Shown piece by piece: positions 1 to 64,000 of a DNA stretch of 64,000 nt (positions within the stretch are counted from its first letter, which is position 1; each line of letters begins with the position of its first letter). The notes beneath the pieces were generated by a model. It was given only the letters and a program-made list of their open reading frames with translations. It had not been told where the DNA came from and made no database searches. The translations under genes were made by a program, and so were the position numbers. Source of the stretch: Bacillota bacterium (lineage in GTDB: Bacteria; Bacillota; Clostridia; Tissierellales; MES13); the NCBI GenBank assembly GCA_009711765.1, contig VEND01000090.1, positions 1,065 through 65,064 on the forward strand, in the 5' to 3' direction.

Positions 1-920
1 ATAAAACTACCAATGGAATCCTTAAACAAATCGATGAGATACAAAAAGGGGCATGGATAAATTTAACTGACCCCACTGAATCTGAATTAAACCTATTACA
101 TGAAAAGTTAGAAATAGACTTAGATTTTTTAAAAGCACCCTTAGATGATGAAGAAAGTTCAAGAATTGAAACCGAGAACGGACAAGTTTTTATATTATTA
201 GACATACCAATAACAGAGGAAGAGGATGGATCCCAGATATACTACACATTACCCTTAGGTATAATTATAGCTGGGAAAAACATAATTACAATATGCTTAA
301 AGGAAAATACAGTAATAAATCAATTTTTAGAAAAAAAGGTAAAATCCTTTTACACATTCAAAAAAACAAGATTTTTATTACAGATACTTTTTAGAATATC
401 AGCTAGGTATTTAGTATATCTAAAACAAATAGACAAAATGAGTAATAGAATAGAAAAAGAACTTCATAAATCTATGAAAAATAAAGAACTTATTCAACTT
501 TTAGATTTAGAAAAAAGTTTGGTTTATTTTTCAACATCCCTTAAGGCTAATGAAATGGTGTTAGAAAAGATGTTAAAAAATCAAGCTGTAAAATTATATC
601 CAGAGGATGAAGAGTTATTACAGGATGTTATTATAGAAAATAAACAGGCAATAGAAATGGCAAGTATTTATAGTAATATACTAAGTGGAATGATGGATGC
701 CTTTGCATCTGTAATTTCAAATAATGTAAATATAGTAATGAAATTTTTAGCATCAATAACAATAGTTATGTCAATACCAACTATGATAGCTAGTTTCTAT
801 GGAATGAATGTGGGGCTTCCTCTTCAAGATACTCCCTATGCATTTTTATTAGTAGTGGGACTTTCAGTTATACTTTCTGTATTAACAGTTGTTATATTAG
901 CAAAGAAAAGAATGTTTTAA
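1..920 (+). CDS. corA: CorA-family Mg2+/Co2+ transporter, 5'-truncated by window edge
   Basis: Frame 3 is open from base 3 (KTTNGILKQIDEIQKGAWINLTDP...) and continues into listed ORF 438..920. C-terminus has the FYGMNVGLP (GMN) signature and a final TM helix. Confidence 0.9.
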   Translation, partial: KTTNGILKQIDEIQKGAWINLTDPTESELNLLHEKLEIDLDFLKAPLDDEESSRIETENGQVFILLDIPITEEEDGSQIYYTLPLGIIIAGKNIITICLKENTVINQFLEKKVKSFYTFKKTRFLLQILFRISARYLVYLKQIDKMSNRIEKELHKSMKNKELIQLLDLEKSLVYFSTSLKANEMVLEKMLKNQAVKLYPEDEELLQDVIIENKQAIEMASIYSNILSGMMDAFASVISNNVNIVMKFLASITIVMSIPTMIASFYGMNVGLPLQDTPYAFLLVVGLSVILSVLTVVILAKKRMF

Positions 921-947
921 AAAAGCAGCCAATAATGGCTGCTTTCT
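921..947. terminator. Bidirectional hairpin between convergent corA and chemoreceptor genes
   Basis: AGCAGCC-aataat-GGCTGCT stem-loop (924..943) flanked by A-run and T-rich sequence. Confidence 0.7.
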
Positions 948-2749
948 TATATCCTATATTTTTTCAAATCATTACTAAAGTCTTCTGAAACCTTTTTAAA
1001 TTCCTTGATATTTTCCATCATCTTTTCAATTTCATTAGCATAGGTTGTTACATTAGCACTTACTTCTTCAGAGGATGCTGAATTTTCCTCTGCTATTGCA
1101 GCAAGGTTTTCTATATTTGAAGAAACTTTGTTTATAGATTCTGTTTCCCTATTTAAGTTATCAATCATTTCTATTAATGAATTAGATACATTCTCTATGG
1201 ATGAAACTGTATTTAAGTTTTCCTCAGCAACCATTGATAATTCTTTATTTTCACTATCTAAAACAGTATACTGAGTATCTATTTGATTAACTAAAGAATC
1301 AATATCATTTATAAAGGATAATAGGTTTTCATTAATATTAGTTACAGCTTCTTTAGATTCTTCAGCAAGCTCTCTTATCTCTTGGGCTACCACTGCAAAG
1401 CCTTTACCATATTCCCCTGCTCTAGAAGCTTCTATAGAAGCATTTAAAGCAAGTAGATTAGTTTGTTCTGCTATGGCTTCTACAGTTTCTACAATTTTAG
1501 TAACATCCTTTGCTTTATTTTGTAATGTAAGGCCATTTTCTTTAACTAATGAAAAATCATTAAGTATTTCTTTTAAACTAGAAGATGTATTTTTTAATTT
1601 CTCATAACCTTCATTAATATCATTTACAACCCTTTCAAGTTCATCTTTACTTTCATTTTCCTTATCAGTGATATCATTTAAACTTGATATGTTTTCATTT
1701 AATAAATGGGCTGCAGACTCTGTTTCATCTGCTTGACTAACTGCCCCTTCAGCAACTTGTTCGACAACCCCTGAAATATCCTTAGAGGTTCTATTCATAT
1801 TTTCAGATATTTCATTAAATGTCTCACCAAAAACATTTAATTCATCAGTTGTGCCTTTAAAACCTACAAAATCTGTTTTTAAACTAGACTTATATTCTGA
1901 TATAAGTTTATTTAACTCTTCAAAGAAATCATTTGTCGATATTTCATTTTCCTCAGCGAAGTTTTTCTCCTTTAAATCCTTTAAATGGGTTATTATTTTT
2001 TTCTTAGGTAAAAATAATAGTTTTGATACTATAAATGGAGCTAAGAAACTTAATCCTAAAGTAGTGATAGTAAGAATATTACCATCTAAAATATTGGATA
2101 GGGCTATATAGGGAGCACCTATTAATATAAGGGACGATATTCCTATTTTAAGATCTAGTCTTTTTATAAAACCAAAGGATAATAATTTATTTATCTTAAA
2201 GTTTTTATAATAATAAATAGCTTCTTTAAATTTAATATGTACCTTTGTGTAATCATTTTCTTTATCAATTGTCTTTATATCAATGTCTTCATCATAATAT
2301 TTACCTGCACCTATTAACAATCCATTAAAATAACCAAACATTCCCCTTGAACTTTTATAAGTCATTTCAGCAGTATATTTATCGATGGGTTTTATACCTA
2401 ATATAGGTGGTTTTGCCCCTGGTATTTTTTCTGTTATTACAACATGGACATCATACATCGATTTAAGAAATGAATATAAATTTTTATGATCAAAGAATGC
2501 TGGATAATCATTACTAAAGGTCTCGATATTATCAATCCCTATTTCTTTCCAAACTTCATATGTAGATTTATTTGATTTTTCTGATATAAAATTAATCATA
2601 TCCTTAGGTTTATCATCTTCAATATCTTCAGTTGGTTTAAATATTCTTTCTGGGTCTAAACCTGCATTACTCATTGCTTTATCTGTTATATCTTTACCAT
2701 AAATTTTTCTTGAGGTTTTTACCCAAGCAGATACTACAGTTCCTTTCAT
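947..2749 (-). CDS. Methyl-accepting chemotaxis protein with N-terminal H-NOX (heme NO/O2-binding) sensor domain
   Basis: N-terminal 180 aa align by eye with Caldanaerobacter Tt H-NOX/Tar4 (MKGT.V..W.KT; H102; Y131-x-S133-x-R135; P115). Two TM helices follow. C-terminal MCP signalling core is [38 protein letters not shown]. Confidence 0.88.
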
Positions 2750-3006
2750 ATCTTTAGTCCTCCTCCTTTTATAAAAATAATGCTACTTTTAATATTACAC
2801 AAAATACGACAGAATTCCTTCTTTTTAACAAACAAAAAACATAACTACATACATGCACACTGATATAAATAAAAACATATTATATACTATACAAAACTGC
2901 AAAATGACTGTAATTTAAATGAAAAAATATAAGTAAAATGGGTGAATATTTATCTATTACCCAATTTTTTTAACTTTAATTCCTTAAAATTAAGGAGGTA
3001 ATTATT

Positions 3007-4428
3007 TTGAATGATATATTTTATATAAGAGTTTTTAATAAAAGAAATAAAAAGGTATCTAGAGTACCTATTGAATATATAGTAACAATGGCTGTAGCAG
3101 CCCAGGCTCCTATTAAATTTCATGAAGAATTTTTAAAAGTGCAATCAATTATAGCTAGAACAATCCTTATTAAAAAGATAAAAGCCCTAGGGGGAAAAGG
3201 ATGCACTAAATATGATAGATGCGATATATGTGATGAAGGACACTGTATAAATATGGCCAGTGAAAAGTCACTAAAAGAAAAGTGGAAAGAAGACTATAAT
3301 AAAAATATGGAAATTATAAAAAGGGCAGTAAAATCCACTGAGGATTTAATTATAACTATGGATAATAAACCAATAGATGCAAGGTTTCATAATAGTTGTG
3401 GTGGTTCTACTGAAAATGCTGAGAATGTATTAGGTAATAAAGTATTATATTTAAGAAAGGTTTTATGTGATAATTGTGTGGATTCCCCTGATTGGGATAA
3501 AGAGAAGGTAATAAATATAAAAGATCTACAAGAGAAGTTAGGAGTTAAATTTCCTAAGTTAAATTACAAATTAGATGTAGATATCAAAGGTTTTATAGAA
3601 GATATAAAAAGGGATGAGCAAGGTAGAATCCAAAGTATGAAAATAGGTGATAAAGTTTTTAAAGGTATAGAGATAATGGATATTTTAAATCTTAAATCCA
3701 CAAAATTTAGTATGTCCCCTTTAACTATTAAAGTTAAATCTAGAGGAAGGGGAGATGGCTTAGGTTTATGTCAATGTGGGGCTAATGAAATGGCTAAAGA
3801 AGGCTTTTTATATGAGGATATAATAAATTATTACTATACAGGGGTTGAAATTAAAAAGGTTGAAAAGCCATGCATAAATAAGCCACTTCAGGGTAAGATA
3901 TTTATATTAGACCCAGGACATGGAGGAAGCGTTACAACCGATAATGTTGGAGTTAATGGTTTAAGAGAAAAGGATGTTGTACTTAAAATATGTAAGTTAC
4001 TGAAAAAATCATTAACTAAATTAGGAGCGACTATACATCTAACCCGGGATAGTGATATATACATTCCATTAAATAAAAGAGTTAATCTCGTAAATGATAT
4101 TAGGCCTGATTTTTTATTATCTATTCATCTTAACTACTTTCCTAATAGTTCCATAAAGGGTTGTGAGATTTATCATTTTAAAAATGATACTGACAGTTTT
4201 GCCCTAGGAAAATTTATAATAAACAATATAAAGGATTTAGATATTATAGCTAAGGGAGTTAGAAGTGCAGAATTTTTTATGCTCCGAGAATGCGGGGTAA
4301 GTAGTCTTCATATTGAGGTTGATTATTTAAGTAATCCTTTAGTGGAAGAAAAATTAAGAAGTGATGATTATTTAACTAAGATAACAAGTAAAATAACTGA
4401 AGGAATCCTAGAATTTTACGAATATTAA
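3007..4428 (+). CDS. SpoIID/LytB-like domain fused to N-acetylmuramoyl-L-alanine amidase (Amidase_3)
   Basis: TTG start after TAAGGAGG. SpoIID-type block: KVQSIIARTI...GHC...DARFHNSCGGSTENAENV. C-terminal Amidase_3 block: ILDPGHGG...REKDVVL...LLSIHLN...GCEIYH. Confidence 0.8.
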   Translation: MNDIFYIRVFNKRNKKVSRVPIEYIVTMAVAAQAPIKFHEEFLKVQSIIARTILIKKIKALGGKGCTKYDRCDICDEGHCINMASEKSLKEKWKEDYNKNMEIIKRAVKSTEDLIITMDNKPIDARFHNSCGGSTENAENVLGNKVLYLRKVLCDNCVDSPDWDKEKVINIKDLQEKLGVKFPKLNYKLDVDIKGFIEDIKRDEQGRIQSMKIGDKVFKGIEIMDILNLKSTKFSMSPLTIKVKSRGRGDGLGLCQCGANEMAKEGFLYEDIINYYYTGVEIKKVEKPCINKPLQGKIFILDPGHGGSVTTDNVGVNGLREKDVVLKICKLLKKSLTKLGATIHLTRDSDIYIPLNKRVNLVNDIRPDFLLSIHLNYFPNSSIKGCEIYHFKNDTDSFALGKFIINNIKDLDIIAKGVRSAEFFMLRECGVSSLHIEVDYLSNPLVEEKLRSDDYLTKITSKITEGILEFYEY

Positions 4429-4469
4429 AGAAATTCTTTGAAAATAGATTATTTTAAAGGGTTTAACAT

Positions 4470-4541
4470 TTGACAAGTTATACAATAAAGTAGTATAATA
4501 AATAGTTACCACTTGACAATTGACTATTATTATGATATTAT
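4470..4541 (+). promoter_or_regulatory. Tandem sigma-A type promoters upstream of veg
   Basis: P1: TTGACA (4470..4475), 18 nt, TATAAT (4494..4499). P2: TTGACA (4513..4518), 17 nt, TATTAT (4536..4541) with TG two nt upstream (extended -10). Confidence 0.6.
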
Positions 4542-4583
4542 TATATATGTTGATTTACGTATAAAATTAAAGAAGGTGATTGT

Positions 4584-4850
4584 TTGAATCCAAAGAACAC
4601 TCTTGAAAAAATCAAGGAAAATGTTGAGAGCTATGTGGGTGAAAAAGTTAGACTTAAAGCTAATAAAGGTAGAAAGAAGACCACAATAAGAGAAGGGGTT
4701 TTAGAAAATGCTTACCCTAGTATCTTTGTAGTAAAAATCGAGGGAGGATATAATTCGGTAAGAAGAGTATCCTACAGTTATTCAGATATCTTAACAGAAA
4801 CAGTAGAAGTTACTGTATGCAACGAAGAAACAAAGATTCAAATAAGCTAA
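4584..4850 (+). CDS. veg: Veg (biofilm/sporulation-associated small protein)
   Basis: 88 aa with TTG start after GAAGGTG. Close match to B. subtilis Veg core (RL.LKAN.GR.K...G.L...YPS.FV......RVSYSY.DILTETVE). Confidence 0.92.
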   Translation: MNPKNTLEKIKENVESYVGEKVRLKANKGRKKTTIREGVLENAYPSIFVVKIEGGYNSVRRVSYSYSDILTETVEVTVCNEETKIQIS

Positions 4851-4860
4851 TTCTAGCATA

Positions 4861-4895
4861 AATGAACTGCCCTAATAGGGCAGTTCATTTTTTTG
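4861..4895 (+). terminator. Rho-independent terminator of veg
   Basis: AATGAACTGCCCT-aat-AGGGCAGTTCATT perfect 13-bp stem followed by a T-run. Confidence 0.9.
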
Positions 4896-4987
4896 ATATA
4901 CTACTAATTATTACAAATAAACTAATCTTAAAGAATAGGTTAAAGTCTGATATAATTAGATTATACTTAATACGAGGGGGACTTTCT

Positions 4988-5815
4988 TTGAAAAAACTAA
5001 TGATATTACTTTTTATATTAACATTTCTTTTCTCTGGATGCGCTAAAAGTAAACCAAACAAGCCAGAGGATGTAAAAGCAGATGAAAATATAGATGAAAA
5101 TAATGAAGTTAAAGACGATAAAGATAAAAAGGAAAAAAAGGAAGAAAAGATATATGAAGGTGAAGCCCTAGATACATTAGATAAGGATGGAATAATAGAA
5201 GTCTATAGTGAAAGGGTAGAAAATGTAAGGGATAATGAAACTAAGGAAAAAGCAATATATAAGTTAAAAGATTTTGAAAAAGTAAAACTACTAGAAACAC
5301 TACCCTATGGATGGTTTTTAGTTGAACTTAAGGATGGAACTAAAGGATATGTGGATTCAAGATATATAAGAACAAAGGAAATTCCGCCCCATGATTTTAA
5401 TGTAAAGGATAAAGGATATACCCTAATATTTACCCATGAAGATCAAACCCTTAAGATATATAAAGATGGAAAACTTATAAAAGAAACCATAGGTTCAAGT
5501 GGTCTTTGGGATCATTTCACTCCTAGGGGAATATTTAGAGTTCAGGATAAAATTAAGCTTTATGGTAAACTTAGACCAAGTAGAGGAAAGTGGTTTTATA
5601 CGCCTAGGATAAAACAAGGCGGTAAATACTGGGTAAGATTCAGTGGAGTTTATTTATTTCATTCAGTACCCTTTACTGAGGAGGGTAAGTTAATTAAAAA
5701 AGAAGCTCAAAAACTTGGACAACCTGCAAGTCATGGTTGTATTAGACTTCCTGTTGAGGATGCTAAATATATATATGAAAATATAAAACCAGGAGCATTG
5801 GTTTTAATATATTAA
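4988..5815 (+). CDS. L,D-transpeptidase (YkuD domain) lipoprotein with SH3-like domain
   Basis: Listed ORF 4862 begins inside the veg terminator. The likely start is TTG 4988 (or ATG 5000) after GAGGGGGA. Lipobox LFSGC. YkuD catalytic block is GQPASHGCIRLP. Confidence 0.85.
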   Translation: MKKLMILLFILTFLFSGCAKSKPNKPEDVKADENIDENNEVKDDKDKKEKKEEKIYEGEALDTLDKDGIIEVYSERVENVRDNETKEKAIYKLKDFEKVKLLETLPYGWFLVELKDGTKGYVDSRYIRTKEIPPHDFNVKDKGYTLIFTHEDQTLKIYKDGKLIKETIGSSGLWDHFTPRGIFRVQDKIKLYGKLRPSRGKWFYTPRIKQGGKYWVRFSGVYLFHSVPFTEEGKLIKKEAQKLGQPASHGCIRLPVEDAKYIYENIKPGALVLIY

Positions 5816-6147
5816 CAAATTAGGTAATAGACAGTTAATAACTGTTTAAATAGATAATTAAATAATAAAAAATAAAAACAGTCTTAGTTCTATAAAATTT
5901 AGAACTAAGGCTGCTTTTATTTTTTTGTAGTTGCTTGTTTATTAAAGTAAAATTTTTTAAAAAATAAATAGACAAGCAAACATGTTTTGTAATTAGCGAA
6001 TATATATTTAAAAAGAAATAGAAATTAATGTATAGAACAAGAAATCAGTGGAAATAATTAACTATGAATATAAATTAAAGGGAGACAAGGAAATACATTC
6101 CATACATGGGCACCTGGAATGTAGGGAGTCAATGGTGCAACCGACCC
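5747..6147 (+). repeat. Copy A of duplicated segment (ldt 3' end + intergenic + structured leader)
   Basis: Aligns by eye with 10539..10856. Copy A carries about 90 extra nt around the ldt terminator. Confidence 0.85.
5876..5927 (+). terminator. Rho-independent terminator of the L,D-transpeptidase gene
   Basis: CAGTCTTAGTTCTA...TAGAACTAAGGCTG 14-bp stem (one G-U) followed by TTTTATTTTTTT. Confidence 0.8.
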
Positions 6148-6178
6148 GAGGCCTAGAAAGATTTAGGTTGTATTTTTA
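6078..6178 (+). promoter_or_regulatory. c-di-GMP-II (GEMM-II)-like riboswitch, copy A, leader of sipW
   Basis: Ordered blocks GGAAAUAC, AUGGGCACC and GGUGCAACCGACC, as I recall them from the C. acetobutylicum c-di-GMP-II aptamer (..UGGGCAC..GUGCAACCGACC..). Stem ACAUUCCA/UGGAAUGU. Weak hairpin 6150..6169 plus U-run lies before the sipW RBS. Confidence 0.68.
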
Positions 6179-6198
6179 TGTTAAAAAAGGGGGAGCAC

Positions 6199-6747
6199 AT
6201 GAAAAAAGTGTTTAAATGGCTAAGTAATATCATACTTGGAATTTTAATTATTTTAGTTTTATTTTCTGTATTTTCTATGTTTCAAAGTAGAAAAAATCCA
6301 GATAAAGTACAATCAATATTTGGGTATAAACCAATGTCAGTTTTAACTGGAAGTATGAGACCAAAGCTTCAACCTGGGGATATGATAGTAGCTAAGGATA
6401 TACTTCCAAAAGAAGTTAAATTAAAAGATATCATAACTTTTAAAATAGGTAGTAATACTTTAGTTACCCATAGAGTTGTAGATATTGTTACTAAAGATAA
6501 TAAACTATATTTTAAAACTAAAGGTGATGCAAATAATGTGAAAGACCAAGATTTAGTATCATCAGACCAACTTATAGGAGTTTTAGCTTTTAATATACCT
6601 AAAGGCGGATATATAGCTAATTTTATAAGAAGTCCTAAAGGTTTTTTATTATTAATTATAGTGCCAATAATTCTCCTTTTAGGAGGGGAATTAAAAAGCA
6701 TATTATCAGATGTGGATGAATGCGATAACAAAGTCAAAAAATTCTAA
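6199..6747 (+). CDS. sipW: Signal peptidase I, SipW (archaeal/ER) type
   Basis: ATG 6199 after AAGGGGGAG. N-terminal TM, then LTGSMRPKLQPGDMIV (Ser box), VTHRVVD (His box) and TKGDANNVKD, plus a C-terminal TM as in B. subtilis SipW. Confidence 0.88.
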   Translation: MKKVFKWLSNIILGILIILVLFSVFSMFQSRKNPDKVQSIFGYKPMSVLTGSMRPKLQPGDMIVAKDILPKEVKLKDIITFKIGSNTLVTHRVVDIVTKDNKLYFKTKGDANNVKDQDLVSSDQLIGVLAFNIPKGGYIANFIRSPKGFLLLIIVPIILLLGGELKSILSDVDECDNKVKKF

Positions 6748-6844
6748 TGATAATATGTAATATAAAAACAAAATAATTAACATAGTTTAAGGTTTACTAG
6801 GGGATAAAAGATTACTTTAGGAGGTGACTTGTAACTAAAGAGAA

Positions 6845-6885
6845 AAAAATGGGCATCTGTGAGAGAGATAACCCATTTTTAAAAA
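6845..6885 (+). terminator. Hairpin plus T-run between sipW and first TasA-like gene (possible attenuator or terminator)
   Basis: AAAAATGGG (6845..6853) pairs with CCCATTTTT (6872..6880), with an inner ATCT/AGAT extension. Confidence 0.45.
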
Positions 6886-6964
6886 AAGAAAATATAATAA
6901 AACTTTCTACTATAGTATATGTAAAAAATAGAAAATTAAAATAGTTCTTAAGGAGGATTTTTAA

Positions 6965-7924
6965 ATGAAAAAGAAAGTATTATTAAGTGTTTTATTGGTA
7001 GGTTTATTAGCCTTTGGTGCAGGAATGGGAACTTTAGCTTATTTTCAAAGTCAATTTAAAAGTGTAGGTTCAGTTATTCAAGCTGCTGAATGGGATATTG
7101 AGATGGATGATTTAATTGAAAATACGAATGGCACAGTTACAAGTGAATTTGACGTACCTTATTTTGCACCAGGTATGAGTAATGAAATGTCGTTATTTAT
7201 TAGAAGTGGGGCTACAAATGTAGATAGAAAGATTACAGTGAAAGTTGAACCTAAGGGTGATTTATTTACAAATATTAACTATCCATTTATTTTTAATGTA
7301 AATCATAGTAATGGACCAGGCGCTCCAACTTTAGTAGAAGATAATAAAGTTTATACCTATGAGTTCTATAGAACAAAAGAAGAAATTATAGGTACCGAAT
7401 ATATTTCTGTAGAGTATGAATGGCCATTTGATAGTTCTCCAGCAGTTGACAAAAGTTTAGAAGGGTTAGCAGGTACAATGGATGTCACAGTAACAGTTAC
7501 TCAAGTTAAGCCAGAAGATATGCCAGCTAGTTATACACAACTTTCAGGAGATGCAAGAGTTAATGCACCAGTTGATGGAGTAAAAAGAAATTGGTCACCT
7601 TTCCAAGGTAAAATAGATGAAAATAATGTACCTATTGAAATGAAAATTGAGGATCCAAATCTTGGTACTATAGAATTTGAATTAGAATATAATAAAGCTG
7701 TTAATGAATATAATTTAGCTAAATTTGAAGCTAATACTCCTGTAGGTCAAAATTATTTAGACAAAATTGTTCATCTTAGATTTATGCCTGATAACGAAAC
7801 ACCTGGACCACAAGTAAACCTTAGAAATGGATTTTCTTTAGAAGGTATTGATATAACTTCAGCAACACATTTTTACTTTTGTGATGTAAGCGGAAATAAT
7901 CAAAAGATTGAGATAGACAAATAA
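6965..7924 (+). CDS. TasA/camelysin-superfamily secreted protein with extra C-terminal domain
   Basis: SipW-cognate-style signal (LLAFGAGMGTLAYFQSQ). PG strand FAPGMSNEMSLFIRSG. C-terminal strand of the fold is LAGTMDVTVTVTQ at about aa 170-185. About 130 aa of unassigned domain follow. Confidence 0.75.
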   Translation: MKKKVLLSVLLVGLLAFGAGMGTLAYFQSQFKSVGSVIQAAEWDIEMDDLIENTNGTVTSEFDVPYFAPGMSNEMSLFIRSGATNVDRKITVKVEPKGDLFTNINYPFIFNVNHSNGPGAPTLVEDNKVYTYEFYRTKEEIIGTEYISVEYEWPFDSSPAVDKSLEGLAGTMDVTVTVTQVKPEDMPASYTQLSGDARVNAPVDGVKRNWSPFQGKIDENNVPIEMKIEDPNLGTIEFELEYNKAVNEYNLAKFEANTPVGQNYLDKIVHLRFMPDNETPGPQVNLRNGFSLEGIDITSATHFYFCDVSGNNQKIEIDK

Positions 7925-7930
7925 ACAATG

Positions 7931-7970
7931 AAACAAACAGGTGAGTAGTTATACTCATCTGTTTGTATAT
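7931..7970 (+). terminator. Hairpin after TasA-like gene (weak terminator)
   Basis: ACAAACAGGTGAGTA / TACTCATCTGTTTGT 15-bp stem (one G-U). No strong T-run follows. Confidence 0.4.
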
Positions 7971-8101
7971 AACTAGACACAGTACCTTAATAATAAACTT
8001 TGTAATAGTTTTATGAAATTAATAAGGCTATAAAAATATTATAATTTTATTAATTTTATAGAAATTTTCAATTTAAATTCTTGTGAGTAAAGGAGATGGA
8101 A

Positions 8102-9229
8102 ATGGTGAAAAAGACTTATTATTTTCTGGTTATAATAGCAATAATAATTGTTATATTTTTATTACCCAAAAATATGTTTACAGAAGATAATATTCCAACA
8201 ATATTAATTGGTAATAATGACATAGAAGTTGAACCTATATTTAAAAGTAAAGGAATAGGTAGTAGTGGGCCTTGGTACCCTGGATATTCAGCTGAGAATA
8301 CACTAAAAATATTAAATAATACTAATTCTAAAGTGAAGGTAAATAATTTAGGAATAGATATATCCTTATTTAGAAATGATATAAAGTTAGAAACTGACAA
8401 TAAAGATGTTATGGATTATTTAGATAATATGTTAATAAAAATAGATTATAGAAATCCTTTAACGAGAACATTTAAGGGAAATATTTTTGAAGGTACATTT
8501 AAAGAATTTTTAAATGGAGTAGATACAAATTTAGTATTAGGAAAGAAAGATAGTATAAATTTAATTTATACTATAAAAATGGATGAAAAAGCAGAGTCTA
8601 ATATAGCAGGAATAGTTGGAAAAACAGATTTCACGGTTAATATACAAGGTGATAATAAAACTAGTACTACTAAAAGAAAAAAAGAAGAAAAATATGATGA
8701 TATAGATAATCACTGGGCCCATGATTGTATAAAAACCTTACTGAAACATGAAATTATAAAGGGGTATCCTGATGGGACTATAAAACCAAATAATTATATT
8801 ACAAGGGCAGAGACGGCTGTTTTAGTAGGAAATGCATTAGATTTAGAAGAAAATAATAAATTCTTTTCAGGATATTTTGATATTTTACCACTTTGGGCAA
8901 GGGGTCATATAATCTCAACTACTGAAGCAGATGTTTTTAAAGGTTATCCAGGAAGATTATTTAAAGCTTATAAAAATATATCAAGAGAAGAAATGACTTC
9001 AGTACTTATAAGGGCATTTATAGAAAAAGAAAAAACAGATATAGATATTAAATTTGTAGATAAGAAAGATATTAGTGATTGGGCAATTGAAGATATAAAA
9101 ATAGCAGTAGACGAAAAAGTGATTGAAGGTTATCCAGATAATACATTCAAGCCTAAAGAAAATATAACAAGGGCAGAGGCATTTACAATCATTTGTAAGT
9201 TATTAGGATATCATGATGAACATAAATAA
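8102..9229 (+). CDS. TasA-like N-terminal domain fused to three SLH (S-layer homology) cell-wall anchoring repeats
   Basis: ATG 8102 is 6 nt after GGAG. N-terminal TM. PIFKSKGIGSSGPWYPGYSAENTLKILNNTNS...MDEKAESNIAGIVGKTDFTVNIQ. SLH repeats: HWAHDCIKTLLKHEIIKGYPDGT.KP...ITRAE, three times. Paralog of 18309..19448. Confidence 0.8.
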   Translation: MVKKTYYFLVIIAIIIVIFLLPKNMFTEDNIPTILIGNNDIEVEPIFKSKGIGSSGPWYPGYSAENTLKILNNTNSKVKVNNLGIDISLFRNDIKLETDNKDVMDYLDNMLIKIDYRNPLTRTFKGNIFEGTFKEFLNGVDTNLVLGKKDSINLIYTIKMDEKAESNIAGIVGKTDFTVNIQGDNKTSTTKRKKEEKYDDIDNHWAHDCIKTLLKHEIIKGYPDGTIKPNNYITRAETAVLVGNALDLEENNKFFSGYFDILPLWARGHIISTTEADVFKGYPGRLFKAYKNISREEMTSVLIRAFIEKEKTDIDIKFVDKKDISDWAIEDIKIAVDEKVIEGYPDNTFKPKENITRAEAFTIICKLLGYHDEHK

Positions 9230-9249
9230 GGATTTAGGAGGTGAATATA

Positions 9250-10476
9250 GTGAAAATGAATAAGAAAAAGATTGTAATAAAATCAGTTACTTTTTTAGTA
9301 TCTGGATTTATAATTAGTACAGCCTTTTTAATGAATTATGACACTTTTTCCTTCTACACTGAAAAGCTAACAGGGGAGGTAGGTGTTTCAGCTGCTAATG
9401 AAAAAGATATTATTAAAGATATAAATTTAGAAACTGATAGGTTTGGTAATACAGAGACCTTAGTATTACAAAAAGGAGAAGGATATGAAGGGGTACCAGT
9501 TATATATTTTTCAATTGATGGAGAGATAGAGGATTATATATTAAATATAAATCCTTTAGTTTTAAATTCATCTCAATCTAAAATATATATTAAAGCGAAA
9601 TCTAATATAACTTTAGAACAGTTTATTAAATTATTGGCAAGCGATAAAGATAAAATAACAGGGACAATAAATATAAGGTCTTTAAATGATTTTGTATATA
9701 ATAAAGACTATACATTAGAATTCAGTAAAAACTATCTTATTGATAAATTTAAATCTCAAATTCCGACAGAAGATAGAAAAGTTATAGAAATTGCAGAAAA
9801 AATATTACAAAGTAATCAGATAAGTTTAAGTGAAGAAAGATTAGTGGATTTTGCTATTTATTCTTTTAAAGAAAATGAAATGAATTCTATCAAGATAGTT
9901 AAAAAACTACTACAACATATTTTTTCTAAAAATAGTACTGAGGTTGATTCGTTAAAGGTTAGTAAAGAACATAGTTTATCCTTACAAAAAGAGCAGATAG
10001 AGTTGATAGATATAATACAGCCTAAATTTGTAGATTATATGAAGGATTTAGAAGGGACAGTTAAAAATTTAAATAAAGTAATAGATGATAATATATTAAA
10101 AATCGAAAAACTTAATGGTGAGAAAGGGATATTAGAAAGAAAAGCAAAAGAATTAGAAGAAACAAAAGAAGTTAAAAATCAAGAAATTGAAAAGCTAAAT
10201 AAAAAAATAGAAGAGATTAATAATGATATTGAAGTACTAAAGGATAATAATAATAAATTAGACAAAAGAATATCATATCTTAAAGAAGATAAAAATGATT
10301 TAGAAAAATCTATTAGAAAATTAAGAAAAGAAAAAGAATCATTGTTAAAGAAAAATGAAAGATTAATAAAGGAAAATAAAGAGCTTAAAAAAGAGATAGA
10401 AGAACTTAAAGATAAGCTTTCAACAGATAACGATGACAACACTACAGTCTCAGGGGATGTTTATGGAAGTAATTAG
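9250..10476 (+). CDS. Membrane-anchored or secreted protein with long C-terminal coiled coil
   Basis: GTG 9250 or ATG 9256 after AGGAGGTG. N-terminal hydrophobic segment is followed by TFSFYTEK. The last ~150 aa are a heptad-like K/E/L/N-rich coiled coil. Confidence 0.6.
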   Translation: MKMNKKKIVIKSVTFLVSGFIISTAFLMNYDTFSFYTEKLTGEVGVSAANEKDIIKDINLETDRFGNTETLVLQKGEGYEGVPVIYFSIDGEIEDYILNINPLVLNSSQSKIYIKAKSNITLEQFIKLLASDKDKITGTINIRSLNDFVYNKDYTLEFSKNYLIDKFKSQIPTEDRKVIEIAEKILQSNQISLSEERLVDFAIYSFKENEMNSIKIVKKLLQHIFSKNSTEVDSLKVSKEHSLSLQKEQIELIDIIQPKFVDYMKDLEGTVKNLNKVIDDNILKIEKLNGEKGILERKAKELEETKEVKNQEIEKLNKKIEEINNDIEVLKDNNNKLDKRISYLKEDKNDLEKSIRKLRKEKESLLKKNERLIKENKELKKEIEELKDKLSTDNDDNTTVSGDVYGSN

Positions 10477-10538
10477 TGAAAATATTAAAAACAAAAGGGA
10501 GTTTTGCATGAATACAATATCAAAGGAAATTTTACAAA

Positions 10539-10608
10539 CTGCAAAGTGTTGAGGATGTTAAACATATATGAAAATATAAAACTTGGATCATTTGTTTTAA
10601 TATATTAA
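10539..10608 (+). pseudogene. Dead 3' fragment of an L,D-transpeptidase gene (duplicate of 5747..5815)
   Basis: Translates LQSVEDVKHI, compared with LPVEDAKYIY in the intact gene. A 2-nt deletion shifts the frame. The equivalent stop context TATATTAA is retained. Confidence 0.75.
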
Positions 10609-10856
10609 TAAATTAGGTAATAGACAGTTAAAACTGTTTGTTACCTTTTTATTTTTTTGTATAAATTAAAAGACAAGCATACATATTTTTTTTATTAGTG
10701 AATATATATTTATAAGGATATAAAAGGAGTAAATTTATATATATAAAACGAAATGTTTTGGAAATAGTTAGAGACAAATGATTATAAAAGGGAGACTAGG
10801 AAATACATTCCATATATGGGCACCTGGAATGTATGGAGTCAATGGTACAACCGATC
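10539..10856 (+). repeat. Copy B of duplicated segment (ldt remnant + intergenic + structured leader)
   Basis: Collinear with 5747..6147. The leader core 10791..10856 matches 6081..6146 at 61 of 66 positions (manual alignment). Confidence 0.85.
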
Positions 10857-10886
10857 TTTATTTTAGTAAAAGGTCTTTTTATTTAT
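10788..10886 (+). promoter_or_regulatory. c-di-GMP-II-like riboswitch, copy B, with intrinsic terminator; leader of two-component system
   Basis: Same blocks as copy A, except GGUACAACCGAUC replaces GGUGCAACCGACC. Terminator stem GATCTTT (10853..10859) / AAAGGTC (10869..10875) plus TTTTTATTTATT. The 5' half of that stem overlaps the aptamer 3' end. Confidence 0.65.
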
Positions 10887-10906
10887 TATACGGGGGGGAG
10901 TAATTT

Positions 10907-12574
10907 TTGAACAGTATTTATAGGATAAAATCTTTTTTAAAAAAACAGTCAGAAGAAGTAAAAATAATGTTTTTTTATAGATACATATCTTTAATAGTTA
11001 CTTCATTTTTTTATTTTGTTGGAGATTCCCATCATAATATTCAAAGAAGACTATTTATAATAATATGTCTTAGTATATCGTCTATTATACTTAGTTACTT
11101 ATATATAATAAATGAAAAAAACCCTTCGAAAATAAAATTACTAGTGTTAATAGAAACTTTAGGTAATTGCTCAATTTTAATACCTTCTGGTGGGCTTAAT
11201 AGTCCCTATGTTTGGTATTCAATAAATACTATATTAATGACTTCAATGGCTTTAAAAGGAAAATATTCTTGGATTAATACATTTATATATTTAAGTGCTT
11301 CTACTTGGATATCCTATCTAGTTACTGATTTTAATAATTATAGCTTTATAGATTTAATAGAGGAAGAATCAAATATAATACTTAGTTTAATTTTGATTAC
11401 TTCAATAATAAGATTACTGTCAAAATACATAAAAAAGATGGAAATAAAAGGTAAGAAGGTTAAAGAAGCCAACAGAAAATTAAAAGAATCAATGACTCAT
11501 ATAATGGAACTTTATCAGGCAGTACATTTATTTACAACACAAAATAGTAAAGATAGTCTGATAGAAATTATAATTAATCATACTAAAAAAATAACAAAGG
11601 CAAATACAGTTATATTTTATAATATATCAAATGAAGAAGATAAATTAATCTGTAAAGGTAGTAAGTTATCTAATGATATAAAGGAAAAATTAAAAATAAA
11701 AATATCAGATTTAAGGAATAATATTCTAGATTCACAAATAACAATAGAATTAGGAATAGAAGGAGAAAATTTCGTTTTAATTGCTTTAAAGTCAAATTAT
11801 AAGACATATGGGATATTAGGGATTAAGTTAAATTATAAAGAAAATATAGAACAATTACAGTTTTTATCTGAGTTAAGCTCTATTGTATTAGAGAAATTCG
11901 AGCTTGAACAGGTTAATGAAAAACTATTGATTACTGAAGAACAAAATAGAATAGCAAATGAAATTCACGATAGTGTCCTGCAGAGACTATTTAGCATATC
12001 ATGTGGAATATTTGCTTTAATTAAAAAAGAAAAAATGACATCTGATGAGATGAATAATGAATTAAATATGATAAGAAGTTCCATAAACAGTACTATGAAG
12101 GAATTAAGATCAACAATATATGGACTGAGCTGGAAAAAAGAAGGTTTAGATTATTTTGTAGATAATATTTCAAATTATATTAATGAAGTTAAAAAATTAA
12201 ATAATGTAGATATAAGTTTCAATATAAAAGGAGATCATGAATTATTATCATCACTACAAAAGAAGTCAGTACATAGAATAATTTGTGAAGGTATAGGAAA
12301 TGCAGTTAATCATGGAAAGGCTAATAATATTGAAGTAAAGCTTAATATTAAAAAATATATAACTTTACTTAAAATAGCTGATAATGGTAAAGGATTTGAT
12401 TTAAATAAGGTAAGAAATAAAAAGGATGTAGGATTAGGTATTAAAAATATTCATTATTTAACTCAGTTACTTAATGGTGAAATTAATTTTAATACTAGAA
12501 ATGAAAAAGGAACTAAAATTAAAATCACCATTCCAAATAATATTAATAATTTTAAAAAGGAGGAAGTAATATGA
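10907..12574 (+). CDS. Sensor histidine kinase, HisKA_3 (NarX/LiaS/DegS-like) family, polytopic N-terminus plus GAF-like middle region
   Basis: TTG start after GGGGGGAG. About 5 TM helices. H-box EEQNRIANEIHDSVLQRLF. HATPase_c blocks NAVNHGKA, DNGKGF and GLGIKNI. Confidence 0.85.
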   Translation: MNSIYRIKSFLKKQSEEVKIMFFYRYISLIVTSFFYFVGDSHHNIQRRLFIIICLSISSIILSYLYIINEKNPSKIKLLVLIETLGNCSILIPSGGLNSPYVWYSINTILMTSMALKGKYSWINTFIYLSASTWISYLVTDFNNYSFIDLIEEESNIILSLILITSIIRLLSKYIKKMEIKGKKVKEANRKLKESMTHIMELYQAVHLFTTQNSKDSLIEIIINHTKKITKANTVIFYNISNEEDKLICKGSKLSNDIKEKLKIKISDLRNNILDSQITIELGIEGENFVLIALKSNYKTYGILGIKLNYKENIEQLQFLSELSSIVLEKFELEQVNEKLLITEEQNRIANEIHDSVLQRLFSISCGIFALIKKEKMTSDEMNNELNMIRSSINSTMKELRSTIYGLSWKKEGLDYFVDNISNYINEVKKLNNVDISFNIKGDHELLSSLQKKSVHRIICEGIGNAVNHGKANNIEVKLNIKKYITLLKIADNGKGFDLNKVRNKKDVGLGIKNIHYLTQLLNGEINFNTRNEKGTKIKITIPNNINNFKKEEVI

Positions 12575-13191
12575 AGATACTTGTAGTTGATGACCATCCA
12601 TTAGTAAGAAAGGGGATATCATCAACCCTCTCCTTTGAAGATGATATTGAAAAAGTACATGAAGCATCTAGTGTAGAAGAAGCAATGAAGGGATTACGTA
12701 GATATAATCCTGAAATTGCTATGATCGATTTAAAACTTGGTAAAGAAGATGGTCTAGACATTGTAAAAAAAGCTAAGAAAGAGAGATTATTTACTAAATA
12801 CATAATATTAACTTCATCTTCTAATAGGGATGACTTTTTAAGGGCACAAAGGGTAGGAGTAGATGGATACGTACTAAAGGAAGCTTTTACAGAGGATGTA
12901 ATATATGCATTTCATGTAGTTAGAAGGGGTAAAAAGTTTTTTGATCAAGAAATTTTACAATATCAGATGGATGAATCTAATGATGATAAATATGATGAAT
13001 TAACACCTAGAGAAAGGGATGTCTTAGTTGAGTTAGGGAAAGGTTTAAGTAACATACAAATAGCAAGAAAATTATATATATCAGAAAATACAGTTAAAAA
13101 ACATGTTAGTAATATATTTTCAAAATTATGTTTAAGTCATAGAACAGAGGCAGCACTTTATATTAATAATTCAGTTAAATTTGGAACTTAA
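12571..13191 (+). CDS. Response regulator, NarL/LuxR family
   Basis: 4-nt overlap with the kinase gene. REC domain (KILVVDDHPLVRKG, MIDLKLG). C-terminal LuxR HTH (LTPRERDVL..L.KGLSNIQIARKLYISENTVKKHVSNIF). Confidence 0.92.
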   Translation: MKILVVDDHPLVRKGISSTLSFEDDIEKVHEASSVEEAMKGLRRYNPEIAMIDLKLGKEDGLDIVKKAKKERLFTKYIILTSSSNRDDFLRAQRVGVDGYVLKEAFTEDVIYAFHVVRRGKKFFDQEILQYQMDESNDDKYDELTPRERDVLVELGKGLSNIQIARKLYISENTVKKHVSNIFSKLCLSHRTEAALYINNSVKFGT

Positions 13192-13223
13192 ATAAATACT
13201 CTTAAAGTAAAAGAGGTGTTTAA

Positions 13224-13721
13224 ATGGTAAGAAAAAGAAAGAAAAAAATATTTAAAGGTAAGAAATTAATGTTAATTAGCTCTATTGCAATGTTAAATTT
13301 TGTAGGAGTAAGTTATGCATCTTGGAATGATAACATAGAAATATTTACTTCTCTTTCCACTGGGGAAATGAATATATCCTTTATAGATAGTCATAATATT
13401 CAAAAGGTAAGGGGAAAAGGAACTTTAGAAGTAAAACATATCGGTGAAAATACAATAGAAATTAGTGGAGAGGTAGATAAAGATTATAAAGCATTTTTAC
13501 ATTACGGTGTAGTAAATAAAGGTAGTATCCCTGTTAAATTTAGAGGACATCCATCCCATGATAAAGCTGGATTGAAACTACGATTAAATAATCAATCTAA
13601 AATGATAGGACCTAAGGAAGTCATTTATAAAAATGGGAATCCTAAATTACATATTGAAGCAAGGGAAGTAGGTACTTGTAATTTTACAATAAAATTACCC
13701 TTTAAACAATGGAATCGTTAG
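13224..13721 (+). CDS. Minimal TasA-superfamily secreted protein (165 aa)
   Basis: Signal plus N-terminal strand FVGVSYASWNDNIEIFTSLSTGEMNISF, compared with TasA WAAFNDIKSKDATFASGTLDLS. Also VVNKGSIPVKF. C-terminal NFTIKLPFKQWN, compared with TasA FSFEATQWN. Confidence 0.7.
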   Translation: MVRKRKKKIFKGKKLMLISSIAMLNFVGVSYASWNDNIEIFTSLSTGEMNISFIDSHNIQKVRGKGTLEVKHIGENTIEISGEVDKDYKAFLHYGVVNKGSIPVKFRGHPSHDKAGLKLRLNNQSKMIGPKEVIYKNGNPKLHIEAREVGTCNFTIKLPFKQWNR

Positions 13722-13768
13722 CTAGATAGAGTCTACTTTTTAATATAGGTTTTAATGGAGGTATAAAT

Positions 13769-14005
13769 GTGAAAAAAGGATCGGTTATTTTATTAAGTAC
13801 AATAGGTGGATTTATCTTAATGTCAGGGGGATATGGCCTTTGGAGAGATAGTTTAACTATTAAAGGTAATATAACAGTTATTGAAGAGGTATATCCTGAA
13901 GAGACAATGGATGCTTTATCCTTTGAACAACCTAATTTAGACTTAGAAAATGTTACAGATATAGAGGATGAAAAAACGGTTACTGAAGATGTGTACAGTG
14001 AATAA
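13769..14005 (+). CDS. 78-aa secreted mini-protein: signal peptide, TasA-type N-terminal strand and acidic tail only
   Basis: GTG start after GGAGG. LSTIGGFILMSGGYGLWRDSLTIKGNITV resembles GAGYAYWSETLTINNTVKTG of the downstream subunits. The rest is D/E-rich, and there is no globular domain. Confidence 0.55.
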   Translation: MKKGSVILLSTIGGFILMSGGYGLWRDSLTIKGNITVIEEVYPEETMDALSFEQPNLDLENVTDIEDEKTVTEDVYSE

Positions 14006-14036
14006 ATAATAAAGAAAAGTAAATGGGGGACAAAGG

Positions 14037-15248
14037 ATGATAAATAATTATTTACCAACAAAAGCATCTAAAAAAAGATGCTTTTTACTTATCGGCTTAT
14101 TACTTAGTTTATATTTGGTTGAAAACTCACCCATAACTAAATATCTTGATAATCAAATTTTAAATTACATTTTAAAACCTATGTTATGGGGAAGTATGGC
14201 TTTAATAGTATGGATATTTCCTAAAATCAGATCTAAGGGTTTATTAAAATTAAAGGGACTTATAAATATATGGGCTTTTAATTTTTCTATAATTTTTATT
14301 GTTATATCAGTAATAGCAGGAGTTATTGATGGCTTAGGGAAAAGTCCTTACGATCACTCTTTAAGGGGTATGTTACTTAATATTTTACTAGTTGGTTCTA
14401 TGTTAATTGGTAGGGAGTTTGTAAGAAGTTATATAGTAAATAGTTTAACTAAGGAAGAAAATTATGTTGTATTTGTATTAGTTGCTTTATTTATGACTTT
14501 TATTAGTATATCTTTAAATAGGTATTTTAAAATAGATGGATATGTAAGTGGAGTTAAATTTACAGCCCAATACTTTGCTCCTGAATTTTCAAAAAATCTT
14601 TTTGCATCCTATTTAGTATTTTTAGGAGGGCCAATAGCTTCAATAATTTATTTAGGAGTATTAGAAGCATTTCATTGGCTTTCACCTATACTTCCGGATT
14701 TAAAATGGATTATAACTGCACTAATAGGTGTTTTATGTCCTATTTTTTCACTCCTTGCAATGCAAAGTATATATCTAAATCAATCTAAGGAAATAAAAGT
14801 GAGTGATAAAGAGGAAGATAGTCCTATAAGTTGGATGATAACTAGTATAGTATCCATAGGAATCATATGGTTTGCAGTGGGTGTATTTCCAGTTTATCCT
14901 TCTGTTATAGCAACAGGTAGTATGGAGCCTATGATAAAACCTGGGGATGTAATATTAGTTAAAAAAATAGTAGATATAGAAGGTGTTAAAAAGTTAGATA
15001 TAGACGATGTGATTCAGTTTAAACGAGGTAATATACTAATATCCCATCGAATAAAAGAAATAGTAGAGAAAGAAAAAGAGGGAATTCAATATAAAACAAA
15101 GGGAGATAATAACTCAGTTTCAGACAGTAAGTTAGTAAAGCCAGAACAGATAAAGGGAAAGATTGTAAAGGTTGTACCAAAAATAGGATGGCCTACATTA
15201 CTTATTAAAAGTAAAGACGATATTCCATTAGATCAAATAGAATTTTAA
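14037..15248 (+). CDS. Polytopic membrane domain (~280 aa) fused to SipW-type signal peptidase I
   Basis: The N-terminus has about 7-8 predicted TM helices of unassigned family. C-terminal peptidase blocks: ATGSMEPMIKPGDVILV, ISHRIKEIV, YKTKGDNNSVSD. Confidence 0.8.
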   Translation: MINNYLPTKASKKRCFLLIGLLLSLYLVENSPITKYLDNQILNYILKPMLWGSMALIVWIFPKIRSKGLLKLKGLINIWAFNFSIIFIVISVIAGVIDGLGKSPYDHSLRGMLLNILLVGSMLIGREFVRSYIVNSLTKEENYVVFVLVALFMTFISISLNRYFKIDGYVSGVKFTAQYFAPEFSKNLFASYLVFLGGPIASIIYLGVLEAFHWLSPILPDLKWIITALIGVLCPIFSLLAMQSIYLNQSKEIKVSDKEEDSPISWMITSIVSIGIIWFAVGVFPVYPSVIATGSMEPMIKPGDVILVKKIVDIEGVKKLDIDDVIQFKRGNILISHRIKEIVEKEKEGIQYKTKGDNNSVSDSKLVKPEQIKGKIVKVVPKIGWPTLLIKSKDDIPLDQIEF

Positions 15249-15280
15249 AAAAATCACAGGATACAGTCCTGTGATTTTTC
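15248..15280 (+). terminator. Rho-independent terminator after the SipW fusion gene
   Basis: AAATCACAGGA-tacag-TCCTGTGATTT stem followed by a T-run. Confidence 0.85.
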
Positions 15281-15453
15281 TATGTAGATAAATATTAGTT
15301 CAGCGACGTAATACTAAAGTAGTATATCTATAACTAATAAGTATTAGTAAATATACATCTAAAATAGGATAAATAACTATCCTTACGTACGATGTTAAAT
15401 ATATGAATAAATACTATAATTAGTATTGTAAGAAATATGAAAGCTAGCTAATA

Positions 15454-15475
15454 TTACTTAATGGCCATTAAGTAA
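15454..15475. promoter_or_regulatory. Perfect 22-bp palindrome upstream of first BsaA/TasA-like subunit gene (candidate operator)
   Basis: TTACTTAATGG|CCATTAAGTAA, ending 46 nt before ATG 15522. Confidence 0.4.
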
Positions 15476-15521
15476 AACCTATCAAATTTATTAAATTAAA
15501 AAAATAAGGGAGAGATTTTTA

Positions 15522-16124
15522 ATGAAGAGAACTAAATTTTTAGCATTAGCATTAGTAGCAGCAATTATGGTAATGGGTGCTGGATATGCATATTGGTCAG
15601 AAACTATAACAATTAGCAATACAGTTAAAACTGGGGAATTAGATTTTACATTTAATGACGCAGCAATAGTAAGTGTTGATGAGTATATGGATTATGATGC
15701 TACTTCTACTTGTGGTGTAAATAGTGATGATAATAATCAAGTTGATATTGTATTAGAAGATATGTACCCAGGAGCAGAAGCCACAGTAAAATTTGATTTA
15801 GAAAACACAGGTACTATGAAAGCTAAACTAAAGAATTTTGCTATACCAACAGCACAAGAGAATGAATATGTTCATGTAACTTCAGTTAAATTAGGTGATG
15901 CCGAATTACTTACTGAAACTATAAATATTGCTGATTTAGACTCAACGTTAGAAGCTCAGAATATTACTATTGAACCAGATGCTGAGCAATATTTTGAGAT
16001 TACTTTCGAAATAGATCCAAATGCTGATGAAGATCAAGTAGCTGAAAATCTTGGAGATAATGATGATGCTATTGAGTTTACTTTAACTGCAGATGGACTT
16101 CAATATAACGATGATGAAAACTAA
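15522..16124 (+). CDS. BsaA/TasA-family SipW-dependent matrix or fibre subunit (acidic, 200 aa)
   Basis: Signal plus strand VMGAGYAYWSETITISNTVKTGELDF. MYPGAEATVKFDLENTGT. C-terminal AIEFTLTADGLQ. Strong RBS GGGAGAG. Confidence 0.8.
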   Translation: MKRTKFLALALVAAIMVMGAGYAYWSETITISNTVKTGELDFTFNDAAIVSVDEYMDYDATSTCGVNSDDNNQVDIVLEDMYPGAEATVKFDLENTGTMKAKLKNFAIPTAQENEYVHVTSVKLGDAELLTETINIADLDSTLEAQNITIEPDAEQYFEITFEIDPNADEDQVAENLGDNDDAIEFTLTADGLQYNDDEN

Positions 16125-16135
16125 GATTATTAAAA

Positions 16136-16163
16136 TTTATGCAGGGTAAGAACCCTGCATAAA
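16136..16163 (+). terminator. Hairpin after subunit gene 1
   Basis: ATGCAGGG-taagaa-CCCTGCAT. The trailing T-run is weak. Confidence 0.5.
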
Positions 16164-16259
16164 TTATCTTTAAAAATTCATTTAAAATAAAGTAATTATT
16201 GTTATGATAGTTTGAGAAAAATTATATTAGAAACACATTAAAAAATGAGGGGTGTTTTC

Positions 16260-16922
16260 ATGAAAAAATCAAGAGTGCTGGCCCTAACTTTAGTAGTTGC
16301 GGTTGTGTTAATGGGAGCTGGATATGCATATTGGAGTGAAACTTTAACAATTAATAATACAGTAAAAACAGGTGAATTGGATTTACAATTTGACTATCCT
16401 ACTTATGATGGTGACTATGATGATAAATATCCATATTCAGATGATTATATGAAAGTTGATTCTTATTTTGAAGATGAGAAACATAAATTAGTTTTTGAGT
16501 TAGAAGATGTTTATCCAGGTGGCGGCGGTTGGTTAAATTTTAAAATTAAAAATACGGGAACTGTACCAGCTAAGCTTACAAGTATAACTCCTTCAATCCT
16601 TTCAGATGAAGCTAATATGAAAGATGAATTTAATTATGCACTTCATTCAATAAAATTATATTATCCTATAAAGATTGGACAATGGGAATGGACATATGTA
16701 ATACCTGTAGATTTTCCTATGTATGCTACTACATTTAATGATTTTGTAGGAAAATTACAATCAAAACTTAGTCAATATACTTTAGAACCAGGTGCATACT
16801 TTGTAATAAATGCTGAAAGTGGAGGTTATGATATACAATTACCAAGTACAGTAACAAGTGATGACTTTGAAGATGAAACGTTCAAATTTGATTTATTATT
16901 AAACTTTGATCAAGCGCATTAA
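16260..16922 (+). CDS. BsaA/TasA-family SipW-dependent matrix or fibre subunit (paralog, ~220 aa)
   Basis: ATG 16260 after GAGGGGTG. LMGAGYAYWSETLTINNTVKTGELDLQF. VYPGGGGWLNFKIKNTGT. C-terminal TFKFDLLLNFDQA. Confidence 0.8.
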   Translation: MKKSRVLALTLVVAVVLMGAGYAYWSETLTINNTVKTGELDLQFDYPTYDGDYDDKYPYSDDYMKVDSYFEDEKHKLVFELEDVYPGGGGWLNFKIKNTGTVPAKLTSITPSILSDEANMKDEFNYALHSIKLYYPIKIGQWEWTYVIPVDFPMYATTFNDFVGKLQSKLSQYTLEPGAYFVINAESGGYDIQLPSTVTSDDFEDETFKFDLLLNFDQAH

Positions 16923-16962
16923 TACTAAAAAAGCTAGGAATATAGTCCTAGCTTTTTTAGTA
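16923..16962 (+). terminator. Rho-independent terminator after subunit gene 2
   Basis: TACTAAAAAAGCTAGGA / TCCTAGCTTTTTTAGTA 17-bp stem including a T-run. Confidence 0.85.
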
Positions 16963-17039
16963 TTAATGTACTATTCTAAAAAGGTAATTCATAAATTATG
17001 TAGAATATGTAATTAATACAAATTGGTGGGAGTGATGTC

Positions 17040-18146
17040 ATGAAGTTTAATATAAATAAGAACATCAGAAAAATTATAATGATAGCTAGTATAATTCTGA
17101 TTATGATTACCTCTTTTTTCTTATATCGTGAGTATAAAATTAAAGAATATGAAGAAAAGAAAATAAGTTTATATAGTTATAATAATAAATCTATTATTAA
17201 TTACGAAGTTTTTCTTAAACCTAATGTTTTGTATGAGACCGAAAGTATAGGAGAAAGGCACATATATATTACAGAGTTTGTTGATTATCTTAATACGATA
17301 TTTACTTATGATTTTAAAGGGGAAAAAGAAGCAGAAATTAAAGGAAATTATGAAATTGTAGCTGTAGTTGAAGGATATACAGGCGAAGGTGAAACATATA
17401 AAAGTATATGGAAGAAGGCTTTTACTTTAGTATCTAAAAAGAAATTCAATGTTAAAGATAAAAAGGTTTCTATAAATCAAGAAGTTCCAATAAAATTTCA
17501 TGAATATAATAATTTCGCTAAAAAGGTTATTGAAGACTCAAAAATTTATTCTAGTGTTAAATTAAATGTGTTTATGGATGTTAATCTAAAAGCTAATACT
17601 GACAAAGGACTGATAGAAGAAAAAATAACACCTGCTATAGAGATACCTCTTAATACAAATTATTTTGAAATTGCTGGAGAGCTATCTCAAGATAAAGAAG
17701 GAAGTATAGAAAAAACAGTTAAGGTTGAATTGCCTGTGGATAGAAAAAAAGTTATTTCATATTGTGTACTTATAGGTATATTTTTAATAGTATTATTATT
17801 TGTATTGATATTTACTAAAGGGATTTTAGATATAAATCCTTTAGAAAAGAAATTGAAAAAAATATTTAAAAGCCATGGAGATAGATTAGTAGCATTAAAG
17901 GATGAAGTTATATATGATTATGAAAAAATAAATACTGTAAATTCTATAGATGATTTAGTAAGAATTTCTGATGAGATAGGGAAACCTATAATGTATAAGT
18001 ATAGTGAAAATCTTTTAGATATAACTAAATTTTATGTTTATGATGAGACTACTATATATGTTTTAAATTTAGATAAACTTATAGGAAAAAATGAAGTAGA
18101 GGAAACTGTAAAAAATATGATTTCAAATGATAGTGCTGATAGTTAG
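17040..18146 (+). CDS. Bitopic membrane protein of unknown function (possibly DUF5305-like)
   Basis: TM1 at about aa 12-28, a ~210-aa beta-rich outside domain, TM2 at about aa 240-258, and a ~110-aa cytoplasmic tail. The family assignment is from memory only. Confidence 0.6.
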   Translation: MKFNINKNIRKIIMIASIILIMITSFFLYREYKIKEYEEKKISLYSYNNKSIINYEVFLKPNVLYETESIGERHIYITEFVDYLNTIFTYDFKGEKEAEIKGNYEIVAVVEGYTGEGETYKSIWKKAFTLVSKKKFNVKDKKVSINQEVPIKFHEYNNFAKKVIEDSKIYSSVKLNVFMDVNLKANTDKGLIEEKITPAIEIPLNTNYFEIAGELSQDKEGSIEKTVKVELPVDRKKVISYCVLIGIFLIVLLFVLIFTKGILDINPLEKKLKKIFKSHGDRLVALKDEVIYDYEKINTVNSIDDLVRISDEIGKPIMYKYSENLLDITKFYVYDETTIYVLNLDKLIGKNEVEETVKNMISNDSADS

Positions 18147-18308
18147 TTGATAAAAACTACTCAAAAGTAGTATAAGAAATTAATCTAAAGTATTATATAA
18201 AAATATAAAATATTAAATAAGATAATAGTAAGTATTTAAAAAAATATACATATGCAAAGGATAAGTAATTTAAGTTTTAAGAGTATTGAAATCATAGAGG
18301 TGAATTTT

Positions 18309-19448
18309 ATGTGTAAATCGTTTAAGTATTTTAAATACATAACTATATCCCTAGTAATGCTTTGTCTTATTTTTACTAGTTCTTTATCCTATGCATATGA
18401 CACACCAGTTACTGAAGTAACCATAGGTAGTAATAATGAAAACATAGATCCTATTTTTAAAAGTGATGGTTTAAATGGACAAGGAACATGGTATCCTGGA
18501 TATTCATCAAGTGGAATTTTAAGGCTTAAAAATGGACGTAATAAAAGTATTAAGATAAAAAATATAGGTATGGATGCTTCATTAGAGAAAAATGGGACCA
18601 CCCTTGATTTTGAAAATGAATCTGCAATGGCTTATATGAGTAAAATGAAAATAAAAGTTCAGTATAAAAGTCTATTTAGTAAAATAATTAAGGGTACTAT
18701 TTATGATGGTAGTTTTTATGAGTTTATAAATGGTGTAAATACTTCTATAAAAATAGGTAAAGATGATACGGTTGATTTAGTATATACAATTAAAATGGAT
18801 GAAAGTGCAGGAAATAATACTGAAGGTATTAAAGGGAATATAGATTTTACTGTAAGTCTTAAAGAAAATACTTCTAATACTAATACTAATACCGATACAG
18901 GAGGTACTACTAGAAAGAAAAAGCCTGTTAAACATTGGGCCCATGATTGTATAGAAACCCTTTTAGAAAAGGGTATAATTAAAGGGTATCCCGATGGAAC
19001 GATAAGACCAGATAATCATATAACAAGGGCAGAAGCATCAGCTTTAGTATGTAGGGCACTTAAATTAGAAGTAAAAAAACAGTGGCTTCCTAAGTATTTA
19101 GATATTAGTGGGCATTGGGCTCAAGGCTATATAACATCTACAACGAATGAAAAGGTATTTAAAGGATATCCTGGATTTGTATTTAGACCAGAGAGAAATA
19201 TTATAAGAGAAGAGATGTCTGCAGTTTTATTTAGGGCATTTGATAGAGAACTTCAAAAAGATTTAGAGTTAGAGTTTACAGATAATGATAAAATATCTGA
19301 TTGGGCTAAGAGTCATGTAAAGATAGGTGTGGAACATAAAATTATAGTAGGTTATCCAGATAATACATTTAAACCAAGAAATGATATAACAAGAGCAGAA
19401 GCCTTTACTATGATATGTAAGTTATTAGGATATCACAGTGAACATTAA
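18309..19448 (+). CDS. TasA-like N-terminal domain fused to three SLH repeats (paralog of 8102..9229)
   Basis: ATG 18309 after AGAGGTG. Signal peptide ends SLSYA-YD. PIFKSDGLNGQGTWYPGYSSSG...MDESAGNNTEGIKGNIDFTVSLK. SLH repeats: HWAHDCIETLLEKGIIKGYPDGT...ITRAEA. Confidence 0.8.
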   Translation: MCKSFKYFKYITISLVMLCLIFTSSLSYAYDTPVTEVTIGSNNENIDPIFKSDGLNGQGTWYPGYSSSGILRLKNGRNKSIKIKNIGMDASLEKNGTTLDFENESAMAYMSKMKIKVQYKSLFSKIIKGTIYDGSFYEFINGVNTSIKIGKDDTVDLVYTIKMDESAGNNTEGIKGNIDFTVSLKENTSNTNTNTDTGGTTRKKKPVKHWAHDCIETLLEKGIIKGYPDGTIRPDNHITRAEASALVCRALKLEVKKQWLPKYLDISGHWAQGYITSTTNEKVFKGYPGFVFRPERNIIREEMSAVLFRAFDRELQKDLELEFTDNDKISDWAKSHVKIGVEHKIIVGYPDNTFKPRNDITRAEAFTMICKLLGYHSEH

Positions 19449-19482
19449 ATTAGCGGCCAAGTACTTGGCCGCTAATTTAATG
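19443..19482. terminator. Bidirectional terminator between SLH gene and NhaC-family gene
   Basis: Perfect long palindrome CATTAAATTAGCGGCCAAGTACTTGGCCGCTAATTTAATG. Confidence 0.85.
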
Positions 19483-19483
19483 T

Positions 19484-21037
19484 TTAGTTTTCTACACTTA
19501 ATTTTTCTTCTTTACTAACTTTTTTTCCAAATACTTTTAAGAAAGTAAATAGTATTATAATACCTATTACTAGGGATATCCATGGATTAAATCCAAAACC
19601 TACAGGGATAAATCCTACTAAAATAGATACTAAACCAACAGTTAAAGCATAAGGCATTTGAGTTTTAACATGGGCTATATGATCACAGGCACTGGCCATA
19701 GAAGACATTATAGTTGTATCAGATATAGGAGAACAGTGATCTCCTAAAACTGCACCGGTTAAAACTGAACCTATTGTTGGTACTAATATATCTATACCAC
19801 CTAGTTTAAATGCAAGGGGAATAGCAAGTGGCATTACTATGGAATTAGCTCCCCATGATGAACCTGTTGAAAATGCAACTATAGCTGGTAGTAAAAACAT
19901 TATTAAAGGAAGTAAAAAGGTAGGTAAAGAACCCTTTGTTATACTTACTATAAATTCAGCTGTACCTAAATCACCATTCACATTTCCTAAAGACCAAGCA
20001 AGTACTAATATTAATGATGCAGTAGTCATTGATTTAATACCTGAAGTCCAAGATTCCATTATCTCTTTTATACTTAAAATTCTTTGGGATAGACTTAATA
20101 ACGCAGCTATTATAGTTCCACCAAAGGATGACCATAATAAAACTATACTAGCATCAGCTTCGCCAAAGGCATCCTTTATAGAAGCACCTTCAAGGCCTCC
20201 ACCATTTATATAAAGACCTATTATTGTAATAATTATTACAGAAGCAATCGGAATAATAGCATTATACCAACGTTCCTTATCAGTGTTTGATTCCATTTCA
20301 TCTAATTCACTTGAAACAGTAGGTTTAGCATCATCATCCATTAATTTGCCTGTTAAATAAGTTCTTTTTTCTGCTTTATACATAGGTCCAAAATCTTTCT
20401 TTGTAAGTATTATCATTAATACAAAGACTAAAGCAAGTAAACTATAAAATCTATAGGGAATAGATTGCATAAATATAGAGTAGGCATTTAAATCAAGATC
20501 TATACCTGCTAAACCATCCTTAATAAGTCCTGTTTCAAAGCCAACCCATGTTGATATAAAAGCTATACTTGAAACAGGGGCAGCTGTTGAATCTATTATA
20601 TAAGAAAGTTTCTCTCTAGATATTTTCATTTTATCTGTTATGCTCCTCATAGTATTACCAACTATTAAAGAGTTTGCATAGTCATCGAAAAATATTAATA
20701 TACCCATAAGATATGTTGTAATTAGTGTTGATTTAGAACTTTTTGCTTTTTTAACGATTATATTAGCAATACCATTAGTTCCTCCATTTTTACTTAGTAT
20801 ACCTATTAATCCTCCTATTGATAAACAGAAAATAAGTATAGATACATTCCATGAATCTGTTAGTGCACCTACTATATAATCATTTAATGTAGCTGTAAAA
20901 CCTATAAGGGGGTCACCATTAACTATGGTTGCTCCTACTAATACTGCGACAAATATTGATAATAAAACTTCTTGAGTAATAAATGATAAAATAATTGCTA
21001 TCATTGGTGGTATGATTGATAACCATCCATAATCCAT
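19484..21037 (-). CDS. NhaC-family transporter, candidate lysine transporter (LysW-type) based on L-box leader
   Basis: 517-aa polytopic protein with NhaC-like repeats. It lies directly downstream of a lysine riboswitch on the same strand. Confidence 0.75.
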   Translation of the reverse strand: MDYGWLSIIPPMIAIILSFITQEVLLSIFVAVLVGATIVNGDPLIGFTATLNDYIVGALTDSWNVSILIFCLSIGGLIGILSKNGGTNGIANIIVKKAKSSKSTLITTYLMGILIFFDDYANSLIVGNTMRSITDKMKISREKLSYIIDSTAAPVSSIAFISTWVGFETGLIKDGLAGIDLDLNAYSIFMQSIPYRFYSLLALVFVLMIILTKKDFGPMYKAEKRTYLTGKLMDDDAKPTVSSELDEMESNTDKERWYNAIIPIASVIIITIIGLYINGGGLEGASIKDAFGEADASIVLLWSSFGGTIIAALLSLSQRILSIKEIMESWTSGIKSMTTASLILVLAWSLGNVNGDLGTAEFIVSITKGSLPTFLLPLIMFLLPAIVAFSTGSSWGANSIVMPLAIPLAFKLGGIDILVPTIGSVLTGAVLGDHCSPISDTTIMSSMASACDHIAHVKTQMPYALTVGLVSILVGFIPVGFGFNPWISLVIGIIILFTFLKVFGKKVSKEEKLSVEN

Positions 21038-21068
21038 AATAAAAATCCTCCTTTAAATTTTTTTGCAA

Positions 21069-21330
21069 TAAAAAAACACCTAACAGGTTGTCAGGTGTAA
21101 ATAACTTTGACTAACCTATCCCTTCTTTTATAACCCAATGTGAGATAGCACTCCAATAAGATAACGGGTATTTATCCTATTGACAGTCCTACATTTATTA
21201 AATGCAGACCCAGCTTTAGATTTTGGTATCTAAGGCTTCGGCAATGGCTCCTTTTGTTATACTTCATAGGCTTCCAACCTTCATATAACTACTTTTAGAC
21301 ATTGCACCTCTACCCCATCTTGAAGAGATG
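21069..21330 (-). promoter_or_regulatory. Lysine riboswitch (L-box) with intrinsic terminator
   Basis: Minus-strand RNA contains GGUAGAGGUGCAAU, GGAGCCAUUGCCGAAGCC, GCUGGGUCUGCAUUUAAUAAAUGUAGGACUGUCA and UUGGAGUGCUAUCUC. These match the B. subtilis lysC leader blocks. Terminator is ACACCTGACAACCTGTTAGGTGT plus T7 (21069..21099). Confidence 0.88.
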
Positions 21331-21567
21331 AGGTAATCTATTCATTTGTATCTTTTAATACTTTAACATAATAAAAATTTTAAGTCAAATAATTTGTTCT
21401 AAATTATTTTTTTTAGGAATATGTATATTATATGGCTTATAAATTGTTAAGATTTATATAAAAATTATTTTTTTGGACATTTTATAAACTTAAGTTGCAT
21501 AGGTATATATTAATAGATAAATAGCCTGTCATAGGAAGCTTTAAAAAAATTTAAGGAGGGAGTTATT

Positions 21568-23139
21568 ATGTCAGTTGAGTTAATTAAAGACTTACTTAAG
21601 ATAGACCAAACCATAGGCAAAGATCAAATCCAAGCCTTGGTGGAAGGGGAAATAACGGTACCAGATTCTAAGCCTAAGATAAATAAAGTATTAAATATAG
21701 ATGGGTCTGCAGAAGTTTTAGAAAAAAGAATAGTTAAGGATAAAGTCGTAGTAAGTGGTATTGTTAATTTCAAAGTATTATATAGTGCAAAGGATGATAA
21801 TCAGCCAATACATAGTCTAGATTCAAAAGCAGATTTCAGTGAAGAGATAGAAATAAAAGGTGTTACAGACCAAATGATGGGTGATGTTAAGGCAGATATA
21901 GAACATATCGATTATTCAATGACAGATGAAGATAAAATAGGTGTTAAAACTGTATTATCTATTGAGGGTAAAGTTCAAGCTGAAGACAATATAGATATAG
22001 TAAAAGAAATTCAAGGAACTAAGGGTTTACAGGTTAAAAAGGAAAAAATAAAGTATAATAATACAGTTGGTTTTAATAATACAACAACTATAGTAAATGA
22101 AGCCTTTGAATTAGAAGAAGAAATGCCAGATATAATAGATATATTAAGGGTAGATTCTAAGGCTTTTGAAAGGGAAACTAAAATAGTTGATGATAAAGCC
22201 ATTGTAGCCGGGACAGTTGAGGTTTCTATAATGTATTTTGGAGATGATAGTGAAAATAGAATTAATCAATTTACTAGAGAAATACCCTTTACCCATTTTG
22301 TAGAAATACCAGGAGCTTTAAAGGATATGGATTATATAACAGAGATTAAAGCTACTGATCCGGTATATAATACAAGGGATGATATTAATGGTAATGTAAG
22401 GGTTATGGACTTTGAAGCAATAGTTAAAATAAATGCTAAAGTATTTGAACAAAGAGAAAAGGAAGTTACAGTTGATACTTATTCAACTAATAAAAAATTT
22501 GATATTACTAAAAAAGAAATTGATGTAACTGAAAATATAGGAACTTTAACAAAAAAAGAAGATGTTAAAGGAGTTATTGATGTTTCTGAGGCTAATGAAA
22601 TAATACAAAATATATATAATGTTAATGCTAAACCAATACTAACAGATTATAGAATAATAGAAGGAAAAGTTGTTATAGAAGGTTTAGTAAATACAAATAT
22701 GTTATATTTAGAAGAAGAAAGTGAAGAAATAAAAGATATATCAAAGGAAATTCCTTTTAAAGTATATGCAGATATAGATAATGTTAAAGAGGGAATGGAA
22801 AGTGAAGTTAATGTATCATTAGATAATCTTAAATTTAATAAGAAAAATTCAAGGGAAGTAGAAGTTGATATATCAGTTAAAAATAATATATCAGTTAATA
22901 GAACTAAAAAAATTAATATAATAACAGAAGCATTAGAACTTGAAGAAGATATAGATAAAAGAAATAGACCAAGTATCACAATATATATAGCCCAGGAAAA
23001 TGATACTTTATGGGATATAGCTAAAAGATTTAATACAACAGTAGAAGAGTTAATAAGTACAAATGAAATAATGACTCCTAATAACATTATGCCTGGTGAA
23101 AAAATAATTATTGAAAAGCATTTAGATATGGATTTTTAA
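21568..23139 (+). CDS. DUF3794-repeat protein with C-terminal LysM domain; SipL/SpoVID-like spore coat morphogenetic candidate
   Basis: 523 aa. C-terminal LysM is ITIYIAQENDTLWDIAKRFNTTVEELISTNEI...PGEKIII. It sits immediately upstream of ispE, as I recall for C. difficile sipL. Confidence 0.6.
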   Translation: MSVELIKDLLKIDQTIGKDQIQALVEGEITVPDSKPKINKVLNIDGSAEVLEKRIVKDKVVVSGIVNFKVLYSAKDDNQPIHSLDSKADFSEEIEIKGVTDQMMGDVKADIEHIDYSMTDEDKIGVKTVLSIEGKVQAEDNIDIVKEIQGTKGLQVKKEKIKYNNTVGFNNTTTIVNEAFELEEEMPDIIDILRVDSKAFERETKIVDDKAIVAGTVEVSIMYFGDDSENRINQFTREIPFTHFVEIPGALKDMDYITEIKATDPVYNTRDDINGNVRVMDFEAIVKINAKVFEQREKEVTVDTYSTNKKFDITKKEIDVTENIGTLTKKEDVKGVIDVSEANEIIQNIYNVNAKPILTDYRIIEGKVVIEGLVNTNMLYLEEESEEIKDISKEIPFKVYADIDNVKEGMESEVNVSLDNLKFNKKNSREVEVDISVKNNISVNRTKKINIITEALELEEDIDKRNRPSITIYIAQENDTLWDIAKRFNTTVEELISTNEIMTPNNIMPGEKIIIEKHLDMDF

Positions 23140-23142
23140 TTT

Positions 23143-23178
23143 TAAACCCCTAAGAAAATTTCTTAGGGGTTTGTTATT
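23143..23178 (+). terminator. Rho-independent terminator
   Basis: AAACCCCTAAGAAA / TTTCTTAGGGGTTT stem followed by T-rich sequence. Confidence 0.8.
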
Positions 23179-23269
23179 GGAAAGAATCCTAAATTATTGT
23201 TATAATATATACAAAGGTAATATTGTTTAATGTATGCAGTATAGAATATATAGTATAGGAGTGAAAAAT

Positions 23270-24121
23270 TTGAGAGAAATCGTTTTAGATGCTTACGCTA
23301 AAATAAATCTTGCATTGGATGTAATAGGAAAAAGAAATGATGGTTACCACGAACTAAGAATGATTATGCAGCAAGTTAATCTTAAAGATAAAATAACTAT
23401 TAAAGAAAGAAAAAAAGATATAGTTATTAAATGTGATAATCCATTAGTCCCTACCGATGAAAGTAATCTTGTTTATAAAGCATATGAAATATTAAAAAAT
23501 AAATTTAATATAGATAAAGGCATCTATATAGAAATTGAAAAAAACATACCTGTAGCAGCTGGATTAGCAGGGGGAAGTTCTAATGCAGCAGCTGTATTAA
23601 AGGGATTAAATAAGATTTGGAATTTAAATTTAACTGATAAAGAATTAATGGATATAGCAGTTAATATAGGAGCGGATGTTCCCTATTGTATTATGGGTAA
23701 AACAGCCCTAGCAGAAGGTATAGGAGAAAGGCTAACTAAATTACCTAGCTTTTCTGATAAGCTTATTTTATTAACAAAACCTAATATTGAAGTTTCTACT
23801 GCATATGTATATAAAAACTTAAACTTTAAAGAAATTGATAAAAGACCTGATGTTTTTAGTATTATAGAAGCTATGAATAATAATGATCTTAATTTTGTTG
23901 CTAATAATATGATAAATGTTTTAGAGAATGTAACTACAAAGGAATATAGTATAATTAATGAAATAAAACAGACTATGGTTAAATATAATGCATTAGGGAG
24001 TTTAATGAGTGGCAGTGGCCCTACTGTTTTTGGTATTTTTGATAATGAAAAAGATATAAAAGAATGTAGAGATAAATTAAAAGAAAAATTTAAAGAGGTT
24101 TTCATAGCCAAAACCCTTTAA
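23270..24121 (+). CDS. ispE: 4-diphosphocytidyl-2-C-methyl-D-erythritol kinase
   Basis: The ORF is open from 23234. The likely start is TTG 23270, 9 nt after GGAG. AYAKINLALDV, GHMP-kinase motif PVAAGLAGGSSNAAAVL, and MSGSGPTVFG. Confidence 0.9.
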   Translation: MREIVLDAYAKINLALDVIGKRNDGYHELRMIMQQVNLKDKITIKERKKDIVIKCDNPLVPTDESNLVYKAYEILKNKFNIDKGIYIEIEKNIPVAAGLAGGSSNAAAVLKGLNKIWNLNLTDKELMDIAVNIGADVPYCIMGKTALAEGIGERLTKLPSFSDKLILLTKPNIEVSTAYVYKNLNFKEIDKRPDVFSIIEAMNNNDLNFVANNMINVLENVTTKEYSIINEIKQTMVKYNALGSLMSGSGPTVFGIFDNEKDIKECRDKLKEKFKEVFIAKTL

Positions 24122-24136
24122 AAAGGAGGCGTTTAA

Positions 24137-24841
24137 ATGGAAAATAATTTAAATAAGCTAAATTTACACAATTATAAACCACTTAGAGATATAGTTTTTG
24201 ATTCTTTAAGAAAGGCTATAATAGAAGGTGACTTAAAGCCAGGAGAAAGACTAATGGAGGTACAATTAGCTGAAAGATTAGGAGTTAGTAGAACTCCTGT
24301 AAGGGAAGCTATAAGAAAATTAGAACTTGAAGGTTTAGTTGTTATGGCTCCTAGAAAGGGTGCCCATGTGGCAGATGTTTCTATTGATGATATATTAAAT
24401 GTATTAGAAATAAGAGCATCTTTAGAAGGATTAGCATCTTTCTTAGCAGCAGAAAGAATTAAAGATGAGGAATTAGCTAACTTAAAAATTAAATTTAAAG
24501 AGTTTAATAAATGCTTAGAAAGAGAAGATATCGAATGTATTATACAAAAGGATATTGAAATACATGATATTATTTTTAAAGCAGCAAGAAATGAAAGGTT
24601 AATAGCCCTTGTTGATAACTTAAGGGAACAAGTTCAAAGATTTAGATTAATATATATGAAAAACTTTGGAAAATCCACAAGTCTTTATGAAGAGCATAAA
24701 AATATAATACAGGCTATATCACAAGGAAATCCAAAAGAAGCTAGAAAATATGCTGAAGCCCATATAAAATCAGCCCATAAATTTATGTTAAAGAATATAA
24801 AGGATAAAAAAAGATTAGAAAATAAAATGAAAAATAGTTAA
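24137..24841 (+). CDS. GntR-family transcriptional regulator (FadR/FCD subfamily)
   Basis: wHTH block LMEVQLAERLGVSRTPVREAIRKLELEGLV, followed by a helical FCD-like C-terminal domain. Confidence 0.88.
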   Translation: MENNLNKLNLHNYKPLRDIVFDSLRKAIIEGDLKPGERLMEVQLAERLGVSRTPVREAIRKLELEGLVVMAPRKGAHVADVSIDDILNVLEIRASLEGLASFLAAERIKDEELANLKIKFKEFNKCLEREDIECIIQKDIEIHDIIFKAARNERLIALVDNLREQVQRFRLIYMKNFGKSTSLYEEHKNIIQAISQGNPKEARKYAEAHIKSAHKFMLKNIKDKKRLENKMKNS

Positions 24842-24853
24842 AATTATTAATTT

Positions 24854-24881
24854 TAAACAGCCATTAAGGCTGTTTTTTTTG
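24854..24881 (+). terminator. Rho-independent terminator
   Basis: CAGCC-attaa-GGCTG stem plus T8. Confidence 0.75.
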
Positions 24882-24935
24882 ATGTATAACAAAGAGCTTT
24901 ATTGTAAATATTAAACATAAGTAAATATAAAAAAG

Positions 24936-25151
24936 GTGATGATTTTGGATTATTTAATGACTCAATTTAAAAGTATAATAAATTTATATTTTGTATTTTT
25001 AGTAATAGCTATTGGGCTATTTACTTTTTTTGTAGATGGAGCAGAACTAAAGAATAAAAAACTTAAAAAAGAAGCAATAATTGCAAAAATAATAGGTGCT
25101 ATTTATGTAATAGTTGGGCCTGCTTTTTATATACTTATTAAGTTTATGTAA
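24936..25151 (+). CDS. Small two-TM membrane protein, unknown function
   Basis: 71 aa with a GTG start after AAAGGTG and two hydrophobic helices. No recognisable family. Confidence 0.45.
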   Translation: MMILDYLMTQFKSIINLYFVFLVIAIGLFTFFVDGAELKNKKLKKEAIIAKIIGAIYVIVGPAFYILIKFM

Positions 25152-25171
25152 CTGTTAAGGAGGTGTGGGAT

Positions 25172-26785
25172 ATGAAAAGATATAATAGACGTCCGTGGAG
25201 AAAGAAAGAAAAAAAAGAAAATGAAAAGAATGATAAAAAGGAAGAAAAAATAGAAATTCCGGTATCTAAGGATATAGATGTAAACTTAGAAAAAATGAAA
25301 GAAATACTAGTTGATTGTGATGATATCATCTATAGAGAAATTAATGGAGGAGAAGATTTAGAACATAGATTTGCAATTGTATATACAGATGGTTTAACTG
25401 ATAAGGAATTAATAAGTGACTATGCATTAGAATCTTTAATGCATCAATCAAGAATGAAGCCTACCACTGATAATTTTAAACATAACTTATATGAACTTGC
25501 TAAGAAAGGAAATGTAGCTGTTACAGAAGTTTCTGAGGTTAAATCTTTAGAAAAGGCTATAGATTTTGTTTTAATAGGTGAGACAATTTTATTAGTAGAT
25601 GGGTTTAAAAAAATAATGATTCTTTCCTCTAGGGGATGGCCTATGAGGGGATTATCAGAACCTCAGACAGAAACAGTGATTAGAGGTCCTAGGGATGGCT
25701 TTGTAGAGACTTCAAAAATAAATACTAGTTTAATAAGAAGAAGGATAAGAGATCCTAAATTAAAGCTTAAATATATGCAAATAGGAAAAAGATCAAAGAC
25801 AGATGTGGCAGTAATGTATATAGAGGATATAGTAAATGATTCTATATTAAAAGAAGTTAAAACTAGGCTTAAAAAAATAAAAATAGATGCAATACTTGAA
25901 AGTTCCTATATAGAACAATTAATAGAGGATAATTGGTTATCACCATTTCCTCAATTAGAAAGTACTGAAAGACCTGATGCAGTAGCGGCTGCATTATATG
26001 AAGGAAGGGTTGCTTTAGTAATAGATAATACACCCTTTACATTACTTGCACCTGCTACTTTTTCAATATTTATGCAATCTTCAGAGGATTATTATGACAG
26101 ATGGCCTATAGTATCAATAATAAGATTAATTAGGTATTTATCATTACCACTAGCTTTATTATTACCATCTTTATATATAGCAATAACTTCTTATCATCCA
26201 GGTATGCTTCCTACAGCTTTAGCATTATATGTAGCATCCACAAGGATGGGAGTTCCCTTTCCAGCTTTTATAGAAGCTTTTATAATGGAGCTTACATTAG
26301 AAATACTTAGAGAAGCTGGAACAAGACTTTCTGGACCTATAGGTACAACAATTGGTATTGTTGGTGGTTTAGTTATAGGGCAGGCAGCTGTTGAAGCTGG
26401 CATAGTTAGTCCACTTATGGTTATTATTGTCGCTGTTACTACTATAGCTTCATTTGCTTTACCTTCTAATAGTTTTGCAGCAGGATTTAGACTTGCTAGA
26501 TTCTTTTTTATGTTATTAGCTGCAGTATTAGGTTTATATGGGATAATGCTTGGCTTAGTATTATTAGGGACTCATCTTGTTAGTCTTAAAAGTTTTGGAA
26601 TACCTTATTTTGCCCCTTATTCCAGTGCAGTTGATATGGCCAGTGATCTAAAGGATAGCTTCATTAGAGTTCCTGTAAATTTTATGAGGAAAAGACCTGT
26701 ATATATGAAACTTAAAGATAAAAATAGAATGAAAGCAAGTAAAGAAATTTATAATGAGAAGGATGAAGATAATGATAGGAAGTAA
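25172..26785 (+). CDS. Spore germination protein, GerA/GerKA (A subunit) family
   Basis: ATG 25172 is 8 nt after AAGGAGG. GerA-family blocks include ESTERPDAVAAALYEGRVALVIDNTPFTLLAP, followed by a C-terminal TM bundle. Confidence 0.88.
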   Translation: MKRYNRRPWRKKEKKENEKNDKKEEKIEIPVSKDIDVNLEKMKEILVDCDDIIYREINGGEDLEHRFAIVYTDGLTDKELISDYALESLMHQSRMKPTTDNFKHNLYELAKKGNVAVTEVSEVKSLEKAIDFVLIGETILLVDGFKKIMILSSRGWPMRGLSEPQTETVIRGPRDGFVETSKINTSLIRRRIRDPKLKLKYMQIGKRSKTDVAVMYIEDIVNDSILKEVKTRLKKIKIDAILESSYIEQLIEDNWLSPFPQLESTERPDAVAAALYEGRVALVIDNTPFTLLAPATFSIFMQSSEDYYDRWPIVSIIRLIRYLSLPLALLLPSLYIAITSYHPGMLPTALALYVASTRMGVPFPAFIEAFIMELTLEILREAGTRLSGPIGTTIGIVGGLVIGQAAVEAGIVSPLMVIIVAVTTIASFALPSNSFAAGFRLARFFFMLLAAVLGLYGIMLGLVLLGTHLVSLKSFGIPYFAPYSSAVDMASDLKDSFIRVPVNFMRKRPVYMKLKDKNRMKASKEIYNEKDEDNDRK

Positions 26786-27878
26786 CGATAAAATTACTAG
26801 AGCTCAAAATTCAGGGATGATTATAACACAAACTATTGGGGTAGGGATACTTTCCTTACCTAGGTTACTTGCTGAAGATTTTGCTTCCGATGGTTTTTTA
26901 CTAATTTTGATAGGAGGATTAGTAGCAGCTTTATTTTTAACTATACTAACTAAACTATTAGAAAAATATAAAGGAAAGACTGTTGATGAGATATCAGAAA
27001 GACTTTTAGGTAAGTTTTTTAAGGAGATAATATTAATTATCTTTGTAATATATTATGTAGTAGTTATTAGTTATATAGTTAGAATATTTGCAGAGGTTGT
27101 TAAAATGTTTTTATTACTAAATACTCCAACAGAAGTAATAATTATGGCTATGCTTTTATCAATAACTTATCTTGTTAGAAAGGGAATTGAATGTATATCA
27201 AGGGTAGTTCAAATAGTAATCCCCCTTGTTACAATACCTGTAGCGTTACTTATGTTAACAATTTTAAAGGATGCAAAACTTGATAATTTACTTCCCTTTT
27301 TTCAAATAGGAATAGGAGATATTATAAAAGGTATACCCTTAGTTTTATTTAGTTTTTTAGGGTATGAACTAATATTTTTTACAACAGCATTTGTAGATAA
27401 TAATAAGAAAATGTTACGTTATAATCTATCTGCAATATCATTTATTACAACATCTTATATACTTGTATATTTTACAACCTATGTTCAATTTGGTAAAGAA
27501 GAAGTAAAACATTTATTATGGCCTACATTATCCCTTATGAAAACTGTTGATATTCCGGGGGCATTTTTAGAAAATATAGAGGGTGTTGTAATGGGCCTGT
27601 GGGTTTTAGTTGTTTTTGCTAATATATCCCCAGCTCTTTTTAATGGATCATTAGCACTAAGTAGAATAACTAGAAATAAAGAGTATAAGCAGTTTGTATT
27701 ACCCCTAATACCAATTATATATATACTTTCTTTAATGCCTGATAATTTAGCTGAAGTGTATGAATATATAGATATATTTACTAAGTATTTTGGTCCTAGT
27801 GTAGCTATTTTTCTTCCTGTATTTTTATTTATAGTTTCATTATTTAAAGGAAAGAAAGGGGAGGGTGAAAATGCATAA
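26772..27878 (+). CDS. Spore germination protein, GerAB-type permease (B subunit)
   Basis: 10-TM APC-like spore permease that overlaps the A subunit gene. The start is ambiguous (26754, 26763 or 26772). Confidence 0.82.
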   Translation: MIGSNDKITRAQNSGMIITQTIGVGILSLPRLLAEDFASDGFLLILIGGLVAALFLTILTKLLEKYKGKTVDEISERLLGKFFKEIILIIFVIYYVVVISYIVRIFAEVVKMFLLLNTPTEVIIMAMLLSITYLVRKGIECISRVVQIVIPLVTIPVALLMLTILKDAKLDNLLPFFQIGIGDIIKGIPLVLFSFLGYELIFFTTAFVDNNKKMLRYNLSAISFITTSYILVYFTTYVQFGKEEVKHLLWPTLSLMKTVDIPGAFLENIEGVVMGLWVLVVFANISPALFNGSLALSRITRNKEYKQFVLPLIPIIYILSLMPDNLAEVYEYIDIFTKYFGPSVAIFLPVFLFIVSLFKGKKGEGENA

Positions 27879-28989
27879 ACTAAAAATAGTAATAATACTT
27901 TTACTAACTATTTTTTTATCAGGTTGTTGGGATAAAATAGAAATAAATAATAGGGCTTTCATTACAGCTATAGGAATTGATAAATATATTGAAGAAGAAT
28001 TAGGTCATAAAATACTAGCAACATATGAATACCCTAATTTAAAAAGTATAGGTAAAGACGCTTCAGGACCACCGAAATTTGTACTTAGTAGTATCGGAAG
28101 GACTATGCCTCAAATAACAAATCAAATAACTACAAGAACTAATAGAGCTCTTACATTAGCCCATACCAAGGCCATAATCATAGGAGAAGACCTTGCTAAG
28201 GATAGAGAGCTATTTATGGAAGTTTTAGATGGTATGGAAAGGGATACTAATATAGGTAGAAAAATAAATGTATTAATAACCAGTGGAAAGGCTCAGGAAA
28301 TAATAAATATAAAACCAAAAACAGAACCTATTGTGGGAAGTTATACTTCTCAGTTATTAGAAGGACAAATTAGTGCAAGGTTTAACTCACAAACATCAGG
28401 AGAGTTACTAACTACTTTGCATAGTAATAAAAATGCATTAATGCCTAGGATAATACCAGCTAAAGAGGAACTTAAAATAGCTGGCTCAGCAGTTGTTAAG
28501 AATTATATGTTAATAGGTTATTTAGGAGAATTAGAAACAAAGGCTATAATGATTTTAAAAAATAAATTTGAGCATGATGAAATAACTATAGTATTAGAAC
28601 CTGAAGGTATAGGCACTTCCTATGTTATGTCATATGCAAAAACGGAAAAGGAAGCAAAAGTGGATGATAGAATTAAATTTATATATAATATAAAAGTTGA
28701 AGGTTATTTAGATAATTATAAGCAAGAAGAGGGAAATTTATTAGATAGTAAATTTATTGAAAAATTAGAAAAGAAATTTGAAAAAAAATTAGAAGATGAA
28801 ATAATTGTAACACTAGAAAAACTACAAAAGGATTTTAGTGTTGATATTATAGGGGTAGATGATTATTTAAGTAAATATAAACCAAAGTTTTGGAATGATA
28901 TAAAGGATGATTGGGATAAGGAATTTAAAGGAGTAGAATTTAGTGTTAATGTAGATGCAAAGATAAGAAGAATTGGAATGACTAGGTAA
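27871..28989 (+). CDS. Spore germination protein, Ger(x)C lipoprotein (C subunit)
   Basis: Lipobox FLSGCWD. Third gene of a gerA-type tricistronic operon. Confidence 0.82.
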   Translation: MHKLKIVIILLLTIFLSGCWDKIEINNRAFITAIGIDKYIEEELGHKILATYEYPNLKSIGKDASGPPKFVLSSIGRTMPQITNQITTRTNRALTLAHTKAIIIGEDLAKDRELFMEVLDGMERDTNIGRKINVLITSGKAQEIINIKPKTEPIVGSYTSQLLEGQISARFNSQTSGELLTTLHSNKNALMPRIIPAKEELKIAGSAVVKNYMLIGYLGELETKAIMILKNKFEHDEITIVLEPEGIGTSYVMSYAKTEKEAKVDDRIKFIYNIKVEGYLDNYKQEEGNLLDSKFIEKLEKKFEKKLEDEIIVTLEKLQKDFSVDIIGVDDYLSKYKPKFWNDIKDDWDKEFKGVEFSVNVDAKIRRIGMTR

Positions 28990-29084
28990 AATATTTGGAA
29001 ACTATAAGTAACTTAGTTTAAAAATTTCACTTGTTGGTAATACTTAAAATATAGGGGAAAAAAGTATAACAATGGGGTGAGATT

Positions 29085-29768
29085 ATGAACTTTATTAAAA
29101 GGCATATGAAAAAAATAGTATTTATTATAGTAACAACTTTTGTTTTTACAACAATGATAGGCTATATTTATATTAAGGATGTATATGCAAATAGAAACAG
29201 TTACAAAGAGAATTTAATTAGATTTCATGTTATTGCAAATAGCGATTCAAAGGCTGATCAAGATTTAAAATTAAGGGTTAGAGATAGAGTTATTAAAGAA
29301 ATGACTAATAAATTAGAGTCATCTGAATCTATTGAAGAAACAAGATTAATAGTTAAAAAAAGTTTAGATGAAATAAAATACATAGCAAAAAATGAATTAA
29401 TGAAAAATGATAGTAAATATGATGTGAATGTATATTTTGGAGATTATGATTTTCCGACTAAATCCTATGGTAGTTTCACATTGCCTGCAGGGGAATATGA
29501 AGCTGTTAGAATAGTAATAGGTAAAGGCTATGGAAAAAATTGGTGGTGTGTTATGTTTCCACCGTTATGCTTTATAGATATAAACCATGGATTAACTGAT
29601 AAAACAACAAAGAAAGAATTAGAAAATGTTTTATCAGAAGAAGAATTTAATATGATATCCAGTGCTAAAAAAGATAAAGAAATACCGATAAAATTAAAAT
29701 TTAAAATAGTTGAAGTTATAGAAAAAAATAAAATGAGGTTTGCTAATCTTTTAGTAGGCCAAAATTAA
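29085..29768 (+). CDS. spoIIR: Stage II sporulation protein R
   Basis: N-terminal TM, then IRFHVIANSDSKADQDLKLRVRDRV and WWCVMFPPLCF, both typical of SpoIIR. Confidence 0.88.
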   Translation: MNFIKRHMKKIVFIIVTTFVFTTMIGYIYIKDVYANRNSYKENLIRFHVIANSDSKADQDLKLRVRDRVIKEMTNKLESSESIEETRLIVKKSLDEIKYIAKNELMKNDSKYDVNVYFGDYDFPTKSYGSFTLPAGEYEAVRIVIGKGYGKNWWCVMFPPLCFIDINHGLTDKTTKKELENVLSEEEFNMISSAKKDKEIPIKLKFKIVEVIEKNKMRFANLLVGQN

Positions 29769-29792
29769 AGAAGGGGTGACCCTTCTTTTTTC
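29766..29792 (+). terminator. Rho-independent terminator
   Basis: AAGAAGGG-gtga-CCCTTCTT stem plus a T-run. Confidence 0.8.
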
Positions 29793-29878
29793 ATGTAAAA
29801 GTTTCTTTTATTGAATAATAATATATAGTTTTACAGAAAATACTATTATCAAAATAAACTTTAGAAAGGAGGACATAA

Positions 29879-30616
29879 ATGAAAAGAAAAATAATTTTAT
29901 TAGTATCCATAGTTACAATAATTGTATTTTCATCAGTTGCTTTGTATTCTCAAATTTATTTAAAGCCTGAAGAAACTGCTAATAAAGAGGAAAAAACAAG
30001 TGAAGTTTTAACTAAGGCTCCGATATCAAAGGTTTTGTATTGGGGTGCAAGGGGTCAAGATGTAATAGATGTACAATCAAAGCTATACAGATGGGGTTAT
30101 TATGATGGTATAGTAGATGGAATATATGGAGCTGGAACTTATAGAGCTGTTAGAAGATTTCAAAGGAAAAATGGATTAACAGTTGATGGTATAGTTGGTC
30201 CTAAGACTGCAGAAGCTTTAGGTTTAAGTTTTAAAACTAAAACTAGTAATAGAAGTGTAAGTAGAAATGATAATGTTTACCTATTAGCAAGGGCTATACA
30301 TGGTGAATCTAGAGGGGAACCATATATAGGAAAAGTAGCTGTTGCTGCAGTTGTTTTAAATAGGGTTGAGCACCCTTCATTTCCTAATTCAATAGCAAGT
30401 GTTGTTTATCAACCAGGGGCTTTTACTGCAGTAAGTGATGGTCAAATTAATTTACCACCGGATGATGAATCTGTAAAGGCTGCTAGGGATGCTTTAAATG
30501 GGTGGGATCCAACCTATGGATGTAGATATTATTGGAACCCAGCTACTGCAACCAGTAAGTGGATATGGTCAAGAAAAGTTGTTATAAAGATAGGAAAACA
30601 TTGGTTTGGGAATTAA
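29879..30616 (+). CDS. sleB: Spore cortex-lytic enzyme SleB
   Basis: PG_binding_1 (GAGTYRAVRRFQRKNGLTVDGIVGPKT) plus Hydrolase_2 (LLARAIHGESRGEPYIGKVAVAAVVLNRV). Confidence 0.9.
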   Translation: MKRKIILLVSIVTIIVFSSVALYSQIYLKPEETANKEEKTSEVLTKAPISKVLYWGARGQDVIDVQSKLYRWGYYDGIVDGIYGAGTYRAVRRFQRKNGLTVDGIVGPKTAEALGLSFKTKTSNRSVSRNDNVYLLARAIHGESRGEPYIGKVAVAAVVLNRVEHPSFPNSIASVVYQPGAFTAVSDGQINLPPDDESVKAARDALNGWDPTYGCRYYWNPATATSKWIWSRKVVIKIGKHWFGN

Positions 30617-30630
30617 TGGAGGTGATTTGA

Positions 30631-32007
30631 TTGAAACATAAATATAGAAAGGGTTTAATTCCTACCCTTTTAATAGTAGCTTTAGTTTTTACTGGAGCTT
30701 GGGGTTTTACTCAATATAAAATAAAAAGAGATTATAGAACTAGATTAAATAGTCAATATCAAAGAATGTTTTATGATATGAAAGATAATATAGAAACAGT
30801 ACAAACTAGCTTAGGAAAAGCATTATTATCAAAATCAAAGGAAAGTAATATTCTTTTATTAACTCAAATATATCAACAGGCATATTTTGCTCAAGAAAAA
30901 CTTTCTCAGATGCCTGTTAAACATAAGGATTTAGAAAAGACATCTAAGTTTTTAAACCAAGTTGCAGATTATAGTTTTGCTATGATACAAAATCATGTAA
31001 ATGGAAAGGATTTAAGTGATAAGCAAAGACAAAATTTATTTAAGTTAAAGGATTATACACAAAATTTTTCCAGTGAACTTCAAGATATACACGATAAAAT
31101 AATGAAGGGTAGACTTAATTTTAATATCGTTAGAAGAAGGGAAGATAATAAACTTAAAAAAGCTAATGAAGATATGTTAAATACAGGGTTAAGTAAATAT
31201 GAAGAAGATCAAATGACTCAATATCCAGAACTTATATATGATGGTCCTTTCTCAGATAAGGTTTTAAATATAAAACCAAAGGGATTAGGGGATAAAGAGG
31301 TTAGTAAAGAAGAAGCTATAGGGATTGTTAAAGACTTTTTAGGAGATAAAAAGGTAACAAAGGTAACAGCCTTTGAAGAAGGAGAAAATAAAAAGGGCGC
31401 TAATATAAGTGCATATACCTTTAGTGTAAGTCCAAAGAATAAAGAAAAGGAACAGGCCATTTATATAGGAGTAAGTAAAATAGGTGGAAAAGTTATATGG
31501 ATGGAGAATCCAAGGAAAATAAAAAAGAAAGAGTTATCCGAAAAAGAAGCACAAAAGAAGGCATCGAAATTTTTAAAAGAAAAGGGTTATGAAAATATGG
31601 AGCCTAATTATTCATTAAAATATGGTGATGCTAATTTATTTAATTATGCCTATAAAGATGGAGATGTAACTGTTTATACTGACCTTATAAAGGTTAAGGT
31701 TGCTTTAGATGATGGAGAGGTTATAGGATATGATGCAAGTAAATATTTAAAAAGTCATCATAAAAGAGATATTCCTAAACCAAAACTTACTAAAGAAGAG
31801 GCAAGAGAAAGTGTAAGACAGGATTTTGATATAGAAAATGTAAGACTTTCAATTATCCCTTCTAGGGGAAGTAAGGAAGTATTATGCTATGAATTTAGTG
31901 GAAAATATATGGGATCAGATTATATTGTATATATTAATGCATTAAATGGAAGAGAAGAACAGATACTTCAAATTATAAAAGATGAAGATGGAACGTTGAT
32001 GATTTAA
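30631..32007 (+). CDS. ypeB: Germination protein YpeB
   Basis: TTG start after GGAGGTG. N-terminal TM. Directly downstream of sleB. PepSY-like repeats in the C-terminal half. Confidence 0.82.
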   Translation: MKHKYRKGLIPTLLIVALVFTGAWGFTQYKIKRDYRTRLNSQYQRMFYDMKDNIETVQTSLGKALLSKSKESNILLLTQIYQQAYFAQEKLSQMPVKHKDLEKTSKFLNQVADYSFAMIQNHVNGKDLSDKQRQNLFKLKDYTQNFSSELQDIHDKIMKGRLNFNIVRRREDNKLKKANEDMLNTGLSKYEEDQMTQYPELIYDGPFSDKVLNIKPKGLGDKEVSKEEAIGIVKDFLGDKKVTKVTAFEEGENKKGANISAYTFSVSPKNKEKEQAIYIGVSKIGGKVIWMENPRKIKKKELSEKEAQKKASKFLKEKGYENMEPNYSLKYGDANLFNYAYKDGDVTVYTDLIKVKVALDDGEVIGYDASKYLKSHHKRDIPKPKLTKEEARESVRQDFDIENVRLSIIPSRGSKEVLCYEFSGKYMGSDYIVYINALNGREEQILQIIKDEDGTLMI

Positions 32008-32036
32008 AATACTCCCTTTTAGGGGGTATTTTTTGT
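32007..32036 (+). terminator. Rho-independent terminator
   Basis: AATACTCCCT / AGGGGGTATT stem plus a T-run. Confidence 0.8.
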
Positions 32037-32200
32037 GTTTAAATATACATTTCAAAAAACTTAGGATTGTAGCTAAAATAAGGGCAAGCTCTTAGTAATT
32101 ATTTTAAATACTTGTGAATAAATATAAATAAGAACGATTAAAAGCTTTATTGAATAGAATAAAAGTAAGTTTTTTATTATAAAAAATGGGGTGGGTGATA

Positions 32201-32848
32201 ATGAATGATATGACATCAGAAAGAAATGAGTTAAGCGATAAAGTTTTTAGTCTGTCTTATGTTTTTGATTTAAAGTTTAGGATTTTAAAAAGGATAATGG
32301 ATATAGTTTTTTCTTTAATAGGGTTAATAGTTACCTTTCCTTTAGTTATAGTTATAGTAGTATTAATAAAATTAGAAACGAAGGGACCATGGCTTTATAA
32401 ACAGGATAGGGTAGGGTTTAACGGGAGGAAGTTTACCATATATAAGTTAAGGTCGATGTTTAAAGATGCTGAAAAAGATGGAATTCATTGGACAAAAGAA
32501 AATGATCCTAGGGTTACAAAAATAGGTAAATTTATTAGAAAAACTAGGATGGATGAAATACCCCAGCTTTTTAATATTTTAATAGGGGATATGAGTATTG
32601 TAGGACCAAGACCAGAAAGGCCATTCTTTATTAAAATATTTAATAAAGAATTACCGATGTATAAAGAAAGATTGACTATTAAGCCAGGGTTAACAGGCTT
32701 AGCCCAGGTAAATGGAGGCTATAATTTAACTCCTAAAGAAAAGCTTCATTTAGACTTATATTATATAAAAAATAAAAATCTTTTAGTTGATATTAAAATT
32801 ATTATTAAAACTATAAAAGTTATTTTCACTTTGGAGGGAGCTAGGTGA
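32201..32848 (+). CDS. Polyprenyl-phosphate sugar phosphotransferase (Bac_transf; initiating enzyme)
   Basis: One TM, then GFNGRKFTIYKLRSM...DEIPQLFNILIGDMSIVGPRPERP...KPGLTGLAQV. Confidence 0.88.
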   Translation: MNDMTSERNELSDKVFSLSYVFDLKFRILKRIMDIVFSLIGLIVTFPLVIVIVVLIKLETKGPWLYKQDRVGFNGRKFTIYKLRSMFKDAEKDGIHWTKENDPRVTKIGKFIRKTRMDEIPQLFNILIGDMSIVGPRPERPFFIKIFNKELPMYKERLTIKPGLTGLAQVNGGYNLTPKEKLHLDLYYIKNKNLLVDIKIIIKTIKVIFTLEGAR

Positions 32849-32867
32849 GAAAGGAAAAGGTAATTAA

Positions 32868-34175
32868 ATGAATATATATGAAGAATTAATAAATAAAAAG
32901 GATAAATTATCAGTTATAGGTTTAGGATATGTTGGTATTCCCTTAGCAGTAGCCTTTGATAAAAGAATAGATGTTATAGGTTTTGATATAGATAAAGAAA
33001 AGATTAATTTATTTAAAAAGGGATTAGATATAACAAAGGAAGTAGGAGATAAAAAAATTTATGATTCTAATATATACTTTACTTCAAATGAAGAAAAATT
33101 AAAAAATGCTAAATTTCATATAGTAGCGGTTCCCACACCGATAAGTGAAGATAAGACACCTAATTTAGAGCCTTTAATTAAAGCAAGTGAAATTGTAGGT
33201 AATAATCTAAAAGAGGGGTCTTTTGTAGTATATGAATCCACAGTATATCCAGGGGTAACAGAGGAGGTATGTATCCCTGTATTAGAAAAAAGATCAAATC
33301 TTAAATGCAGTAAAGATTTTAAAGTTGGATATTCACCGGAAAGGATTAATCCAGGGGATAAAATACATTCTTTAGAAAACATAAAAAAGGTAGTTTCTTC
33401 AGTTGATAGTAAATCCTTAGATATTTTAGCTAATGTTTATAAACTTATTATAAAAAAAGGTGTATATAAAGCAGAAAGTATTAAAATAGCCGAGGCTGCA
33501 AAGATAATAGAAAACTCCCAAAGGGATATAAACATAGCCTTTATGAATGAGTTATCAATTATATTTAATAAACTTAATATCGATAATAAGAAAGTACTTA
33601 AGGCAGCTAAAACAAAATGGAATTTTTTAAATTTTGAACCTGGATTAGTTGGAGGTCATTGTATAGGAGTGGATCCTTATTATTTAACATATAAATGTGA
33701 AAAGGAAGGATATCACTCTAAAATAATATTAGCAGGAAGACAAATTAATGATTATATGGCTAAATATGTAGCTGAAAATACTGTAAAAAATCTAATAAAA
33801 GCAAATACATCAATGAAAAAATTTAAGGTAGCTATAATGGGTTTAACTTTTAAAAAAAATTGTCCTGATATTAGAAATACTAAAGTTTTAGATATTATTA
33901 AGGAATTAAAAGAATATAATATAGAAATTTTAGTTACAGACCCAATAGCAGATAAAAATGAGGTTTATAAAGAATATAATATAAAACTTTTAGATTTTGA
34001 AGATATTTCAGGTATTGATGCATTAATTATTGCAGTAAAACATGACACATTTAAAAGTATTAATTTAGAAGATATTAAAGATAAATTTAATGAAAGTAAA
34101 GTTTTAATAGATGTTAAGGGTTTATTTGATAGATTTGAAGCTTTAAATAGGGGTTTTATATATTGGGGGCTTTAA
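32868..34175 (+). CDS. UDP-N-acetyl-hexosamine 6-dehydrogenase (TviB/WbpO/CapL-like nucleotide-sugar dehydrogenase)
   Basis: Rossmann fold VIGLGYVGIPLAVAF. Catalytic block GGHCIGVDPYYL. Confidence 0.82.
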   Translation: MNIYEELINKKDKLSVIGLGYVGIPLAVAFDKRIDVIGFDIDKEKINLFKKGLDITKEVGDKKIYDSNIYFTSNEEKLKNAKFHIVAVPTPISEDKTPNLEPLIKASEIVGNNLKEGSFVVYESTVYPGVTEEVCIPVLEKRSNLKCSKDFKVGYSPERINPGDKIHSLENIKKVVSSVDSKSLDILANVYKLIIKKGVYKAESIKIAEAAKIIENSQRDINIAFMNELSIIFNKLNIDNKKVLKAAKTKWNFLNFEPGLVGGHCIGVDPYYLTYKCEKEGYHSKIILAGRQINDYMAKYVAENTVKNLIKANTSMKKFKVAIMGLTFKKNCPDIRNTKVLDIIKELKEYNIEILVTDPIADKNEVYKEYNIKLLDFEDISGIDALIIAVKHDTFKSINLEDIKDKFNESKVLIDVKGLFDRFEALNRGFIYWGL

Positions 34176-34176
34176 T

Positions 34177-35139
34177 ATGGATTATGATTTTAAAAATTCA
34201 AAGTTTTTAGTTACTGGGGGAGCAGGTTTTATAGGCTCTAATATAGTTGAGAAGATATTAAATCTAAAACAAAGGGTTGTAGTTTTAGATAATTTTTCTA
34301 CTGGTAAAAAAGAAAATATTTTAAAATTTTTAGATAATCCAAATTTTTCTTTAATCAAAGGGGATATACGTAATTTGGATGTTTGTAAAAAAGCTTGTAA
34401 AGGTATAGATTATATTCTTCACAATGCAGCTCTAGGTTCAGTAGAAAGGTCAGTTAAAGATCCTTTAACTACTAATGATGTAAATATAAAGGGCACATTA
34501 AATATGTTAATAGCTGCAAGGGATACAAAAGTTAAAAGGTTTGTATATGCATCATCCTCTTCAGTTTATGGAGATTATATACATTTACCTAAAAAAGAGG
34601 ATAAATTAGGCAGTCCCTTATCTCCCTATGCAATAACAAAGCTTGTAAATGAATTATATGCAATAAATTTTCATTCTCTTTTTAAATTGCCTACCATAGG
34701 TTTAAGATATTTTAATGTTTTTGGAGAAAAACAAAATCCTAATTCTTTATATGCTGCAGTAATTCCAATATTTATAAAACAGCTATTAAATGAAAAATCA
34801 CCTACTATTTATGGTGATGGAGAGCAATCAAGGGATTTTACCTACGTAGGAAATGTGGTTGATGCAAATTTAAAGGCATGTTTAGCTGATAAAAAAGCCT
34901 TTGGAGAAGTATTTAATATAGCTTTAGGAAATAAAATTACTATTAATGAACTTTTATATAAAATATCTAGGATATTAAAGGTAAAAAGTAATCCTAAATA
35001 CGCCCCTAAAAGATTAGGGGATATAAAGGAATCTATGGCTGATATATCTAAAGCAGAAAAAATTTTAAATTATAAACCTTTATATGATTTTGATGAGGGT
35101 TTAAAAATCACCTGTACTTGGTATAGTGATAGGCTATGA
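34177..35139 (+). CDS. NAD-dependent nucleotide-sugar 4-epimerase (TviC/WbpP-like SDR)
   Basis: TGGAGFIGSN, SSSSVYG and SPYAITK (YxxxK). Confidence 0.85.
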   Translation: MDYDFKNSKFLVTGGAGFIGSNIVEKILNLKQRVVVLDNFSTGKKENILKFLDNPNFSLIKGDIRNLDVCKKACKGIDYILHNAALGSVERSVKDPLTTNDVNIKGTLNMLIAARDTKVKRFVYASSSSVYGDYIHLPKKEDKLGSPLSPYAITKLVNELYAINFHSLFKLPTIGLRYFNVFGEKQNPNSLYAAVIPIFIKQLLNEKSPTIYGDGEQSRDFTYVGNVVDANLKACLADKKAFGEVFNIALGNKITINELLYKISRILKVKSNPKYAPKRLGDIKESMADISKAEKILNYKPLYDFDEGLKITCTWYSDRL

Positions 35140-36275
35140 AAATAGTTGAGCTTTGTGCTATAGACCAAACCATGGATATATTTTTAGATAGATTAAATAA
35201 AGGATTAGTTAAGGAAGGTTTTAAAGTTACCTTAGTTTGTTCAAAGGGCCCTTTTACTGAGAAACTAAAATCTAAAGGGTTTAATGTAGTAAATATAAAA
35301 ATAGATAGAAAAATTTCTTTAGTATCTAATATTAAAAGTATTTATAGATTATATAAATTATTTAAAGATGAAAAAATAGATATAGTACATGTACATACTC
35401 CCATAGCTTCTGTGTTAGGAAGAATTGCAGCAAGATTTGCTAAAGTTAAATTAATTATATATACGTCCCATGGATTTTATTTTCATGAAAATATGAACAG
35501 CTTAAAATATAAAATATTTTTAAATATAGAAAAATATATAGGAAGATTTTTTACAGATTTAATATTTACCCAAAGTAAAGAGGATAGATTAACTGCAATA
35601 AAAAATAACTTCCTTAAAAAAGAAAGGATTATATATATAGGTAATGGTGTTGATACCAAAGATAAATTTAATACTAAAAATATAGACCTTAAAAAAATAT
35701 ATAACCTTTATAAAGATTTTAAAATAAATGAAAAGGATATAGTTATTACCTTTATCGGTCGTTTAGTTAAAGAAAAGGGGATACTAGATTTACTTAAAGC
35801 AATGAAATTAATTACTAAAAAAAATATAAAATTACTAGTTATTGGGGATATAGACCAGGGCTCTAGGGATAAAGAAACAAAGGATATTTTAATTGATAAA
35901 TATAAAAAGGATGAAAGAATTATATTTACAGGTTTTAGAGAGGATATAAAAGATTTTTTATTTTTAACAGATATATTTATACTTCCATCCTATAGAGAGG
36001 GTATGCCAAGGTCAATAATTGAAGCAATGGCTATGGAATGTGCTGTAATAGCCACTGATATAAGGGGATGTAGAGAGGAAGTTATTGATGGAAAAACAGG
36101 TTTTTTAGTAAATGTTAATTCACCTAAAGAAATTAAAGAAAAGATTATTTTTCTAAGTGAAAATACTTATCTTTTAAAGGCAATGAAAAATAGAGCTAGG
36201 GTGAGGGCAGAAACTCACTTTAATGAAGAAAAAATAGTGAAAAAACAAATTGATATAATAAAATCATTCTTATAA
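35136..36275 (+). CDS. Glycosyltransferase family 4
   Basis: GT-B fold. C-terminal EGMPRSIIEAMAMECAVIATDIRGCREEV (E-x7-E). Confidence 0.85.
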   Translation: MKIVELCAIDQTMDIFLDRLNKGLVKEGFKVTLVCSKGPFTEKLKSKGFNVVNIKIDRKISLVSNIKSIYRLYKLFKDEKIDIVHVHTPIASVLGRIAARFAKVKLIIYTSHGFYFHENMNSLKYKIFLNIEKYIGRFFTDLIFTQSKEDRLTAIKNNFLKKERIIYIGNGVDTKDKFNTKNIDLKKIYNLYKDFKINEKDIVITFIGRLVKEKGILDLLKAMKLITKKNIKLLVIGDIDQGSRDKETKDILIDKYKKDERIIFTGFREDIKDFLFLTDIFILPSYREGMPRSIIEAMAMECAVIATDIRGCREEVIDGKTGFLVNVNSPKEIKEKIIFLSENTYLLKAMKNRARVRAETHFNEEKIVKKQIDIIKSFL

Positions 36276-36293
36276 CTTTTGGGGGATAAATTT

Positions 36294-37217
36294 ATGGTAT
36301 TAAAAAAGGGTGTTTTCACATTGAGTTTAGATACTGAGCTATCATGGGGAACAGTGGATAAATCTAATAAAAGAATAAAGAACAAATTTTATTATGAAAA
36401 TACAAGGGAAGTTATTTATAGTTTGTTAAATTTAATGGAGAAATATAATATATCAGCTACTTGGGCTATAGTAGGACACTTATTTTTAGAAAGGGAGGAA
36501 TTAATTAATAGTTTAAATGAAAATGATATAAGGTTTAAAAATATTTCATTATGGTATGGAAGGAATATTATTAAAAAAATTAAAAGCAGTAAAGTTTATC
36601 AAGAAATAGGATGTCATAGTTTTTCCCATATGCTTTTTACAGATAAGGATATTAAAAAAGATATATTAACAAAAGAAATTAAAAGATGTATAGATGAAGC
36701 TAATAAAATGGGGATAAAACTAGAAAGCTTTATATTTCCTAGAAATAAAGTAGGATATATTAATGAATTAATAAAAGGAGGTTTTGAGACTTTTAGAGGG
36801 ATAGAACCTAATTGGTATAGTAGTTACAACCCCCTTTTGAAAAAAGGATTACATATAATAGATCAGGTTTTAGCAATAAGTCCTCCTGTTAATACTCCAA
36901 AACAACAAGGGGGAATCTTAAATATACCTGCTTCAATGCTTTATTTACCAATGAATGGGTTTAGAAGATATGTTCCATTAAAATCTAGAATATTAAAGTC
37001 TAAAAAGGGGATTAAGAGAGCTATATCAGAAAAGAAAGTATTTCATTTATGGTTTCATCCTTATAATATAGCTACAAATAAAGAAAAACTTTTATATGGA
37101 TTAGAAGTTATATTTAAAGAAGTTGATAAAGAGAGAAAAAAAGGAAATATTGAGGTAAAAACCATGGGGGAAGTTAATAAACTTTTTAAAAAAAGGATTG
37201 GTTTATATGAAAATTAA
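36294..37217 (+). CDS. Polysaccharide deacetylase-like (CE4) protein
   Basis: ATG 36294 after GGGGGA. FTLSLDTE, ISATWAIVGH and GCHSFSH are metal/His motifs typical of CE4. Confidence 0.65.
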   Translation: MVLKKGVFTLSLDTELSWGTVDKSNKRIKNKFYYENTREVIYSLLNLMEKYNISATWAIVGHLFLEREELINSLNENDIRFKNISLWYGRNIIKKIKSSKVYQEIGCHSFSHMLFTDKDIKKDILTKEIKRCIDEANKMGIKLESFIFPRNKVGYINELIKGGFETFRGIEPNWYSSYNPLLKKGLHIIDQVLAISPPVNTPKQQGGILNIPASMLYLPMNGFRRYVPLKSRILKSKKGIKRAISEKKVFHLWFHPYNIATNKEKLLYGLEVIFKEVDKERKKGNIEVKTMGEVNKLFKKRIGLYEN

Positions 37218-38874
37218 TATTATTAGAGATTTAGATAAACTTCTAATGTATAAAAAAGAATGGAATTTATTACTGAAAGAAAATGACAATAATATAGCTT
37301 TTCTAGAACTAGATTGGATTAAATTATGGTGGAGTTTTTTTAATGATAGTCATAAAATGCTTGTATATGTGTTTAAAAAGGATGAAAAAGTAATAGGATT
37401 TGCACCACTTATGGAAACTGATAAAAGTTATTATAAAATAATTAACTTTATAGGTCATAAAGAGGCAAGTTATATGGACCTTTTGTGTTTAAATGGATAT
37501 AGAAAAGAAATAATTGAAAGGTTAATAAAAGAGTTAAGAGATATTAAAGGAAGGTATATTATTAATCTACATGGATTTTCTATAAACTCGAGTAATTATA
37601 AGTTACTTACTAAATATTTAAAAGAAAAAGAGATTTCTACATATATTACGGGAGGAGATTGTTTTTATATCTATACTAAAAATAAAGATTATGATGAGTA
37701 TATTAAAAAAAGATTTAAAAGCAGTACACGGCAAACGATGAGAAGAAAGGAAAGAAGGCTTAAAAGATTAGGAAATTTATCATTTGAGAGCTTTAAAGAT
37801 ATCCATATAGATCAAATATTTAAAATCCACGATAAACGTTGGAAAAGAAAAGTAGGAAATAAAAGCTTCTCAGAGGGAAAAACTGAAGAATTTTTTAAAC
37901 AATTAGCCAATAAAAATAATTTTACATTCAACACTACTATAGATGTATTATGTTTAAATGATAAAGTTATAAGTTTTATTTATGGTTTTACAACACGCAA
38001 TAGATATACTTTCTATAGGATCGCCCATGATGATGATTTTTCTATATTTAGTCCAGGAGAAATTGTTTTAAAGAAAAAGCTAGAAAAATGTTTAGAAAAT
38101 GATATAGAATATTTTGATTTTGGTATTGGTTATGAACCATATAAAGTTAAATGGAGTGATAGTAAAGTAAATATTAAATCTGTAACATTTCCTACAAAGG
38201 GGATATTTAGTAAAGGAGTTTATATAAAAAAAATCATTAGAAATAAAGTAAGAAAATATTTAAAATCTAACAAGGTATTGTATAATTTTAAAAAGTATAA
38301 ACTAGGAAAAATTAAATATAAATTTACAAAAGAAAACCTATATAATCTATATTTAAAAATTAAAAAGAATTTAAGAGAAAAAGAATTAATAAAATTAAAT
38401 GATAATTATATGTTATATGAAAAAGATTTACATGATATTAATTATAACAAAACCAGTGATATTATTGTAAGAATAGCAGATGTGGAGGACTTAGAATTAA
38501 TAAAAGATATTACATTAGAAAGAAAAAAAGAAATAGTTAGAAAACTTGCTAGAAAAGATATTTGTTTTATAGCACAAAAGGGTAATGAAATAATACATTA
38601 CACATGGATAAGTACAAGAAATATTCTTAAAATCCCTAAATCGAATGAAAAAATTAATATTAATAAAAAGGAAGTATCTATCTATGAAAGCTATACTAAT
38701 AAAAATTATAATACATTAAATAATAATAAAAGTATTTTACAAGCTATCTTAATGATATTGAAAAAAAATGGTTTTACTAGGTGTTATAAAATGGAAAATG
38801 TAAAGAAGAATACTTTCGATAGTAAAACTATTAGTGATGAATTTACGATTATAGATGCTAATAAGTTGATGTAA
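37207..38874 (+). CDS. CelD/FemAB-like GNAT acyltransferase with additional C-terminal GNAT-like domain
   Basis: The N-terminal ~340 aa resemble the BioF2/CelD-like acetyltransferase family (FSPGEIVLKKKLE...YFDFGIG). The C-terminal ~150 aa form a second small acyltransferase-like domain. Confidence 0.55.
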   Translation: MKINIIRDLDKLLMYKKEWNLLLKENDNNIAFLELDWIKLWWSFFNDSHKMLVYVFKKDEKVIGFAPLMETDKSYYKIINFIGHKEASYMDLLCLNGYRKEIIERLIKELRDIKGRYIINLHGFSINSSNYKLLTKYLKEKEISTYITGGDCFYIYTKNKDYDEYIKKRFKSSTRQTMRRKERRLKRLGNLSFESFKDIHIDQIFKIHDKRWKRKVGNKSFSEGKTEEFFKQLANKNNFTFNTTIDVLCLNDKVISFIYGFTTRNRYTFYRIAHDDDFSIFSPGEIVLKKKLEKCLENDIEYFDFGIGYEPYKVKWSDSKVNIKSVTFPTKGIFSKGVYIKKIIRNKVRKYLKSNKVLYNFKKYKLGKIKYKFTKENLYNLYLKIKKNLREKELIKLNDNYMLYEKDLHDINYNKTSDIIVRIADVEDLELIKDITLERKKEIVRKLARKDICFIAQKGNEIIHYTWISTRNILKIPKSNEKININKKEVSIYESYTNKNYNTLNNNKSILQAILMILKKNGFTRCYKMENVKKNTFDSKTISDEFTIIDANKLM

Positions 38875-38875
38875 A

Positions 38876-40411
38876 ATGAATAAAGAAATTAAAAGTATAG
38901 TAATAGTATCATTAATAACTATATTATCAAGGTTATCAGGTTTTATTAGGGAAATGACATTGGCATCTTTCTATGGTGTTACCTTCTTTACTGATGCTTA
39001 CTTACTTTCAAATGCTATACCTTCAGTAATTTTTTCTGGTATAGCTATAGCATTAGGAACTATTTTTATACCAGTATACTCGAATATAGTAGAAAATGAA
39101 AGTAAAAATAAAGCTTTAGATTTTACTAATACTATAATAAATATTGTTATATTAATTTCAGTACTTATGAGTGTATTAACAATAATGTTTACAAAACCAA
39201 TAGTTATGATTTTTGCTTCTGGATTTGAAGGAGAAATACTAAAATTGACTATAAAGTTTTCAAAAGTATTACTTTTAAGCATAGTTTTCATAGGGATAAA
39301 CTATATCTTAATTGCATTTTTAGAGGCAAATAAAAAATACTATATACCTGTTTTTTCAAGGATACCTGTTAACGCTTTTATAATAATATCAATAATACTA
39401 AGCTATATAATAAATATAAACATATTAATATATGGAACACTTTTAAGTATGTTTCTTCAAACAATAATATTAGTTTCTTTTGTTTACAAGGTAGGATATA
39501 GATATAAAGTATTTATAAATATAAAAGATGAGAATATAAAAAAGATGTTTGTTTTAGTTATACCTGTTTTTTTATCTACAGCGGTAGGGAAACTAAATGT
39601 TTTAATAGATAAATCTTTAGCATCCACTTTAGAAGAAGGTAGCATATCTGCATTAAATTTTGGAGATAAAATAAATTTGATGATATATGGGATTGTTATA
39701 GCATCGATGATAACTGTTATATATCCTAATATGATAAAAGTTGCTTTAAAGGATAATATAATAATTTTTAAAAGATATATAATCAAAATAATAAATATAA
39801 TAATATTATTAGTAATACCTTTATCAGTTCTTACTATGTGTTTAAGTACTCCAATAGTAAAAATATTATTTCAAAGGGGGCACTTTAATTATAGGGCTAC
39901 TTTTCTTACTTCTGAGACATTATTTTATTATTCTATAGGTCTTATAGGTATTAGCATTATTGGTTTTTTAACAAGGGTATTTTACTCTTTAGAGGACTCT
40001 AAAACACCGGTAATTATAGGAGTTTTAACTATGATAGTTAATATAATATTAAATTTTCTTCTAGTTAATTATCTAAAGCATAAAGGCTTAGCTTTAGCTA
40101 CAAGTATATCTTCATTATTTGGAGCAATATTATTACTTTTTTATTTAAGAAAAAAGTTAGGATCTATAGGAGAAATTAAAATAATATTCTTAACAATAAA
40201 GGTAAGTATATCTTCGCTTTTTATGTTTATGGGAGTTAAGTTGTTTTATAAAATTTCTAATTTTTTAAACAATAATACTATCACTGAGCTTATGCTTTTA
40301 TTGTTTTCTATAATAATTGGCGGTCTAATATACTTATTATTAATAAAGTTAATGAAAGTAAAAGAATTTAAATTAGTAAGTAAAGAGGTTAAAACTTTTT
40401 TAAAATTATAG
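38876..40411 (+). CDS. MurJ/MviN-family (MOP) flippase
   Basis: 14-TM protein. The N-terminus ILSRLSGFIREMTLASFYG..F.TDAY is typical of MurJ. Confidence 0.82.
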   Translation: MNKEIKSIVIVSLITILSRLSGFIREMTLASFYGVTFFTDAYLLSNAIPSVIFSGIAIALGTIFIPVYSNIVENESKNKALDFTNTIINIVILISVLMSVLTIMFTKPIVMIFASGFEGEILKLTIKFSKVLLLSIVFIGINYILIAFLEANKKYYIPVFSRIPVNAFIIISIILSYIININILIYGTLLSMFLQTIILVSFVYKVGYRYKVFINIKDENIKKMFVLVIPVFLSTAVGKLNVLIDKSLASTLEEGSISALNFGDKINLMIYGIVIASMITVIYPNMIKVALKDNIIIFKRYIIKIINIIILLVIPLSVLTMCLSTPIVKILFQRGHFNYRATFLTSETLFYYSIGLIGISIIGFLTRVFYSLEDSKTPVIIGVLTMIVNIILNFLLVNYLKHKGLALATSISSLFGAILLLFYLRKKLGSIGEIKIIFLTIKVSISSLFMFMGVKLFYKISNFLNNNTITELMLLLFSIIIGGLIYLLLIKLMKVKEFKLVSKEVKTFLKL

Positions 40412-40435
40412 ATAAAAGTAAATAGCAGTTGAGTC

Positions 40436-41566
40436 TTGGGGGAGATTAAAATCAAGGAAAAAAAAATAAAAATCATATATTTCATCCCATGTATTGCCAT
40501 AGGAGGAGCTGAAGGACAATTACAATTATTAATAAAAAAACTAAATAAAAAAAAATATGATATTACTCTTTGTACAATTAAATCTAATGATGAATTTTTC
40601 TTAAAAGGTATTAGAGGTACTGCTAAAATTTTAGAGTTAAATATAAATAGAATCAGTGACTTTTTTAATATAAAAAAAATGGTTAAATTATTTAAAATAT
40701 ATAAAGAGTTAAAAGAAATTAACTTTCATATTATACAAGGCTATTTATTCTATGGTAAGATATTTGCTTTTTTTCTTAAATTATTATCAAGTAACTCTGT
40801 GTTTATTTCTGCAGAAAGAAATACCGGTTATTGGAGAAAGAGATACCATATTATTATAGAAAATATTTTAAACAGATATATAGACTTATATATAGTTATC
40901 TCTAATGCCGTTAAAAAAGCTTTAATAAAGCAATTAAATATAAATTTTAACAAAGTAAAAGTGGTGTATAATGGTATAGATGAAAAAAAATTTTATGTTA
41001 ATAAAAATAAGAGAAGTAAAGATAGGAAAATAGCTATTATAGGAAGGTTTCATCCAGTTAAAGGGCATAAATTCTTTTTTCATTTAGCTAAAGAATTAAT
41101 TAATGAATATGATGATAAACTTAAATTTTTAGTAGTTGGAGAGGGGGATTATGAAGAAAATATAATTTCTTGTAGTAAGGAATTAAACGTTTATAATAAT
41201 ACTTCTTTCATAAAGGGTAAAACTGATTTATTAGATATCTATAATGAAATCAAATTACTTTTAATATGTTCTTATTCAGAAGGTTTTTCTAATGTTGCAG
41301 CAGAGGCTATGATGTGTGGAGTTCCTATAGTTGCTTTTTCAGTGGGGAGTTTAATAGAAGTTATAAGTAGTGGAGAAACTGGTTATTTAGTCGAATTTGG
41401 GAACATAAAAGAAATGAAAGAAAAGGTTATAATTCTTTTAGAAGATGATATAACTTATAATAAAATGTCCCAAAATGCAATAAAAAAAGCTAAATTAAAA
41501 TTCACTTTAAACAGATTAGTATATGAAACAGAACAAATATATGAAAATATATGTAAGGATAAATAA
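40436..41566 (+). CDS. Glycosyltransferase family 4
   Basis: TTG start (uncertain). IGGAEGQ N-terminal motif. EGFSNVAAEAMMCGVPIVAFSVGSLIEVI. Confidence 0.8.
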   Translation: MGEIKIKEKKIKIIYFIPCIAIGGAEGQLQLLIKKLNKKKYDITLCTIKSNDEFFLKGIRGTAKILELNINRISDFFNIKKMVKLFKIYKELKEINFHIIQGYLFYGKIFAFFLKLLSSNSVFISAERNTGYWRKRYHIIIENILNRYIDLYIVISNAVKKALIKQLNINFNKVKVVYNGIDEKKFYVNKNKRSKDRKIAIIGRFHPVKGHKFFFHLAKELINEYDDKLKFLVVGEGDYEENIISCSKELNVYNNTSFIKGKTDLLDIYNEIKLLLICSYSEGFSNVAAEAMMCGVPIVAFSVGSLIEVISSGETGYLVEFGNIKEMKEKVIILLEDDITYNKMSQNAIKKAKLKFTLNRLVYETEQIYENICKDK

Positions 41567-41598
41567 AAATAATAAAAAACTCTAAAGGGAGTTTGAGT

Positions 41599-42780
41599 AT
41601 GGGGAAATTTTATGTTTTTATCATAATTATAGTAACCTTTGTATTAGTATTATCAGGAACATTCTATTTAACAGTTAATTTAAATAATTTACAAAAGGGC
41701 ATGCTTATAGGATCTATATTTAGTATTTTATATTTATTTGTATTTTCAAAATTAATAATACAAATAAATGTTAAGATATTTATTATATATTCATTTTTTT
41801 TTGTAATATGTTTATTATCATCACTTATTAATCAAGATGAAGAATTATTTAAGGGGATATTAATTTTATATTTAATGTATGTATCATTAGGTATCATATA
41901 TCCATCGATGTTTCCTTATAATATAAATATTAATAAACTACTATTTTTAATATTTATATTTAGTCATACTCCTTTAATTTTAGTATCTATTTTATTAAGA
42001 GGAATAAATATACCCTATAGTGGAATATTTTATAATTCTAATGCATTTGGTTCTGTTATTACTATAATATGTATCATGTTATTTTCTAGATTATCATCTA
42101 TAATAGATGATTTTGTGTTTTTTAATAAAAACCATCTATTTAAAGGGCTATTGCTTTTAAGTTTGCTATTTTTAAGTTTTATCTTAATACTTATATCAAA
42201 TAGTAGAACTAGTTTTTTTACAGTGTTTATAATAACTTTTATTTATTTAGTTAGTTTGTTTATAAAAACTATACTTAAAATGAGTAAGGATATAGAAAAA
42301 CTAATCAAAATGATGTTTATTATTAATTTACTTATAATATTTTGTTTATGTTTTGTATATATGGCAGATGTTAATCAGTTATTAAAAGAAACTATTATTG
42401 ATAAAACATTAAAAAAATCAAATGATCTATTGTCAGGCAGAGGAGAAATTTGGAAAATGACTATAAATGAAATGAAATTTTTCGGAAATGGAAGGGAGTA
42501 TTTCACATCGAAACATATAGCTCCCTATAGTACATATATAAGTTTGTTAGGACAATATGGTATATTAGCTTGTATAATTTATTGCTTATTCTTACTTATT
42601 ATGTGCTATTATTCCTATAATTACATACTTAAAAATAATAAAGATAGTTATAGATATACTCCTTTATATATTACCTTAGTTTTTATTATAATGTCCTTTG
42701 CTGAGGGAATGTTTTTTAAGACTCCAATGGTAATGACTTATTTAACTATAGGAATTACTTCTGTTAGTAAGGGACACTAA
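41599..42780 (+). CDS. O-antigen ligase/polymerase-like (Wzy-type) membrane protein
   Basis: ATG 41599 is 7 nt after AAGGGAG. About 10 TM helices with an SNSRTSFF loop motif of the Wzy_C/O-antigen ligase family. Confidence 0.7.
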   Translation: MGKFYVFIIIIVTFVLVLSGTFYLTVNLNNLQKGMLIGSIFSILYLFVFSKLIIQINVKIFIIYSFFFVICLLSSLINQDEELFKGILILYLMYVSLGIIYPSMFPYNININKLLFLIFIFSHTPLILVSILLRGINIPYSGIFYNSNAFGSVITIICIMLFSRLSSIIDDFVFFNKNHLFKGLLLLSLLFLSFILILISNSRTSFFTVFIITFIYLVSLFIKTILKMSKDIEKLIKMMFIINLLIIFCLCFVYMADVNQLLKETIIDKTLKKSNDLLSGRGEIWKMTINEMKFFGNGREYFTSKHIAPYSTYISLLGQYGILACIIYCLFLLIMCYYSYNYILKNNKDSYRYTPLYITLVFIIMSFAEGMFFKTPMVMTYLTIGITSVSKGH

Positions 42781-42781
42781 G

Positions 42782-43717
42782 TTAGTTTAGGGCATTAATA
42801 TGTTTTGTTAAATCATTATGGTCTATAATCTCATACCATATACCATTTTCTTTTTTAGAATGGGTTTTTAGGGTATGGGTTTTTATATTTAATGAATCAA
42901 TATTTTTTACTTTAAAAGCAACATTTAATAATAACTTCCAATCTAAATTTGATTTAACATTTTCTTTTACTATTTTTATAGCACTAGGGACTTTAAAAAT
43001 ATTTTTAGGATTTAAAATTTCCTTACCTATTGATAATATAACTTCCTGTTGTCTTTTAATTCTTCCAAAATCCCCTTCACTATCGTGTCTGAAACGGACA
43101 TATTTTAATGCCTTCTCACCATTTAGAGTATGGATACCCTTTTTTATTATTAATTTTTCATCATTATAATAAAAATCCTTCTTTGCATTAACTTTGACTC
43201 CACCTAAAGAATCTATTATTTTTATAAAACCATTAAAATTTACATGTAAATAGTAATCAATATTAATATCTAATAAATTTTTTATAGTTTCATTTTGAAG
43301 TTTAATACCACCATAGGCATGGGCTGCATTAATTTTAGTTATCCATTTTCCAGGGATTTTAACTTTGCTATCCCTAGGAATTGAAAGTATATAAAAATCT
43401 TTCTTAGGAGTATATTTAATAATCATTAAAACATCACTTCTTGATTTTTCTGTATTCCTTTCATCAGTACCATAAAGGGCTAGTATTAAAGGTTTGTTAT
43501 TTTTAGTATTTTTTATTTCTTTATTTTCTATTTTTTCTTTTTCTTTTCCTTTATAAGTACTTAGGGTTTTAACTTTACTTATTAAGTAATGAAGGTTATC
43601 ATTATCTAGGTAATTATTATTAAAGTCTTTAATATTATTATCTTTTTTATGGGTATATGGATAAAGTATAATCAAAAATGTAAATAGTAATATAAACAAA
43701 ACTTTTATTTTTTTCAT
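42782..43717 (-). CDS. LytR-CpsA-Psr (LCP) family glycopolymer ligase
   Basis: Likely start is the MKKIKVLF Met at 43717. TM anchor. RSDVLMIIKY...LSIPRDSKVKIPG...INAAHAYGG. Confidence 0.85.
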   Translation of the reverse strand: MKKIKVLFILLFTFLIILYPYTHKKDNNIKDFNNNYLDNDNLHYLISKVKTLSTYKGKEKEKIENKEIKNTKNNKPLILALYGTDERNTEKSRSDVLMIIKYTPKKDFYILSIPRDSKVKIPGKWITKINAAHAYGGIKLQNETIKNLLDINIDYYLHVNFNGFIKIIDSLGGVKVNAKKDFYYNDEKLIIKKGIHTLNGEKALKYVRFRHDSEGDFGRIKRQQEVILSIGKEILNPKNIFKVPSAIKIVKENVKSNLDWKLLLNVAFKVKNIDSLNIKTHTLKTHSKKENGIWYEIIDHNDLTKHINALN

Positions 43718-43809
43718 ATTATACGCCCCTAAAAGGTTTTCAAAATGATATATTATAGTATATGATTGTAATAGGGCCATATGTTAATATTTATTGAAAG
43801 GATGAAATT

Positions 43810-44100
43810 ATGAATATAATGGATTTGATAGATAAAAACAAAAAAAATATAATAAAAGTAGCGAAAAAATATAATATAGAAAAGGTTAAAGTATCTGCTT
43901 TAACTAAAAAGGGTAAAAAATTTAAAGATAAAGACATTAAGTTATTAATATCTTTTAATGGTGAAAACACTTTATATGACCTTTTATCATTTAAAAAAGA
44001 GATAAATGATATTTTAAAAAGGAATATTGATGTATCAACTATAGAATCTATTCATCCAGATTTAAGAAAGCATATTAATGAAACTATAGAGATTTTATAA
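43810..44100 (+). CDS. Small nucleotidyltransferase-fold-like protein (weak)
   Basis: 96 aa. The layout resembles minimal MNT/pol-beta NTases, but the GS...D.D catalytic motif is not evident. Confidence 0.35.
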   Translation: MNIMDLIDKNKKNIIKVAKKYNIEKVKVSALTKKGKKFKDKDIKLLISFNGENTLYDLLSFKKEINDILKRNIDVSTIESIHPDLRKHINETIEIL

Positions 44101-44124
44101 AATAAAGCTAGAAAGGATGTTTCT

Positions 44125-44550
44125 ATGATAGTTACAGTTAGGATAGACGGAGAACAGCAAACCCCTGAGGGAGAAAAAAATAATATAGAGTTAGTAACAG
44201 AGGGAAAGTTTTATAAAAAGAAGGGAATATACTATATTATATATGAAGAAACTGAAGTATCAGGGATGGAAGGTACTACTACTACCCTTAAAATTAGGGA
44301 TGGAAAAGTATCGATGAAAAGATATGGCACTAATCAATCAAAACTTATATTTGAAAAGGGAGTTAAGCATAATACTAAATATAAAACAGACTTTGGAGAA
44401 ATGTTAATGGAGGTTATGACAAGTAAAATAGATATAGATTTAGATGAAAAGGGCACAGGAAGTCTATATTTAGACTATAGGCTTAATATCTCTAATTCAG
44501 TAGAGAGTCGTAATAAATTAAATTTAAAAATAACTCCTAAAAACAAATAA
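44125..44550 (+). CDS. DUF1934 (YwiB-like) beta-barrel protein
   Basis: 141 aa. The pattern VTEGKFYKKKG.YYI.YEE...TTTLKI.DGKV...R.G is typical of YwiB/DUF1934. Confidence 0.7.
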   Translation: MIVTVRIDGEQQTPEGEKNNIELVTEGKFYKKKGIYYIIYEETEVSGMEGTTTTLKIRDGKVSMKRYGTNQSKLIFEKGVKHNTKYKTDFGEMLMEVMTSKIDIDLDEKGTGSLYLDYRLNISNSVESRNKLNLKITPKNK

Positions 44551-44557
44551 TAAATTT

Positions 44558-44590
44558 AAATCAACCTTTAATAGGGTTGATTTTTTATAT
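44558..44590 (+). terminator. Rho-independent terminator
   Basis: TCAACC...GGTTGA stem plus T6. Confidence 0.7.
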
Positions 44591-44662
44591 AAACTTTTAA
44601 TATTATTTTTATAAAATGATATAATAAAAATAATAAATTATACTAAAGGGGAAAAGATTTTA

Positions 44663-46258
44663 ATGAAAAAAATCCAACTTAAGTTAAGAACAAAGATTAC
44701 TTTACTAATAATTATCGTAGTATTAGTATCTTTATTCTTTGGTGCATTTTTTATAAGTCAGTGGACAATAAGAAATGTTCAAAAAGAAGAGGAAACTAAT
44801 ATTATGGACAAGGCTAAAATAATAGCAAGTATGCCGAGTATAAAAAAGGCCTTAAATGAAAAAGATCCAAATAAAGATATACAAAAAATAGTAGAAGATT
44901 TTTTAAAATTAACAGAGACAGTGGAAGTAATTGTTGTTGCAGATATGGAAAGTATTAGATATGGTCATCCTAAACGGGATAGACTTGGGAAAAAATTTGT
45001 AGGTGGGGATGAAAAAGAGGTAATTAATAAAGGAAAATCCTATGTTTCAGAGGCTACTGGAACCCTTGGAAGGGAAATAAGAGCATTTACACCTATATAT
45101 TATAATAATGAACAGATAGGTTTTGTAATGGCAGGGACATTTACACAAACTATAAATGATACTAAAAAAGAAAGTTTAATAATTATAAGTAAAGGAACAT
45201 TAATTGGTTTAATTATAGGAATAATAGGGGCTTTTTTATTAGCAACAAATATTAAACATACTTTATTAGGATTAGAACCTGAGGAAATTTCAAAACTATA
45301 TGTAGAAAAAAATGGTATGTTATATGCAATACATGAAGGAATTATAGCCATTAATGAAAATGAAGAGATAACTTTAGTAAACGATTCAGCAATTGAAATG
45401 CTTCATATTAAAGAAAAGGATGTTTTAGGAAGAAAGGTTAGGGATGTATTTCCCACTAGTAAATTACCAAATGTTTTAGAATCCGGTAAAGCAGAATTTG
45501 ATAGAGAACAATTAATAAATGATACTATTATTATGACAAATAGAGTTCCTGTAAAATCAAAACAAGAAATCATAGGTGCTATAGCTACCTTTAGGGATAA
45601 AACAAAAATTACTAAGTTAGCTGAAGAAGTTACAGGTGTTAAGCAAATAGTAGAAGCTTTAAGGTCTAATACCCATGAATTTATGAATAAACTACATGTA
45701 ATTTTAGGATTGTTACACATTGAAGATTATGAGCATGCTAAAAAGTTTATTATAAGTGAAACTAAAAAACAGCAACAAATTTTAAGTTTAGTAATGAATA
45801 ATATAGAAGATAGTGCAGTGGCTGGTTTAATAATAGGTAAGTTTAGTAGGGCTAAGGAACTTGATATTAATATGAAAATATCAAAGGAAAGTAAATTATC
45901 AAAGCTAACGGGTCAAATAAAAAGTAATACATTAATTACTGTAATAGGAAATCTTTTAGAAAATTCCATGGAAGCTTTATTAAAAAGTGATAAAGAGGAT
46001 AAAAATGTGGAGTTATTAATAAAAGAAACCCCTGAAATTTTAAAAATTATTGTTACAGACAATGGTTGTGGTATTGATAAAGGTTCTATCCCTTTGGTAT
46101 TTAAAAGGGGATATTCAACAAAGGAAGGTAGTAGAGGAATAGGTCTTGATAATGTAAAAAATGTAGTAGAAAATTTAGGAGGAAATATTAAGGTTGAGTC
46201 AATTAAAAATGTGTCTACTAAGTTTATTGTAACTATTCCAAAGAGGGAGTGGAGTTAA
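44663..46258 (+). CDS. Sensor histidine kinase, DcuS/CitA/MalK family
   Basis: Two TM helices flank a periplasmic-type sensor domain. PAS domain. SpoOB-type H-box LRSNTHEFMNKLHVILGLL. HATPase blocks DNGCGI and GSRGIGL. Confidence 0.88.
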   Translation: MKKIQLKLRTKITLLIIIVVLVSLFFGAFFISQWTIRNVQKEEETNIMDKAKIIASMPSIKKALNEKDPNKDIQKIVEDFLKLTETVEVIVVADMESIRYGHPKRDRLGKKFVGGDEKEVINKGKSYVSEATGTLGREIRAFTPIYYNNEQIGFVMAGTFTQTINDTKKESLIIISKGTLIGLIIGIIGAFLLATNIKHTLLGLEPEEISKLYVEKNGMLYAIHEGIIAINENEEITLVNDSAIEMLHIKEKDVLGRKVRDVFPTSKLPNVLESGKAEFDREQLINDTIIMTNRVPVKSKQEIIGAIATFRDKTKITKLAEEVTGVKQIVEALRSNTHEFMNKLHVILGLLHIEDYEHAKKFIISETKKQQQILSLVMNNIEDSAVAGLIIGKFSRAKELDINMKISKESKLSKLTGQIKSNTLITVIGNLLENSMEALLKSDKEDKNVELLIKETPEILKIIVTDNGCGIDKGSIPLVFKRGYSTKEGSRGIGLDNVKNVVENLGGNIKVESIKNVSTKFIVTIPKREWS

Positions 46259-46259
46259 T

Positions 46260-46937
46260 ATGATAAATGTTTTAATAGTTGAAGATGACCCAATGGTTTC
46301 AGAATTAAATAAAAGATATGTAGAAAGTATTGAAGGGTTTAAGGTTATAAAAAGTGTTAGTAATGGTCAAGATGCACTTAAAATTTTAAATAAAAAAAGA
46401 ATAGATTTAGTTATATTAGATATATATATGCCTAAAGTTGACGGGATTAGTTTATTAAAGGAAATGAGAAAAAGATCTATCATGAGTGATGTTATATTAG
46501 TAACTGCAGCAAAGGAGGCAAAAAATATAGATGCTGTATTAAAATTAGGGGCAGTGGATTATTTAATAAAACCCTTTGAATTTGAAAGATTACAAAACTC
46601 ATTAAAAAAATATCTACAAAGGCATAGGCTTTTAAATGATAAAGAGGCATTTAAACAGGAGGATATTGATAAACTAACTGTAAAATATAAGACAAATGGA
46701 AAAGAAGAAATTAAAAAAGGACTTCACAAACATACCCTTGATATGATTAGAAGGTATATGAGTAAAAATAAAGATATCTATTTATCCAGTGATGAAATAG
46801 CTGAAAAGTTAGATTTTTCTAAAGTAACTATTAGAAGATACCTTGAGTATTTAGAGGAGATTGGTGAAATAAAATTACAAATAAATTACGGTGGTATAGG
46901 AAGACCAGCACATCTATATAAGTATAACAAAAAATAG
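46260..46937 (+). CDS. Response regulator, CitB/DcuR/MalR family
   Basis: REC domain (VLIVEDDPMV, LVILDIYMPKVDG) plus a C-terminal wHTH. Confidence 0.88.
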   Translation: MINVLIVEDDPMVSELNKRYVESIEGFKVIKSVSNGQDALKILNKKRIDLVILDIYMPKVDGISLLKEMRKRSIMSDVILVTAAKEAKNIDAVLKLGAVDYLIKPFEFERLQNSLKKYLQRHRLLNDKEAFKQEDIDKLTVKYKTNGKEEIKKGLHKHTLDMIRRYMSKNKDIYLSSDEIAEKLDFSKVTIRRYLEYLEEIGEIKLQINYGGIGRPAHLYKYNKK

Positions 46938-46971
46938 TTGTTAAAAAAATGTCATAATTTATTTTAATTTA

Positions 46972-47008
46972 TAAACATTTAGAATATATTCTAAATGTTT
47001 ATTTTTTT
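46972..47008 (+). terminator. Rho-independent terminator
   Basis: AAACATTTAGAATA / TATTCTAAATGTTT perfect stem plus a T-run. Confidence 0.85.
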
Positions 47009-47061
47009 GGGGTTTAAGAATATTATTTAATTAAACATTAATACTTAGGAGATGATAAAAA

Positions 47062-48234
47062 ATGGATTATAAGGATTTGAGTTTAAAAATGCATAAAGAA
47101 AAGATAGGAAAGATAGAAATCAAATCTAAAGTCAAAGTAAAGGATAAAGATGATTTATCAACAGCTTATACACCAGGGGTAGCTGAACCCTGTAGAAAAA
47201 TCCATGAAGATAAAGAAAGCGTTTACAAATATACATCTAAAGGAAATTTAGTGGCTGTTGTAAGTGATGGAACTGCAGTATTAGGATTAGGGGATATTGG
47301 AGCTTTAGCCTCAATGCCTGTAATGGAGGGAAAGAGTATACTTTTTAAAGAGTTTGGTAATGTGGATGCTTTTCCTATTTGCCTAGATACAAAGGATGTT
47401 GATGAATTAGTAAAGACAATAAAATTAATGGCTCCAACCTTTGGAGGTATTAACTTAGAAGATATTTCAGCTCCAAGGTGTTTTGAAATTGAAGAAAGAT
47501 TAAAAAAGGAACTTGATATACCTGTTTTTCATGACGATCAACATGGAACAGCAATAGTTGTTTCAGCTGGACTTATTAATGCTTTAAAACTAGTAAATAA
47601 GGATTTTAAAGATACAAAAATTGTAGTAAATGGTGCAGGATCAGCCGGGGTTGCCATTACTAAAATGCTAATTAATCTAGGGGCAGGTGATATATTACTT
47701 TGTGATAAAACAGGAATAATTTATGAAGGGGCTTCAAATAATGATGAAATAAAAGAAGCTATGGCAAAGATAACTAATAAAGAAAATAAAAAGGGATCAT
47801 TAAAGGAGGCTTTAGTTGATGCAGATATTTTCATAGGAGTATCAGCAGGAAATATTGTTAGTAAAGAAATGGTTAAAAGCATGAAAAAAGATGCTATTGT
47901 ATTTGCAATGGCAAATCCTACACCAGAGATAATGCCAAGTTTAGCATTAGAAGCAGGAGCAAGGGTTGTTGGATCAGGTAGATCTGATTTTTCAAATCAA
48001 GTAAACAATGTATTAGCATTCCCTGGAGTATTTAGAGGAGCATTAGATGTACGGGCAACAGAAATTAATGAAGAAATGAAACTAGCAGCAGCCTATGCCA
48101 TTGCAAATAGTATTAAGAAAGAAGATTTAAAAGAAGATTATGTAATACCAGATCCATTTGATTTAAAAGTAGTATCAAGTATTTCTAAAGCAGTTTCTTT
48201 AGCTGCTAAAAAAACAAATGTAGCTAGAATTTAA
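47062..48234 (+). CDS. NAD(P)-dependent malic enzyme (short, ~390-aa type)
   Basis: LSTAYTPGVAEPC, DGTAVLGLGDIG, FHDDQHGTA and NGAGSAGVA. Confidence 0.9.
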   Translation: MDYKDLSLKMHKEKIGKIEIKSKVKVKDKDDLSTAYTPGVAEPCRKIHEDKESVYKYTSKGNLVAVVSDGTAVLGLGDIGALASMPVMEGKSILFKEFGNVDAFPICLDTKDVDELVKTIKLMAPTFGGINLEDISAPRCFEIEERLKKELDIPVFHDDQHGTAIVVSAGLINALKLVNKDFKDTKIVVNGAGSAGVAITKMLINLGAGDILLCDKTGIIYEGASNNDEIKEAMAKITNKENKKGSLKEALVDADIFIGVSAGNIVSKEMVKSMKKDAIVFAMANPTPEIMPSLALEAGARVVGSGRSDFSNQVNNVLAFPGVFRGALDVRATEINEEMKLAAAYAIANSIKKEDLKEDYVIPDPFDLKVVSSISKAVSLAAKKTNVARI

Positions 48235-48255
48235 AATTTTAAGGGGGAAAAAATT

Positions 48256-49551
48256 ATGTCAACTGAAACTTTGAAAAAGAATAGTTATAAAATTATGGGG
48301 CTTCCTATATCAATATTTATAATTTTAACTGCAGTTGTTTCAATAGCTGTGTATATGGGTGCACTTCCTACAGGAATGATAGGAGCTTTTCCACTTATGA
48401 TGATAATTGGTGCTATTTTAAATCAGTTAGGTAATAAGCTACCTATTATAAAGGATTATTTAGGTGGAGGACCTATTGTAGTTATATTTGGTTCAGCAGC
48501 TTTATTTACCTATGGAGTAATACCTAAGGCATCGGGAGAGATTGTTGTTAATTTTATGAAAAGTGAAGGTTTTTTAAGTTTTTATATCGCAGCACTTATA
48601 ACAGGTAGTATTTTAGGAATGGATAGAAAGTTATTAATAAAAGCAGCAGTAAGATATTTACCCGCTATAATTGGAGGAGTTATTGTAGCTTTAGGATTAA
48701 CTGGTTTAGTTGGAACATTTATAGGCTATGGAGCTAAGGAGGCAATTTTATATGTAGCACTTCCTATAATGGGAGGAGGCATGGGAGCAGGTGCAGTTCC
48801 TTTAAGCCAGATATTTGGGACAACCCTTAATGTTGACCCTTCTGTGATAATGTCAAAGATGGTACCTGCCCTTGCATTAGGAAATGCAATAGCAATAGTA
48901 GTAGCTGGAGCATTAAATAGGATAGGAAAGTCTAAAAAGAATTTAACAGGTGAAGGTAAATTACTAAAAAATCAAGAAAATTCTAAAGAAGAAGTAGAGG
49001 AAAAGGTAACTGAAGAAATTAAATATAACCTATTAGGTATGGGACTTTTATTTTCAACTACATTCTTTGTATGGGGGAAAATCTTAGCTAAATTTATTCC
49101 AATCCATTCCTATGCATTAATGATTATAACGGTGGCTATAGTAAAGGTATTAGGTATATTACCTAGAAAATATGAAGTCGGTGCTTATCAATGGTTTAGA
49201 TTTATAATGGTTAACTTAACACCAGCTTTATTAGTTGGTATAGGTGTAGCTTATACAAACTTAAATCAAGTTATAGATGCATTTACATTACAATATATAG
49301 TATTAGTTGCAACTGCAATAATAGGATCAGTTATTGGTTCAGGAATTATAGGAAGTTTACTTGGGTTTTATCCGATAGAGTCAGCAATAACAGCAGGATT
49401 ATGTATGGCTAATATGGGAGGTACTGGAGATGTAGCAGTATTATCTGCTTCAAAGAGAATGGAATTAATGCCATTTGCTCAAATTTCATCCCGTATAGGT
49501 GGAGCATTTATGCTGATATTAGCTACAGGATTATTAAAAATATTTATGTAA
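48256..49551 (+). CDS. 2-hydroxycarboxylate transporter family (MaeN/CitS/MleP-like malate or citrate symporter)
   Basis: 431-aa polytopic protein with a C-terminal MANMGGTGDVAVL loop. Sits with a malic enzyme and a CitA/CitB-type two-component system. Confidence 0.75.
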   Translation: MSTETLKKNSYKIMGLPISIFIILTAVVSIAVYMGALPTGMIGAFPLMMIIGAILNQLGNKLPIIKDYLGGGPIVVIFGSAALFTYGVIPKASGEIVVNFMKSEGFLSFYIAALITGSILGMDRKLLIKAAVRYLPAIIGGVIVALGLTGLVGTFIGYGAKEAILYVALPIMGGGMGAGAVPLSQIFGTTLNVDPSVIMSKMVPALALGNAIAIVVAGALNRIGKSKKNLTGEGKLLKNQENSKEEVEEKVTEEIKYNLLGMGLLFSTTFFVWGKILAKFIPIHSYALMIITVAIVKVLGILPRKYEVGAYQWFRFIMVNLTPALLVGIGVAYTNLNQVIDAFTLQYIVLVATAIIGSVIGSGIIGSLLGFYPIESAITAGLCMANMGGTGDVAVLSASKRMELMPFAQISSRIGGAFMLILATGLLKIFM

Positions 49552-49556
49552 GTTAT

Positions 49557-49590
49557 TAAGAGGGCAGATTTTCTGCTCTCTTATTTTTTA
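49557..49590 (+). terminator. Rho-independent terminator
   Basis: AAGAGGGCAG / CTGCTCTCTT stem plus ATTTTTT. Confidence 0.8.
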
Positions 49591-49596
49591 TAAAAA

Positions 49597-49625
49597 TTTT
49601 CTATTAAAATAAATTATGGTATAAT
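49597..49625 (+). promoter_or_regulatory. Candidate sigma-A promoter of the sigma-54 activator gene
   Basis: Extended -10 TGgTATAAT (49617..49625). Weak -35 TTTTCT (49597..49602). Confidence 0.45.
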
Positions 49626-49646
49626 TATGAAAAAGGCACTATCGGG

Positions 49647-49683
49647 TGCCTAAATTTAAGCACATGGTGCCAAAATTTAAGCA
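49647..49683 (+). promoter_or_regulatory. Two tandem copies of a 16-17 bp motif (candidate activator binding sites)
   Basis: TGCCTAAATTTAAGCA (49647..49662) and TGCCAAAATTTAAGCA (49668..49683), 21 bp centre to centre. A third, inverted copy lies at 51116..51132. Confidence 0.5.
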
Positions 49684-49696
49684 GTGGGGTGATGGG

Positions 49697-51079
49697 ATGA
49701 AGGATCTTTTTTTTAGAGAGAATATATTTGAGATACTTGATCATATAGATGAAGGGATACACATTATAGATAGTCAAGGTAAGATAGTATATTATAATAA
49801 GCTTGCCCAAAGTTTAGATGAAATTGAGGGTGAAAAGGCTGTAGGAAGACATATCCTAGAGATATATCCATCCCTTAGTTATAAGTCTAGTACATTACTT
49901 AAAGCAGTTAATTTAGGAAAGGCTATATTTAATAAAGAACAAACATTTACAAATTATAAAGGGGATAAAATAACTACAATAAATACATCTATTCCTATAA
50001 AGTCTAATGGAAAGATAAAAGGGGCTTTAGAAATATCAAAGGATATAACTAAAGTTAAAGAGCTTTCTGAAAGGATAGTAGATTTACAAAAAGAGCTTTA
50101 TAAAAGTGATAGTGAAAAACCAAAAAAGAATAAATCTTCAGCTAAATTTACCTTTGTAGATATCATAGGACAATCTAAAGAGATGCTTGATTTAAAATCA
50201 TTAGCTTTAAAGGCATCCCAAAGTCCATCACCAGTTCTTATATATGGAGAAACAGGAACAGGTAAGGAATTATTTGTTCAATCAATTCATAATTCGAGTA
50301 AAAGGAAAAATAAGCCCTTTATAGCCCAAAACTGTGCAGCCCTTCCTGCAAATCTTTTAGAAGGGATATTATTTGGTACAGTTAAAGGGGGATTTACAGG
50401 AGCAGAGGATAGATTAGGTCTATTTGAACTAGCAAATGGAGGGACTTTATTTTTAGATGAGATAAATTCTATGCCCTTAGAATTACAGGCAAAATTATTA
50501 AGGGTATTACAGGATGGTTCAATAAGAAGGATAGGCTCTACTAAAACAAGGGATGTTGATGTAAAAATAATAACTGCCCTTAATATATCCCCTGAAGAAG
50601 CTTTAAAAGAAAAGTTAATTAGAAGGGATCTTTATTTTAGATTAAATGTAATTAATTTAAGATTACCCCCATTAAGGGAAAGAAAGGATGATATCCCTTT
50701 ATTAGTCGATTATTTTTTAGATAAGTTTAATAAAAAATTTAAAATAAATGTTAAAAAAGTCTCTAAGGAAGTTATGAATGTATTTTTAAATTACCAATGG
50801 CCAGGTAATGTAAGGGAGTTAGAACATATCCTAGAGGGCATAGTTTCTATTTTAGATATTGATGAAATTAAGTTAAAGCATTTACCTAAACATTTATCTA
50901 ATACAACTAAATATAATTTAGATATTAAGCCTTTAAATGAGTCTATAACTGAACTTGAAAAGGATATTATAAAAAGGGCCCTAAGCTTAAGTAACTTTAA
51001 TATAACCCATGCAGCAGAACTTATAAAAATTCCTAGACAAACCCTTCAATATAAAATAAAAAAATATAATTTAAAGTAA
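49697..51079 (+). CDS. Sigma-54-dependent transcriptional activator (PAS - AAA+ - Fis HTH)
   Basis: Likely start is ATG 49697 (MKDLFF) after GGGGTGATGGG. Walker A GETGTGKE. GGFTGA loop. Walker B LFLDEI. WPGNVRELEH. C-terminal HTH HAAELIKIPRQTLQYKIKKY. Confidence 0.9.
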   Translation: MKDLFFRENIFEILDHIDEGIHIIDSQGKIVYYNKLAQSLDEIEGEKAVGRHILEIYPSLSYKSSTLLKAVNLGKAIFNKEQTFTNYKGDKITTINTSIPIKSNGKIKGALEISKDITKVKELSERIVDLQKELYKSDSEKPKKNKSSAKFTFVDIIGQSKEMLDLKSLALKASQSPSPVLIYGETGTGKELFVQSIHNSSKRKNKPFIAQNCAALPANLLEGILFGTVKGGFTGAEDRLGLFELANGGTLFLDEINSMPLELQAKLLRVLQDGSIRRIGSTKTRDVDVKIITALNISPEEALKEKLIRRDLYFRLNVINLRLPPLRERKDDIPLLVDYFLDKFNKKFKINVKKVSKEVMNVFLNYQWPGNVRELEHILEGIVSILDIDEIKLKHLPKHLSNTTKYNLDIKPLNESITELEKDIIKRALSLSNFNITHAAELIKIPRQTLQYKIKKYNLK

Positions 51080-51106
51080 AAGGGAAGTAAATCTTCCCTT
51101 TTATTA
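51078..51106 (+). terminator. Rho-independent terminator
   Basis: AAAGGGAAG-taaat-CTTCCCTTT stem followed by T-rich sequence. Confidence 0.8.
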
Positions 51107-51115
51107 TCATATTAC

Positions 51116-51132
51116 TGCTTAAAATTTGGCAC
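51116..51132 (+). promoter_or_regulatory. Inverted third copy of the TGCC-N-AAGCA motif; candidate upstream activating sequence
   Basis: TGCTTAAAATTTGGCAC. Its reverse complement GTGCCAAATTTTAAGCA differs at one central position from 49667..49683. It lies about 150 bp upstream of the -24/-12 element. Confidence 0.5.
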
Positions 51133-51283
51133 TTATAAGTTTTTTTATAAATAGAAACCTTCCCTTTAAATTGTTAATAACTTTTCATATTTAAATTTAA
51201 ATTTCTAAAATCCAGGTATTTACTGAATTTAAAACTATAAACATAAAGTTACATTAAATATAATTTTTCAACACAAACTATAG

Positions 51284-51300
51284 TGGTATGTAAGTTGCAT
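51284..51300 (+). promoter_or_regulatory. Sigma-54 (-24/-12) promoter of the lysine fermentation operon
   Basis: TGGTAT-gtaag-TTGCAT matches the TGGCAC-N5-TTGCW spacing. It lies about 80 nt upstream of the kdd ATG. Confidence 0.75.
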
Positions 51301-51380
51301 CTATATATAGGTGGATATTATCTGTTAGTATGTGCTAACAGTTATTTAAAAAATATATTTAATAAGGGGAGGCGTTTAAA

Positions 51381-52418
51381 ATGAAAAAAGGGTGTCCATT
51401 TGGAACTCACAGAGTAATTGAACCAAAGGGGAAGTTACCACAACCTGCAACAAAAATTGATAATGATATGGGAATCTATAGTAATGAAATTTTAATTGAT
51501 GTACAAACATTAAATATAGATTCTGCAAGTTTTACACAAATTAAGAATCAAGCAGGTGGAGATGTAGAAAAAATTAAAGAAATAATGAATTCTATAGTTG
51601 ATGAAAGGGGTAAACATCAAAATCCTGTAACAGGCTCAGGGGGAATGCTTATAGGAACTATAGAAAAAATAGGCCCAGATTTAAAGGGAAAAATAGATTT
51701 AAAAGAAGGAGATAAGATAGCTACATTAGTTTCTTTATCATTAACTCCTTTAAGAATAGATGAAATATTAGAAGTTAGAAAGGATATTGACCAGGTAGAT
51801 ATTAAAGGAAAAGCAATACTATTTGAAAGTGGTATATATGCAGTACTTCCTACAGACTTACCAGAAAATTTAGCACTATCAGTATTAGATGTAGCAGGAG
51901 CACCGGCACAGGCTGCTAAGTTAGTTAGTCCTGGAGATAATGTATTAGTAATAGGTGGTGCAGGTAAATCAGGAATGCTTTGTTTATATGAAGCTAGAAA
52001 AAGAGTTGGAGTTACAGGAAAGGTTATTTGTTTAGGACATAGTGAAAAGAGTCTTGAAAGGGTTAGAAAAGCAGACCTTGCAGATATCTACATAAAAGCA
52101 GATGCAACTAATGCAACAGAAGTTATGGAAAAGGTAAGTAAAGAAACAAACGGAGAAATGGCAGATGTAACAATTAATACTGTAAATGTTGATAATACTG
52201 AAATGTCTAGTATCTTAGCTACTAAGGATGATGGATTAATTTATTTCTTTAGTATGGCTACTAACTTTACAAAGGCAGCCTTAGGAGCTGAGGGGGTAGG
52301 AAGAGATACAAAAATGATTATAGGAAATGGATATACTAAAGACCATTCAGAAATAGCTTTACAAATAATGAGAGAAAGTAAAGAGTTAAGAAAGATATAT
52401 GAAGATCTTTATGCATAA
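51381..52418 (+). CDS. kdd: L-erythro-3,5-diaminohexanoate dehydrogenase
   Basis: 345 aa. N-terminal GCPFGTHRVIEPKG.LPQPA and LIDVQTLNIDSASFTQI, as I recall for Kdd. Rossmann fold VIGGAGKSG. Operon context with kamA/kamDE. Confidence 0.8.
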   Translation: MKKGCPFGTHRVIEPKGKLPQPATKIDNDMGIYSNEILIDVQTLNIDSASFTQIKNQAGGDVEKIKEIMNSIVDERGKHQNPVTGSGGMLIGTIEKIGPDLKGKIDLKEGDKIATLVSLSLTPLRIDEILEVRKDIDQVDIKGKAILFESGIYAVLPTDLPENLALSVLDVAGAPAQAAKLVSPGDNVLVIGGAGKSGMLCLYEARKRVGVTGKVICLGHSEKSLERVRKADLADIYIKADATNATEVMEKVSKETNGEMADVTINTVNVDNTEMSSILATKDDGLIYFFSMATNFTKAALGAEGVGRDTKMIIGNGYTKDHSEIALQIMRESKELRKIYEDLYA

Positions 52419-52454
52419 ATAGGTGTATATAAAAAAATTAGAGGAGGAGTCATT

Positions 52455-53702
52455 TTGAAATCTTTTAAAGACATTGACTTATGGAAGGATGTATCTGAAA
52501 GTGAGTGGAACGATTGGAAATGGCAATTAAAAAATAGAATTACAGATGTTAAAGAATTAGAAAGTATAATTAATTTAGATGATAAAGAGAAAAAAGAAAT
52601 ATCTGAAACCCTTAATAAATTTAGAATGGGTATAACACCCTATTATGCATCATTAATGGATAAAGATGATAAAAATTGTCCTATAAGAATGCAAGCTGTA
52701 CCAACTATAATGGAAACCCATTTAGGTTCTGCTGATATGGAAGATCCATTACATGAAGATGAAGATTCTCCAGTACCAGGTTTAACCCATAGATATCCAG
52801 ATAGAGTTTTACTACTTATAACAGATCAATGTTCAATGTATTGTAGACATTGTACAAGAAGAAGATTTGCAGGGGGCAAAGATTCAGAAATGCCCTTTGA
52901 TAGAATAGAAAAGGCTATAGAATATATAAAAAATACTCCTCAAGTAAGGGATGTTTTATTATCAGGAGGAGATGCATTATTAGTTTCTGATGAGAAGTTA
53001 GAAAGCATTATAAAAAGATTAAGAGAAATTGATCATGTTGAAGTAATTAGAATAGGTTCAAGAGTTCCTGTTGTAATGCCTCAAAGAATAACTGATAATT
53101 TAGTTAATATGCTTAAAAAATATCATCCAGTTTGGTTAAATACTCACTTTAATCATCCAAAGGAGATAACTGAAGAATCCGTTGAAGCTGTAAGAAAATT
53201 AGCTGATGCTGGTATTCCTTTAGGTAATCAATCAGTGCTTTTAAGGGGAGTAAATGATTGTGTTCATATAATGAGAAAACTTATGCATGAGCTTGTTAAG
53301 ATAAGAATTAGACCTTATTATATCTATCAGTGTGACTTATCAATGGGAATTGAACACTTTAGAACGAAAGTAGCTAAGGGTGTAGAAATAATAGAAGGAC
53401 TTAGAGGACATACATCAGGTTATGCAGTTCCAACCTTTGTTGTTGATGCTCCCGGTGGTGGAGGTAAAACACCAGTTGGTCCTAATTATGTAATATCTCA
53501 ATCACCAAATAAAATAGTTTTAAGAAACTATGAAGGAGTTATTACAACCTATGAAGAACCAAATAATACAGAACATGAATGTAGTTGTGAAGTTTGCAAA
53601 AGTGAAAGGGAAGATAAATTAAATGGAGTAGCAGGATTATTAGAGGGAAATAAAACTGCTATAGAGCCAAAGGACCTTGAAAGAAAGAAAAGAGGTAAGT
53701 AA
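52455..53702 (+). CDS. kamA: L-lysine 2,3-aminomutase (radical SAM/PLP)
   Basis: TTG start after GAGGAGGAG. CSMYCRHCTRR radical-SAM cluster motif, RDVLLSGGDAL and PYYIYQCDL. Confidence 0.93.
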   Translation: MKSFKDIDLWKDVSESEWNDWKWQLKNRITDVKELESIINLDDKEKKEISETLNKFRMGITPYYASLMDKDDKNCPIRMQAVPTIMETHLGSADMEDPLHEDEDSPVPGLTHRYPDRVLLLITDQCSMYCRHCTRRRFAGGKDSEMPFDRIEKAIEYIKNTPQVRDVLLSGGDALLVSDEKLESIIKRLREIDHVEVIRIGSRVPVVMPQRITDNLVNMLKKYHPVWLNTHFNHPKEITEESVEAVRKLADAGIPLGNQSVLLRGVNDCVHIMRKLMHELVKIRIRPYYIYQCDLSMGIEHFRTKVAKGVEIIEGLRGHTSGYAVPTFVVDAPGGGGKTPVGPNYVISQSPNKIVLRNYEGVITTYEEPNNTEHECSCEVCKSEREDKLNGVAGLLEGNKTAIEPKDLERKKRGK

Positions 53703-53723
53703 GTTTTCTGAAAGGAGTTTAAT

Positions 53724-54755
53724 ATGGCATTGATTGATTTAATATATGAAAATTATAAAAAAATATCAATAGTAGGAATGGCTAAAAACTCAGGTAAGAC
53801 AGTTACACTTAATCAAATTATAGAAGAGGCTTTTAATGAAGATATTATAATAGGTATAACATCCACAGGAAGAGACGGGGAAAGACAGGATGTTGTAACT
53901 AATACTGAAAAGCCAACTATATATGTCACAGAGGGCGTATTAATAGCAACAACAACTGAAAACCTTAGTATGGGGGATGCTAAGGTGGAGGTTATAAGTG
54001 TAACTGATTACAGGACTCCTTTAGGAAATATTGTTATTGGTCGTGTTAAAGATGATGGATATGTACAAATAGCAGGACCTCAGACTAATAAGGGGATAAA
54101 GGAAGTATCTGATTTAATGCTTGAATTAGGGGCAGAACTTGTAATTGTTGATGGTTCTTTAAATAGAATTTCATCAGCATCCCCTTTAGTAACTGAGGCA
54201 ACTATCCTTGCAACAGGGGCTGTTGTAAGTAGAAATATGAATAAAGTTATTAAAGAAACAATACATACAACTAACCTTTTTAGTTTAGAAGAAGTTAATA
54301 AAGCCCATAAATCTTTAATAGAAGATATAATGGATAATAAAAAGGTTGCTATAGTAAATAAGGATTTAACTGTTAAATATCTAGATATAAAAACAGCTAT
54401 AAATTCAGGAAGTATAATAGCATCTAATATAGATGATGATACTGAATATGTTGTTTTTCCTGGAGCTTTAGTTAAAAAAACAGTTGAAGATATTATTAAA
54501 AGTAATAAAAGGTATAAAGATATTAAGCTTATTGCAATGGATGGTACTAAAATTTTTATTAAATCTAAAGACTGGCTTAAATTTAGAAGATATGGTTTAG
54601 AGGTTAATGTTTTATATAGTATAAAAACAGTAGCAGTTACAATAAATCCTTACTCACCAACAGGGTATTATTTTAATCCAAAGGAATTTTTAGAAAAAAC
54701 AAGAAGCTTTTTAAAGGATGTTGATGTGTTTGATGTAATGCTAGGAGGTGAATAG
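53724..54755 (+). CDS. P-loop protein conserved in lysine-fermentation operons; putative 5,6-aminomutase reactivase subunit (KamB-like)
   Basis: N-terminal P-loop GMAKNSGKT. Located between kamA and the MutS-like ATPase. Confidence 0.55.
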   Translation: MALIDLIYENYKKISIVGMAKNSGKTVTLNQIIEEAFNEDIIIGITSTGRDGERQDVVTNTEKPTIYVTEGVLIATTTENLSMGDAKVEVISVTDYRTPLGNIVIGRVKDDGYVQIAGPQTNKGIKEVSDLMLELGAELVIVDGSLNRISSASPLVTEATILATGAVVSRNMNKVIKETIHTTNLFSLEEVNKAHKSLIEDIMDNKKVAIVNKDLTVKYLDIKTAINSGSIIASNIDDDTEYVVFPGALVKKTVEDIIKSNKRYKDIKLIAMDGTKIFIKSKDWLKFRRYGLEVNVLYSIKTVAVTINPYSPTGYYFNPKEFLEKTRSFLKDVDVFDVMLGGE

Positions 54756-54756
54756 T

Positions 54757-56430
54757 GTGAAATTTCTAGATAAAGATACTAAAAGTATAATAGGTTTTGA
54801 TTATGTCTTAGAAAATATTGAGGTTGTAACACCCTTTGGTAAGGAATATAAGGGTAAGTTAAAACCATTTATGCCTGGGGAAGAAAAGTTACTTAAAAAT
54901 GAGTTTGAAAGAATAGAAAAAATATTAAGGCTAATAGATGAAGATAAACTTACATTTCTTAAGCTAAATACATTATTCACCGATATAAAGGATTTAAGAA
55001 AATCCTTAAAAAGAACTGTTAATGGAGATACTTTAACAGTAGTAGAACTCTTTGAGATTAAAACATTTATATTACTTTTAAGAAAGATTAATGAAAAGAT
55101 AACTTCCCTTAATTGGGAGGTACCTAAAAGGCTAAAAGTAGAGCCAATAAATGAATTAGAAAAGTTATTTGATCCAAAAAATAGAGGGATTAAAACATTT
55201 TATATATACGATGAATACTCTAAAACCCTTAAAGAAATAAGGGATGATAAAAGAAAACTTTCTAAGGATATAAAAAGGGAAAACAAAAAGATTAAAGAAA
55301 AAATAAGGAAAGATTTAAAGTTAAACGTTAAACCTAATGGAGAAGTTATAATACCTAAGGATGAAAAAAACTTTATAGAAATGGTCGATAACTATTCCTT
55401 ACTTCAATATAGTTCTGAAACATATATGAATAAAAAATATATTATAAAGCCTACAGAACTTATAAGGATTTTAACTAAACAGCTTGAAAAGTTAAAGGAG
55501 ATGGAAGAAGAGGAAGAATATAAAGTAAGGACTTCCCTTAGTAAAAAAATAGCTTCCTTTAATGAGAGTATACTAAAAAACATGAAGGCTATAGGTAATT
55601 TAGATTTAACCATTGCAAAGGCTTATTTAGCACTAGATATAGATGGAATAAAACCAGATATAATAAGTGATAAGAAACTTAAAATTAAAGAGGGTAGGCA
55701 TATAGAAGTTGAAGATGCCTTAAAGGAAAGTGGGAGAGATTTTGTAGCTATAGATTTAGATTTAGAAAATGGAGTAACTTGTATTACAGGAGCAAACATG
55801 GGGGGAAAAACGGTTAGTTTAAAGCTTGTGGCTTTAAACGCTTCAATGGCGCAATATGGTTTATATGTGCCATGTAAGTATATGAGTACAGGATTATTTG
55901 ACTTTTTATCAGTTTCAATAGGGGACTATCAATCGACAGATATGGGACTTAGCACCTTCGGTGGGGAAATTAAAAAGGTCCAAAGGGCAATGAAAAGAAG
56001 TGATGAGTACGGACTTATATTAATAGATGAACTTGCCAATGGAACTAATCCCCAGGAAGGTAGTGCAATTTCCATGGCCATAGTTAATTTTCTAAAAAAG
56101 AAACCATCGATGAGTGTGATAACTACCCATTATGATAATGTATCGACTATACCGGGTATAAAACATCTACAGGTTATAGGACTTGAGAATGTCGATTATG
56201 AAAGCTTAGAAGAAAAACTTAAAAAAGAAAGTGACTATGGAATGGAAATGATAGCTAAATATATGGATTATAGACTTAAAGAGGTTCATAATCTAGGGCA
56301 GGTTCCAAGGGATGCTATAAATATAGCAAAGCTTATGGGACTTGATGAAGAAATTTTAGAAGATGCAGAAAAAATGCTTGAAAGCTTTTTTATAAATGAA
56401 TTATCCTTAGCAGGAAGTGAAAATCAGTAA
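54757..56430 (+). CDS. MutS-domain-V ATPase; putative 5,6-aminomutase reactivase ATPase (KamC-like)
   Basis: Likely GTG 54757 after AGGAGG (the ORF is open from 54748). MutS ATPase blocks: TGANMGGKTV, LILIDELANGTNP and TTHY. No mismatch-binding domains. Confidence 0.65.
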   Translation: MKFLDKDTKSIIGFDYVLENIEVVTPFGKEYKGKLKPFMPGEEKLLKNEFERIEKILRLIDEDKLTFLKLNTLFTDIKDLRKSLKRTVNGDTLTVVELFEIKTFILLLRKINEKITSLNWEVPKRLKVEPINELEKLFDPKNRGIKTFYIYDEYSKTLKEIRDDKRKLSKDIKRENKKIKEKIRKDLKLNVKPNGEVIIPKDEKNFIEMVDNYSLLQYSSETYMNKKYIIKPTELIRILTKQLEKLKEMEEEEEYKVRTSLSKKIASFNESILKNMKAIGNLDLTIAKAYLALDIDGIKPDIISDKKLKIKEGRHIEVEDALKESGRDFVAIDLDLENGVTCITGANMGGKTVSLKLVALNASMAQYGLYVPCKYMSTGLFDFLSVSIGDYQSTDMGLSTFGGEIKKVQRAMKRSDEYGLILIDELANGTNPQEGSAISMAIVNFLKKKPSMSVITTHYDNVSTIPGIKHLQVIGLENVDYESLEEKLKKESDYGMEMIAKYMDYRLKEVHNLGQVPRDAINIAKLMGLDEEILEDAEKMLESFFINELSLAGSENQ

Positions 56431-56451
56431 ATAATATAAGGAGGGATTAAT

Positions 56452-58008
56452 ATGGAAAGTAAGCTAAATCTTGATCCTAAGATTATAGATAGTGCAAGGG
56501 ATGCAGCAAGAAATATAGCAGAAGATGTTCAAGAATATATAGATAGACATACAACAGTATCTGTTGAAAGAACAGTGGCAAGATTATTAGGCATAGATGG
56601 TGTTGATGAAATAGAAAGACCCTTACCTAATATAGTAGTTGACAATGTTAAAGAAGGGGGAGGATTAAATTTAGGTGTTGCTTATTGGATAGGTAATGCA
56701 ATGCTTGAAACTAATGAAGATCCTCAAACTATCGCTGAAAAGGTAAGTATAGGAGAAATTGATTTAACTAAAGTACCTTTAAAGGAAGATGAAAAAATAA
56801 AATTAGAGGTAGAAAAAATAGCAAAGAAAACAGTTGAAACAATAAGAAAGAATAAAGAAAAAAGGGATGAATACATAAATACCCTTGGGGATGGAAATAA
56901 ACCTAATCTTTATGTAATAGTAGCAACTGGAAATATATATGAAGATATTATCCAAGCGAAAGCAGCGGCAAAGCAAGGGGCAGATATAATAGCAGTTATT
57001 AGAACTACTGCACAGAGTTTACTTGATTATGTTCCCTATGGTCCGACTACAGAAGGTTTTGGAGGAACATATGCAACCCAAGAAAACTTTAGATTAATGA
57101 GAGAAGCATTAGATGAGGTAGGTAAGGAAGTAGGAAGATATATTAAACTTTGTAATTATTGTTCAGGATTATGTATGCCTGAAATAGCAGCAATGGGAGC
57201 ATTAGAAAGACTTGATGTAATGCTTAATGATGCTTTATATGGAATATTATTTAGAGATATAAATATGAAAAGAACACTTATAGATCAATATTTTTCTAGG
57301 ATAATTAATGGATATGGTGGAGTAATTATAAATACAGGGGAAGATAATTATCTAACAACTGCAGATGCAATTGAAGAAGCCCATACTGTATTAGCTTCAC
57401 AACTTATGAATGAACAATTTGCCCTTATAGCGGGTATACCGGAAGAGCAAATGGGACTTGGCCATGCCTTTGAGATGGATCCTAAGATTGAAAATGGTTT
57501 CTTACTAGAACTTGCCCAAGCTCAAATGGCTAGAGAAATATTTCCTAATGCACCACTAAAATATATGCCTCCAACTAAATTTATGACAGGTAATATATTT
57601 AAAGGACATCTTCAGGATGCTTTATTTAATCTTATATCCATATGGACAAATCAAGGTGTTCAGTTATTAGGTATGCCTACAGAAGCAATCCATACACCCC
57701 ATTTACAGGATAGAATGCTTTCTATAGAAAATGCTAAGTATATATTTAATAATGCTAAAGATTTAGGTGAAGAGATAACATTTAAAAAGGATGGAATAAT
57801 TCAAACTAGAGCGAAGGAAGTATTAGATAATGCAGATGAATTACTTAAAGATATTGAAAAGGAAGGAATATTCTCTACAATAGAAAAGGGTAAATTTGCA
57901 GGAGTAAAAAGACCAAGAGATGGTGGAAAGGGTCTTGAAGGTGTTATAAGTAAGGATGATAAATATTATAATCCATTTATCAGATTGATGCTTGGAGGTG
58001 AAAAGTAA
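56452..58008 (+). CDS. kamD: D-lysine/beta-lysine 5,6-aminomutase alpha subunit
   Basis: 518-aa TIM-barrel-type subunit immediately upstream of, and overlapping, the B12-binding beta subunit. Lysine operon context. Confidence 0.85.
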   Translation: MESKLNLDPKIIDSARDAARNIAEDVQEYIDRHTTVSVERTVARLLGIDGVDEIERPLPNIVVDNVKEGGGLNLGVAYWIGNAMLETNEDPQTIAEKVSIGEIDLTKVPLKEDEKIKLEVEKIAKKTVETIRKNKEKRDEYINTLGDGNKPNLYVIVATGNIYEDIIQAKAAAKQGADIIAVIRTTAQSLLDYVPYGPTTEGFGGTYATQENFRLMREALDEVGKEVGRYIKLCNYCSGLCMPEIAAMGALERLDVMLNDALYGILFRDINMKRTLIDQYFSRIINGYGGVIINTGEDNYLTTADAIEEAHTVLASQLMNEQFALIAGIPEEQMGLGHAFEMDPKIENGFLLELAQAQMAREIFPNAPLKYMPPTKFMTGNIFKGHLQDALFNLISIWTNQGVQLLGMPTEAIHTPHLQDRMLSIENAKYIFNNAKDLGEEITFKKDGIIQTRAKEVLDNADELLKDIEKEGIFSTIEKGKFAGVKRPRDGGKGLEGVISKDDKYYNPFIRLMLGGEK

Positions 58009-58763
58009 TGGCATTAGAAAAGGTTGATTTAACAAAGGTTAAACCCTATGGTGATACTTTAAATGATGGTATGATGCAATTTTCTTTTACATTACCTATT
58101 CCCCATGGAGATGAAGCTTTAGAAGCTGCTAGGATACTTGCTAAAAAAATGGGACTTGAAGAACCAGAGGTTGTATATTCAGAGGACTTAGGTATAGATT
58201 ATACTTTCTTTGTAGTATATGGAAGATGTAAACATACAGTAGATTATACAAAGATAGAGGTACCTAAGGTTGATATAGAATCCATGGATAAATACGGGGT
58301 TGAAGATTATATTAAAGAAAATATAAAAAGAGAGATAACAATTATCGGAGCATGTACTGGGACTGATGCCCATACAGTTGGTATAGATGCCATTATGAAT
58401 ATGAAAGGCTTTGATGGTCATTATGGCCTTGAAAGATATAAAATGATTAATGCTATTAATATGGGAAGTCAGGTTCCAAATGAAGAGTTAGTTGCAAAGG
58501 CAATAGAGGAAGATGCCGATGCAATACTGATTTCTCAGATAGTAACCCAGAAAAATGTACACATTCCTAATATGACTGAGTTAGTTGAGCTTTTAGAAGC
58601 TGAGGGTATTAGAGAAAAAATAGTTCTTGCCTGTGGAGGACCAAGAATCTCCCATGAACTAGCTAAGGAACTTGGTTACGATGCTGGTTTTACATCGGGA
58701 AGCTATGCTAATGATGTAGCAAGTTTCATAGTAACTGAGATGGTAAAAAGAAGTTTAATATAA
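58008..58763 (+). CDS. kamE: D-lysine/beta-lysine 5,6-aminomutase beta subunit (B12-binding)
   Basis: Cobalamin DxHxxG motif GTDAHTVGID with a Rossmann-like B12 domain. Start overlaps the kamD stop (ATGA-type junction at 58008). Confidence 0.88.
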   Translation: MALEKVDLTKVKPYGDTLNDGMMQFSFTLPIPHGDEALEAARILAKKMGLEEPEVVYSEDLGIDYTFFVVYGRCKHTVDYTKIEVPKVDIESMDKYGVEDYIKENIKREITIIGACTGTDAHTVGIDAIMNMKGFDGHYGLERYKMINAINMGSQVPNEELVAKAIEEDADAILISQIVTQKNVHIPNMTELVELLEAEGIREKIVLACGGPRISHELAKELGYDAGFTSGSYANDVASFIVTEMVKRSLI

Positions 58764-58769
58764 AATAAT

Positions 58770-58809
58770 AAAAAAAGCATGACATCAAATTAGGTGTCAT
58801 GCTTTTTTA
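58770..58809. terminator. Bidirectional terminator between kamE and pstB
   Basis: AAAAAAGCATGACA...TGTCATGCTTTTTT. Confidence 0.85.
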
Positions 58810-58842
58810 TGTTTAAAACTTATTTTTATTTCTTTATTATAT

Positions 58843-59589
58843 TTATCCAAAAGCACCACTAATATATTCTTTAGTCTTCTCATCCTTTGGATTATTAAAA
58901 ATGTTATCTGTCTTATCATACTCGATAATTTTACCATCTAACATAAACAAAGTTTCATCAGCTATCCTCTTTGCTTGGGATAGATTATGGGTTACTATAA
59001 TAATAGTATAATCTTTTTTTAATTTTAGTAACATATTTTCTATATTATCTATGTTTTTTACATCCAGTGCAGAACATGGCTCATCTAATAACAAAATATC
59101 AGGCTCTATGGTTAATGATCTGGCTATGCATAGTCTTTGTTGTTGCCCACCTGAAAGTTTTAAAGCACTTTTATTTAATGAATCCTTAATCTCTTCATAT
59201 AATCCTGTTACCTTTAACTTTTTCGTTATAATTTCTTTTCTTTTTTTCTTTTTTTTACCATAATATTTAAGGGCATACTCCATATTTTTATATATTGAAA
59301 GTGGGAATGGTATAGGGTTTTGAAATACCATACCTATTTTTTCCCTTACCCTTTCAATATTATATTTAGATAAATTTTCTCCATTAAAAAATATATCTCC
59401 CTTTATTTTAGCTTCATTATTTTCATAAATCATAGCATTAAAGGTTTTTAATAATGTAGATTTACCACATCCAGAAGGTCCTATAATGGCGGTTATTTTA
59501 TTTTTATTAAATCCTATACTTATATTATTTAAAACTTTTTTTTCATTAAAACTTACATTTAAATTATTAACCTCTAGTATATAATTCAA
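58843..59589 (-). CDS. pstB: Phosphate ABC transporter ATP-binding protein
   Basis: GPSGCGKST Walker A, LSGGQQQRLCIARSL, and the PstB-typical C-terminus. Confidence 0.92.
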   Translation of the reverse strand: MNYILEVNNLNVSFNEKKVLNNISIGFNKNKITAIIGPSGCGKSTLLKTFNAMIYENNEAKIKGDIFFNGENLSKYNIERVREKIGMVFQNPIPFPLSIYKNMEYALKYYGKKKKKRKEIITKKLKVTGLYEEIKDSLNKSALKLSGGQQQRLCIARSLTIEPDILLLDEPCSALDVKNIDNIENMLLKLKKDYTIIIVTHNLSQAKRIADETLFMLDGKIIEYDKTDNIFNNPKDEKTKEYISGAFG

Positions 59590-59591
59590 AA

Positions 59592-60413
59592 TTAATCCTC
59601 CTTTCTAATTCTAAGGATAAGTGAAAAGCTATTTAAAATCATTAAAACTATAAGAAGTACCAGGGCTGTTGCGTATGCATTCTTTAAAGATATTCCCTCC
59701 CCTATAAGCATATAAAGATGTAGTGGTAAAGCCATTGCAGGGGAGAATATATCCTTAACCTTTGATGCATATATAACCCCACCAGTAAATAATATCGGTG
59801 CAGTTGCACCCATTGCAAAACACCCAGCTAAACTAATTGCCGATAACATATCTTTAAAGCATATTGGAAGTATCATATTTAAAATAGTATATAATTTATT
59901 TATTCCCATGGAATAAGAAGCTTCTATTACACTTTTATCAACTTCTAGAAAACTTTTTTCAAATCTAACTTCTATATATGGAAAAACCATTATCCCTAAA
60001 ACTATTCCACCGGTTATAACTGAAATTCCAAGATTTAGATATACCACTAAAAAGCTATATCCAAATAATCCTAACACTATAGATGGGATTCCGGCCATAG
60101 TGGTTGTTACAAAGCTAATAAAGCTTTTTTTCCATTTATCCCTACAATAAAACACAACATAAACAGACGTAGCAAATGCCAATATAGTTGAAATAGTTAT
60201 AGCTATCAATGTAAAATAAATACTTCCTATTATGGCAGGATATATACCCCCTTCAGTTCCTAATGGACTTCCCTTAGGTTTATCTATAATAAATTCAAAA
60301 CTTAAAGCATCCATTCCATTTAATATTATAAATCCAAATATATAAGTAACTAAAAATAAAACCATTAAGCCACTAACAATAGACCAAAACTTAAGAAAAA
60401 AGTGTTTTTTCAT
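59592..60413 (-). CDS. pstA: Phosphate ABC transporter permease PstA
   Basis: 6-TM BPD-transporter permease positioned between pstC and pstB. Confidence 0.85.
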   Translation of the reverse strand: MKKHFFLKFWSIVSGLMVLFLVTYIFGFIILNGMDALSFEFIIDKPKGSPLGTEGGIYPAIIGSIYFTLIAITISTILAFATSVYVVFYCRDKWKKSFISFVTTTMAGIPSIVLGLFGYSFLVVYLNLGISVITGGIVLGIMVFPYIEVRFEKSFLEVDKSVIEASYSMGINKLYTILNMILPICFKDMLSAISLAGCFAMGATAPILFTGGVIYASKVKDIFSPAMALPLHLYMLIGEGISLKNAYATALVLLIVLMILNSFSLILRIRKED

Positions 60414-60436
60414 AAAAATCTAACCTTTCTAAACTA

Positions 60437-61321
60437 TTAATCAATAAAACCCCTTTTTAAATAATAAAATAAAGTGTTTATAATAAAAAGAATTATCATA
60501 AGAACTAATCCAGCTGCAAATAATCCATGATAATGCATACTATCTATTTGAGCCCCACCCATTTCTAAGGCTATAAGGGAAGGTATAGTTTGAGCCTTTG
60601 AAAGAAGTCTAGGTAAAATAGGAGTATTCCCTATTACCATCATAACTGCCATTGTCTCGCCCATAGCTCTACTAAAAGCAAGTATAATAGCTGAAATGAT
60701 TGCCCTTTTAGAACTAGGTATAATTAAGTATCTTATCATATGCCACTTAGAAACACCCAATGACTTTGAACTTTCTTTATAATTATTTAATGCCTTCTCC
60801 ATAGACTCTTCGCAGGTTGAAATTATATAAGGTAGCACCATTATTGATAATAATATACTAGCAGCTAATACAGATTCTCCAGAAGGAAAATTAAAACTAA
60901 CTTCAAAATATTTAACTATTACTAGTAATCCAAAAAAACCATATATAACAGAAGGTATTCCTGCTAATAAATCTATAACGATACCTATTATATTCTTTAT
61001 CCTTTTATTTATAATACAACTTAAAAGTATAGCCGCTCCTAAGCCTATAGGTAAAGCAAATATTAATGAAAACATCGATACATAAATAGATCCTAAAACC
61101 ATAGGAAATATTCCTAATTTAAAAGGTGTGGATGTTGGTTTCCATCCCTTTAAGAATACAAACTTATATAAAGGAACTTCTTTAAAAACTATAAAAGCCT
61201 CTTTAATAATAAAAATAATTATAAATCCTAGTAATAATACAGAAATAAAGCTTAAAAGTTTTATAAAGAAACTAAATACTTTATCAGATACTTCATAAAA
61301 TTTTCTATTCAAGGTTTTCAC
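60437..61321 (-). CDS. pstC: Phosphate ABC transporter permease PstC
   Basis: 6-TM permease with the EAA-like loop SKSLGVSKWHMIRYLIIP. Operon order pstS-C-A-B. Confidence 0.85.
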   Translation of the reverse strand: MKTLNRKFYEVSDKVFSFFIKLLSFISVLLLGFIIIFIIKEAFIVFKEVPLYKFVFLKGWKPTSTPFKLGIFPMVLGSIYVSMFSLIFALPIGLGAAILLSCIINKRIKNIIGIVIDLLAGIPSVIYGFFGLLVIVKYFEVSFNFPSGESVLAASILLSIMVLPYIISTCEESMEKALNNYKESSKSLGVSKWHMIRYLIIPSSKRAIISAIILAFSRAMGETMAVMMVIGNTPILPRLLSKAQTIPSLIALEMGGAQIDSMHYHGLFAAGLVLMIILFIINTLFYYLKRGFID

Positions 61322-61332
61322 CCCTTTAAATA

Positions 61333-61359
61333 AACCAGAGGTTTACACCTCTGGTCTAA
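61333..61359 (-). promoter_or_regulatory. Intercistronic stem-loop between pstS and pstC
   Basis: ACCAGAGGT-ttaca-ACCTCTGGT perfect 9-bp stem. Confidence 0.55.
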
Positions 61360-61367
61360 TAATAATA

Positions 61368-62279
61368 TTATTTTTCAGCTACAAATCCTAACTCTTTAAC
61401 TACCTTCATTCCTTTTTCAGAAGTTATATAATCAATTAAAGCCTTTTCACACTCACTTAACTCTCCGCCAGTTATAACTAATAAAGGACGGGAGATTTTA
61501 TAATCACCACTTATAATATTTTCTGCTGTAGGTTCTATACCATCAATATTTAAAGGCATTACCTTTCCTTTATTTTGGTTTACAACGCCGAATGAGGCAT
61601 ATCCAATAGCATTTTTATTTTCTATTATTTTAGTAACTAATGCACCCATTGATGGAGATTGTATAACATTTTCACTAACTTCTACATCACCCATAACTTT
61701 TTTATTAAATACCTTATGGGCACCGCCACCTAAGTCTCTAGTAACTAAAACTATTTTTTCATGGTCTAATTTATCACTTACTTCATCCCAATACTTATAT
61801 TCTCCAGAAAATATCTTTCTTAATTCTTCAGTAGTAATACTTTTCTTTACTTCATATAGTTTATTCTCAGGATTTACAGATACAGTTAAAGCATCTGTTC
61901 CTAATTTAAACTCTTTATATCCATCAATTTTACCCTTTTCCTCATCACTTACAGGTCTTGAAGCCATTCCAAAGCTACTTGATTTATCTATTGCTGATTT
62001 AACTCCAGCTCCAGAACCTCCACCGGATATAGCAATATCAATTTCTTCACTTGCAAACTTAGAATCAACCTTATCCCATGTTTTATATTCCTTTGTAAAA
62101 TTCTCGGTTAATTTTGTAATGACAGGTGCTAAAGTACTAGAACCCTTAAATAGAATACTTTCTGTTGCCACCTTCTCTTCATTTTCTTTTGTTTCTTCAT
62201 TATTTGTTTTTTTACATCCTACAAATAATAAAGAAGCTAATAATGATAAAACTAATAATAAACTTAAACTCTTCTTCAT
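61368..62279 (-). CDS. pstS: Phosphate-binding lipoprotein PstS
   Basis: Lipobox LFVGC. PBP-like fold with GSSTLAP and SGGGSGAG phosphate-binding blocks. Confidence 0.9.
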   Translation of the reverse strand: MKKSLSLLLVLSLLASLLFVGCKKTNNEETKENEEKVATESILFKGSSTLAPVITKLTENFTKEYKTWDKVDSKFASEEIDIAISGGGSGAGVKSAIDKSSSFGMASRPVSDEEKGKIDGYKEFKLGTDALTVSVNPENKLYEVKKSITTEELRKIFSGEYKYWDEVSDKLDHEKIVLVTRDLGGGAHKVFNKKVMGDVEVSENVIQSPSMGALVTKIIENKNAIGYASFGVVNQNKGKVMPLNIDGIEPTAENIISGDYKISRPLLVITGGELSECEKALIDYITSEKGMKVVKELGFVAEK

Positions 62280-62317
62280 AATAAATCCTCCTCTTTTGTT
62301 AATTTTAATACCACTAG

Positions 62318-62366
62318 ATTATATCAGAGTCCTTAGTTAAATATTATGTATATAGAATATATTCAT
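62318..62366 (-). promoter_or_regulatory. Candidate pst promoter with Pho-box-like hexamers
   Basis: Minus strand: TATAAT (62318..62323). Upstream are TATACA-n5-TTTAAC hexamers that resemble TT(A/T/C)ACA PhoP boxes. Weak. Confidence 0.3.
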
Positions 62367-62731
62367 ATAAATAATAAAACCTATAGAGTTTATCTATAGA
62401 GATAAAGGAAGTATACCTTAAATTCAAAATTCTAAATAAAAATGGTAAAGGGAAGTTTAATATAAAAAAATAAAAAATAGTTCTAAATACCTAGGACAAG
62501 CATATATCTATAGTATGGGAGTAAAAAAACGCTTCTCTACAAACAAAAGTTAAAAGTTACAAAATTAGTACAAACACGACAAGCGATTTCGATAAAATTT
62601 TAAATTTATGTAATATATAATGTCTATGTAAAGAAACTATTAATTTAACTTTAAAAATATTCTTTTGAAGGGAGGGAAAAAGTTTTTAAGAAACAGATTT
62701 AAAATTTAAATTACGAAAGGGGTATTATTAA

Positions 62732-64000
62732 ATGGTAAAAAAACTGTTTTCTGTTGTATTAGTATTAGCTTTAGTATGTGGTATGTTAATGCCAGCATCG
62801 ACACCTGCCTTTGCAGCTACGGATGATTATGATGTAGAAAGATATGGGGATACATTAGATATTGGTACTAAATTAAGACATTTAGCTAAAGATGAAGACT
62901 ATAAAGAAGATGTTGAAAAGCAAATTAAAAAGTCAGCTTCTAATATCAATCCAGATGAGGAAGAAAATGATAATGAAGCTGCTAGTGGTACTGAAGGTAT
63001 CCATGAAGGCCAAGTTAAATATTTCTTAGCTAATGATGATGTTGAAGGTTATTATGTTAAGCCATATACATTAAGAGGTCTAGGAGAAAACGTTGAGATA
63101 TGGGTAGCTAACGATTTAACTTTCCCAGATGATAGACCTACTCCAGTAATAACTGATGAACAAGTGAACAAATTAAAAAATGAATTTGATAATAATATAT
63201 ATGAAAAAGACACAGAATTTTTTGGAAAACCAGAAGCACTTACAGGGGAAAATGCAACATTACCAGGTATACTTAAATTACCAGAAGATTATTATGTAGC
63301 TGAAGATGGAAAAGATAGAGTTATAATGTTAGTAGATAATGTTAGGGATGAAGCTTATTATGATCCTTCATATCCATTCTTTATAGCAGGTTTTTATTCA
63401 CCAACATATGAAGGATATATGGATAGAAATATAATAACTATAGATACAAATAATTGGGAAGAAAGACTTGAAACTACCTTCTTTGGAACAACAGCCCATG
63501 AATTCCAGCATTTAATCCATGATGATAATGATAGTATGGAAGAAACATGGATTAATGAAGGGATGTCAGACTTTGCAGAGTATCTTTGTGGATATGGACA
63601 TCCAATGGGTCATGTTAATTTCTTTTTAGACCATCCAGAAAACTCATTAGTACAGTGGGATGATCATTATAGTGCTGAAACTGGTCCTGAAACTCTAGCA
63701 GATTATGGTCAGGCATATTTAATGCAGTTATATTTAAATGATAAATATGGTCAAGATTTTATTCAAACATTAGCAAAGGATGAAGACCATGGATTTACAA
63801 GTGTAAATAAAGTATTAGATGAATTTGGTACAGATATAGACTTTGAAGAATTATTTAGAAGATTTACAATAGCTGTAGCTATAGACAGTCCAGAACCAGG
63901 AGAAGGAATATATAACTTTGATAGTATAGACTTAAAAATCAACTATGAATCAGCTCTTGAATATGACAAAGATGGAGTACCAGCATGGGGTGGAGATTAT
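62732..64000 (+). CDS. Immune inhibitor A (InhA)-type M6 metalloprotease, 3'-truncated by window edge
   Basis: Not in the ORF track because it has no stop codon. ATG 62732 after GAAAGGGG. Signal peptide ends PAFA-ATDD. Zinc motif TAHEFQHLIH, then EGMSDFAEY. Confidence 0.85.
   Translation, partial: MVKKLFSVVLVLALVCGMLMPASTPAFAATDDYDVERYGDTLDIGTKLRHLAKDEDYKEDVEKQIKKSASNINPDEEENDNEAASGTEGIHEGQVKYFLANDDVEGYYVKPYTLRGLGENVEIWVANDLTFPDDRPTPVITDEQVNKLKNEFDNNIYEKDTEFFGKPEALTGENATLPGILKLPEDYYVAEDGKDRVIMLVDNVRDEAYYDPSYPFFIAGFYSPTYEGYMDRNIITIDTNNWEERLETTFFGTTAHEFQHLIHDDNDSMEETWINEGMSDFAEYLCGYGHPMGHVNFFLDHPENSLVQWDDHYSAETGPETLADYGQAYLMQLYLNDKYGQDFIQTLAKDEDHGFTSVNKVLDEFGTDIDFEELFRRFTIAVAIDSPEPGEGIYNFDSIDLKINYESALEYDKDGVPAWGGDY

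What the first reader, a model, noticed from the sequence alone, without database searches (positions are those of the whole stretch)
6078..6178. c-di-GMP-II-like riboswitch directly upstream of a sipW signal peptidase gene
The leader contains GGAAAUAC, a hairpin ACAUUCCA/UGGAAUGU enclosing AUGGGCACC, and then GGUGCAACCGACC. The blocks UGGGCAC and GUGCAACCGACC, in this order and within about 70 nt, are what I recall from the crystallised C. acetobutylicum c-di-GMP-II aptamer. The helix arrangement between the blocks looks different from that aptamer, so this may be a structural variant. Known class-II switches control type IV pili and adhesins in C. difficile. Control of a dedicated signal peptidase would gate fibre maturation at the processing step. 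A hairpin plus T-run at 6845..6885 between sipW and the first substrate gene suggests the riboswitch-controlled transcript may largely end after the peptidase. The expression platform is unclear: only a weak hairpin (6150..6169) with a U-run precedes the RBS.
Basis: partly seen in the sequence, partly recalled or inferred. Interest (0 to 1): 0.75.

Follow-up and report, generated by a model that had tools for sequence, protein, structure and literature searches.

The report
c-di-GMP-II riboswitch before sipW
The stretch is a genuine, standard-shaped class II cyclic-di-GMP riboswitch in the leader of a SipW-type signal peptidase gene that heads a biofilm-fibre locus; it is a new example of a known RNA class, and I found no published link between that class and this gene.

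Summary
Rfam's c-di-GMP-II model (RF01786) matches window 6072-6155 (+) end to end, at 61.9 bits against a gathering score of 53.5 (E 2.3e-11). P2, P3 and the loop-to-3'-strand pseudoknot are intact. It is not a structural variant; only P1 is short, with three G-C pairs. The gene 44 nt downstream (6199-6747) is a SipW-type signal peptidase I. A paralogous second copy (10782-10865) precedes a histidine kinase/LuxR-type regulator pair. The same RNA lies within 250 nt upstream of sipW in 13 of the 20 closest species-representative genomes, and in 3 of 7 further close homologues. In those leaders an intrinsic terminator uses the P1 3' strand as its 5' arm, which makes c-di-GMP an ON signal. In this copy the weak hairpin 6150-6169 no longer overlaps P1. 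Instead the Shine-Dalgarno region (6189-6198) is complementary to the pseudoknot and P1 3' strands. I therefore favour a translational ON switch, with moderate confidence. Ligand binding, the transcription start and any stop after sipW are untested. Verdict: a new member of a known kind, of modest interest.

The parts
5879..5913 (+). Intrinsic terminator of the upstream ykuD-type gene (4862-5815). It sets the upstream limit of the sipW transcription unit.
   Evidence: 14-pair stem followed by CTTTTATTTT.
5914..6071 (+). Promoter region of the sipW leader; the start site is not mapped. The best -10 candidate is AATAAT at 6053-6058, with a poor -35. Blocks of sequence are shared with the region upstream of copy 2.
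   Evidence: One search found no sigma-70 match of 9/12 or better on the + strand in this interval. Searches show the blocks shared with 10700-10781. The -10 assignment is my reading of the sequence, not a tested result.
6072..6155 (+). c-di-GMP-II aptamer (copy 1). P1 is GGG 6080-6082 with CCC 6145-6147. P2 is 6084-6086 with 6128-6130. P3 is 6095-6102 with 6115-6122. The pseudoknot joins 6108-6114 (GGGCACC) to 6134-6138 plus 6141-6142 (GGUGC..CC).
   Evidence: RF01786, 61.9 bits, E 2.3e-11. (pair counts on 17 aptamers). (own model, 82.3 bits).
6150..6179 (+). Weak hairpin (6150-6169; 8 pairs, 3 of them G.U; -6.3 kcal/mol) followed by GUAUUUUUAU. It looks like the remnant of the terminator seen in orthologous leaders. 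It does not overlap the CCC of P1.
   Evidence: Hairpin pair probability is 0.97 free and 1.0 with the aptamer forced.
6189..6198 (+). Shine-Dalgarno region GGGGGAGCAC. It is complementary to GUGC (6135-6138), CC (6141-6142) and CCC (6145-6147), the same strands the folded aptamer uses for its pseudoknot and P1.
   Evidence: the MFE structure contains this helix. (duplex -11.0 kcal/mol, second of 47 RBS regions). (SD unpaired 0.41 free, 0.97 with the aptamer formed).
6199..6747 (+). sipW: SipW/archaeal-type signal peptidase I, 182 aa. The ATG at 6178 listed by the ORF tool lies inside the U-run and has no SD.
   Evidence: TIGR02228 113.5 bits, cut-off 51.85; best hit NF046067 SipW at 131.8 bits, below its cut-off of 190. 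(homologues named signal peptidase I).
6845..6880 (+). Hairpin in the sipW-to-next-gene spacer, with an A-run before it and UUUUU after it. It may be a partial terminator or a stabiliser.
   Evidence: -12.0 kcal/mol; present in L081 with one loop change.
6965..7924 (+). Predicted SipW substrate: a 319-aa secreted protein with a SipW-dependent-type signal peptide (LLAFGAGMGTLAYFQS). The mature part has no family match.
   Evidence: 55-56% identity over residues 1-33/36 to the signal peptides of Peptidase_M73 proteins in L081, and nothing beyond. (no Pfam or NCBIfam hit).
10782..10865 (+). c-di-GMP-II aptamer (copy 2), a paralogue of copy 1 created by a segmental duplication. It has one C.A mismatch in the pseudoknot (GUGC changed to GUAC).
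   Evidence: 68.8 bits. (alignment). (the only unpaired pseudoknot cell).
10853..10886 (+). Terminator-like hairpin of copy 2 (GAUCUUU...AAAGGUC, -4.7 kcal/mol) followed by UUUUUAUUUAU. Its 5' arm is the P1 3' strand.
   Evidence: hairpin pair probability 0.43-0.86 free, 0 when P1 is formed.
10907..13191 (+). Sensor histidine kinase (HisKA_3/HATPase_c, TTG start at 10907, SD at 10892-10900) and a LuxR-type response regulator (12571-13191), both downstream of copy 2.

Best explanation
Window 6072-6155 is a canonical class II c-di-GMP riboswitch aptamer in the 5' leader of sipW. sipW is the first gene of a SipW/TasA(BsaA)-type matrix-fibre locus in an uncultured Clostridia-class bacterium. When c-di-GMP is high the aptamer folds: P1, P2, P3 and a pseudoknot between the P3 loop and the 3' strand. 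sipW expression then goes up, so it is an ON switch. In most relatives the mechanism is antitermination, because the P1 3' strand doubles as the 5' arm of an intrinsic terminator. In this copy that overlap has been lost. The likeliest mechanism here is translational. Without ligand, the pseudoknot strand GUGC..CC and the P1 strand CCC pair with the Shine-Dalgarno region GGGGGAGCAC and hide it. Ligand binding pulls those strands into the aptamer and frees the ribosome-binding site. The weak hairpin 6150-6169 would act at most as a leaky, unregulated terminator. A paralogous copy (10782-10865) gates a histidine kinase/response regulator pair by the classical P1-versus-terminator competition. If that pair activates the sipW promoter, as BsaSR does in C. 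perfringens, the two copies form a feed-forward circuit. Shown here: class membership, structure, gene context, recurrence in relatives, and the terminator overlap in relatives and in copy 2. Inferred: ON polarity for copy 1, SD sequestration, the promoter and the feed-forward loop. Untested: ligand binding.
For: Class membership: RF01786 at 61.9 bits (gathering 53.5), E 2.3e-11, full-length and gap-free. Structure: across 17 sipW-locus aptamers P2 is 100% paired, P3 95% and the pseudoknot 99%, with compensatory changes; the covariation score is 0.371 against 0.08-0.14 for slid partners. Gene: SipW-type peptidase, followed by a protein with a SipW-type signal peptide. Recurrence: a class II aptamer lies within 250 nt upstream of sipW in 13 of the 20 closest genome representatives, and also in L081, L207 and L204/L205. 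ON polarity: in 12 orthologous leaders, plus L207 and L204, a terminator of -12 to -22 kcal/mol includes the P1 3' strand. In copy 2 the hairpin probability falls from 0.43-0.86 to 0 when P1 forms. C. difficile class II switches are ON switches (PMC11477304). Translational model for copy 1: the unconstrained MFE pairs 6135-6147 with 6189-6198 through 9 Watson-Crick pairs. That duplex is -11.0 kcal/mol, second of 47 RBS regions in the window. SD unpaired probability rises from 0.41 to 0.97. Terminator-less copies in L010b and L026a/b show the same behaviour, 0.24-0.32 rising to 0.79-0.95. In L081 an A-to-G change at the position matching 6197 keeps the pair as U.G.
Against: P1 of copy 1 has only 3 standard pairs next to the core; 8 of the 11 model pairs are non-standard. 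One conserved U (model position 18) is G. The SD-sequestration helix is only moderately unusual: 1 of 46 other RBS regions pairs better. It is weaker in the near-identical relative L081, where the SD is already 0.66 unpaired without ligand. It is absent in copy 2. The 'bound' state in my folding forbids the competing pairs by construction, so only the free-state figure carries information. No sigma-70-like promoter of 9/12 or better was found between the ykuD terminator and the aptamer, so transcription of the leader is assumed from gene layout. The relative L081 is too close (96-99% identity in flanking genes) for its conservation to indicate selection.
Confidence: 0.75

Rival explanations
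1. Same riboswitch, but copy 1 still acts on transcription as its orthologues do. The hairpin 6150-6169 plus U-run terminates in the absence of ligand, and the bound aptamer prevents this through tertiary or coaxial effects, or non-canonical P1 extension, that secondary-structure models cannot see.
For: Every orthologous leader that has a platform uses a terminator. The 3' arm AUUUAGGUUG of the hairpin matches the 3' arm in L008 and L018, so it descends from such a terminator. The hairpin stem is kept in L081 while its loop differs at several positions and a G.U pair becomes G-C. A U-run follows it.
Against: The hairpin starts 3 nt after the CCC of P1 and forms with probability 0.97-1.0 whether or not the aptamer is folded. 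At -6.3 kcal/mol with three G.U pairs and an interrupted U-run, it is far weaker than the orthologous terminators at -12 to -22 kcal/mol.
Confidence: 0.25
2. Copy 1 is a decaying relic. The aptamer may still fold, but P1 and the platform have eroded, and sipW is now controlled only at its promoter, for example by the two-component system downstream of copy 2.
For: P1 is reduced to three pairs, and copy 1 has the lowest Rfam score of the two window copies and among the lower ones of the set. The terminator overlap is lost. L026 holds a clearly degenerate copy (34 bits) before its sipW, so decay does occur at this position. Seven of the 20 closest loci, and also L083, L206 and L208, have no aptamer within 250 nt upstream of sipW.
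Against: All P2, P3 and pseudoknot pairs and nearly all conserved core nucleotides are intact. A P1 consisting of little more than the G-C pairs next to the core is common in this subgroup: the outer P1 pairs are only about 40-50% paired across the 17 aptamers. The SD complementarity offers a working alternative platform.
Confidence: 0.12
3. The aptamer belongs to a specificity variant of the class II fold and senses a different ligand, such as another cyclic dinucleotide.
For: Rfam groups variant families with c-di-GMP-II in clan CL00127, and one lower-scoring clan match was suppressed. Model position 18 is G instead of the conserved U in W1, W2 and L081.
Against: Clan competition kept the parent family RF01786 as the best match. 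The GGGCAC loop, GGAG, and GUGCAACCG with its AA bulge match the parent consensus. The gene context, biofilm-fibre genes, is the kind expected for c-di-GMP.
Confidence: 0.04
4. The match is a chance resemblance in AT-rich intergenic DNA.
For: None beyond the low G+C content of the region.
Against: E 2.3e-11 for the whole window against all families. A second copy is present, and homologous aptamers with compensatory changes occur at the same position in many genomes.
Confidence: 0.01

Closest known systems
c-di-GMP-II riboswitches of Clostridioides difficile (Cdi2_3 before CD3246, Cdi2_4 before the pilA1 type IV pilus operon, and the one before cmrRST)
   Same: They share the aptamer class (RF01786) and the ON polarity inferred from P1/terminator competition. 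Their targets are surface or adhesion structures and, for cmrRST, a signal-transduction system, which parallels copy 2 before the kinase/regulator pair (PMC11477304).
   Different: The target here is a SipW-type signal peptidase heading a TasA/BsaA-like fibre locus, which is not among the C. difficile targets listed. Copy 1 lacks the terminator overlap and probably acts on the ribosome-binding site.
Clostridium perfringens sipW-bsaABCRSD operon (BsaA matrix polymer)
   Same: The locus type matches: sipW comes first, followed by secreted fibre proteins and a sensor kinase/response regulator pair. In C. perfringens that pair is required for sipW promoter activity, and a terminator inside the operon gives a short and a long transcript (PMC7395162).
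   Different: That paper mentions a riboswitch only in its reference list and reports no c-di-GMP control of the operon. Its terminator follows bsaA, not sipW. The gene order of the two-component system differs (R-S there, S-R here). Here the two-component genes have their own terminator, promoter region and riboswitch.
Orthologous sipW leaders in Sporosalibacterium faouarense, Clostridium sp. ZS2-4, Clostridium aestuarii and several Clostridiaceae, Tissierellales and Thermoanaerobacterales MAGs (L001, L002, L005, L007-L010, L012, L016-L019, L026, L207, L204)
   Same: The same aptamer sits at the same place, with the same downstream gene and the same kind of cargo: Peptidase_M73/TasA-like and SLH proteins.
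   Different: They carry strong terminators that use the P1 3' strand, whereas the window copy and L081 do not.
Bacillus subtilis tapA-sipW-tasA operon
   Same: Both have a SipW-type peptidase encoded next to its fibre substrates.
   Different: From general knowledge, B. subtilis controls this operon with the protein repressors SinR and AbrB. No class II aptamer was found in any Bacillaceae sipW locus fetched here (L004, L011, L013, L014, L022-L025, L027 and others).

Membership tests
c-di-GMP-II riboswitch (Rfam RF01786) | Covariance-model score at or above the curated gathering score, over the full model | tested here: met
   61.9 bits against 53.5, E 2.3e-11, model positions 1-84 of 84 with no gaps. 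It was the best family within clan CL00127.
c-di-GMP-II riboswitch (Rfam RF01786) | P2 and P3 helices | tested here: met
   P2 is 6084-6086 with 6128-6130 and P3 is 6095-6102 with 6115-6122. Across 17 related aptamers they are 100% and 95% paired, with changes on both sides in 2 of 3 and 7 of 8 pairs.
c-di-GMP-II riboswitch (Rfam RF01786) | Pseudoknot between the P3 loop (GGGCAC) and the 3' strand (GUGC-AA-CC) | tested here: met
   all 7 pairs are standard in copy 1 and 99% of cells are paired in the set. Compensatory C-G to U-A changes occur at two positions (L009/L018/L019 and L010a/L073). Copy 2 has the single C.A mismatch.
c-di-GMP-II riboswitch (Rfam RF01786) | Closing helix P1 | tested here: inconclusive
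   only GGG/CCC plus two isolated pairs are standard, and 8 of the 11 model pairs are not; outer P1 pairs are weak across the whole sipW-associated subgroup (55.8% of cells paired), while the G-C pairs next to the core are largely kept.
c-di-GMP-II riboswitch (Rfam RF01786) | Conserved core nucleotides of the consensus | tested here: met
   alignment: GGAG, UGGGCAC, GGAG and GGUGCAACCG are all present. One deviation, model position 18 U to G, is shared by W1, W2 and L081. I could not retrieve the crystal-structure paper, so I did not map which of these nucleotides contact the ligand.
c-di-GMP-II riboswitch (Rfam RF01786) | Selective binding of c-di-GMP | not testable with these tools
   This needs in-line probing, ITC or a gel-shift assay.
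c-di-GMP-II riboswitch (Rfam RF01786) | Sits in a transcribed 5' leader, on the same strand as the regulated gene, with an expression platform coupled to the aptamer | tested here: inconclusive
   Position and strand are met: a terminator at 5879-5913 lies upstream and the ATG is 44 nt downstream. The promoter and start site are not identified. Platform coupling is clear for copy 2 and the orthologues. For copy 1 it is only modelled, as SD sequestration.
SipW-type (archaeal/ER-type) signal peptidase I | Family HMM above its cut-off | tested here: met
   TIGR02228 scores 113.5 bits against 51.85. The Bacillus SipW equivalog NF046067 is the top hit (131.8 bits) but falls below its cut-off of 190. 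Pfam Peptidase_S26 is just below its cut-off (20.2 against 22.9).
SipW-type (archaeal/ER-type) signal peptidase I | Encoded beside proteins that carry SipW-dependent-type signal peptides | tested here: met
   The 6965-7924 signal peptide is 55-56% identical to those of Peptidase_M73 proteins in L081. The 15522-16124 protein passes TIGR04088 (20.7 against 19) and matches the BsaA family below its cut-off. Peptidase_M73 genes follow sipW in L081, L083, L204 and L207.

The most novel reading that the evidence does not exclude
Two paralogous c-di-GMP-II riboswitches wire a SipW/TasA-like fibre locus into a feed-forward circuit. One gates the signal peptidase and the other gates the BsaSR-like two-component system that presumably activates the same duplicated promoter. 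In addition, the sipW copy has moved from terminator control to a platform in which the ribosome-binding site mimics the aptamer's own pseudoknot and P1 partner strands. This would give a direct RNA-level link between c-di-GMP and TasA/BsaA-type matrix fibres across a clade of Clostridia, a link absent from the searchable literature.
Probability: 0.35. Interest if true: 0.5.

Novelty: new member of a known kind. Interest (0 to 1): 0.33.

Why it matters
How c-di-GMP reaches TasA/BsaA-type matrix fibres in Gram-positive anaerobes is poorly described. In C. perfringens the sipW-bsaA operon is known to depend on a two-component system whose signal is unknown. Here, a class II riboswitch sits directly before sipW in this organism, in 13 of the 20 closest species-representative genomes and in three further close homologues. 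Extra copies lie before substrate genes and before the two-component system. Together these give a simple, testable route from the second messenger to fibre secretion. The finding does not reveal a new RNA class or a new mechanism, so its value is to extend the known regulon of this riboswitch class and to provide a natural pair of paralogous aptamers with different platforms for comparison.

Tried and rejected
(1) Structural variant of the aptamer: rejected, because the fit to RF01786 is gap-free and full-length, with P2, P3 and the pseudoknot intact.

(2) ATG 6178 as the sipW start: rejected. It lies in the U-run with no SD, whereas ATG 6199 has GGGGGAG 4 nt upstream.

(3) P1/terminator competition for copy 1: modelled and not supported, since the hairpin persists in both states. 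It is kept only as a rival.

(4) SD sequestration for copy 2: not supported. The duplex is -5.9 kcal/mol, and 10 of 47 RBS regions (the set includes copy 2's own) pair at least as well. SD accessibility is unchanged.

(5) Small ORF in the sipW-to-6965 spacer (ATG 6849): rejected, because the frame is broken in L081 (sequences).

(6) Metagenome scan with CAACCGAYC-N{25,55}-GGGGGAG to collect W1-like platforms: the pattern was too loose.

(7) Using L081 to infer selection on the leader: rejected. The flanking genes are 96-99% identical, so conservation is uninformative.

(8) Literature: six searches linking c-di-GMP or class II riboswitches with sipW, TasA, BsaA or signal peptidase found no paper that reports the association. 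The original class II paper (Lee et al. 2010) and the crystal-structure paper (Smith et al. 2011) are not held. I therefore could not check their gene lists or ligand contacts, and the association may already be listed there or in Rfam's own annotations.

(9) Further aptamer copies before the second SipW-like gene (14037) or the M73 genes (15522, 16245): none were found with my own model at E up to 1.

Full report
**Observation**

- GGAAATAC lies at 6089-6096.
- The hairpin arms are 6095-6102 and 6115-6122, enclosing the loop TACATGGGCACC.
- GGTGCAACCGACC lies at 6134-6146.
- A weak hairpin at 6150-6169 is followed by GUAUUUUUAU.
- The Shine-Dalgarno sequence GGGGGAG is at 6189-6195 and the ATG at 6199.

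A covariance-model scan of the whole 64-kb window against all 4227 Rfam families gave three hits above the gathering score. Two are c-di-GMP-II (RF01786). One lies at 6072-6155 (+): 61.9 bits, gathering score 53.5, E 2.3e-11, model positions 1-84 of 84, no gaps. The second lies at 10782-10865 (+) with 68.8 bits. The third hit is a lysine riboswitch elsewhere in the window.

**Anatomy of the RNA**

The alignment to the model assigns the helices as follows.
- P2: 6084-6086 with 6128-6130.
- P3: 6095-6102 with 6115-6122.
- Pseudoknot: the P3 loop (GGGCACC, 6108-6114) with the 3' strand (GGUGC at 6134-6138 and CC at 6141-6142, with the AA bulge between them).

I aligned 17 aptamers from this window and from sipW loci of other genomes and counted pairs for this structure. 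P2 is paired in 100% of cells, P3 in 95% and the pseudoknot in 99%, with changes on both sides in most P2 and P3 pairs. The pseudoknot has two compensatory positions (GCAU with AUGC, and CACU with AGUG). The covariation score is 0.371, against 0.08-0.14 when the partners are slid by 1-3 columns.

The one weak element is P1. In copy 1 only GGG (6080-6082) with CCC (6145-6147) is solid, and 8 of the 11 model pairs are non-standard. The outer P1 pairs are weak across the whole sipW-associated subgroup, so this is a subgroup trait rather than a defect peculiar to this copy.

**Gene context**

- *Upstream.* A ykuD-type gene ends at 5815 and has a strong terminator at 5879-5913.
- *sipW.* The gene downstream of the aptamer (6199-6747, 182 aa) passes the archaeal/SipW-type signal peptidase I model TIGR02228 (113.5 bits, cut-off 51.85). 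Its best hit is the Bacillus SipW equivalog, although below that model's cut-off.
- *Next gene.* The protein from 6965-7924 shares only a SipW-dependent-type signal peptide with Peptidase_M73/TasA-like proteins of a close relative.
- *Further genes.* These are followed by an SLH-domain protein and a coiled-coil protein.
- *After copy 2.* There is a HisKA_3 histidine kinase and a LuxR-type response regulator, a membrane-fused second SipW-like protein, two Peptidase_M73 proteins and an SLH paralogue.

The layout resembles the C. perfringens sipW-bsaABCRSD operon. [quoted passage not shown]

The window's SipW is identical to a protein from an uncultured 'Bacillota bacterium' MAG.

**The two copies are paralogues**

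Alignment of 5600-6240 with 10380-10960 shows a segmental duplication of roughly 5752-6200 onto 10542-10905. It includes the last ~60 nt of the ykuD coding sequence as a dead fragment, the promoter region, the aptamer and the GGGGGAG ribosome-binding site.

The near-identical relative L081 (GCA_009711785.1) is 96-99% identical in the flanking genes. It has copy 1 at 68.2 bits. It lacks copy 2 and everything between about 10480 and 19450 of the window.

**Recurrence in other genomes**

I fetched 80 sipW loci from species-representative genomes. I scanned the 20 closest with Rfam and all 80 with a model built from the hits.
- A class II aptamer lies within 250 nt upstream of sipW in 13 of the 20 closest loci: L001, L002, L005, L007-L010, L012, L016-L019 and L026.
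- These come from Sporosalibacterium, two Clostridium species and several Clostridiaceae, Tissierellales and Thermoanaerobacterales MAGs.
- No aptamer was found in the Bacillaceae, Ruminococcus or Lachnospiraceae loci.
- Among seven further close SipW homologues looked up individually, L081, L207 and L204/L205 have the aptamer, while L083, L206 and L208 do not.
- In C. aestuarii (L010) a second copy sits directly before the TasA-like gene. In L026 two copies precede TasA-like genes and a degenerate third (34 bits) precedes sipW.

The riboswitch is therefore attached to the whole fibre programme, not specifically to the processing step.

**Mechanism in relatives and in copy 2**

In 12 orthologous leaders, and in L207 and L204, the aptamer is followed by a strong intrinsic terminator of -12 to -22 kcal/mol. 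Its 5' arm begins in the P1 3' strand, for example ACCCAAUCU...AGAUUGGGUUUUU. Formation of P1 and formation of the terminator exclude each other, so ligand binding should allow read-through. This is the ON logic reported for C. difficile class II switches (PMC11477304).

For copy 2 I checked this by folding. The hairpin 10853-10875 has pair probabilities of 0.43-0.86 in the free ensemble and 0 when the aptamer is imposed.

**Mechanism in copy 1**

Here the picture differs. The hairpin 6150-6169 (-6.3 kcal/mol, three G.U pairs) starts 3 nt after the CCC of P1. It forms with probability 0.97-1.0 in both states. Its 3' arm, AUUUAGGUUG, matches the terminator 3' arm of L008 and L018, so it looks like a weakened descendant of the ancestral terminator.

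What does change between the two states is the ribosome-binding site.
- The unconstrained minimum-energy fold pairs GUGC (6135-6138), CC (6141-6142) and CCC (6145-6147) with GCAC (6195-6198) and GGGGG (6189-6193). That is nine Watson-Crick pairs.
- These are exactly the strands the folded aptamer needs for its pseudoknot and P1.
- The duplex energy of -11.0 kcal/mol ranks second among 47 ribosome-binding regions of the window tested against the same aptamer strand.
- The mean unpaired probability of the SD is 0.41 in the free ensemble and 0.97 with the aptamer formed.
- Terminator-less copies in L010b and L026a/b behave the same way, 0.24-0.32 rising to 0.79-0.95.

I therefore favour a translational ON switch for copy 1. 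The support is moderate only.
- In L081 the free-state SD is already 0.66 unpaired.
- Copy 2 shows no such helix.
- The 'bound' figure is partly built into the constraint.

The transcriptional alternative and a decaying-relic alternative remain open.

**The hairpin after sipW**

The 6845-6880 hairpin (-12.0 kcal/mol) is real and is present in L081 with one loop change. Its U-run is largely paired with the preceding A-run and is followed by A's. Whether it ends the transcript cannot be decided from sequence. In C. perfringens the internal terminator lies after bsaA and is partly read through.

**Comparison and novelty**

The RNA meets the tested defining features of RF01786: score, P2, P3, pseudoknot, core nucleotides, position and strand. 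P1 and the platform coupling are inconclusive for copy 1, and ligand binding cannot be tested here. It works like the C. difficile class II ON switches, including the one before the cmrRST signalling genes, which parallels copy 2.

Six full-text searches found no paper that reports a c-di-GMP riboswitch before sipW, tasA or bsaA. The founding class II paper and the structure paper were not available, so an earlier listing cannot be excluded.

My verdict is a new member of a known kind. The added value lies in three points: the conserved sipW association, the paralogous second copy before a two-component system, and a platform that appears to have shifted from termination to SD sequestration.

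Noticed in passing
window 10782-10865 (+), with 10907-13191: A second c-di-GMP-II aptamer (68.8 bits) lies before a HisKA_3 histidine kinase and a LuxR-type response regulator. Its weak terminator overlaps the P1 3' strand, and it has one C.A mismatch in the pseudoknot.
   Followed up: yes
window 5752-6200 versus 10542-10905: A segmental duplication carries the last ~60 nt of the ykuD coding sequence (as a dead fragment), the promoter region, the aptamer and the RBS. Copy 1 has an extra ~60-nt insert that holds the 5879-5913 terminator.
   Followed up: partly
window 21138-21320 (-): A lysine riboswitch (RF00168, 116 bits) lies upstream of the NhaC/DcuC-type transporter gene at 19484-21037 (-).
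   Followed up: no
window about 10480-19450, compared with L081 15217-15256: About 9 kb is absent from a relative that is 96-99% identical in the flanking genes. The extra DNA holds riboswitch 2, the kinase/regulator pair, two small secreted proteins, a second SipW-like protein, two Peptidase_M73 genes, a 368-aa protein and an SLH paralogue. That relative instead has four M73 genes between sipW and the SLH gene. The sipW coding sequence itself is only 90.9% identical, so the fibre locus appears to be a recombination hot spot.
   Followed up: partly
window 14037-15248 (+): A 403-aa protein combines an N-terminal part of about 260 residues that looks hydrophobic and membrane-embedded (by eye) with a C-terminal SipW-type peptidase domain (TIGR02228 64 bits, residues 286-387).
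   Followed up: no
window 6818-6826: A strong SD-like AGGAGGTGA lies in the spacer between sipW and the next gene and has no usable ORF: it is followed by TTG-TAA. The ORF starting at ATG 6849 is frame-shifted in L081.
   Followed up: partly
L010 2842-2925 and 3771-3854; L026 404-487, 1497-1580 and 2853-2933: In Clostridium aestuarii, class II aptamers precede both sipW and the TasA-like gene. In a Clostridium MAG, two copies precede TasA-like genes with no terminator (their SD pairs with the P1 3' strand), and a degenerate third copy (34 bits) precedes sipW.
   Followed up: partly
L017 1554-1638 and 1697-1784; also L018 984-1229 and L009 1656-1741: Class I c-di-GMP riboswitches lie 1.0-1.5 kb upstream of the sipW genes headed by class II aptamers; they are in tandem in L017 and L018 and single in L009. 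In L017 they precede a gene that looks transglutaminase-like (my reading of the ORF translation; no family search was run). The two riboswitch classes thus sit on adjacent genes.
   Followed up: no
L008 82-261; L081 1449-1610: A raiA RNA (149 bits) and an M-box riboswitch before corA turned up in the flanks of the related loci.
   Followed up: no

Follow-up and report, generated by a model that had tools for sequence, protein, structure and literature searches.

Duplicated c-di-GMP-II riboswitch leader carrying a dead 3' end of an L,D-transpeptidase gene in a SipW/TasA-type matrix locus

Riboswitches of the c-di-GMP-II class (RF01786) that act as ON switches precede pilA1 and adhesin genes in Clostridioides difficile. 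The window analyzed here is a 64-kb stretch of DNA in which a tract of approximately 310 nt occurs twice, the copies being 4.8 kb apart: copy A (5752-6144) follows an L,D-transpeptidase gene (ldt), and copy B (10547-10854) precedes a sensor kinase gene. Each copy contains an aptamer that, as in C. difficile, lies in a 5' leader, on the strand of the gene, and before genes with surface or biofilm functions. The ON logic of the C. difficile riboswitches, in which the 5' arm of the terminator is the 3' strand of P1, is also shared by copy B and most relatives. In contrast to C. difficile, the downstream genes in the window are a two-component system and a SipW/TasA-like matrix cassette, copy B is altered at an otherwise invariant G, and the expression platform of copy A is atypical. 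No paper dealing with c-di-GMP-II together with sipW or TasA was found in a literature search. The source of the window is a MAG with 28% G+C.

In the sipW-bsaABCRSD matrix operon of C. perfringens, the regulator BsaR binds the sipW promoter, and no riboswitch is described in that report (PMC7395162). The window likewise has SipW, proteins with SipW-dependent signal peptides, and a kinase/regulator pair in one cluster. However, the likeness is one of gene set, the order of the pair is RS in C. perfringens and HK-RR in the window, and the window cluster is divided by a terminator into two units that each have a c-di-GMP-II leader in front. Arrangements of multiple or tandem riboswitches are known (reviewed in PMC9481103), such as the triple-tandem c-di-GMP-I riboswitch Bc3-5 (PMC4759541). 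In the window, too, aptamers of one class recur within a neighbourhood, but these are separated by 4.7 kb, four genes, and a terminator, and they represent paralogous leaders of separate units, not a tandem sensor. True tandem c-di-GMP-II pairs occur in two relatives (L088 and L155). Studies of natural transformation have described homology-facilitated illegitimate recombination, in which one end is a homologous anchor and the other end is illegitimate. The tract in the window is similar in having one boundary at the end of the aptamer homology and the other at an arbitrary point in ldt; here, the mechanism is deduced from the end points only, and the donor and recipient are not assignable with certainty.

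The two copies are associated with the following genes.

4862-5815, + strand: intact L,D-transpeptidase gene (YkuD + SH3_3; Pfam YkuD, E 1e-18), the parent of the remnant in copy B
10907-13191, + strand: genes for a HisKA_3 sensor kinase and a NarL/LuxR-type response regulator (the latter at 12571-13191), assigned from Pfam, NCBIfam, and synteny

The kinase/regulator pair opens a cassette in the order HK-RR-SipW-TasA-like-DUF5305-SLH, which runs to 19448 (sub-locus 2), and sub-locus 1, lying between the two copies, encodes SipW, TasA-like, SLH, and coiled-coil proteins. SipW-type peptidases were identified using TIGR02228 at 6199-6747 (113.5 bits) and 14037-15248 (64.1 bits; cut-off of 51.85), and SipW-dependent signal peptides using TIGR04088 at 15522-16124 (20.7 bits) and 16260-16922 (22.8 bits; cut-off of 19). 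The window thus contains both an archaeal-type signal peptidase I and SipW-dependent signal-peptide proteins, the combination that marks a SipW/TasA-type matrix locus. The BsaA-family model TIGR04090 gave weak sub-threshold matches only, the TasA-like protein of the window had one distant match only, and the protein encoded at 6965-7924 had no family match in Pfam or NCBIfam.

In relatives, the cassette comprises a HisKA_3 kinase, a NarL-type regulator, two small secreted proteins, a membrane-anchored SipW-type peptidase, and TasA/BsaA-like, DUF5305, and SLH proteins, and it is conserved in dozens of Clostridia, Tissierellia, and some Bacilli. In a search of 5.8 billion proteins, the next match to the kinase after an identical protein was at 55-56% identity, with none above 56%, and a scan of genome contigs with the kinase for close relatives returned no match. 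A c-di-GMP-II aptamer lies directly before the orthologous kinase gene, ending 63-331 nt upstream, in 34 of the 73 loci with enough upstream DNA, which come from many clostridial lineages. An aptamer also lies directly before sipW in the three closest sipW relatives (L086, 56%; L087 and L088, 47%) and in L025. The c-di-GMP-II riboswitch before the HisKA_3/NarL/SipW/TasA-like/DUF5305/SLH cassette therefore represents a conserved link in many Clostridia and their relatives, and it extends to the sipW-tasA-SLH module; its connection to the kinase-SipW-TasA-like cassette is apparently undescribed. For this genome, the two matrix units are predicted to have a terminator each and to be gated individually by c-di-GMP, as opposed to forming one read-through operon.

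The position of sub-locus 1 varies: it precedes the riboswitch-kinase unit in L010/L090 and follows it in L023 and L025, and in L086-L088 it stands by itself. The order in L010/L090, which belong to another lineage (sub-locus 1, riboswitch, HK), is the same as that in the window. No ldt/YkuD gene was found in the 10-kb flanks of 160 related loci; judging from these flanks, the proximity to ldt is specific to this lineage, so that the ldt stump in copy B is not an old shared feature.

Self-BLASTN of the window aligned 10547-10854 collinearly with 5752-6144 in two segments, of which the left one (10547-10639 versus 5752-5847) had 89.6% identity over 96 columns (E 7e-28) and the right one (10655-10854 versus 5953-6144) had 78% identity over 205 columns (E 4e-37). 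As the left segment lies wholly outside the aptamer, the similarity is not confined to the aptamer, and the segmental duplication claimed in the original prediction was upheld; its collinearity was also correct, and only the start of the tract had been placed 5-8 nt too far left. Neither further copies of the tract nor copies of the palindromic terminator specific to copy A were found elsewhere in the 64-kb window by self-BLASTN. Similarity to the left of 5752/10547 was not significant (5600-5751 versus 10477-10546; 181 of 1000 shuffles scored equally). At the other end, the identity of 90-94% across the aptamer core (93.8% in the core comparison) dropped to 44%, which is background, right after CAACCGA, and the homology of the copies thus ends at the 3' end of the aptamer (about 6144-6146 in copy A). 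Two independently assembled Logan contigs (run SRR9198949) matched the window with 0 mismatches. The first spans 6967-10623, including the junction of the coiled-coil gene and the ldt remnant as well as the frameshift in the latter, and the second spans 10817-19470, including the aptamer bases specific to copy B. Because independent contigs reproduce them exactly, an assembly artefact is excluded for the copy B junction, for the frameshift, and for the aptamer bases found only in copy B.

These data bear on the explanation that the two leaders are independent riboswitch copies, alike through constraint on the aptamer, with the ldt-like stretch being a chance match or an assembly chimera. In favour of this explanation, the pair in three other two-aptamer genomes (L025, L040, and L056) is alike only within the aptamer ± 20 nt. 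The window pair alone has approximately 235 nt of extra similarity compared with these pairs, the 96-nt segment outside the aptamer matches in register with the ldt frame and stop, with the hairpin and T-tract behind it in both copies, and an assembler could neither collapse nor create diverged copies on which independent contigs agree exactly. An origin by chance or artefact was excluded based on the E value of the segment, its in-register alignment, and the independent contigs, and the probability left to this explanation is negligible.

The gapped global alignment of copies A and B contained 31 substitutions and 14 indel events, and the copies differ by about 10-30%. The substitution density was uneven along the tract (0.03 to 0.18); the 3' half of the leader was its most diverged part (0.17-0.18) and had the most indels (6 events). 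The uneven divergence may reflect two layers of history. At the differing positions, T was found in copy B at 22 of 31, versus 2 in copy A (p 4e-5). Approximately 90 nt of extra sequence is present only in copy A, in two blocks (roughly 5848-5909 and 5931-5961); both this extra sequence and the strong ldt terminator within it (5879-5913) had been anticipated and were confirmed.

The left part of the tract and the site at which it begins contain three features.

5752-5847, + strand: left block of copy A, comprising the last 20 ldt codons and stop (5753-5815) and the post-stop hairpin (BLASTN)
10547-10608, + strand: dead 3' end of ldt in copy B, 20 codons and stop (BLASTN and alignment)
10508-10552, + strand: 14-codon ORF (MNTISKEILQTAKC) with the strong SD GGGAG (10497-10501), read from the sequence

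The YkuD match covers residues 193-316 of the 317-aa ldt ORF and profile positions 9-146 of 146 (Pfam), and the C-terminus of the protein aligns with PDB 4xxt_A up to the last residue; the true start of the gene is probably near 4988-5000. The left block starts one base ahead of a codon boundary of the 4862-5815 ORF. The remnant (10548-10608) matches 5753-5815 with 56 of 64 columns identical and differs by six substitutions and a 2-nt deletion in a (TA)n run, which leads to a frameshift and an early TGA. Consequently, copy B reads VEDVKHI* and then IYENIKLGSFVLIY*, and the intact gene reads VEDAKYIYENIKPGALVLIY*. The remnant begins just past the SHGCIRLP motif of its parent and includes no catalytic motif. 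It has the marks of a YkuD pseudogene fragment (in-register nucleotide homology to the 3' end and stop, a broken frame, and no catalytic motif), and it is a non-functional stump that presumably does nothing. The original prediction of a frameshifted ldt end with its stop kept was correct in kind; the length had been given as approximately 23 codons, and it is 20 codons plus the stop. The presence of this piece shows, on the strength of the alignment, that the copy B sequence descends from DNA adjoining ldt. At the two sites that are informative in 4xxt (A to V and Y to H), the conserved residue is found in copy A and the derived one in copy B.

The stop of the 14-codon ORF falls within the first bases of the ldt remnant, and this ORF may be the stump of an earlier occupant of the site. 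It is relevant to the possibility that a larger block, made up of the whole of ldt with terminator, leader, and aptamer and ending on the right in the aptamer, was copied in one direction or the other, and that the redundant ldt was later deleted to 64 nt. Redundant duplicates are commonly lost via deletion, and the orphan SD and the 14-codon ORF lie in the 70 nt that separate the stump from the stop of the coiled-coil gene, which indicates that something was truncated there. A similarity trace between 5706-5730 and 10519-10544 is collinear with the tract and non-significant. This history requires an extra event, and ldt similarity upstream of 10547 is not supported (the 181 of 1000 shuffles given above); we regard it as unlikely.

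Each copy has an intrinsic terminator behind the ldt sequence.

5879-5926, + strand: A-only intrinsic ldt terminator, stem 5879-5913 and T-tract (terminator scan and fold)
10615-10658, + strand: intrinsic terminator of copy B, 14-bp stem 10615-10646 and T4AT7 (terminator scan and fold)

The post-stop sequence common to both copies is AGGTAATAGACAGTTAA(T)AACTGTTT, and both contain the ACAGT/ACTGT hairpin (5830-5844 and 10624-10637), which in copy A folds with -8.0 kcal/mol (z -3.1). The copy A terminator (14 pairs, -24.0 kcal/mol, z -8.5) lies within approximately 62 A-only bases. The T-tract behind its stem is common to both copies; after the T-run, copy A has approximately 31 more bases of its own, and these and the TAGACAAGC block constitute an inverted repeat. 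Where copy A has its 62 private bases, copy B has the six bases GTTACC; these six and the T that opens the T-run pair with AGGTAAT. This AGGTAAT/GTTACCT pairing lengthens the ACAGT hairpin into the 14-bp stem (-17.9 kcal/mol, z -5.4, 0 of 200 shuffles; 14 pairs, of which 4 are G-C, and a loop of 4), which is followed directly by TTTTATTTTTTT; the terminator tail reads TTTTATTTTT. It was the sole + strand call in 10400-11000 (1 found versus 0.1 expected in shuffles), and it is a credible predicted terminator for the upstream coiled-coil gene (ending at 10476) or the sipW-tasA-SLH-coiled-coil sub-locus. The claim that sub-locus 2 was left with only a weak terminator (10624-10657) does not agree with this stem, and because of the stem and its T-run, the proposed read-through from sub-locus 1 is not specially favoured.

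The leaders follow on the terminators.

5966-6071, + strand: leader of copy A with the blocks TAGACAAGCAAACAT (5969-5983) and TTAGCGAATATATATTTA (5993-6010) (alignment)
10659-10781, + strand: AT-rich leader of copy B with the blocks AAGACAAGCATACAT (10670-10684) and TTAGTGAATATATATTTA (10695-10712) (alignment)

The predicted TTAG(C/T)GAATATATATTTA block was present in both copies, at 5993-6010 and 10695-10712. The two well-kept leader blocks, AGACAAGCAWACAT and TTAGYGAATATATATTTA, agree between the copies at 13 of 14 and 17 of 18 positions, respectively. The copy A leader (5966-6071) is a putative promoter region, and the promoter that the original prediction assigned to the cassette is putative as well. 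No sigma-70 promoter with at least 9 of 12 matches was found on the + strand in either copy, and the conserved architecture of the relatives (TTnACA-21 nt-TAnnAT) gave no manual fit in the window copies. The TAGACAAGC motif recurs in the HK leaders of L010/L050 and is absent from the sipW leaders seen.

The aptamers were assigned using Rfam.

6072-6155, + strand: c-di-GMP-II aptamer A (RF01786, 61.9 bits, E 2e-11)
10782-10865, + strand: c-di-GMP-II aptamer B (RF01786, 68.8 bits)

Both are full-length matches (1-84 of 84) that exceed the RF01786 gathering score (53.5 bits), in agreement with the prediction of an aptamer in each copy. A covariance model from four aptamers retrieved 48 related aptamers in the loci of relatives. 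Over 50 aptamers, the helices covaried, with double-sided changes in 16 of 19 pairs (0 of 500 shuffles as good), and 92% of cells were paired versus 22-45% in slid controls, a comparison in which the alignment is model-fitted and leans towards structure. The window aptamers are ordinary members of the c-di-GMP-II class.

Aptamer B has two changes: G to A at 10847, a position that is G in all 42 relatives, and C to U at 10855, which is C in 41 of the 42. The conserved 3' segment GGUGCAACCG is intact in copy A and reads GGUACAACCG in copy B. The G to A change falls in the conserved segment GGUGC, whose complement is the loop GCACC (pseudoknot/ligand pocket), and aptamer B may therefore bind c-di-GMP poorly. 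A "broken" P1 in copy A was also considered as a clue to direction and rejected, as most relatives have a P1 of no more than 3-5 contiguous pairs, and copy A ranks in the middle among them.

Behind the aptamers, the sequences of the two copies are private.

6150-6201, + strand: expression platform A, 8-bp hairpin 6150-6169 and U-rich run (folds)
10853-10909, + strand: expression platform B, terminator hairpin 10853-10875 and U-tract 10876-10888 (fold and design of relatives)

In both copies, a strong SD and the first gene follow within about 40 nt: the SD GGGGGAG (6189-6195) and the ATG of sipW (6199) in platform A, and the SD GGGGGAG (10894-10900) and the TTG start of the HK gene (10907) in platform B. 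Platform B has the sequence GAUCUUUAUUUUAGUAAAAGGUC followed by U5AU3 (10853-10888). The 5' arm of its terminator is the 3' strand of aptamer P1 (GAUCUUU...), the overlap being the last 13 nt of the aptamer, and the terminator is weak (-3.3 kcal/mol), partly because of the C to U change at 10855. Using an automated search, the same design was found in 34 of 42 relatives, with the terminator starting 9-14 nt before the aptamer end and its 5' arm being the P1 3' strand. In several of the other eight relatives, a P1-overlapping terminator was visible by eye. Because the P1 3' strand doubles as the terminator 5' arm and is followed by a U-run in copy B, binding of c-di-GMP would hold P1, termination would not occur, and the kinase operon would be transcribed. 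The copy B riboswitch is thus predicted to be an ON switch, the design of most relatives, and its leader is probably the sole working part of copy B.

Copy A does not have the ON-type arrangement, as its hairpin (6150-6169) begins after the CCC of P1, and its platform is atypical. The 3' strand of aptamer A, GUGCAACCGACCC, is complementary to GGGGGAGCAC in the sipW SD region, with a fold (z -1.2) no better than those of shuffles; we hypothesize that copy A could exert translational control via this complementarity. Platform A locally resembles the terminator 3' arm and U-tract of the platforms of relatives (29 versus a null of 19.6±2.5; 1 of 300). A specific likeness of platform A to the closest sipW leader (L086) was rejected, as many platforms of the family were equal and the best match was HK-type.

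In the first of its two alternatives, the original prediction held that the promoter-plus-riboswitch cassette had been copied to the head of sub-locus 2. Two results contradict a new delivery of regulation in this way: an aptamer already precedes the orthologous kinase in the 34 of 73 loci of relatives, and platform B, whose design is typical of the family, lies outside the duplicated tract. For these reasons, the duplication most likely replaced part of an existing kinase riboswitch leader and created no new regulatory connection. We consider it moderately probable that an older kinase leader had its 5' part overwritten by a tract from the ldt-adjacent leader, the shared aptamer serving as the anchor for one end. 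In the starting state, both sub-loci would have had their own c-di-GMP-II leaders. Non-reciprocal copying, either by ectopic gene conversion or by homology-facilitated illegitimate recombination, would then have resolved its right end inside the homologous aptamers and joined its left end illegitimately inside ldt, so that the 5' part of the kinase leader gave way to the ldt-adjacent leader, which brought along the last 64 nt of ldt. The outcome would be two matrix sub-loci with one leader type and one aptamer type. The end points carry the signature of such a non-reciprocal copy because the right end is the end of the aptamer homology and the left end is arbitrary in ldt; no microhomology was evident at the left junction. 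Based on the frameshift, the derived residues, the two aptamer changes at invariant sites, and the T bias, copy B is the degenerate, decaying copy.

Three observations count against a one-step copying from A to B. The nearest outgroup aptamer is of the HK type (L016, 85-88%), with sipW-type aptamers reaching at most 74%, the TAGACAAGC motif occurs in the kinase leaders of L010/L050, and the divergence is uneven along the tract. The first two are weak hints that point to descent of the shared leader and aptamer from a kinase leader rather than a sipW leader. These hints would be explained by a single event under the second alternative of the original prediction, in which a locus in the order ldt-leader-aptamer-kinase was split by insertion of sub-locus 1, with a platform of its own, after the aptamer, with duplication of a target of approximately 390 nt; in that case, copy B would lie in its original place, and the new junction would be copy A with platform A. 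Such an insertion would also explain why platform B is native to the kinase, and the varying position of sub-locus 1 among L010/L090, L023, L025, and L086-L088 marks it as a movable module. However, ldt lies beside a kinase leader in 0 of 80 related loci, and a 390-nt duplication around a 4.4-kb insert needs an unusual mechanism, e.g., unequal sister exchange or Campbell-type integration of a circle bearing a homologous tract. Moreover, the order in L010/L090 suggests that the adjacency predates the duplication, and the derived changes are in copy B and not in copy A, although an in-situ copy could still decay. We therefore judge the insertion to be rather unlikely. As no genome in the collections searched is closer than 55% HK identity, the direction of copying and the number of events are put forward tentatively.

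The duplication is a molecular fossil and a new instance of known processes; sequence footprints of riboswitch leaders moving or being overwritten are rarely pointed out. With overwriting as the preferred history, the tract ending exactly where the older aptamer homology ends suggests that aptamers can act as recombination anchors, and the hitch-hiking gene stump shows that a leader of approximately 310 nt was copied in one piece. In the window, L025, and L040, the two aptamers of a genome are each other's nearest neighbours. A broader and quite improbable reading is that whole modules of terminator, leader, and c-di-GMP-II aptamer are repeatedly homogenised between the leaders of linked matrix operons by aptamer-anchored recombination and then tuned apart, giving two-step c-di-GMP thresholds. 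If so, the structural and the kinase/regulator sub-loci would respond at different c-di-GMP thresholds, and the marks of tuning in copy B would be the mutated pseudoknot G, the weakened P1/terminator, and the T-biased decay.

The two copies of the leader tract, copy A (5752-6146, downstream of the L,D-transpeptidase gene ldt and before sipW) and copy B (10547-10856, before the kinase operon), interrupted independent short-read assemblies of SRR9198949. Contig L166 corresponds to window positions 6967-10623 and contig L001 to 10817-19470, and the end of the former at 10623 and the start of the latter at 10817 both lie within the repeated tract. At this length and similarity, the repeat breaks de Bruijn assemblies.

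The substitutions between 5752-6146 and 10547-10856 were strongly asymmetric: T was found at 22 of the 31 substituted sites in copy B versus two of 31 in copy A (binomial p 4e-5), and within the ldt stump, five of six changes were to T in copy B. This T-directed bias is unexplained, and it suggests that most of the changes fell on copy B. In the copy B aptamer, position 10847 is A, while copy A and all 42 related aptamers (42/42) carry G; the A turns GGUGC into GGUAC, opposite the loop GCACC. Position 10855 is U in copy B and C in 41 of 42 related aptamers. Both copy B bases were reproduced in an independent contig. Judged from these changes, the copy B aptamer may bind c-di-GMP more weakly or may be decaying.

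An inverted repeat (5930-5943/5966-5981; GTTGCTTGTTTATT/AAATAGACAAGCAAAC; -12.8 kcal/mol) was found in copy A only; its 5' arm is missing from copy B. The repeat encloses the conserved TAGACAAGC block. This block (5969-5977) and its copy B equivalent AAGACAAGC (10670-10678) are all that the window copies retain of a layout common to many kinase-type leaders, which precede HisKA_3 kinase genes: (T/C)GACAAG, approximately 7 nt, TT(T/G)(A/G)CAAA, exactly 21 nt, and TAnnAT. In relatives, this layout was observed in the 140 nt before the aptamers of L010, L015, L050, L056 (second aptamer), L044, L041, L066, L023, L074, and L012. The kinase-leader motif may represent an activator site that overlaps the promoter; the activator could be the NarL-type regulator encoded in the operon itself, by analogy with BsaR acting on PsipW in C. 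perfringens.

Pairs of c-di-GMP-II aptamers that are truly tandem or lie close together also occur in relatives, as follows:

L088, 1047-1133 and 1319-1402, before sipW
L155, 4222-4304 and 4375-4458
L040, 6790-6873 and 7583-7666, with a response-regulator gene in between

The within-genome pairs in L025 (9828-9904 and 19138-19214) and L040 (6775-6891 and 7569-7683) are mutual nearest neighbours (87% identity), yet their homology ends approximately 20 nt beyond the aptamer, which suggests either recurrent homogenisation limited to the aptamer or recent duplication in several lineages.

At the junction of copy B, an orphan 14-codon ORF (MNTISKEILQTAKC; 10508-10552) with a strong SD in front directly follows the coiled-coil gene. 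The stop codon of this ORF falls within the opening bases of the ldt stump, and the ORF may be the remnant of a gene or leader truncated by the duplication. Both sub-loci contain an SLH-domain gene, and these two are paralogues (8395-9230 versus 18611-19453; 68% nucleotide identity over 848 nt), representing a duplication layer much older than the leader tract.

The two sub-loci are flanked by the following features:

947-2749, minus strand, H-NOX (haem-NO-binding) methyl-accepting chemotaxis protein, upstream neighbour
3007-4428, SpoIID-amidase fusion, upstream neighbour
4584-4850, homologue of the Veg 'biofilm formation stimulator', immediately 5' of ldt
19484-21037, minus strand, NhaC-type Na+/H+ antiporter gene, facing the end of sub-locus 2 in convergent orientation
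21138-21320, minus strand, lysine riboswitch (116 bits), before the antiporter gene

A 44-nt perfect palindrome (19441-19484) lies between the end of sub-locus 2 and the antiporter gene.

Follow-up and report, generated by a model that had tools for sequence, protein, structure and literature searches.

Class II c-di-GMP (c-di-GMP-II) riboswitches were described by Lee et al. in 2010, and the entry 3Q3Z is the crystal structure of the aptamer from Clostridium acetobutylicum reported by Smith et al. in 2011 (both as cited in PMC7583470 and PMC7288161). The residues listed as ligand contacts in 3Q3Z are A13, A14, U37, G39, U60, A61, and C68 to A74 (PMC7288161). In C. difficile, every class II switch is an ON switch, and that of pilA1 (Cdi-2-4) works via termination (PMC6366702). 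A described locus with a related set of genes is sipW-bsaABCRSD of C. perfringens, where BsaR and BsaS are needed for the sipW promoter (PMC7395162).

The window analyzed here is a stretch of 64,000 nucleotides from a clostridial metagenome-assembled genome. An Rfam cmscan of the window gave two matches to RF01786, both on the plus strand. The downstream match, copy B, is a second, full-length c-di-GMP-II aptamer, as the original prediction had held: it covers model positions 1 to 84 of 84 and scores well above the gathering score of 53.5 bits. The two aptamers and the parts of copy B are as follows.

6072-6155, plus strand: c-di-GMP-II aptamer copy A (RF01786; cmscan 61.9 bits, whole model).
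10782-10865, plus strand: c-di-GMP-II aptamer copy B (RF01786; cmscan 68.8 bits, E = 2.5e-13).
10782-10792, plus strand: 5' strand of P1, pairing with 10855-10865 (cmscan alignment read against the sequence).
10794-10840, plus strand: P2 (10794-10796 with 10838-10840) around P3 (10803-10810 with 10827-10834).
10820-10824, plus strand: 5' strand of the pseudoknot, GCACC, in the P3 loop (covariation counts).
10844-10848, plus strand: 3' strand of the pseudoknot, GGUAC, which is GRUGC or RGUGC in the family (covariation counts).
10848-10854, plus strand: predicted ligand-contacting core CAACCGA, intact in copy B.

The helices of copy B lie in the consensus arrangement, with all three pairs of P2 and all eight of P3 formed. 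P1 has five contiguous inner pairs (G.U, G-C, G.U, A-U, and A-U) and an outer part that is interrupted by mismatches. The aptamer cores of the two copies are identical at 62 of 67 positions (6080-6146 compared with 10790-10856); the 61/66 given previously reflects the same five differences, and the three string changes quoted with it are all correct. From copy A to copy B, the differences are A to U at 10797, C to U at 10815, G to U at 10834, G to A at 10847, and C to U at 10855. The claim that these are substitutions in a conserved core stood for one of them and had to be qualified for the rest. Position 10797 lies in the variable P2/P3 junction of the cmscan alignment. At 10815, in the P3 loop, the U of copy B is the family consensus, and position 10834 closes P3, where A10803-U10834 is a pair in copy B and an A.G mismatch in copy A. 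Copy B is therefore nearer to the family consensus than copy A at both of these positions, and it has the higher Rfam score because the A10803-U10834 pair is restored. The change at 10855 makes a G.U of the first P1 pair, G10792-C, and G10847A swaps an essentially invariant base in the highly conserved GUGCAACCG. By the alignment, 10847 appears as the single conserved family position altered in copy B, with 10855 predicted to weaken one pair.

Residues C68 to A74 of 3Q3Z are what we take to be CAACCGA at 10848-10854, on a presumed numbering offset that is consistent with all 13 listed residues. When the contact list of PMC7288161 is mapped onto the cmscan alignment, the predicted ligand-contact positions are all retained in copy B; A14-U60 of 3Q3Z corresponds to G10794-C10840, which matches the family consensus.

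The register of the pseudoknot in copy B comprises G10820-C10848, C10821.A10847, A10822-U10846, C10823-G10845, and C10824-G10844, and four of the five pairs form. Since C10821 is unchanged opposite A10847, the C.A mismatch is uncompensated. A scan of a genome collection, using a pattern with the base at 10847 left free, returned 124 matches, and G occupied the equivalent position in every real one (123/123); the sole match with another base, a C, was evidently a chance match in high-GC sequence (1/124). The reverse search in metagenomes, requiring A at this position and leaving the suspected loop partner free, gave 26 contigs. The loop reads GGGUAC, with a compensating U, in 23 of them and GGGCAC, like copy B, in 3; counted as distinct sequences (n = 17), these are 15 U-A versus 2 C.A. 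With both sides left free, the neighboring pseudoknot pair is C-G in 34, U-A in 72, A-U in 2, and C.A in 1 of 109 distinct genome matches. These covariation counts therefore fix the pseudoknot register in copy B. An alternative register was rejected, the P3 loop having neither GUAC nor GUAU to pair with GUAC at 10845-10848.

Copy B thus has a mismatch without compensation within a covarying helix of 5 bp, next to the ligand pocket. The nearest-neighbor energy of the helix is -6.9 kcal/mol in copy A, -4.9 in the natural U-A variants, and -1.7 in copy B. The structural role that we ascribe to the base at 10847, presumably G67 of 3Q3Z, draws on the numbering of the 3Q3Z sequence, on the covariation seen here, and on the contact list of PMC7288161. 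Most of the A-carrying metagenome sequences exceed the Rfam threshold. The same uncompensated C.A was found in one other lineage, represented by two samples (L138 and L151), of which L138 scores 55.7 bits and passes the threshold; this lineage has a strong terminator, and the downstream context in L151 was uninformative, with a small secreted ORF only. The other uncompensated C.A sequence, L135, falls below the threshold. The C.A of copy B is a rare, not a unique, sequence variant. Given that the source is a metagenome-assembled genome, A10847 may also be a single-base artefact of assembly or strain.

The substitution G10847A might also be read as retuning the aptamer to another condition or ligand, such as a different cyclic dinucleotide, or to pH-dependent binding via an A+.C wobble. 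Such a wobble matches G.U in shape and is pH dependent, and the closest named relatives of the downstream kinase come from the alkaliphilic genera Alkaliphilus and Natronincola. Rfam clan CL00127 does contain variants, among them c-di-GMP-II-GAG, which was found among some of the metagenome matches, but canonical c-di-GMP-II is the best clan match for copy B (cmscan, with the top-scoring clan family displayed). Position 10847 is moreover absent from the ligand-contact list (PMC7288161), and natural A variants nearly always compensate with U, pointing to simple helix maintenance, and we give the retuning of copy B very little credence.

Beyond the aptamer, the leader of copy B continues with the elements of a putative expression platform.

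10853-10875, plus strand: terminator-like hairpin, GAUCUUU at 10853-10859 with AAAGGUC at 10869-10875 and a 9-nt loop (sequence and folding).
10876-10887, plus strand: U-tract UUUUUAUUUAUU (T5AT3ATT; sequence).
10892-10900, plus strand: Shine-Dalgarno sequence GGGGGGGAG; the TTG start at 10907 follows after 6 nt (inspection).

The 7-bp stem and the U-run were found exactly where the original prediction had put them. The 5' half of the hairpin overlaps the last G-A of the core and the first five nucleotides of the 3' strand of P1, and the two pairings are mutually exclusive. Its stem has seven pairs (2 G-C, 1 G.U, and 4 A-U) and an energy of -4.7 kcal/mol. By itself, the hairpin does not stand out from shuffled sequences (z = -0.79), a generic terminator scan did not report it, and we gave it no weight as a separate line of evidence. 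We accept it as a probable terminator because of its positional homology with the far stronger terminators of orthologous leaders.

Nine orthologous loci from other genera of Clostridia were compared (L121 and L123 to L130). All nine have, in the same order, the genes for the kinase, the regulator, one or two small proteins, and an approximately 400-amino-acid protein, usually with a weak S26 (SipW-like) score, which is followed in most of them by proteins of TasA-like size and DUF5305; an SLH protein lies within the fetched stretch in three. In six of the nine, a c-di-GMP-II aptamer lies directly 5' of the kinase gene (L121, L124, L125, L126, L128, and L129, at about 6600-6910 in each), and the kinase leaders of L123, L127, and L130 gave no aptamer at the Rfam threshold. 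Every one of the six aptamer-bearing leaders has a hairpin and a U-run, with a 5' half, AACCG(A/G)CC, made of the ligand-contacting core and the 3' strand of P1. These terminators range from -9 to -21 kcal/mol and lie 50 to 280 nt before the start codon. Because the design is the same in 6/6, the ON-switch architecture is conserved, and so is the mutually exclusive choice between core plus P1 and terminator. The ON-switch logic proposed at the outset, in which the hairpin takes 3' nucleotides of the aptamer, is supported by this shared design and has its precedent in C. difficile (PMC6366702).

Homologs of the kinase with approximately 50% identity are numerous in Clostridia. No close relative of this genome was present in the collections searched, the nearest kinase being 55% identical. 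The scan of the genome collection with kinase peptides found no relative, the 8-mers chosen being too specific, and an exact look-up of the response regulator gave no match. Some of the orthologous loci hold more than one c-di-GMP element. L125 (Clostridiales bacterium oral taxon 876, the same as L028) has two closely similar c-di-GMP-II leaders about 0.8 kb apart, at 5913-5995 and 6705-6788 (6826-6861 and 7619-7654 in L028), one before an orphan LuxR-type regulator and the other before the kinase; leader duplication therefore recurs in this type of locus. In L129, the c-di-GMP-II/kinase leader is immediately preceded by a c-di-GMP-I riboswitch (5421-5507, plus strand, 88.5 bits) that lies 5' of a transglutaminase-like gene, and both classes are therefore adjacent in one locus.

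Among nine related leaders, copy B has the weakest hairpin. Its platform, AAGGTCttT.TTTATTA, aligns base by base with AAGGTCggT.TTTATTA of L128; over the longer alignment, copy B reads CCGATCTTTATTTTAGTAAAAGGTCttTtTaTTTATTA and L128 reads CCGGCCTTTTTTT------AAGGTCggTaTtTTTATTA. Relative to L128, copy B has lost the GG that pairs with the CC of the core, and GGCC in the 5' half has become GAUC. The terminator of copy B appears to be a decayed form of the ancestral one, and the hairpin may terminate poorly. Energies calculated for secondary structure without pseudoknot or ligand favor the OFF fold over a fold in which P1 is forced; the margin is 7.8 kcal/mol in copy B, 4.1 in copy A, and 5 to 15 in the orthologs. 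On these modeled energies, a weaker aptamer is coupled to a weaker terminator in copy B.

The platform of copy A (6150-6182, plus strand) is unrelated in sequence to that of copy B and has an 8-pair hairpin, GGCCUAGA/UUUAGGUU, followed by GUAUUUUUAU. An alternative pairing of GUGCAACC with GGUUGUAU in copy A would sequester the pseudoknot strand and the core, and P1 of copy A is GGG/CCC only. The true start of the SipW-like gene behind copy A is likely the ATG at 6199, not 6178.

The gap between the U-tract and the Shine-Dalgarno sequence in copy B is only about 5 nt, and c-di-GMP-II switches that turn translation on have been described in reviews (PMC7583470). Ligand binding might on that account alter access to GGGGGGGAG at 10892-10900, so that copy B would control translation. 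The tandem aptamers of L015 and L057, which seem to run into a ribosome-binding site, would also fit such control. Inspection of the copy B leader, however, showed no anti-Shine-Dalgarno segment (pyrimidine-rich, complementary to the G-run), the G-run is either unpaired in the predicted folds or part of a trivial hairpin nearby, and the orthologous leaders all have clear terminators well upstream of the start codon. Translational control of copy B therefore strikes us as highly improbable. The tandem c-di-GMP-II aptamers have an 85-nt spacing within one leader, at about 2400-2600 on the minus strand of L015 and about 3085-3290 on the plus strand of L057; the second aptamer is followed by sequence that seems to overlap the ribosome-binding site, which suggests a tandem, possibly translational, switch.

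Copy B lies between two modules, and the surrounding features are these.

10615-10646, plus strand: strong intrinsic terminator, a 14-pair stem and U-run, which ends the copy A sub-operon (terminator scan).
10661-10789, plus strand: putative promoter and 5' leader block of copy B, 74% identical to about 5960-6079 of copy A.
10907-12574, plus strand: membrane sensor histidine kinase (HisKA_3 and HATPase_c; FH753_09925), the first regulated gene.
12571-13191, plus strand: LuxR/NarL-type response regulator, overlapping the stop codon of the kinase gene.
13224-19448, plus strand: rest of the conserved module (Pfam; gene order kept in L121 and L123 to L130).
15246-15282, plus strand: terminator-like palindrome, with a possible internal promoter before 15522.

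Because of the strong terminator at 10615-10646, copy B needs its own promoter. The promoter and leader blocks of both copies share the motifs AGACAAGCAWACAT and ATTAGYGAATATATATTTA. The latter occurs at 5992-6010 and 10694-10712 on the plus strand, and a third copy with three mismatches is found at 15343-15361, 5' of the TasA-like gene at 15522. Five matches to ATTAGYGAATATATATTTA were found in the window versus one expected, a number reached by none of 100 shuffles (0/100), and the motif may represent a common promoter element or be bound by the regulator of the locus. The NCBI annotation of FH753_09925 (P0001) is 100% identical to the kinase, with the same TTG start. The module at 13224-19448 encodes small TasA-like proteins, a 403-amino-acid SipW-like S26 protein, two camelysin/TasA-like proteins, a DUF5305 protein, and an SLH protein. 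The Pfam matches to S26 are weak (E = 3.4e-5 and 6.3e-4), and those to PF12389 have E values of 1.5e-8 and 5.3e-6. A SipW-like S26 peptidase, camelysin/TasA-like proteins, a HisKA_3 kinase, and a LuxR-type regulator are accordingly found in one locus. Copy A precedes a stand-alone SipW-like peptidase, a 319-amino-acid protein, an SLH protein, and a 411-amino-acid protein. Farther downstream, a lysine riboswitch (116 bits; 21138-21320, minus strand) lies 5' of a gene of the NhaC-type Na+/H+ antiporter family (19484-21037, minus strand), which looks like an ordinary association.

The history of the two copies can be read by comparison with the metagenome-assembled genome of L128 (FH761; FH753 here), with which the window has the upstream genes for CorA, HNOB-MCP (minus strand), SpoIID/amidase, and Veg in common. 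In L128 the kinase leader comes directly after veg; in the window the two are separated by a YkuD gene and by the copy A module in its entirety. In the comparison of window positions 4862-10646 with 6354-7001 of L128, the YkuD gene and copy A module are an insertion. Copy B is at the ancestral position because the kinase leader of L128 directly follows veg. The outgroups have G and C at 10847 and 10855, and both changes are therefore derived in copy B; A10847 and U10855 are transitions toward A/T in a genome with approximately 27% GC. The module proteins of the two copies are old paralogs, 39% identical for SipW and 46% for the SLH protein. Between the leaders, identity is 74% across the promoter and 5' leader and 92.5% within the aptamer core, and after CCGA(C/U)C the two are essentially unrelated. 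Since the identity of the leaders far exceeds that of the module proteins, the leader and promoter were copied or converted recently, the leader of copy A being the recent copy of that of copy B. The difference between core (92.5%) and flank (74%) is significant (Fisher p = 0.002) and argues for continued constraint on both aptamers, although an uneven gene-conversion tract could mimic the pattern.

These data bear on whether copy B is a decaying, dead riboswitch, in which useful c-di-GMP binding has been abolished and the eroded terminator is leaky. The kinase operon would then be effectively constitutive from a promoter of its own or under the control of proteins alone, and c-di-GMP control would have moved to copy A. 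Simple decay is disfavored mainly because the core has remained much better conserved than the flank since the duplication, even if the B-specific G-to-A and C-to-U transitions fit the mutation pressure of an AT-rich genome. The mismatch is uncompensated in a covarying, otherwise invariant pair and costs about 5 kcal/mol of helix stability, and the first P1 pair is weakened to G.U; against this stand the intact ligand-contact positions and an Rfam score above that of copy A. Similarly, the terminator is the weakest of the nine leaders and has lost the GG opposite the CC of the core, but the register of its hairpin and U-run with P1 is preserved, and the lineage of L138 and L151 keeps the same C.A together with a strong terminator. 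Loss of function has precedents, in that 5 of 16 C. difficile c-di-GMP riboswitches were reported to be nonfunctional (PMC6366702) and the lack of an aptamer at the Rfam threshold in 3/9 orthologous operons means that the element can be lost. We regard a dead copy B as a possibility to be taken seriously, if a rather unlikely one; on the choice between tuned and dead, the evidence leans toward a switch that is weakened but still constrained.

Our preferred reading, held with moderate confidence, is that copy B is a c-di-GMP-II transcriptional ON switch at the ancestral position before the kinase/LuxR-type regulator/SipW-TasA-like operon, attenuated and leaky relative to copy A and the orthologs. 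Without ligand, G10853 to U10859 would pair with A10869 to C10875, and the U-run would stop transcription some 20 nt short of the start codon. When c-di-GMP is bound, the same nucleotides would be held in the ligand pocket and P1, and RNA polymerase would read through. Both halves of this switch would be softened relative to the orthologs and copy A, through the C10821.A10847 mismatch, the G.U at the first P1 pair, and the short, AT-rich terminator, and the most likely outcome would be a leakier switch with a lower dynamic range and a higher c-di-GMP need than copy A. The comparisons show that copy B belongs to the family, that its two pairings exclude each other, that the architecture is conserved, and that the mismatch is rare; from these sequence features we infer that c-di-GMP binds, that transcripts do terminate, and which way and how far the affinity of copy B has shifted. 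A more elaborate scheme, which we find doubtful, is a two-threshold c-di-GMP circuit arising from recent duplication of the leader, with copy B selected for a weaker pseudoknot and a matching weaker terminator, or made pH dependent by a protonatable A+.C. If that were true, the kinase/regulator operon and the SipW-SLH module would come on at different c-di-GMP levels.

Copy B belongs to a textbook riboswitch class, and to that extent the result is mainly good annotation. Copies A and B are nevertheless a natural near-isogenic pair, one pseudoknot mismatch and terminator strength apart, and could be used to test how stable the pseudoknot of a class II aptamer has to be and whether paralogous switches of one locus have different thresholds. 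In the literature searched, we found no description of a c-di-GMP riboswitch linked to TasA, SipW, or camelysin in Clostridia, a silence that is weak evidence of novelty.

Set against the known systems, copy B fits the c-di-GMP-II family (RF01786) on every feature examined except full pseudoknot complementarity. In common with the family it has P1, P2, P3, the UGGGCAC loop, the core CAACCGA, and the register of the pseudoknot, and it differs in that the second pseudoknot pair is C.A, not C-G or U-A, and in that the first pair of P1 is G.U and P1 is AT-rich and interrupted by mismatches. The six orthologous leaders have the same aptamer class, position, operon, and terminator design but keep G at the pseudoknot position and have the stronger terminators given above; L128 also has the upstream gene order in common with copy B, without the copy A module between veg and the kinase gene, whereas the upstream genes differ in the other orthologous loci. 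As in the class II ON switches of C. difficile, Cdi-2-4 (pilA1) among them, a terminator is in competition with the 3' part of the aptamer, read-through with ligand is predicted, and the regulated genes build surface or adhesion structures. The terminator of copy B is much weaker, however, and the first genes behind it encode a two-component system, not a structural protein.

By gene content, the regulated locus resembles sipW-bsaABCRSD of C. perfringens, where a SipW-type peptidase, TasA/camelysin-like fiber proteins, and a kinase and regulator likewise share one locus and the regulator activates the sipW promoter (PMC7395162). The genes are ordered differently, the kinase and regulator coming first here, and whereas no riboswitch appears in PMC7395162, here a c-di-GMP-II aptamer stands before the kinase and a second one before the SipW-SLH module. 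A c-di-GMP-II switch before a kinase/regulator/SipW-TasA-like operon in several clostridial genera would tie c-di-GMP directly to a BsaRS-like regulatory module for matrix fibers.
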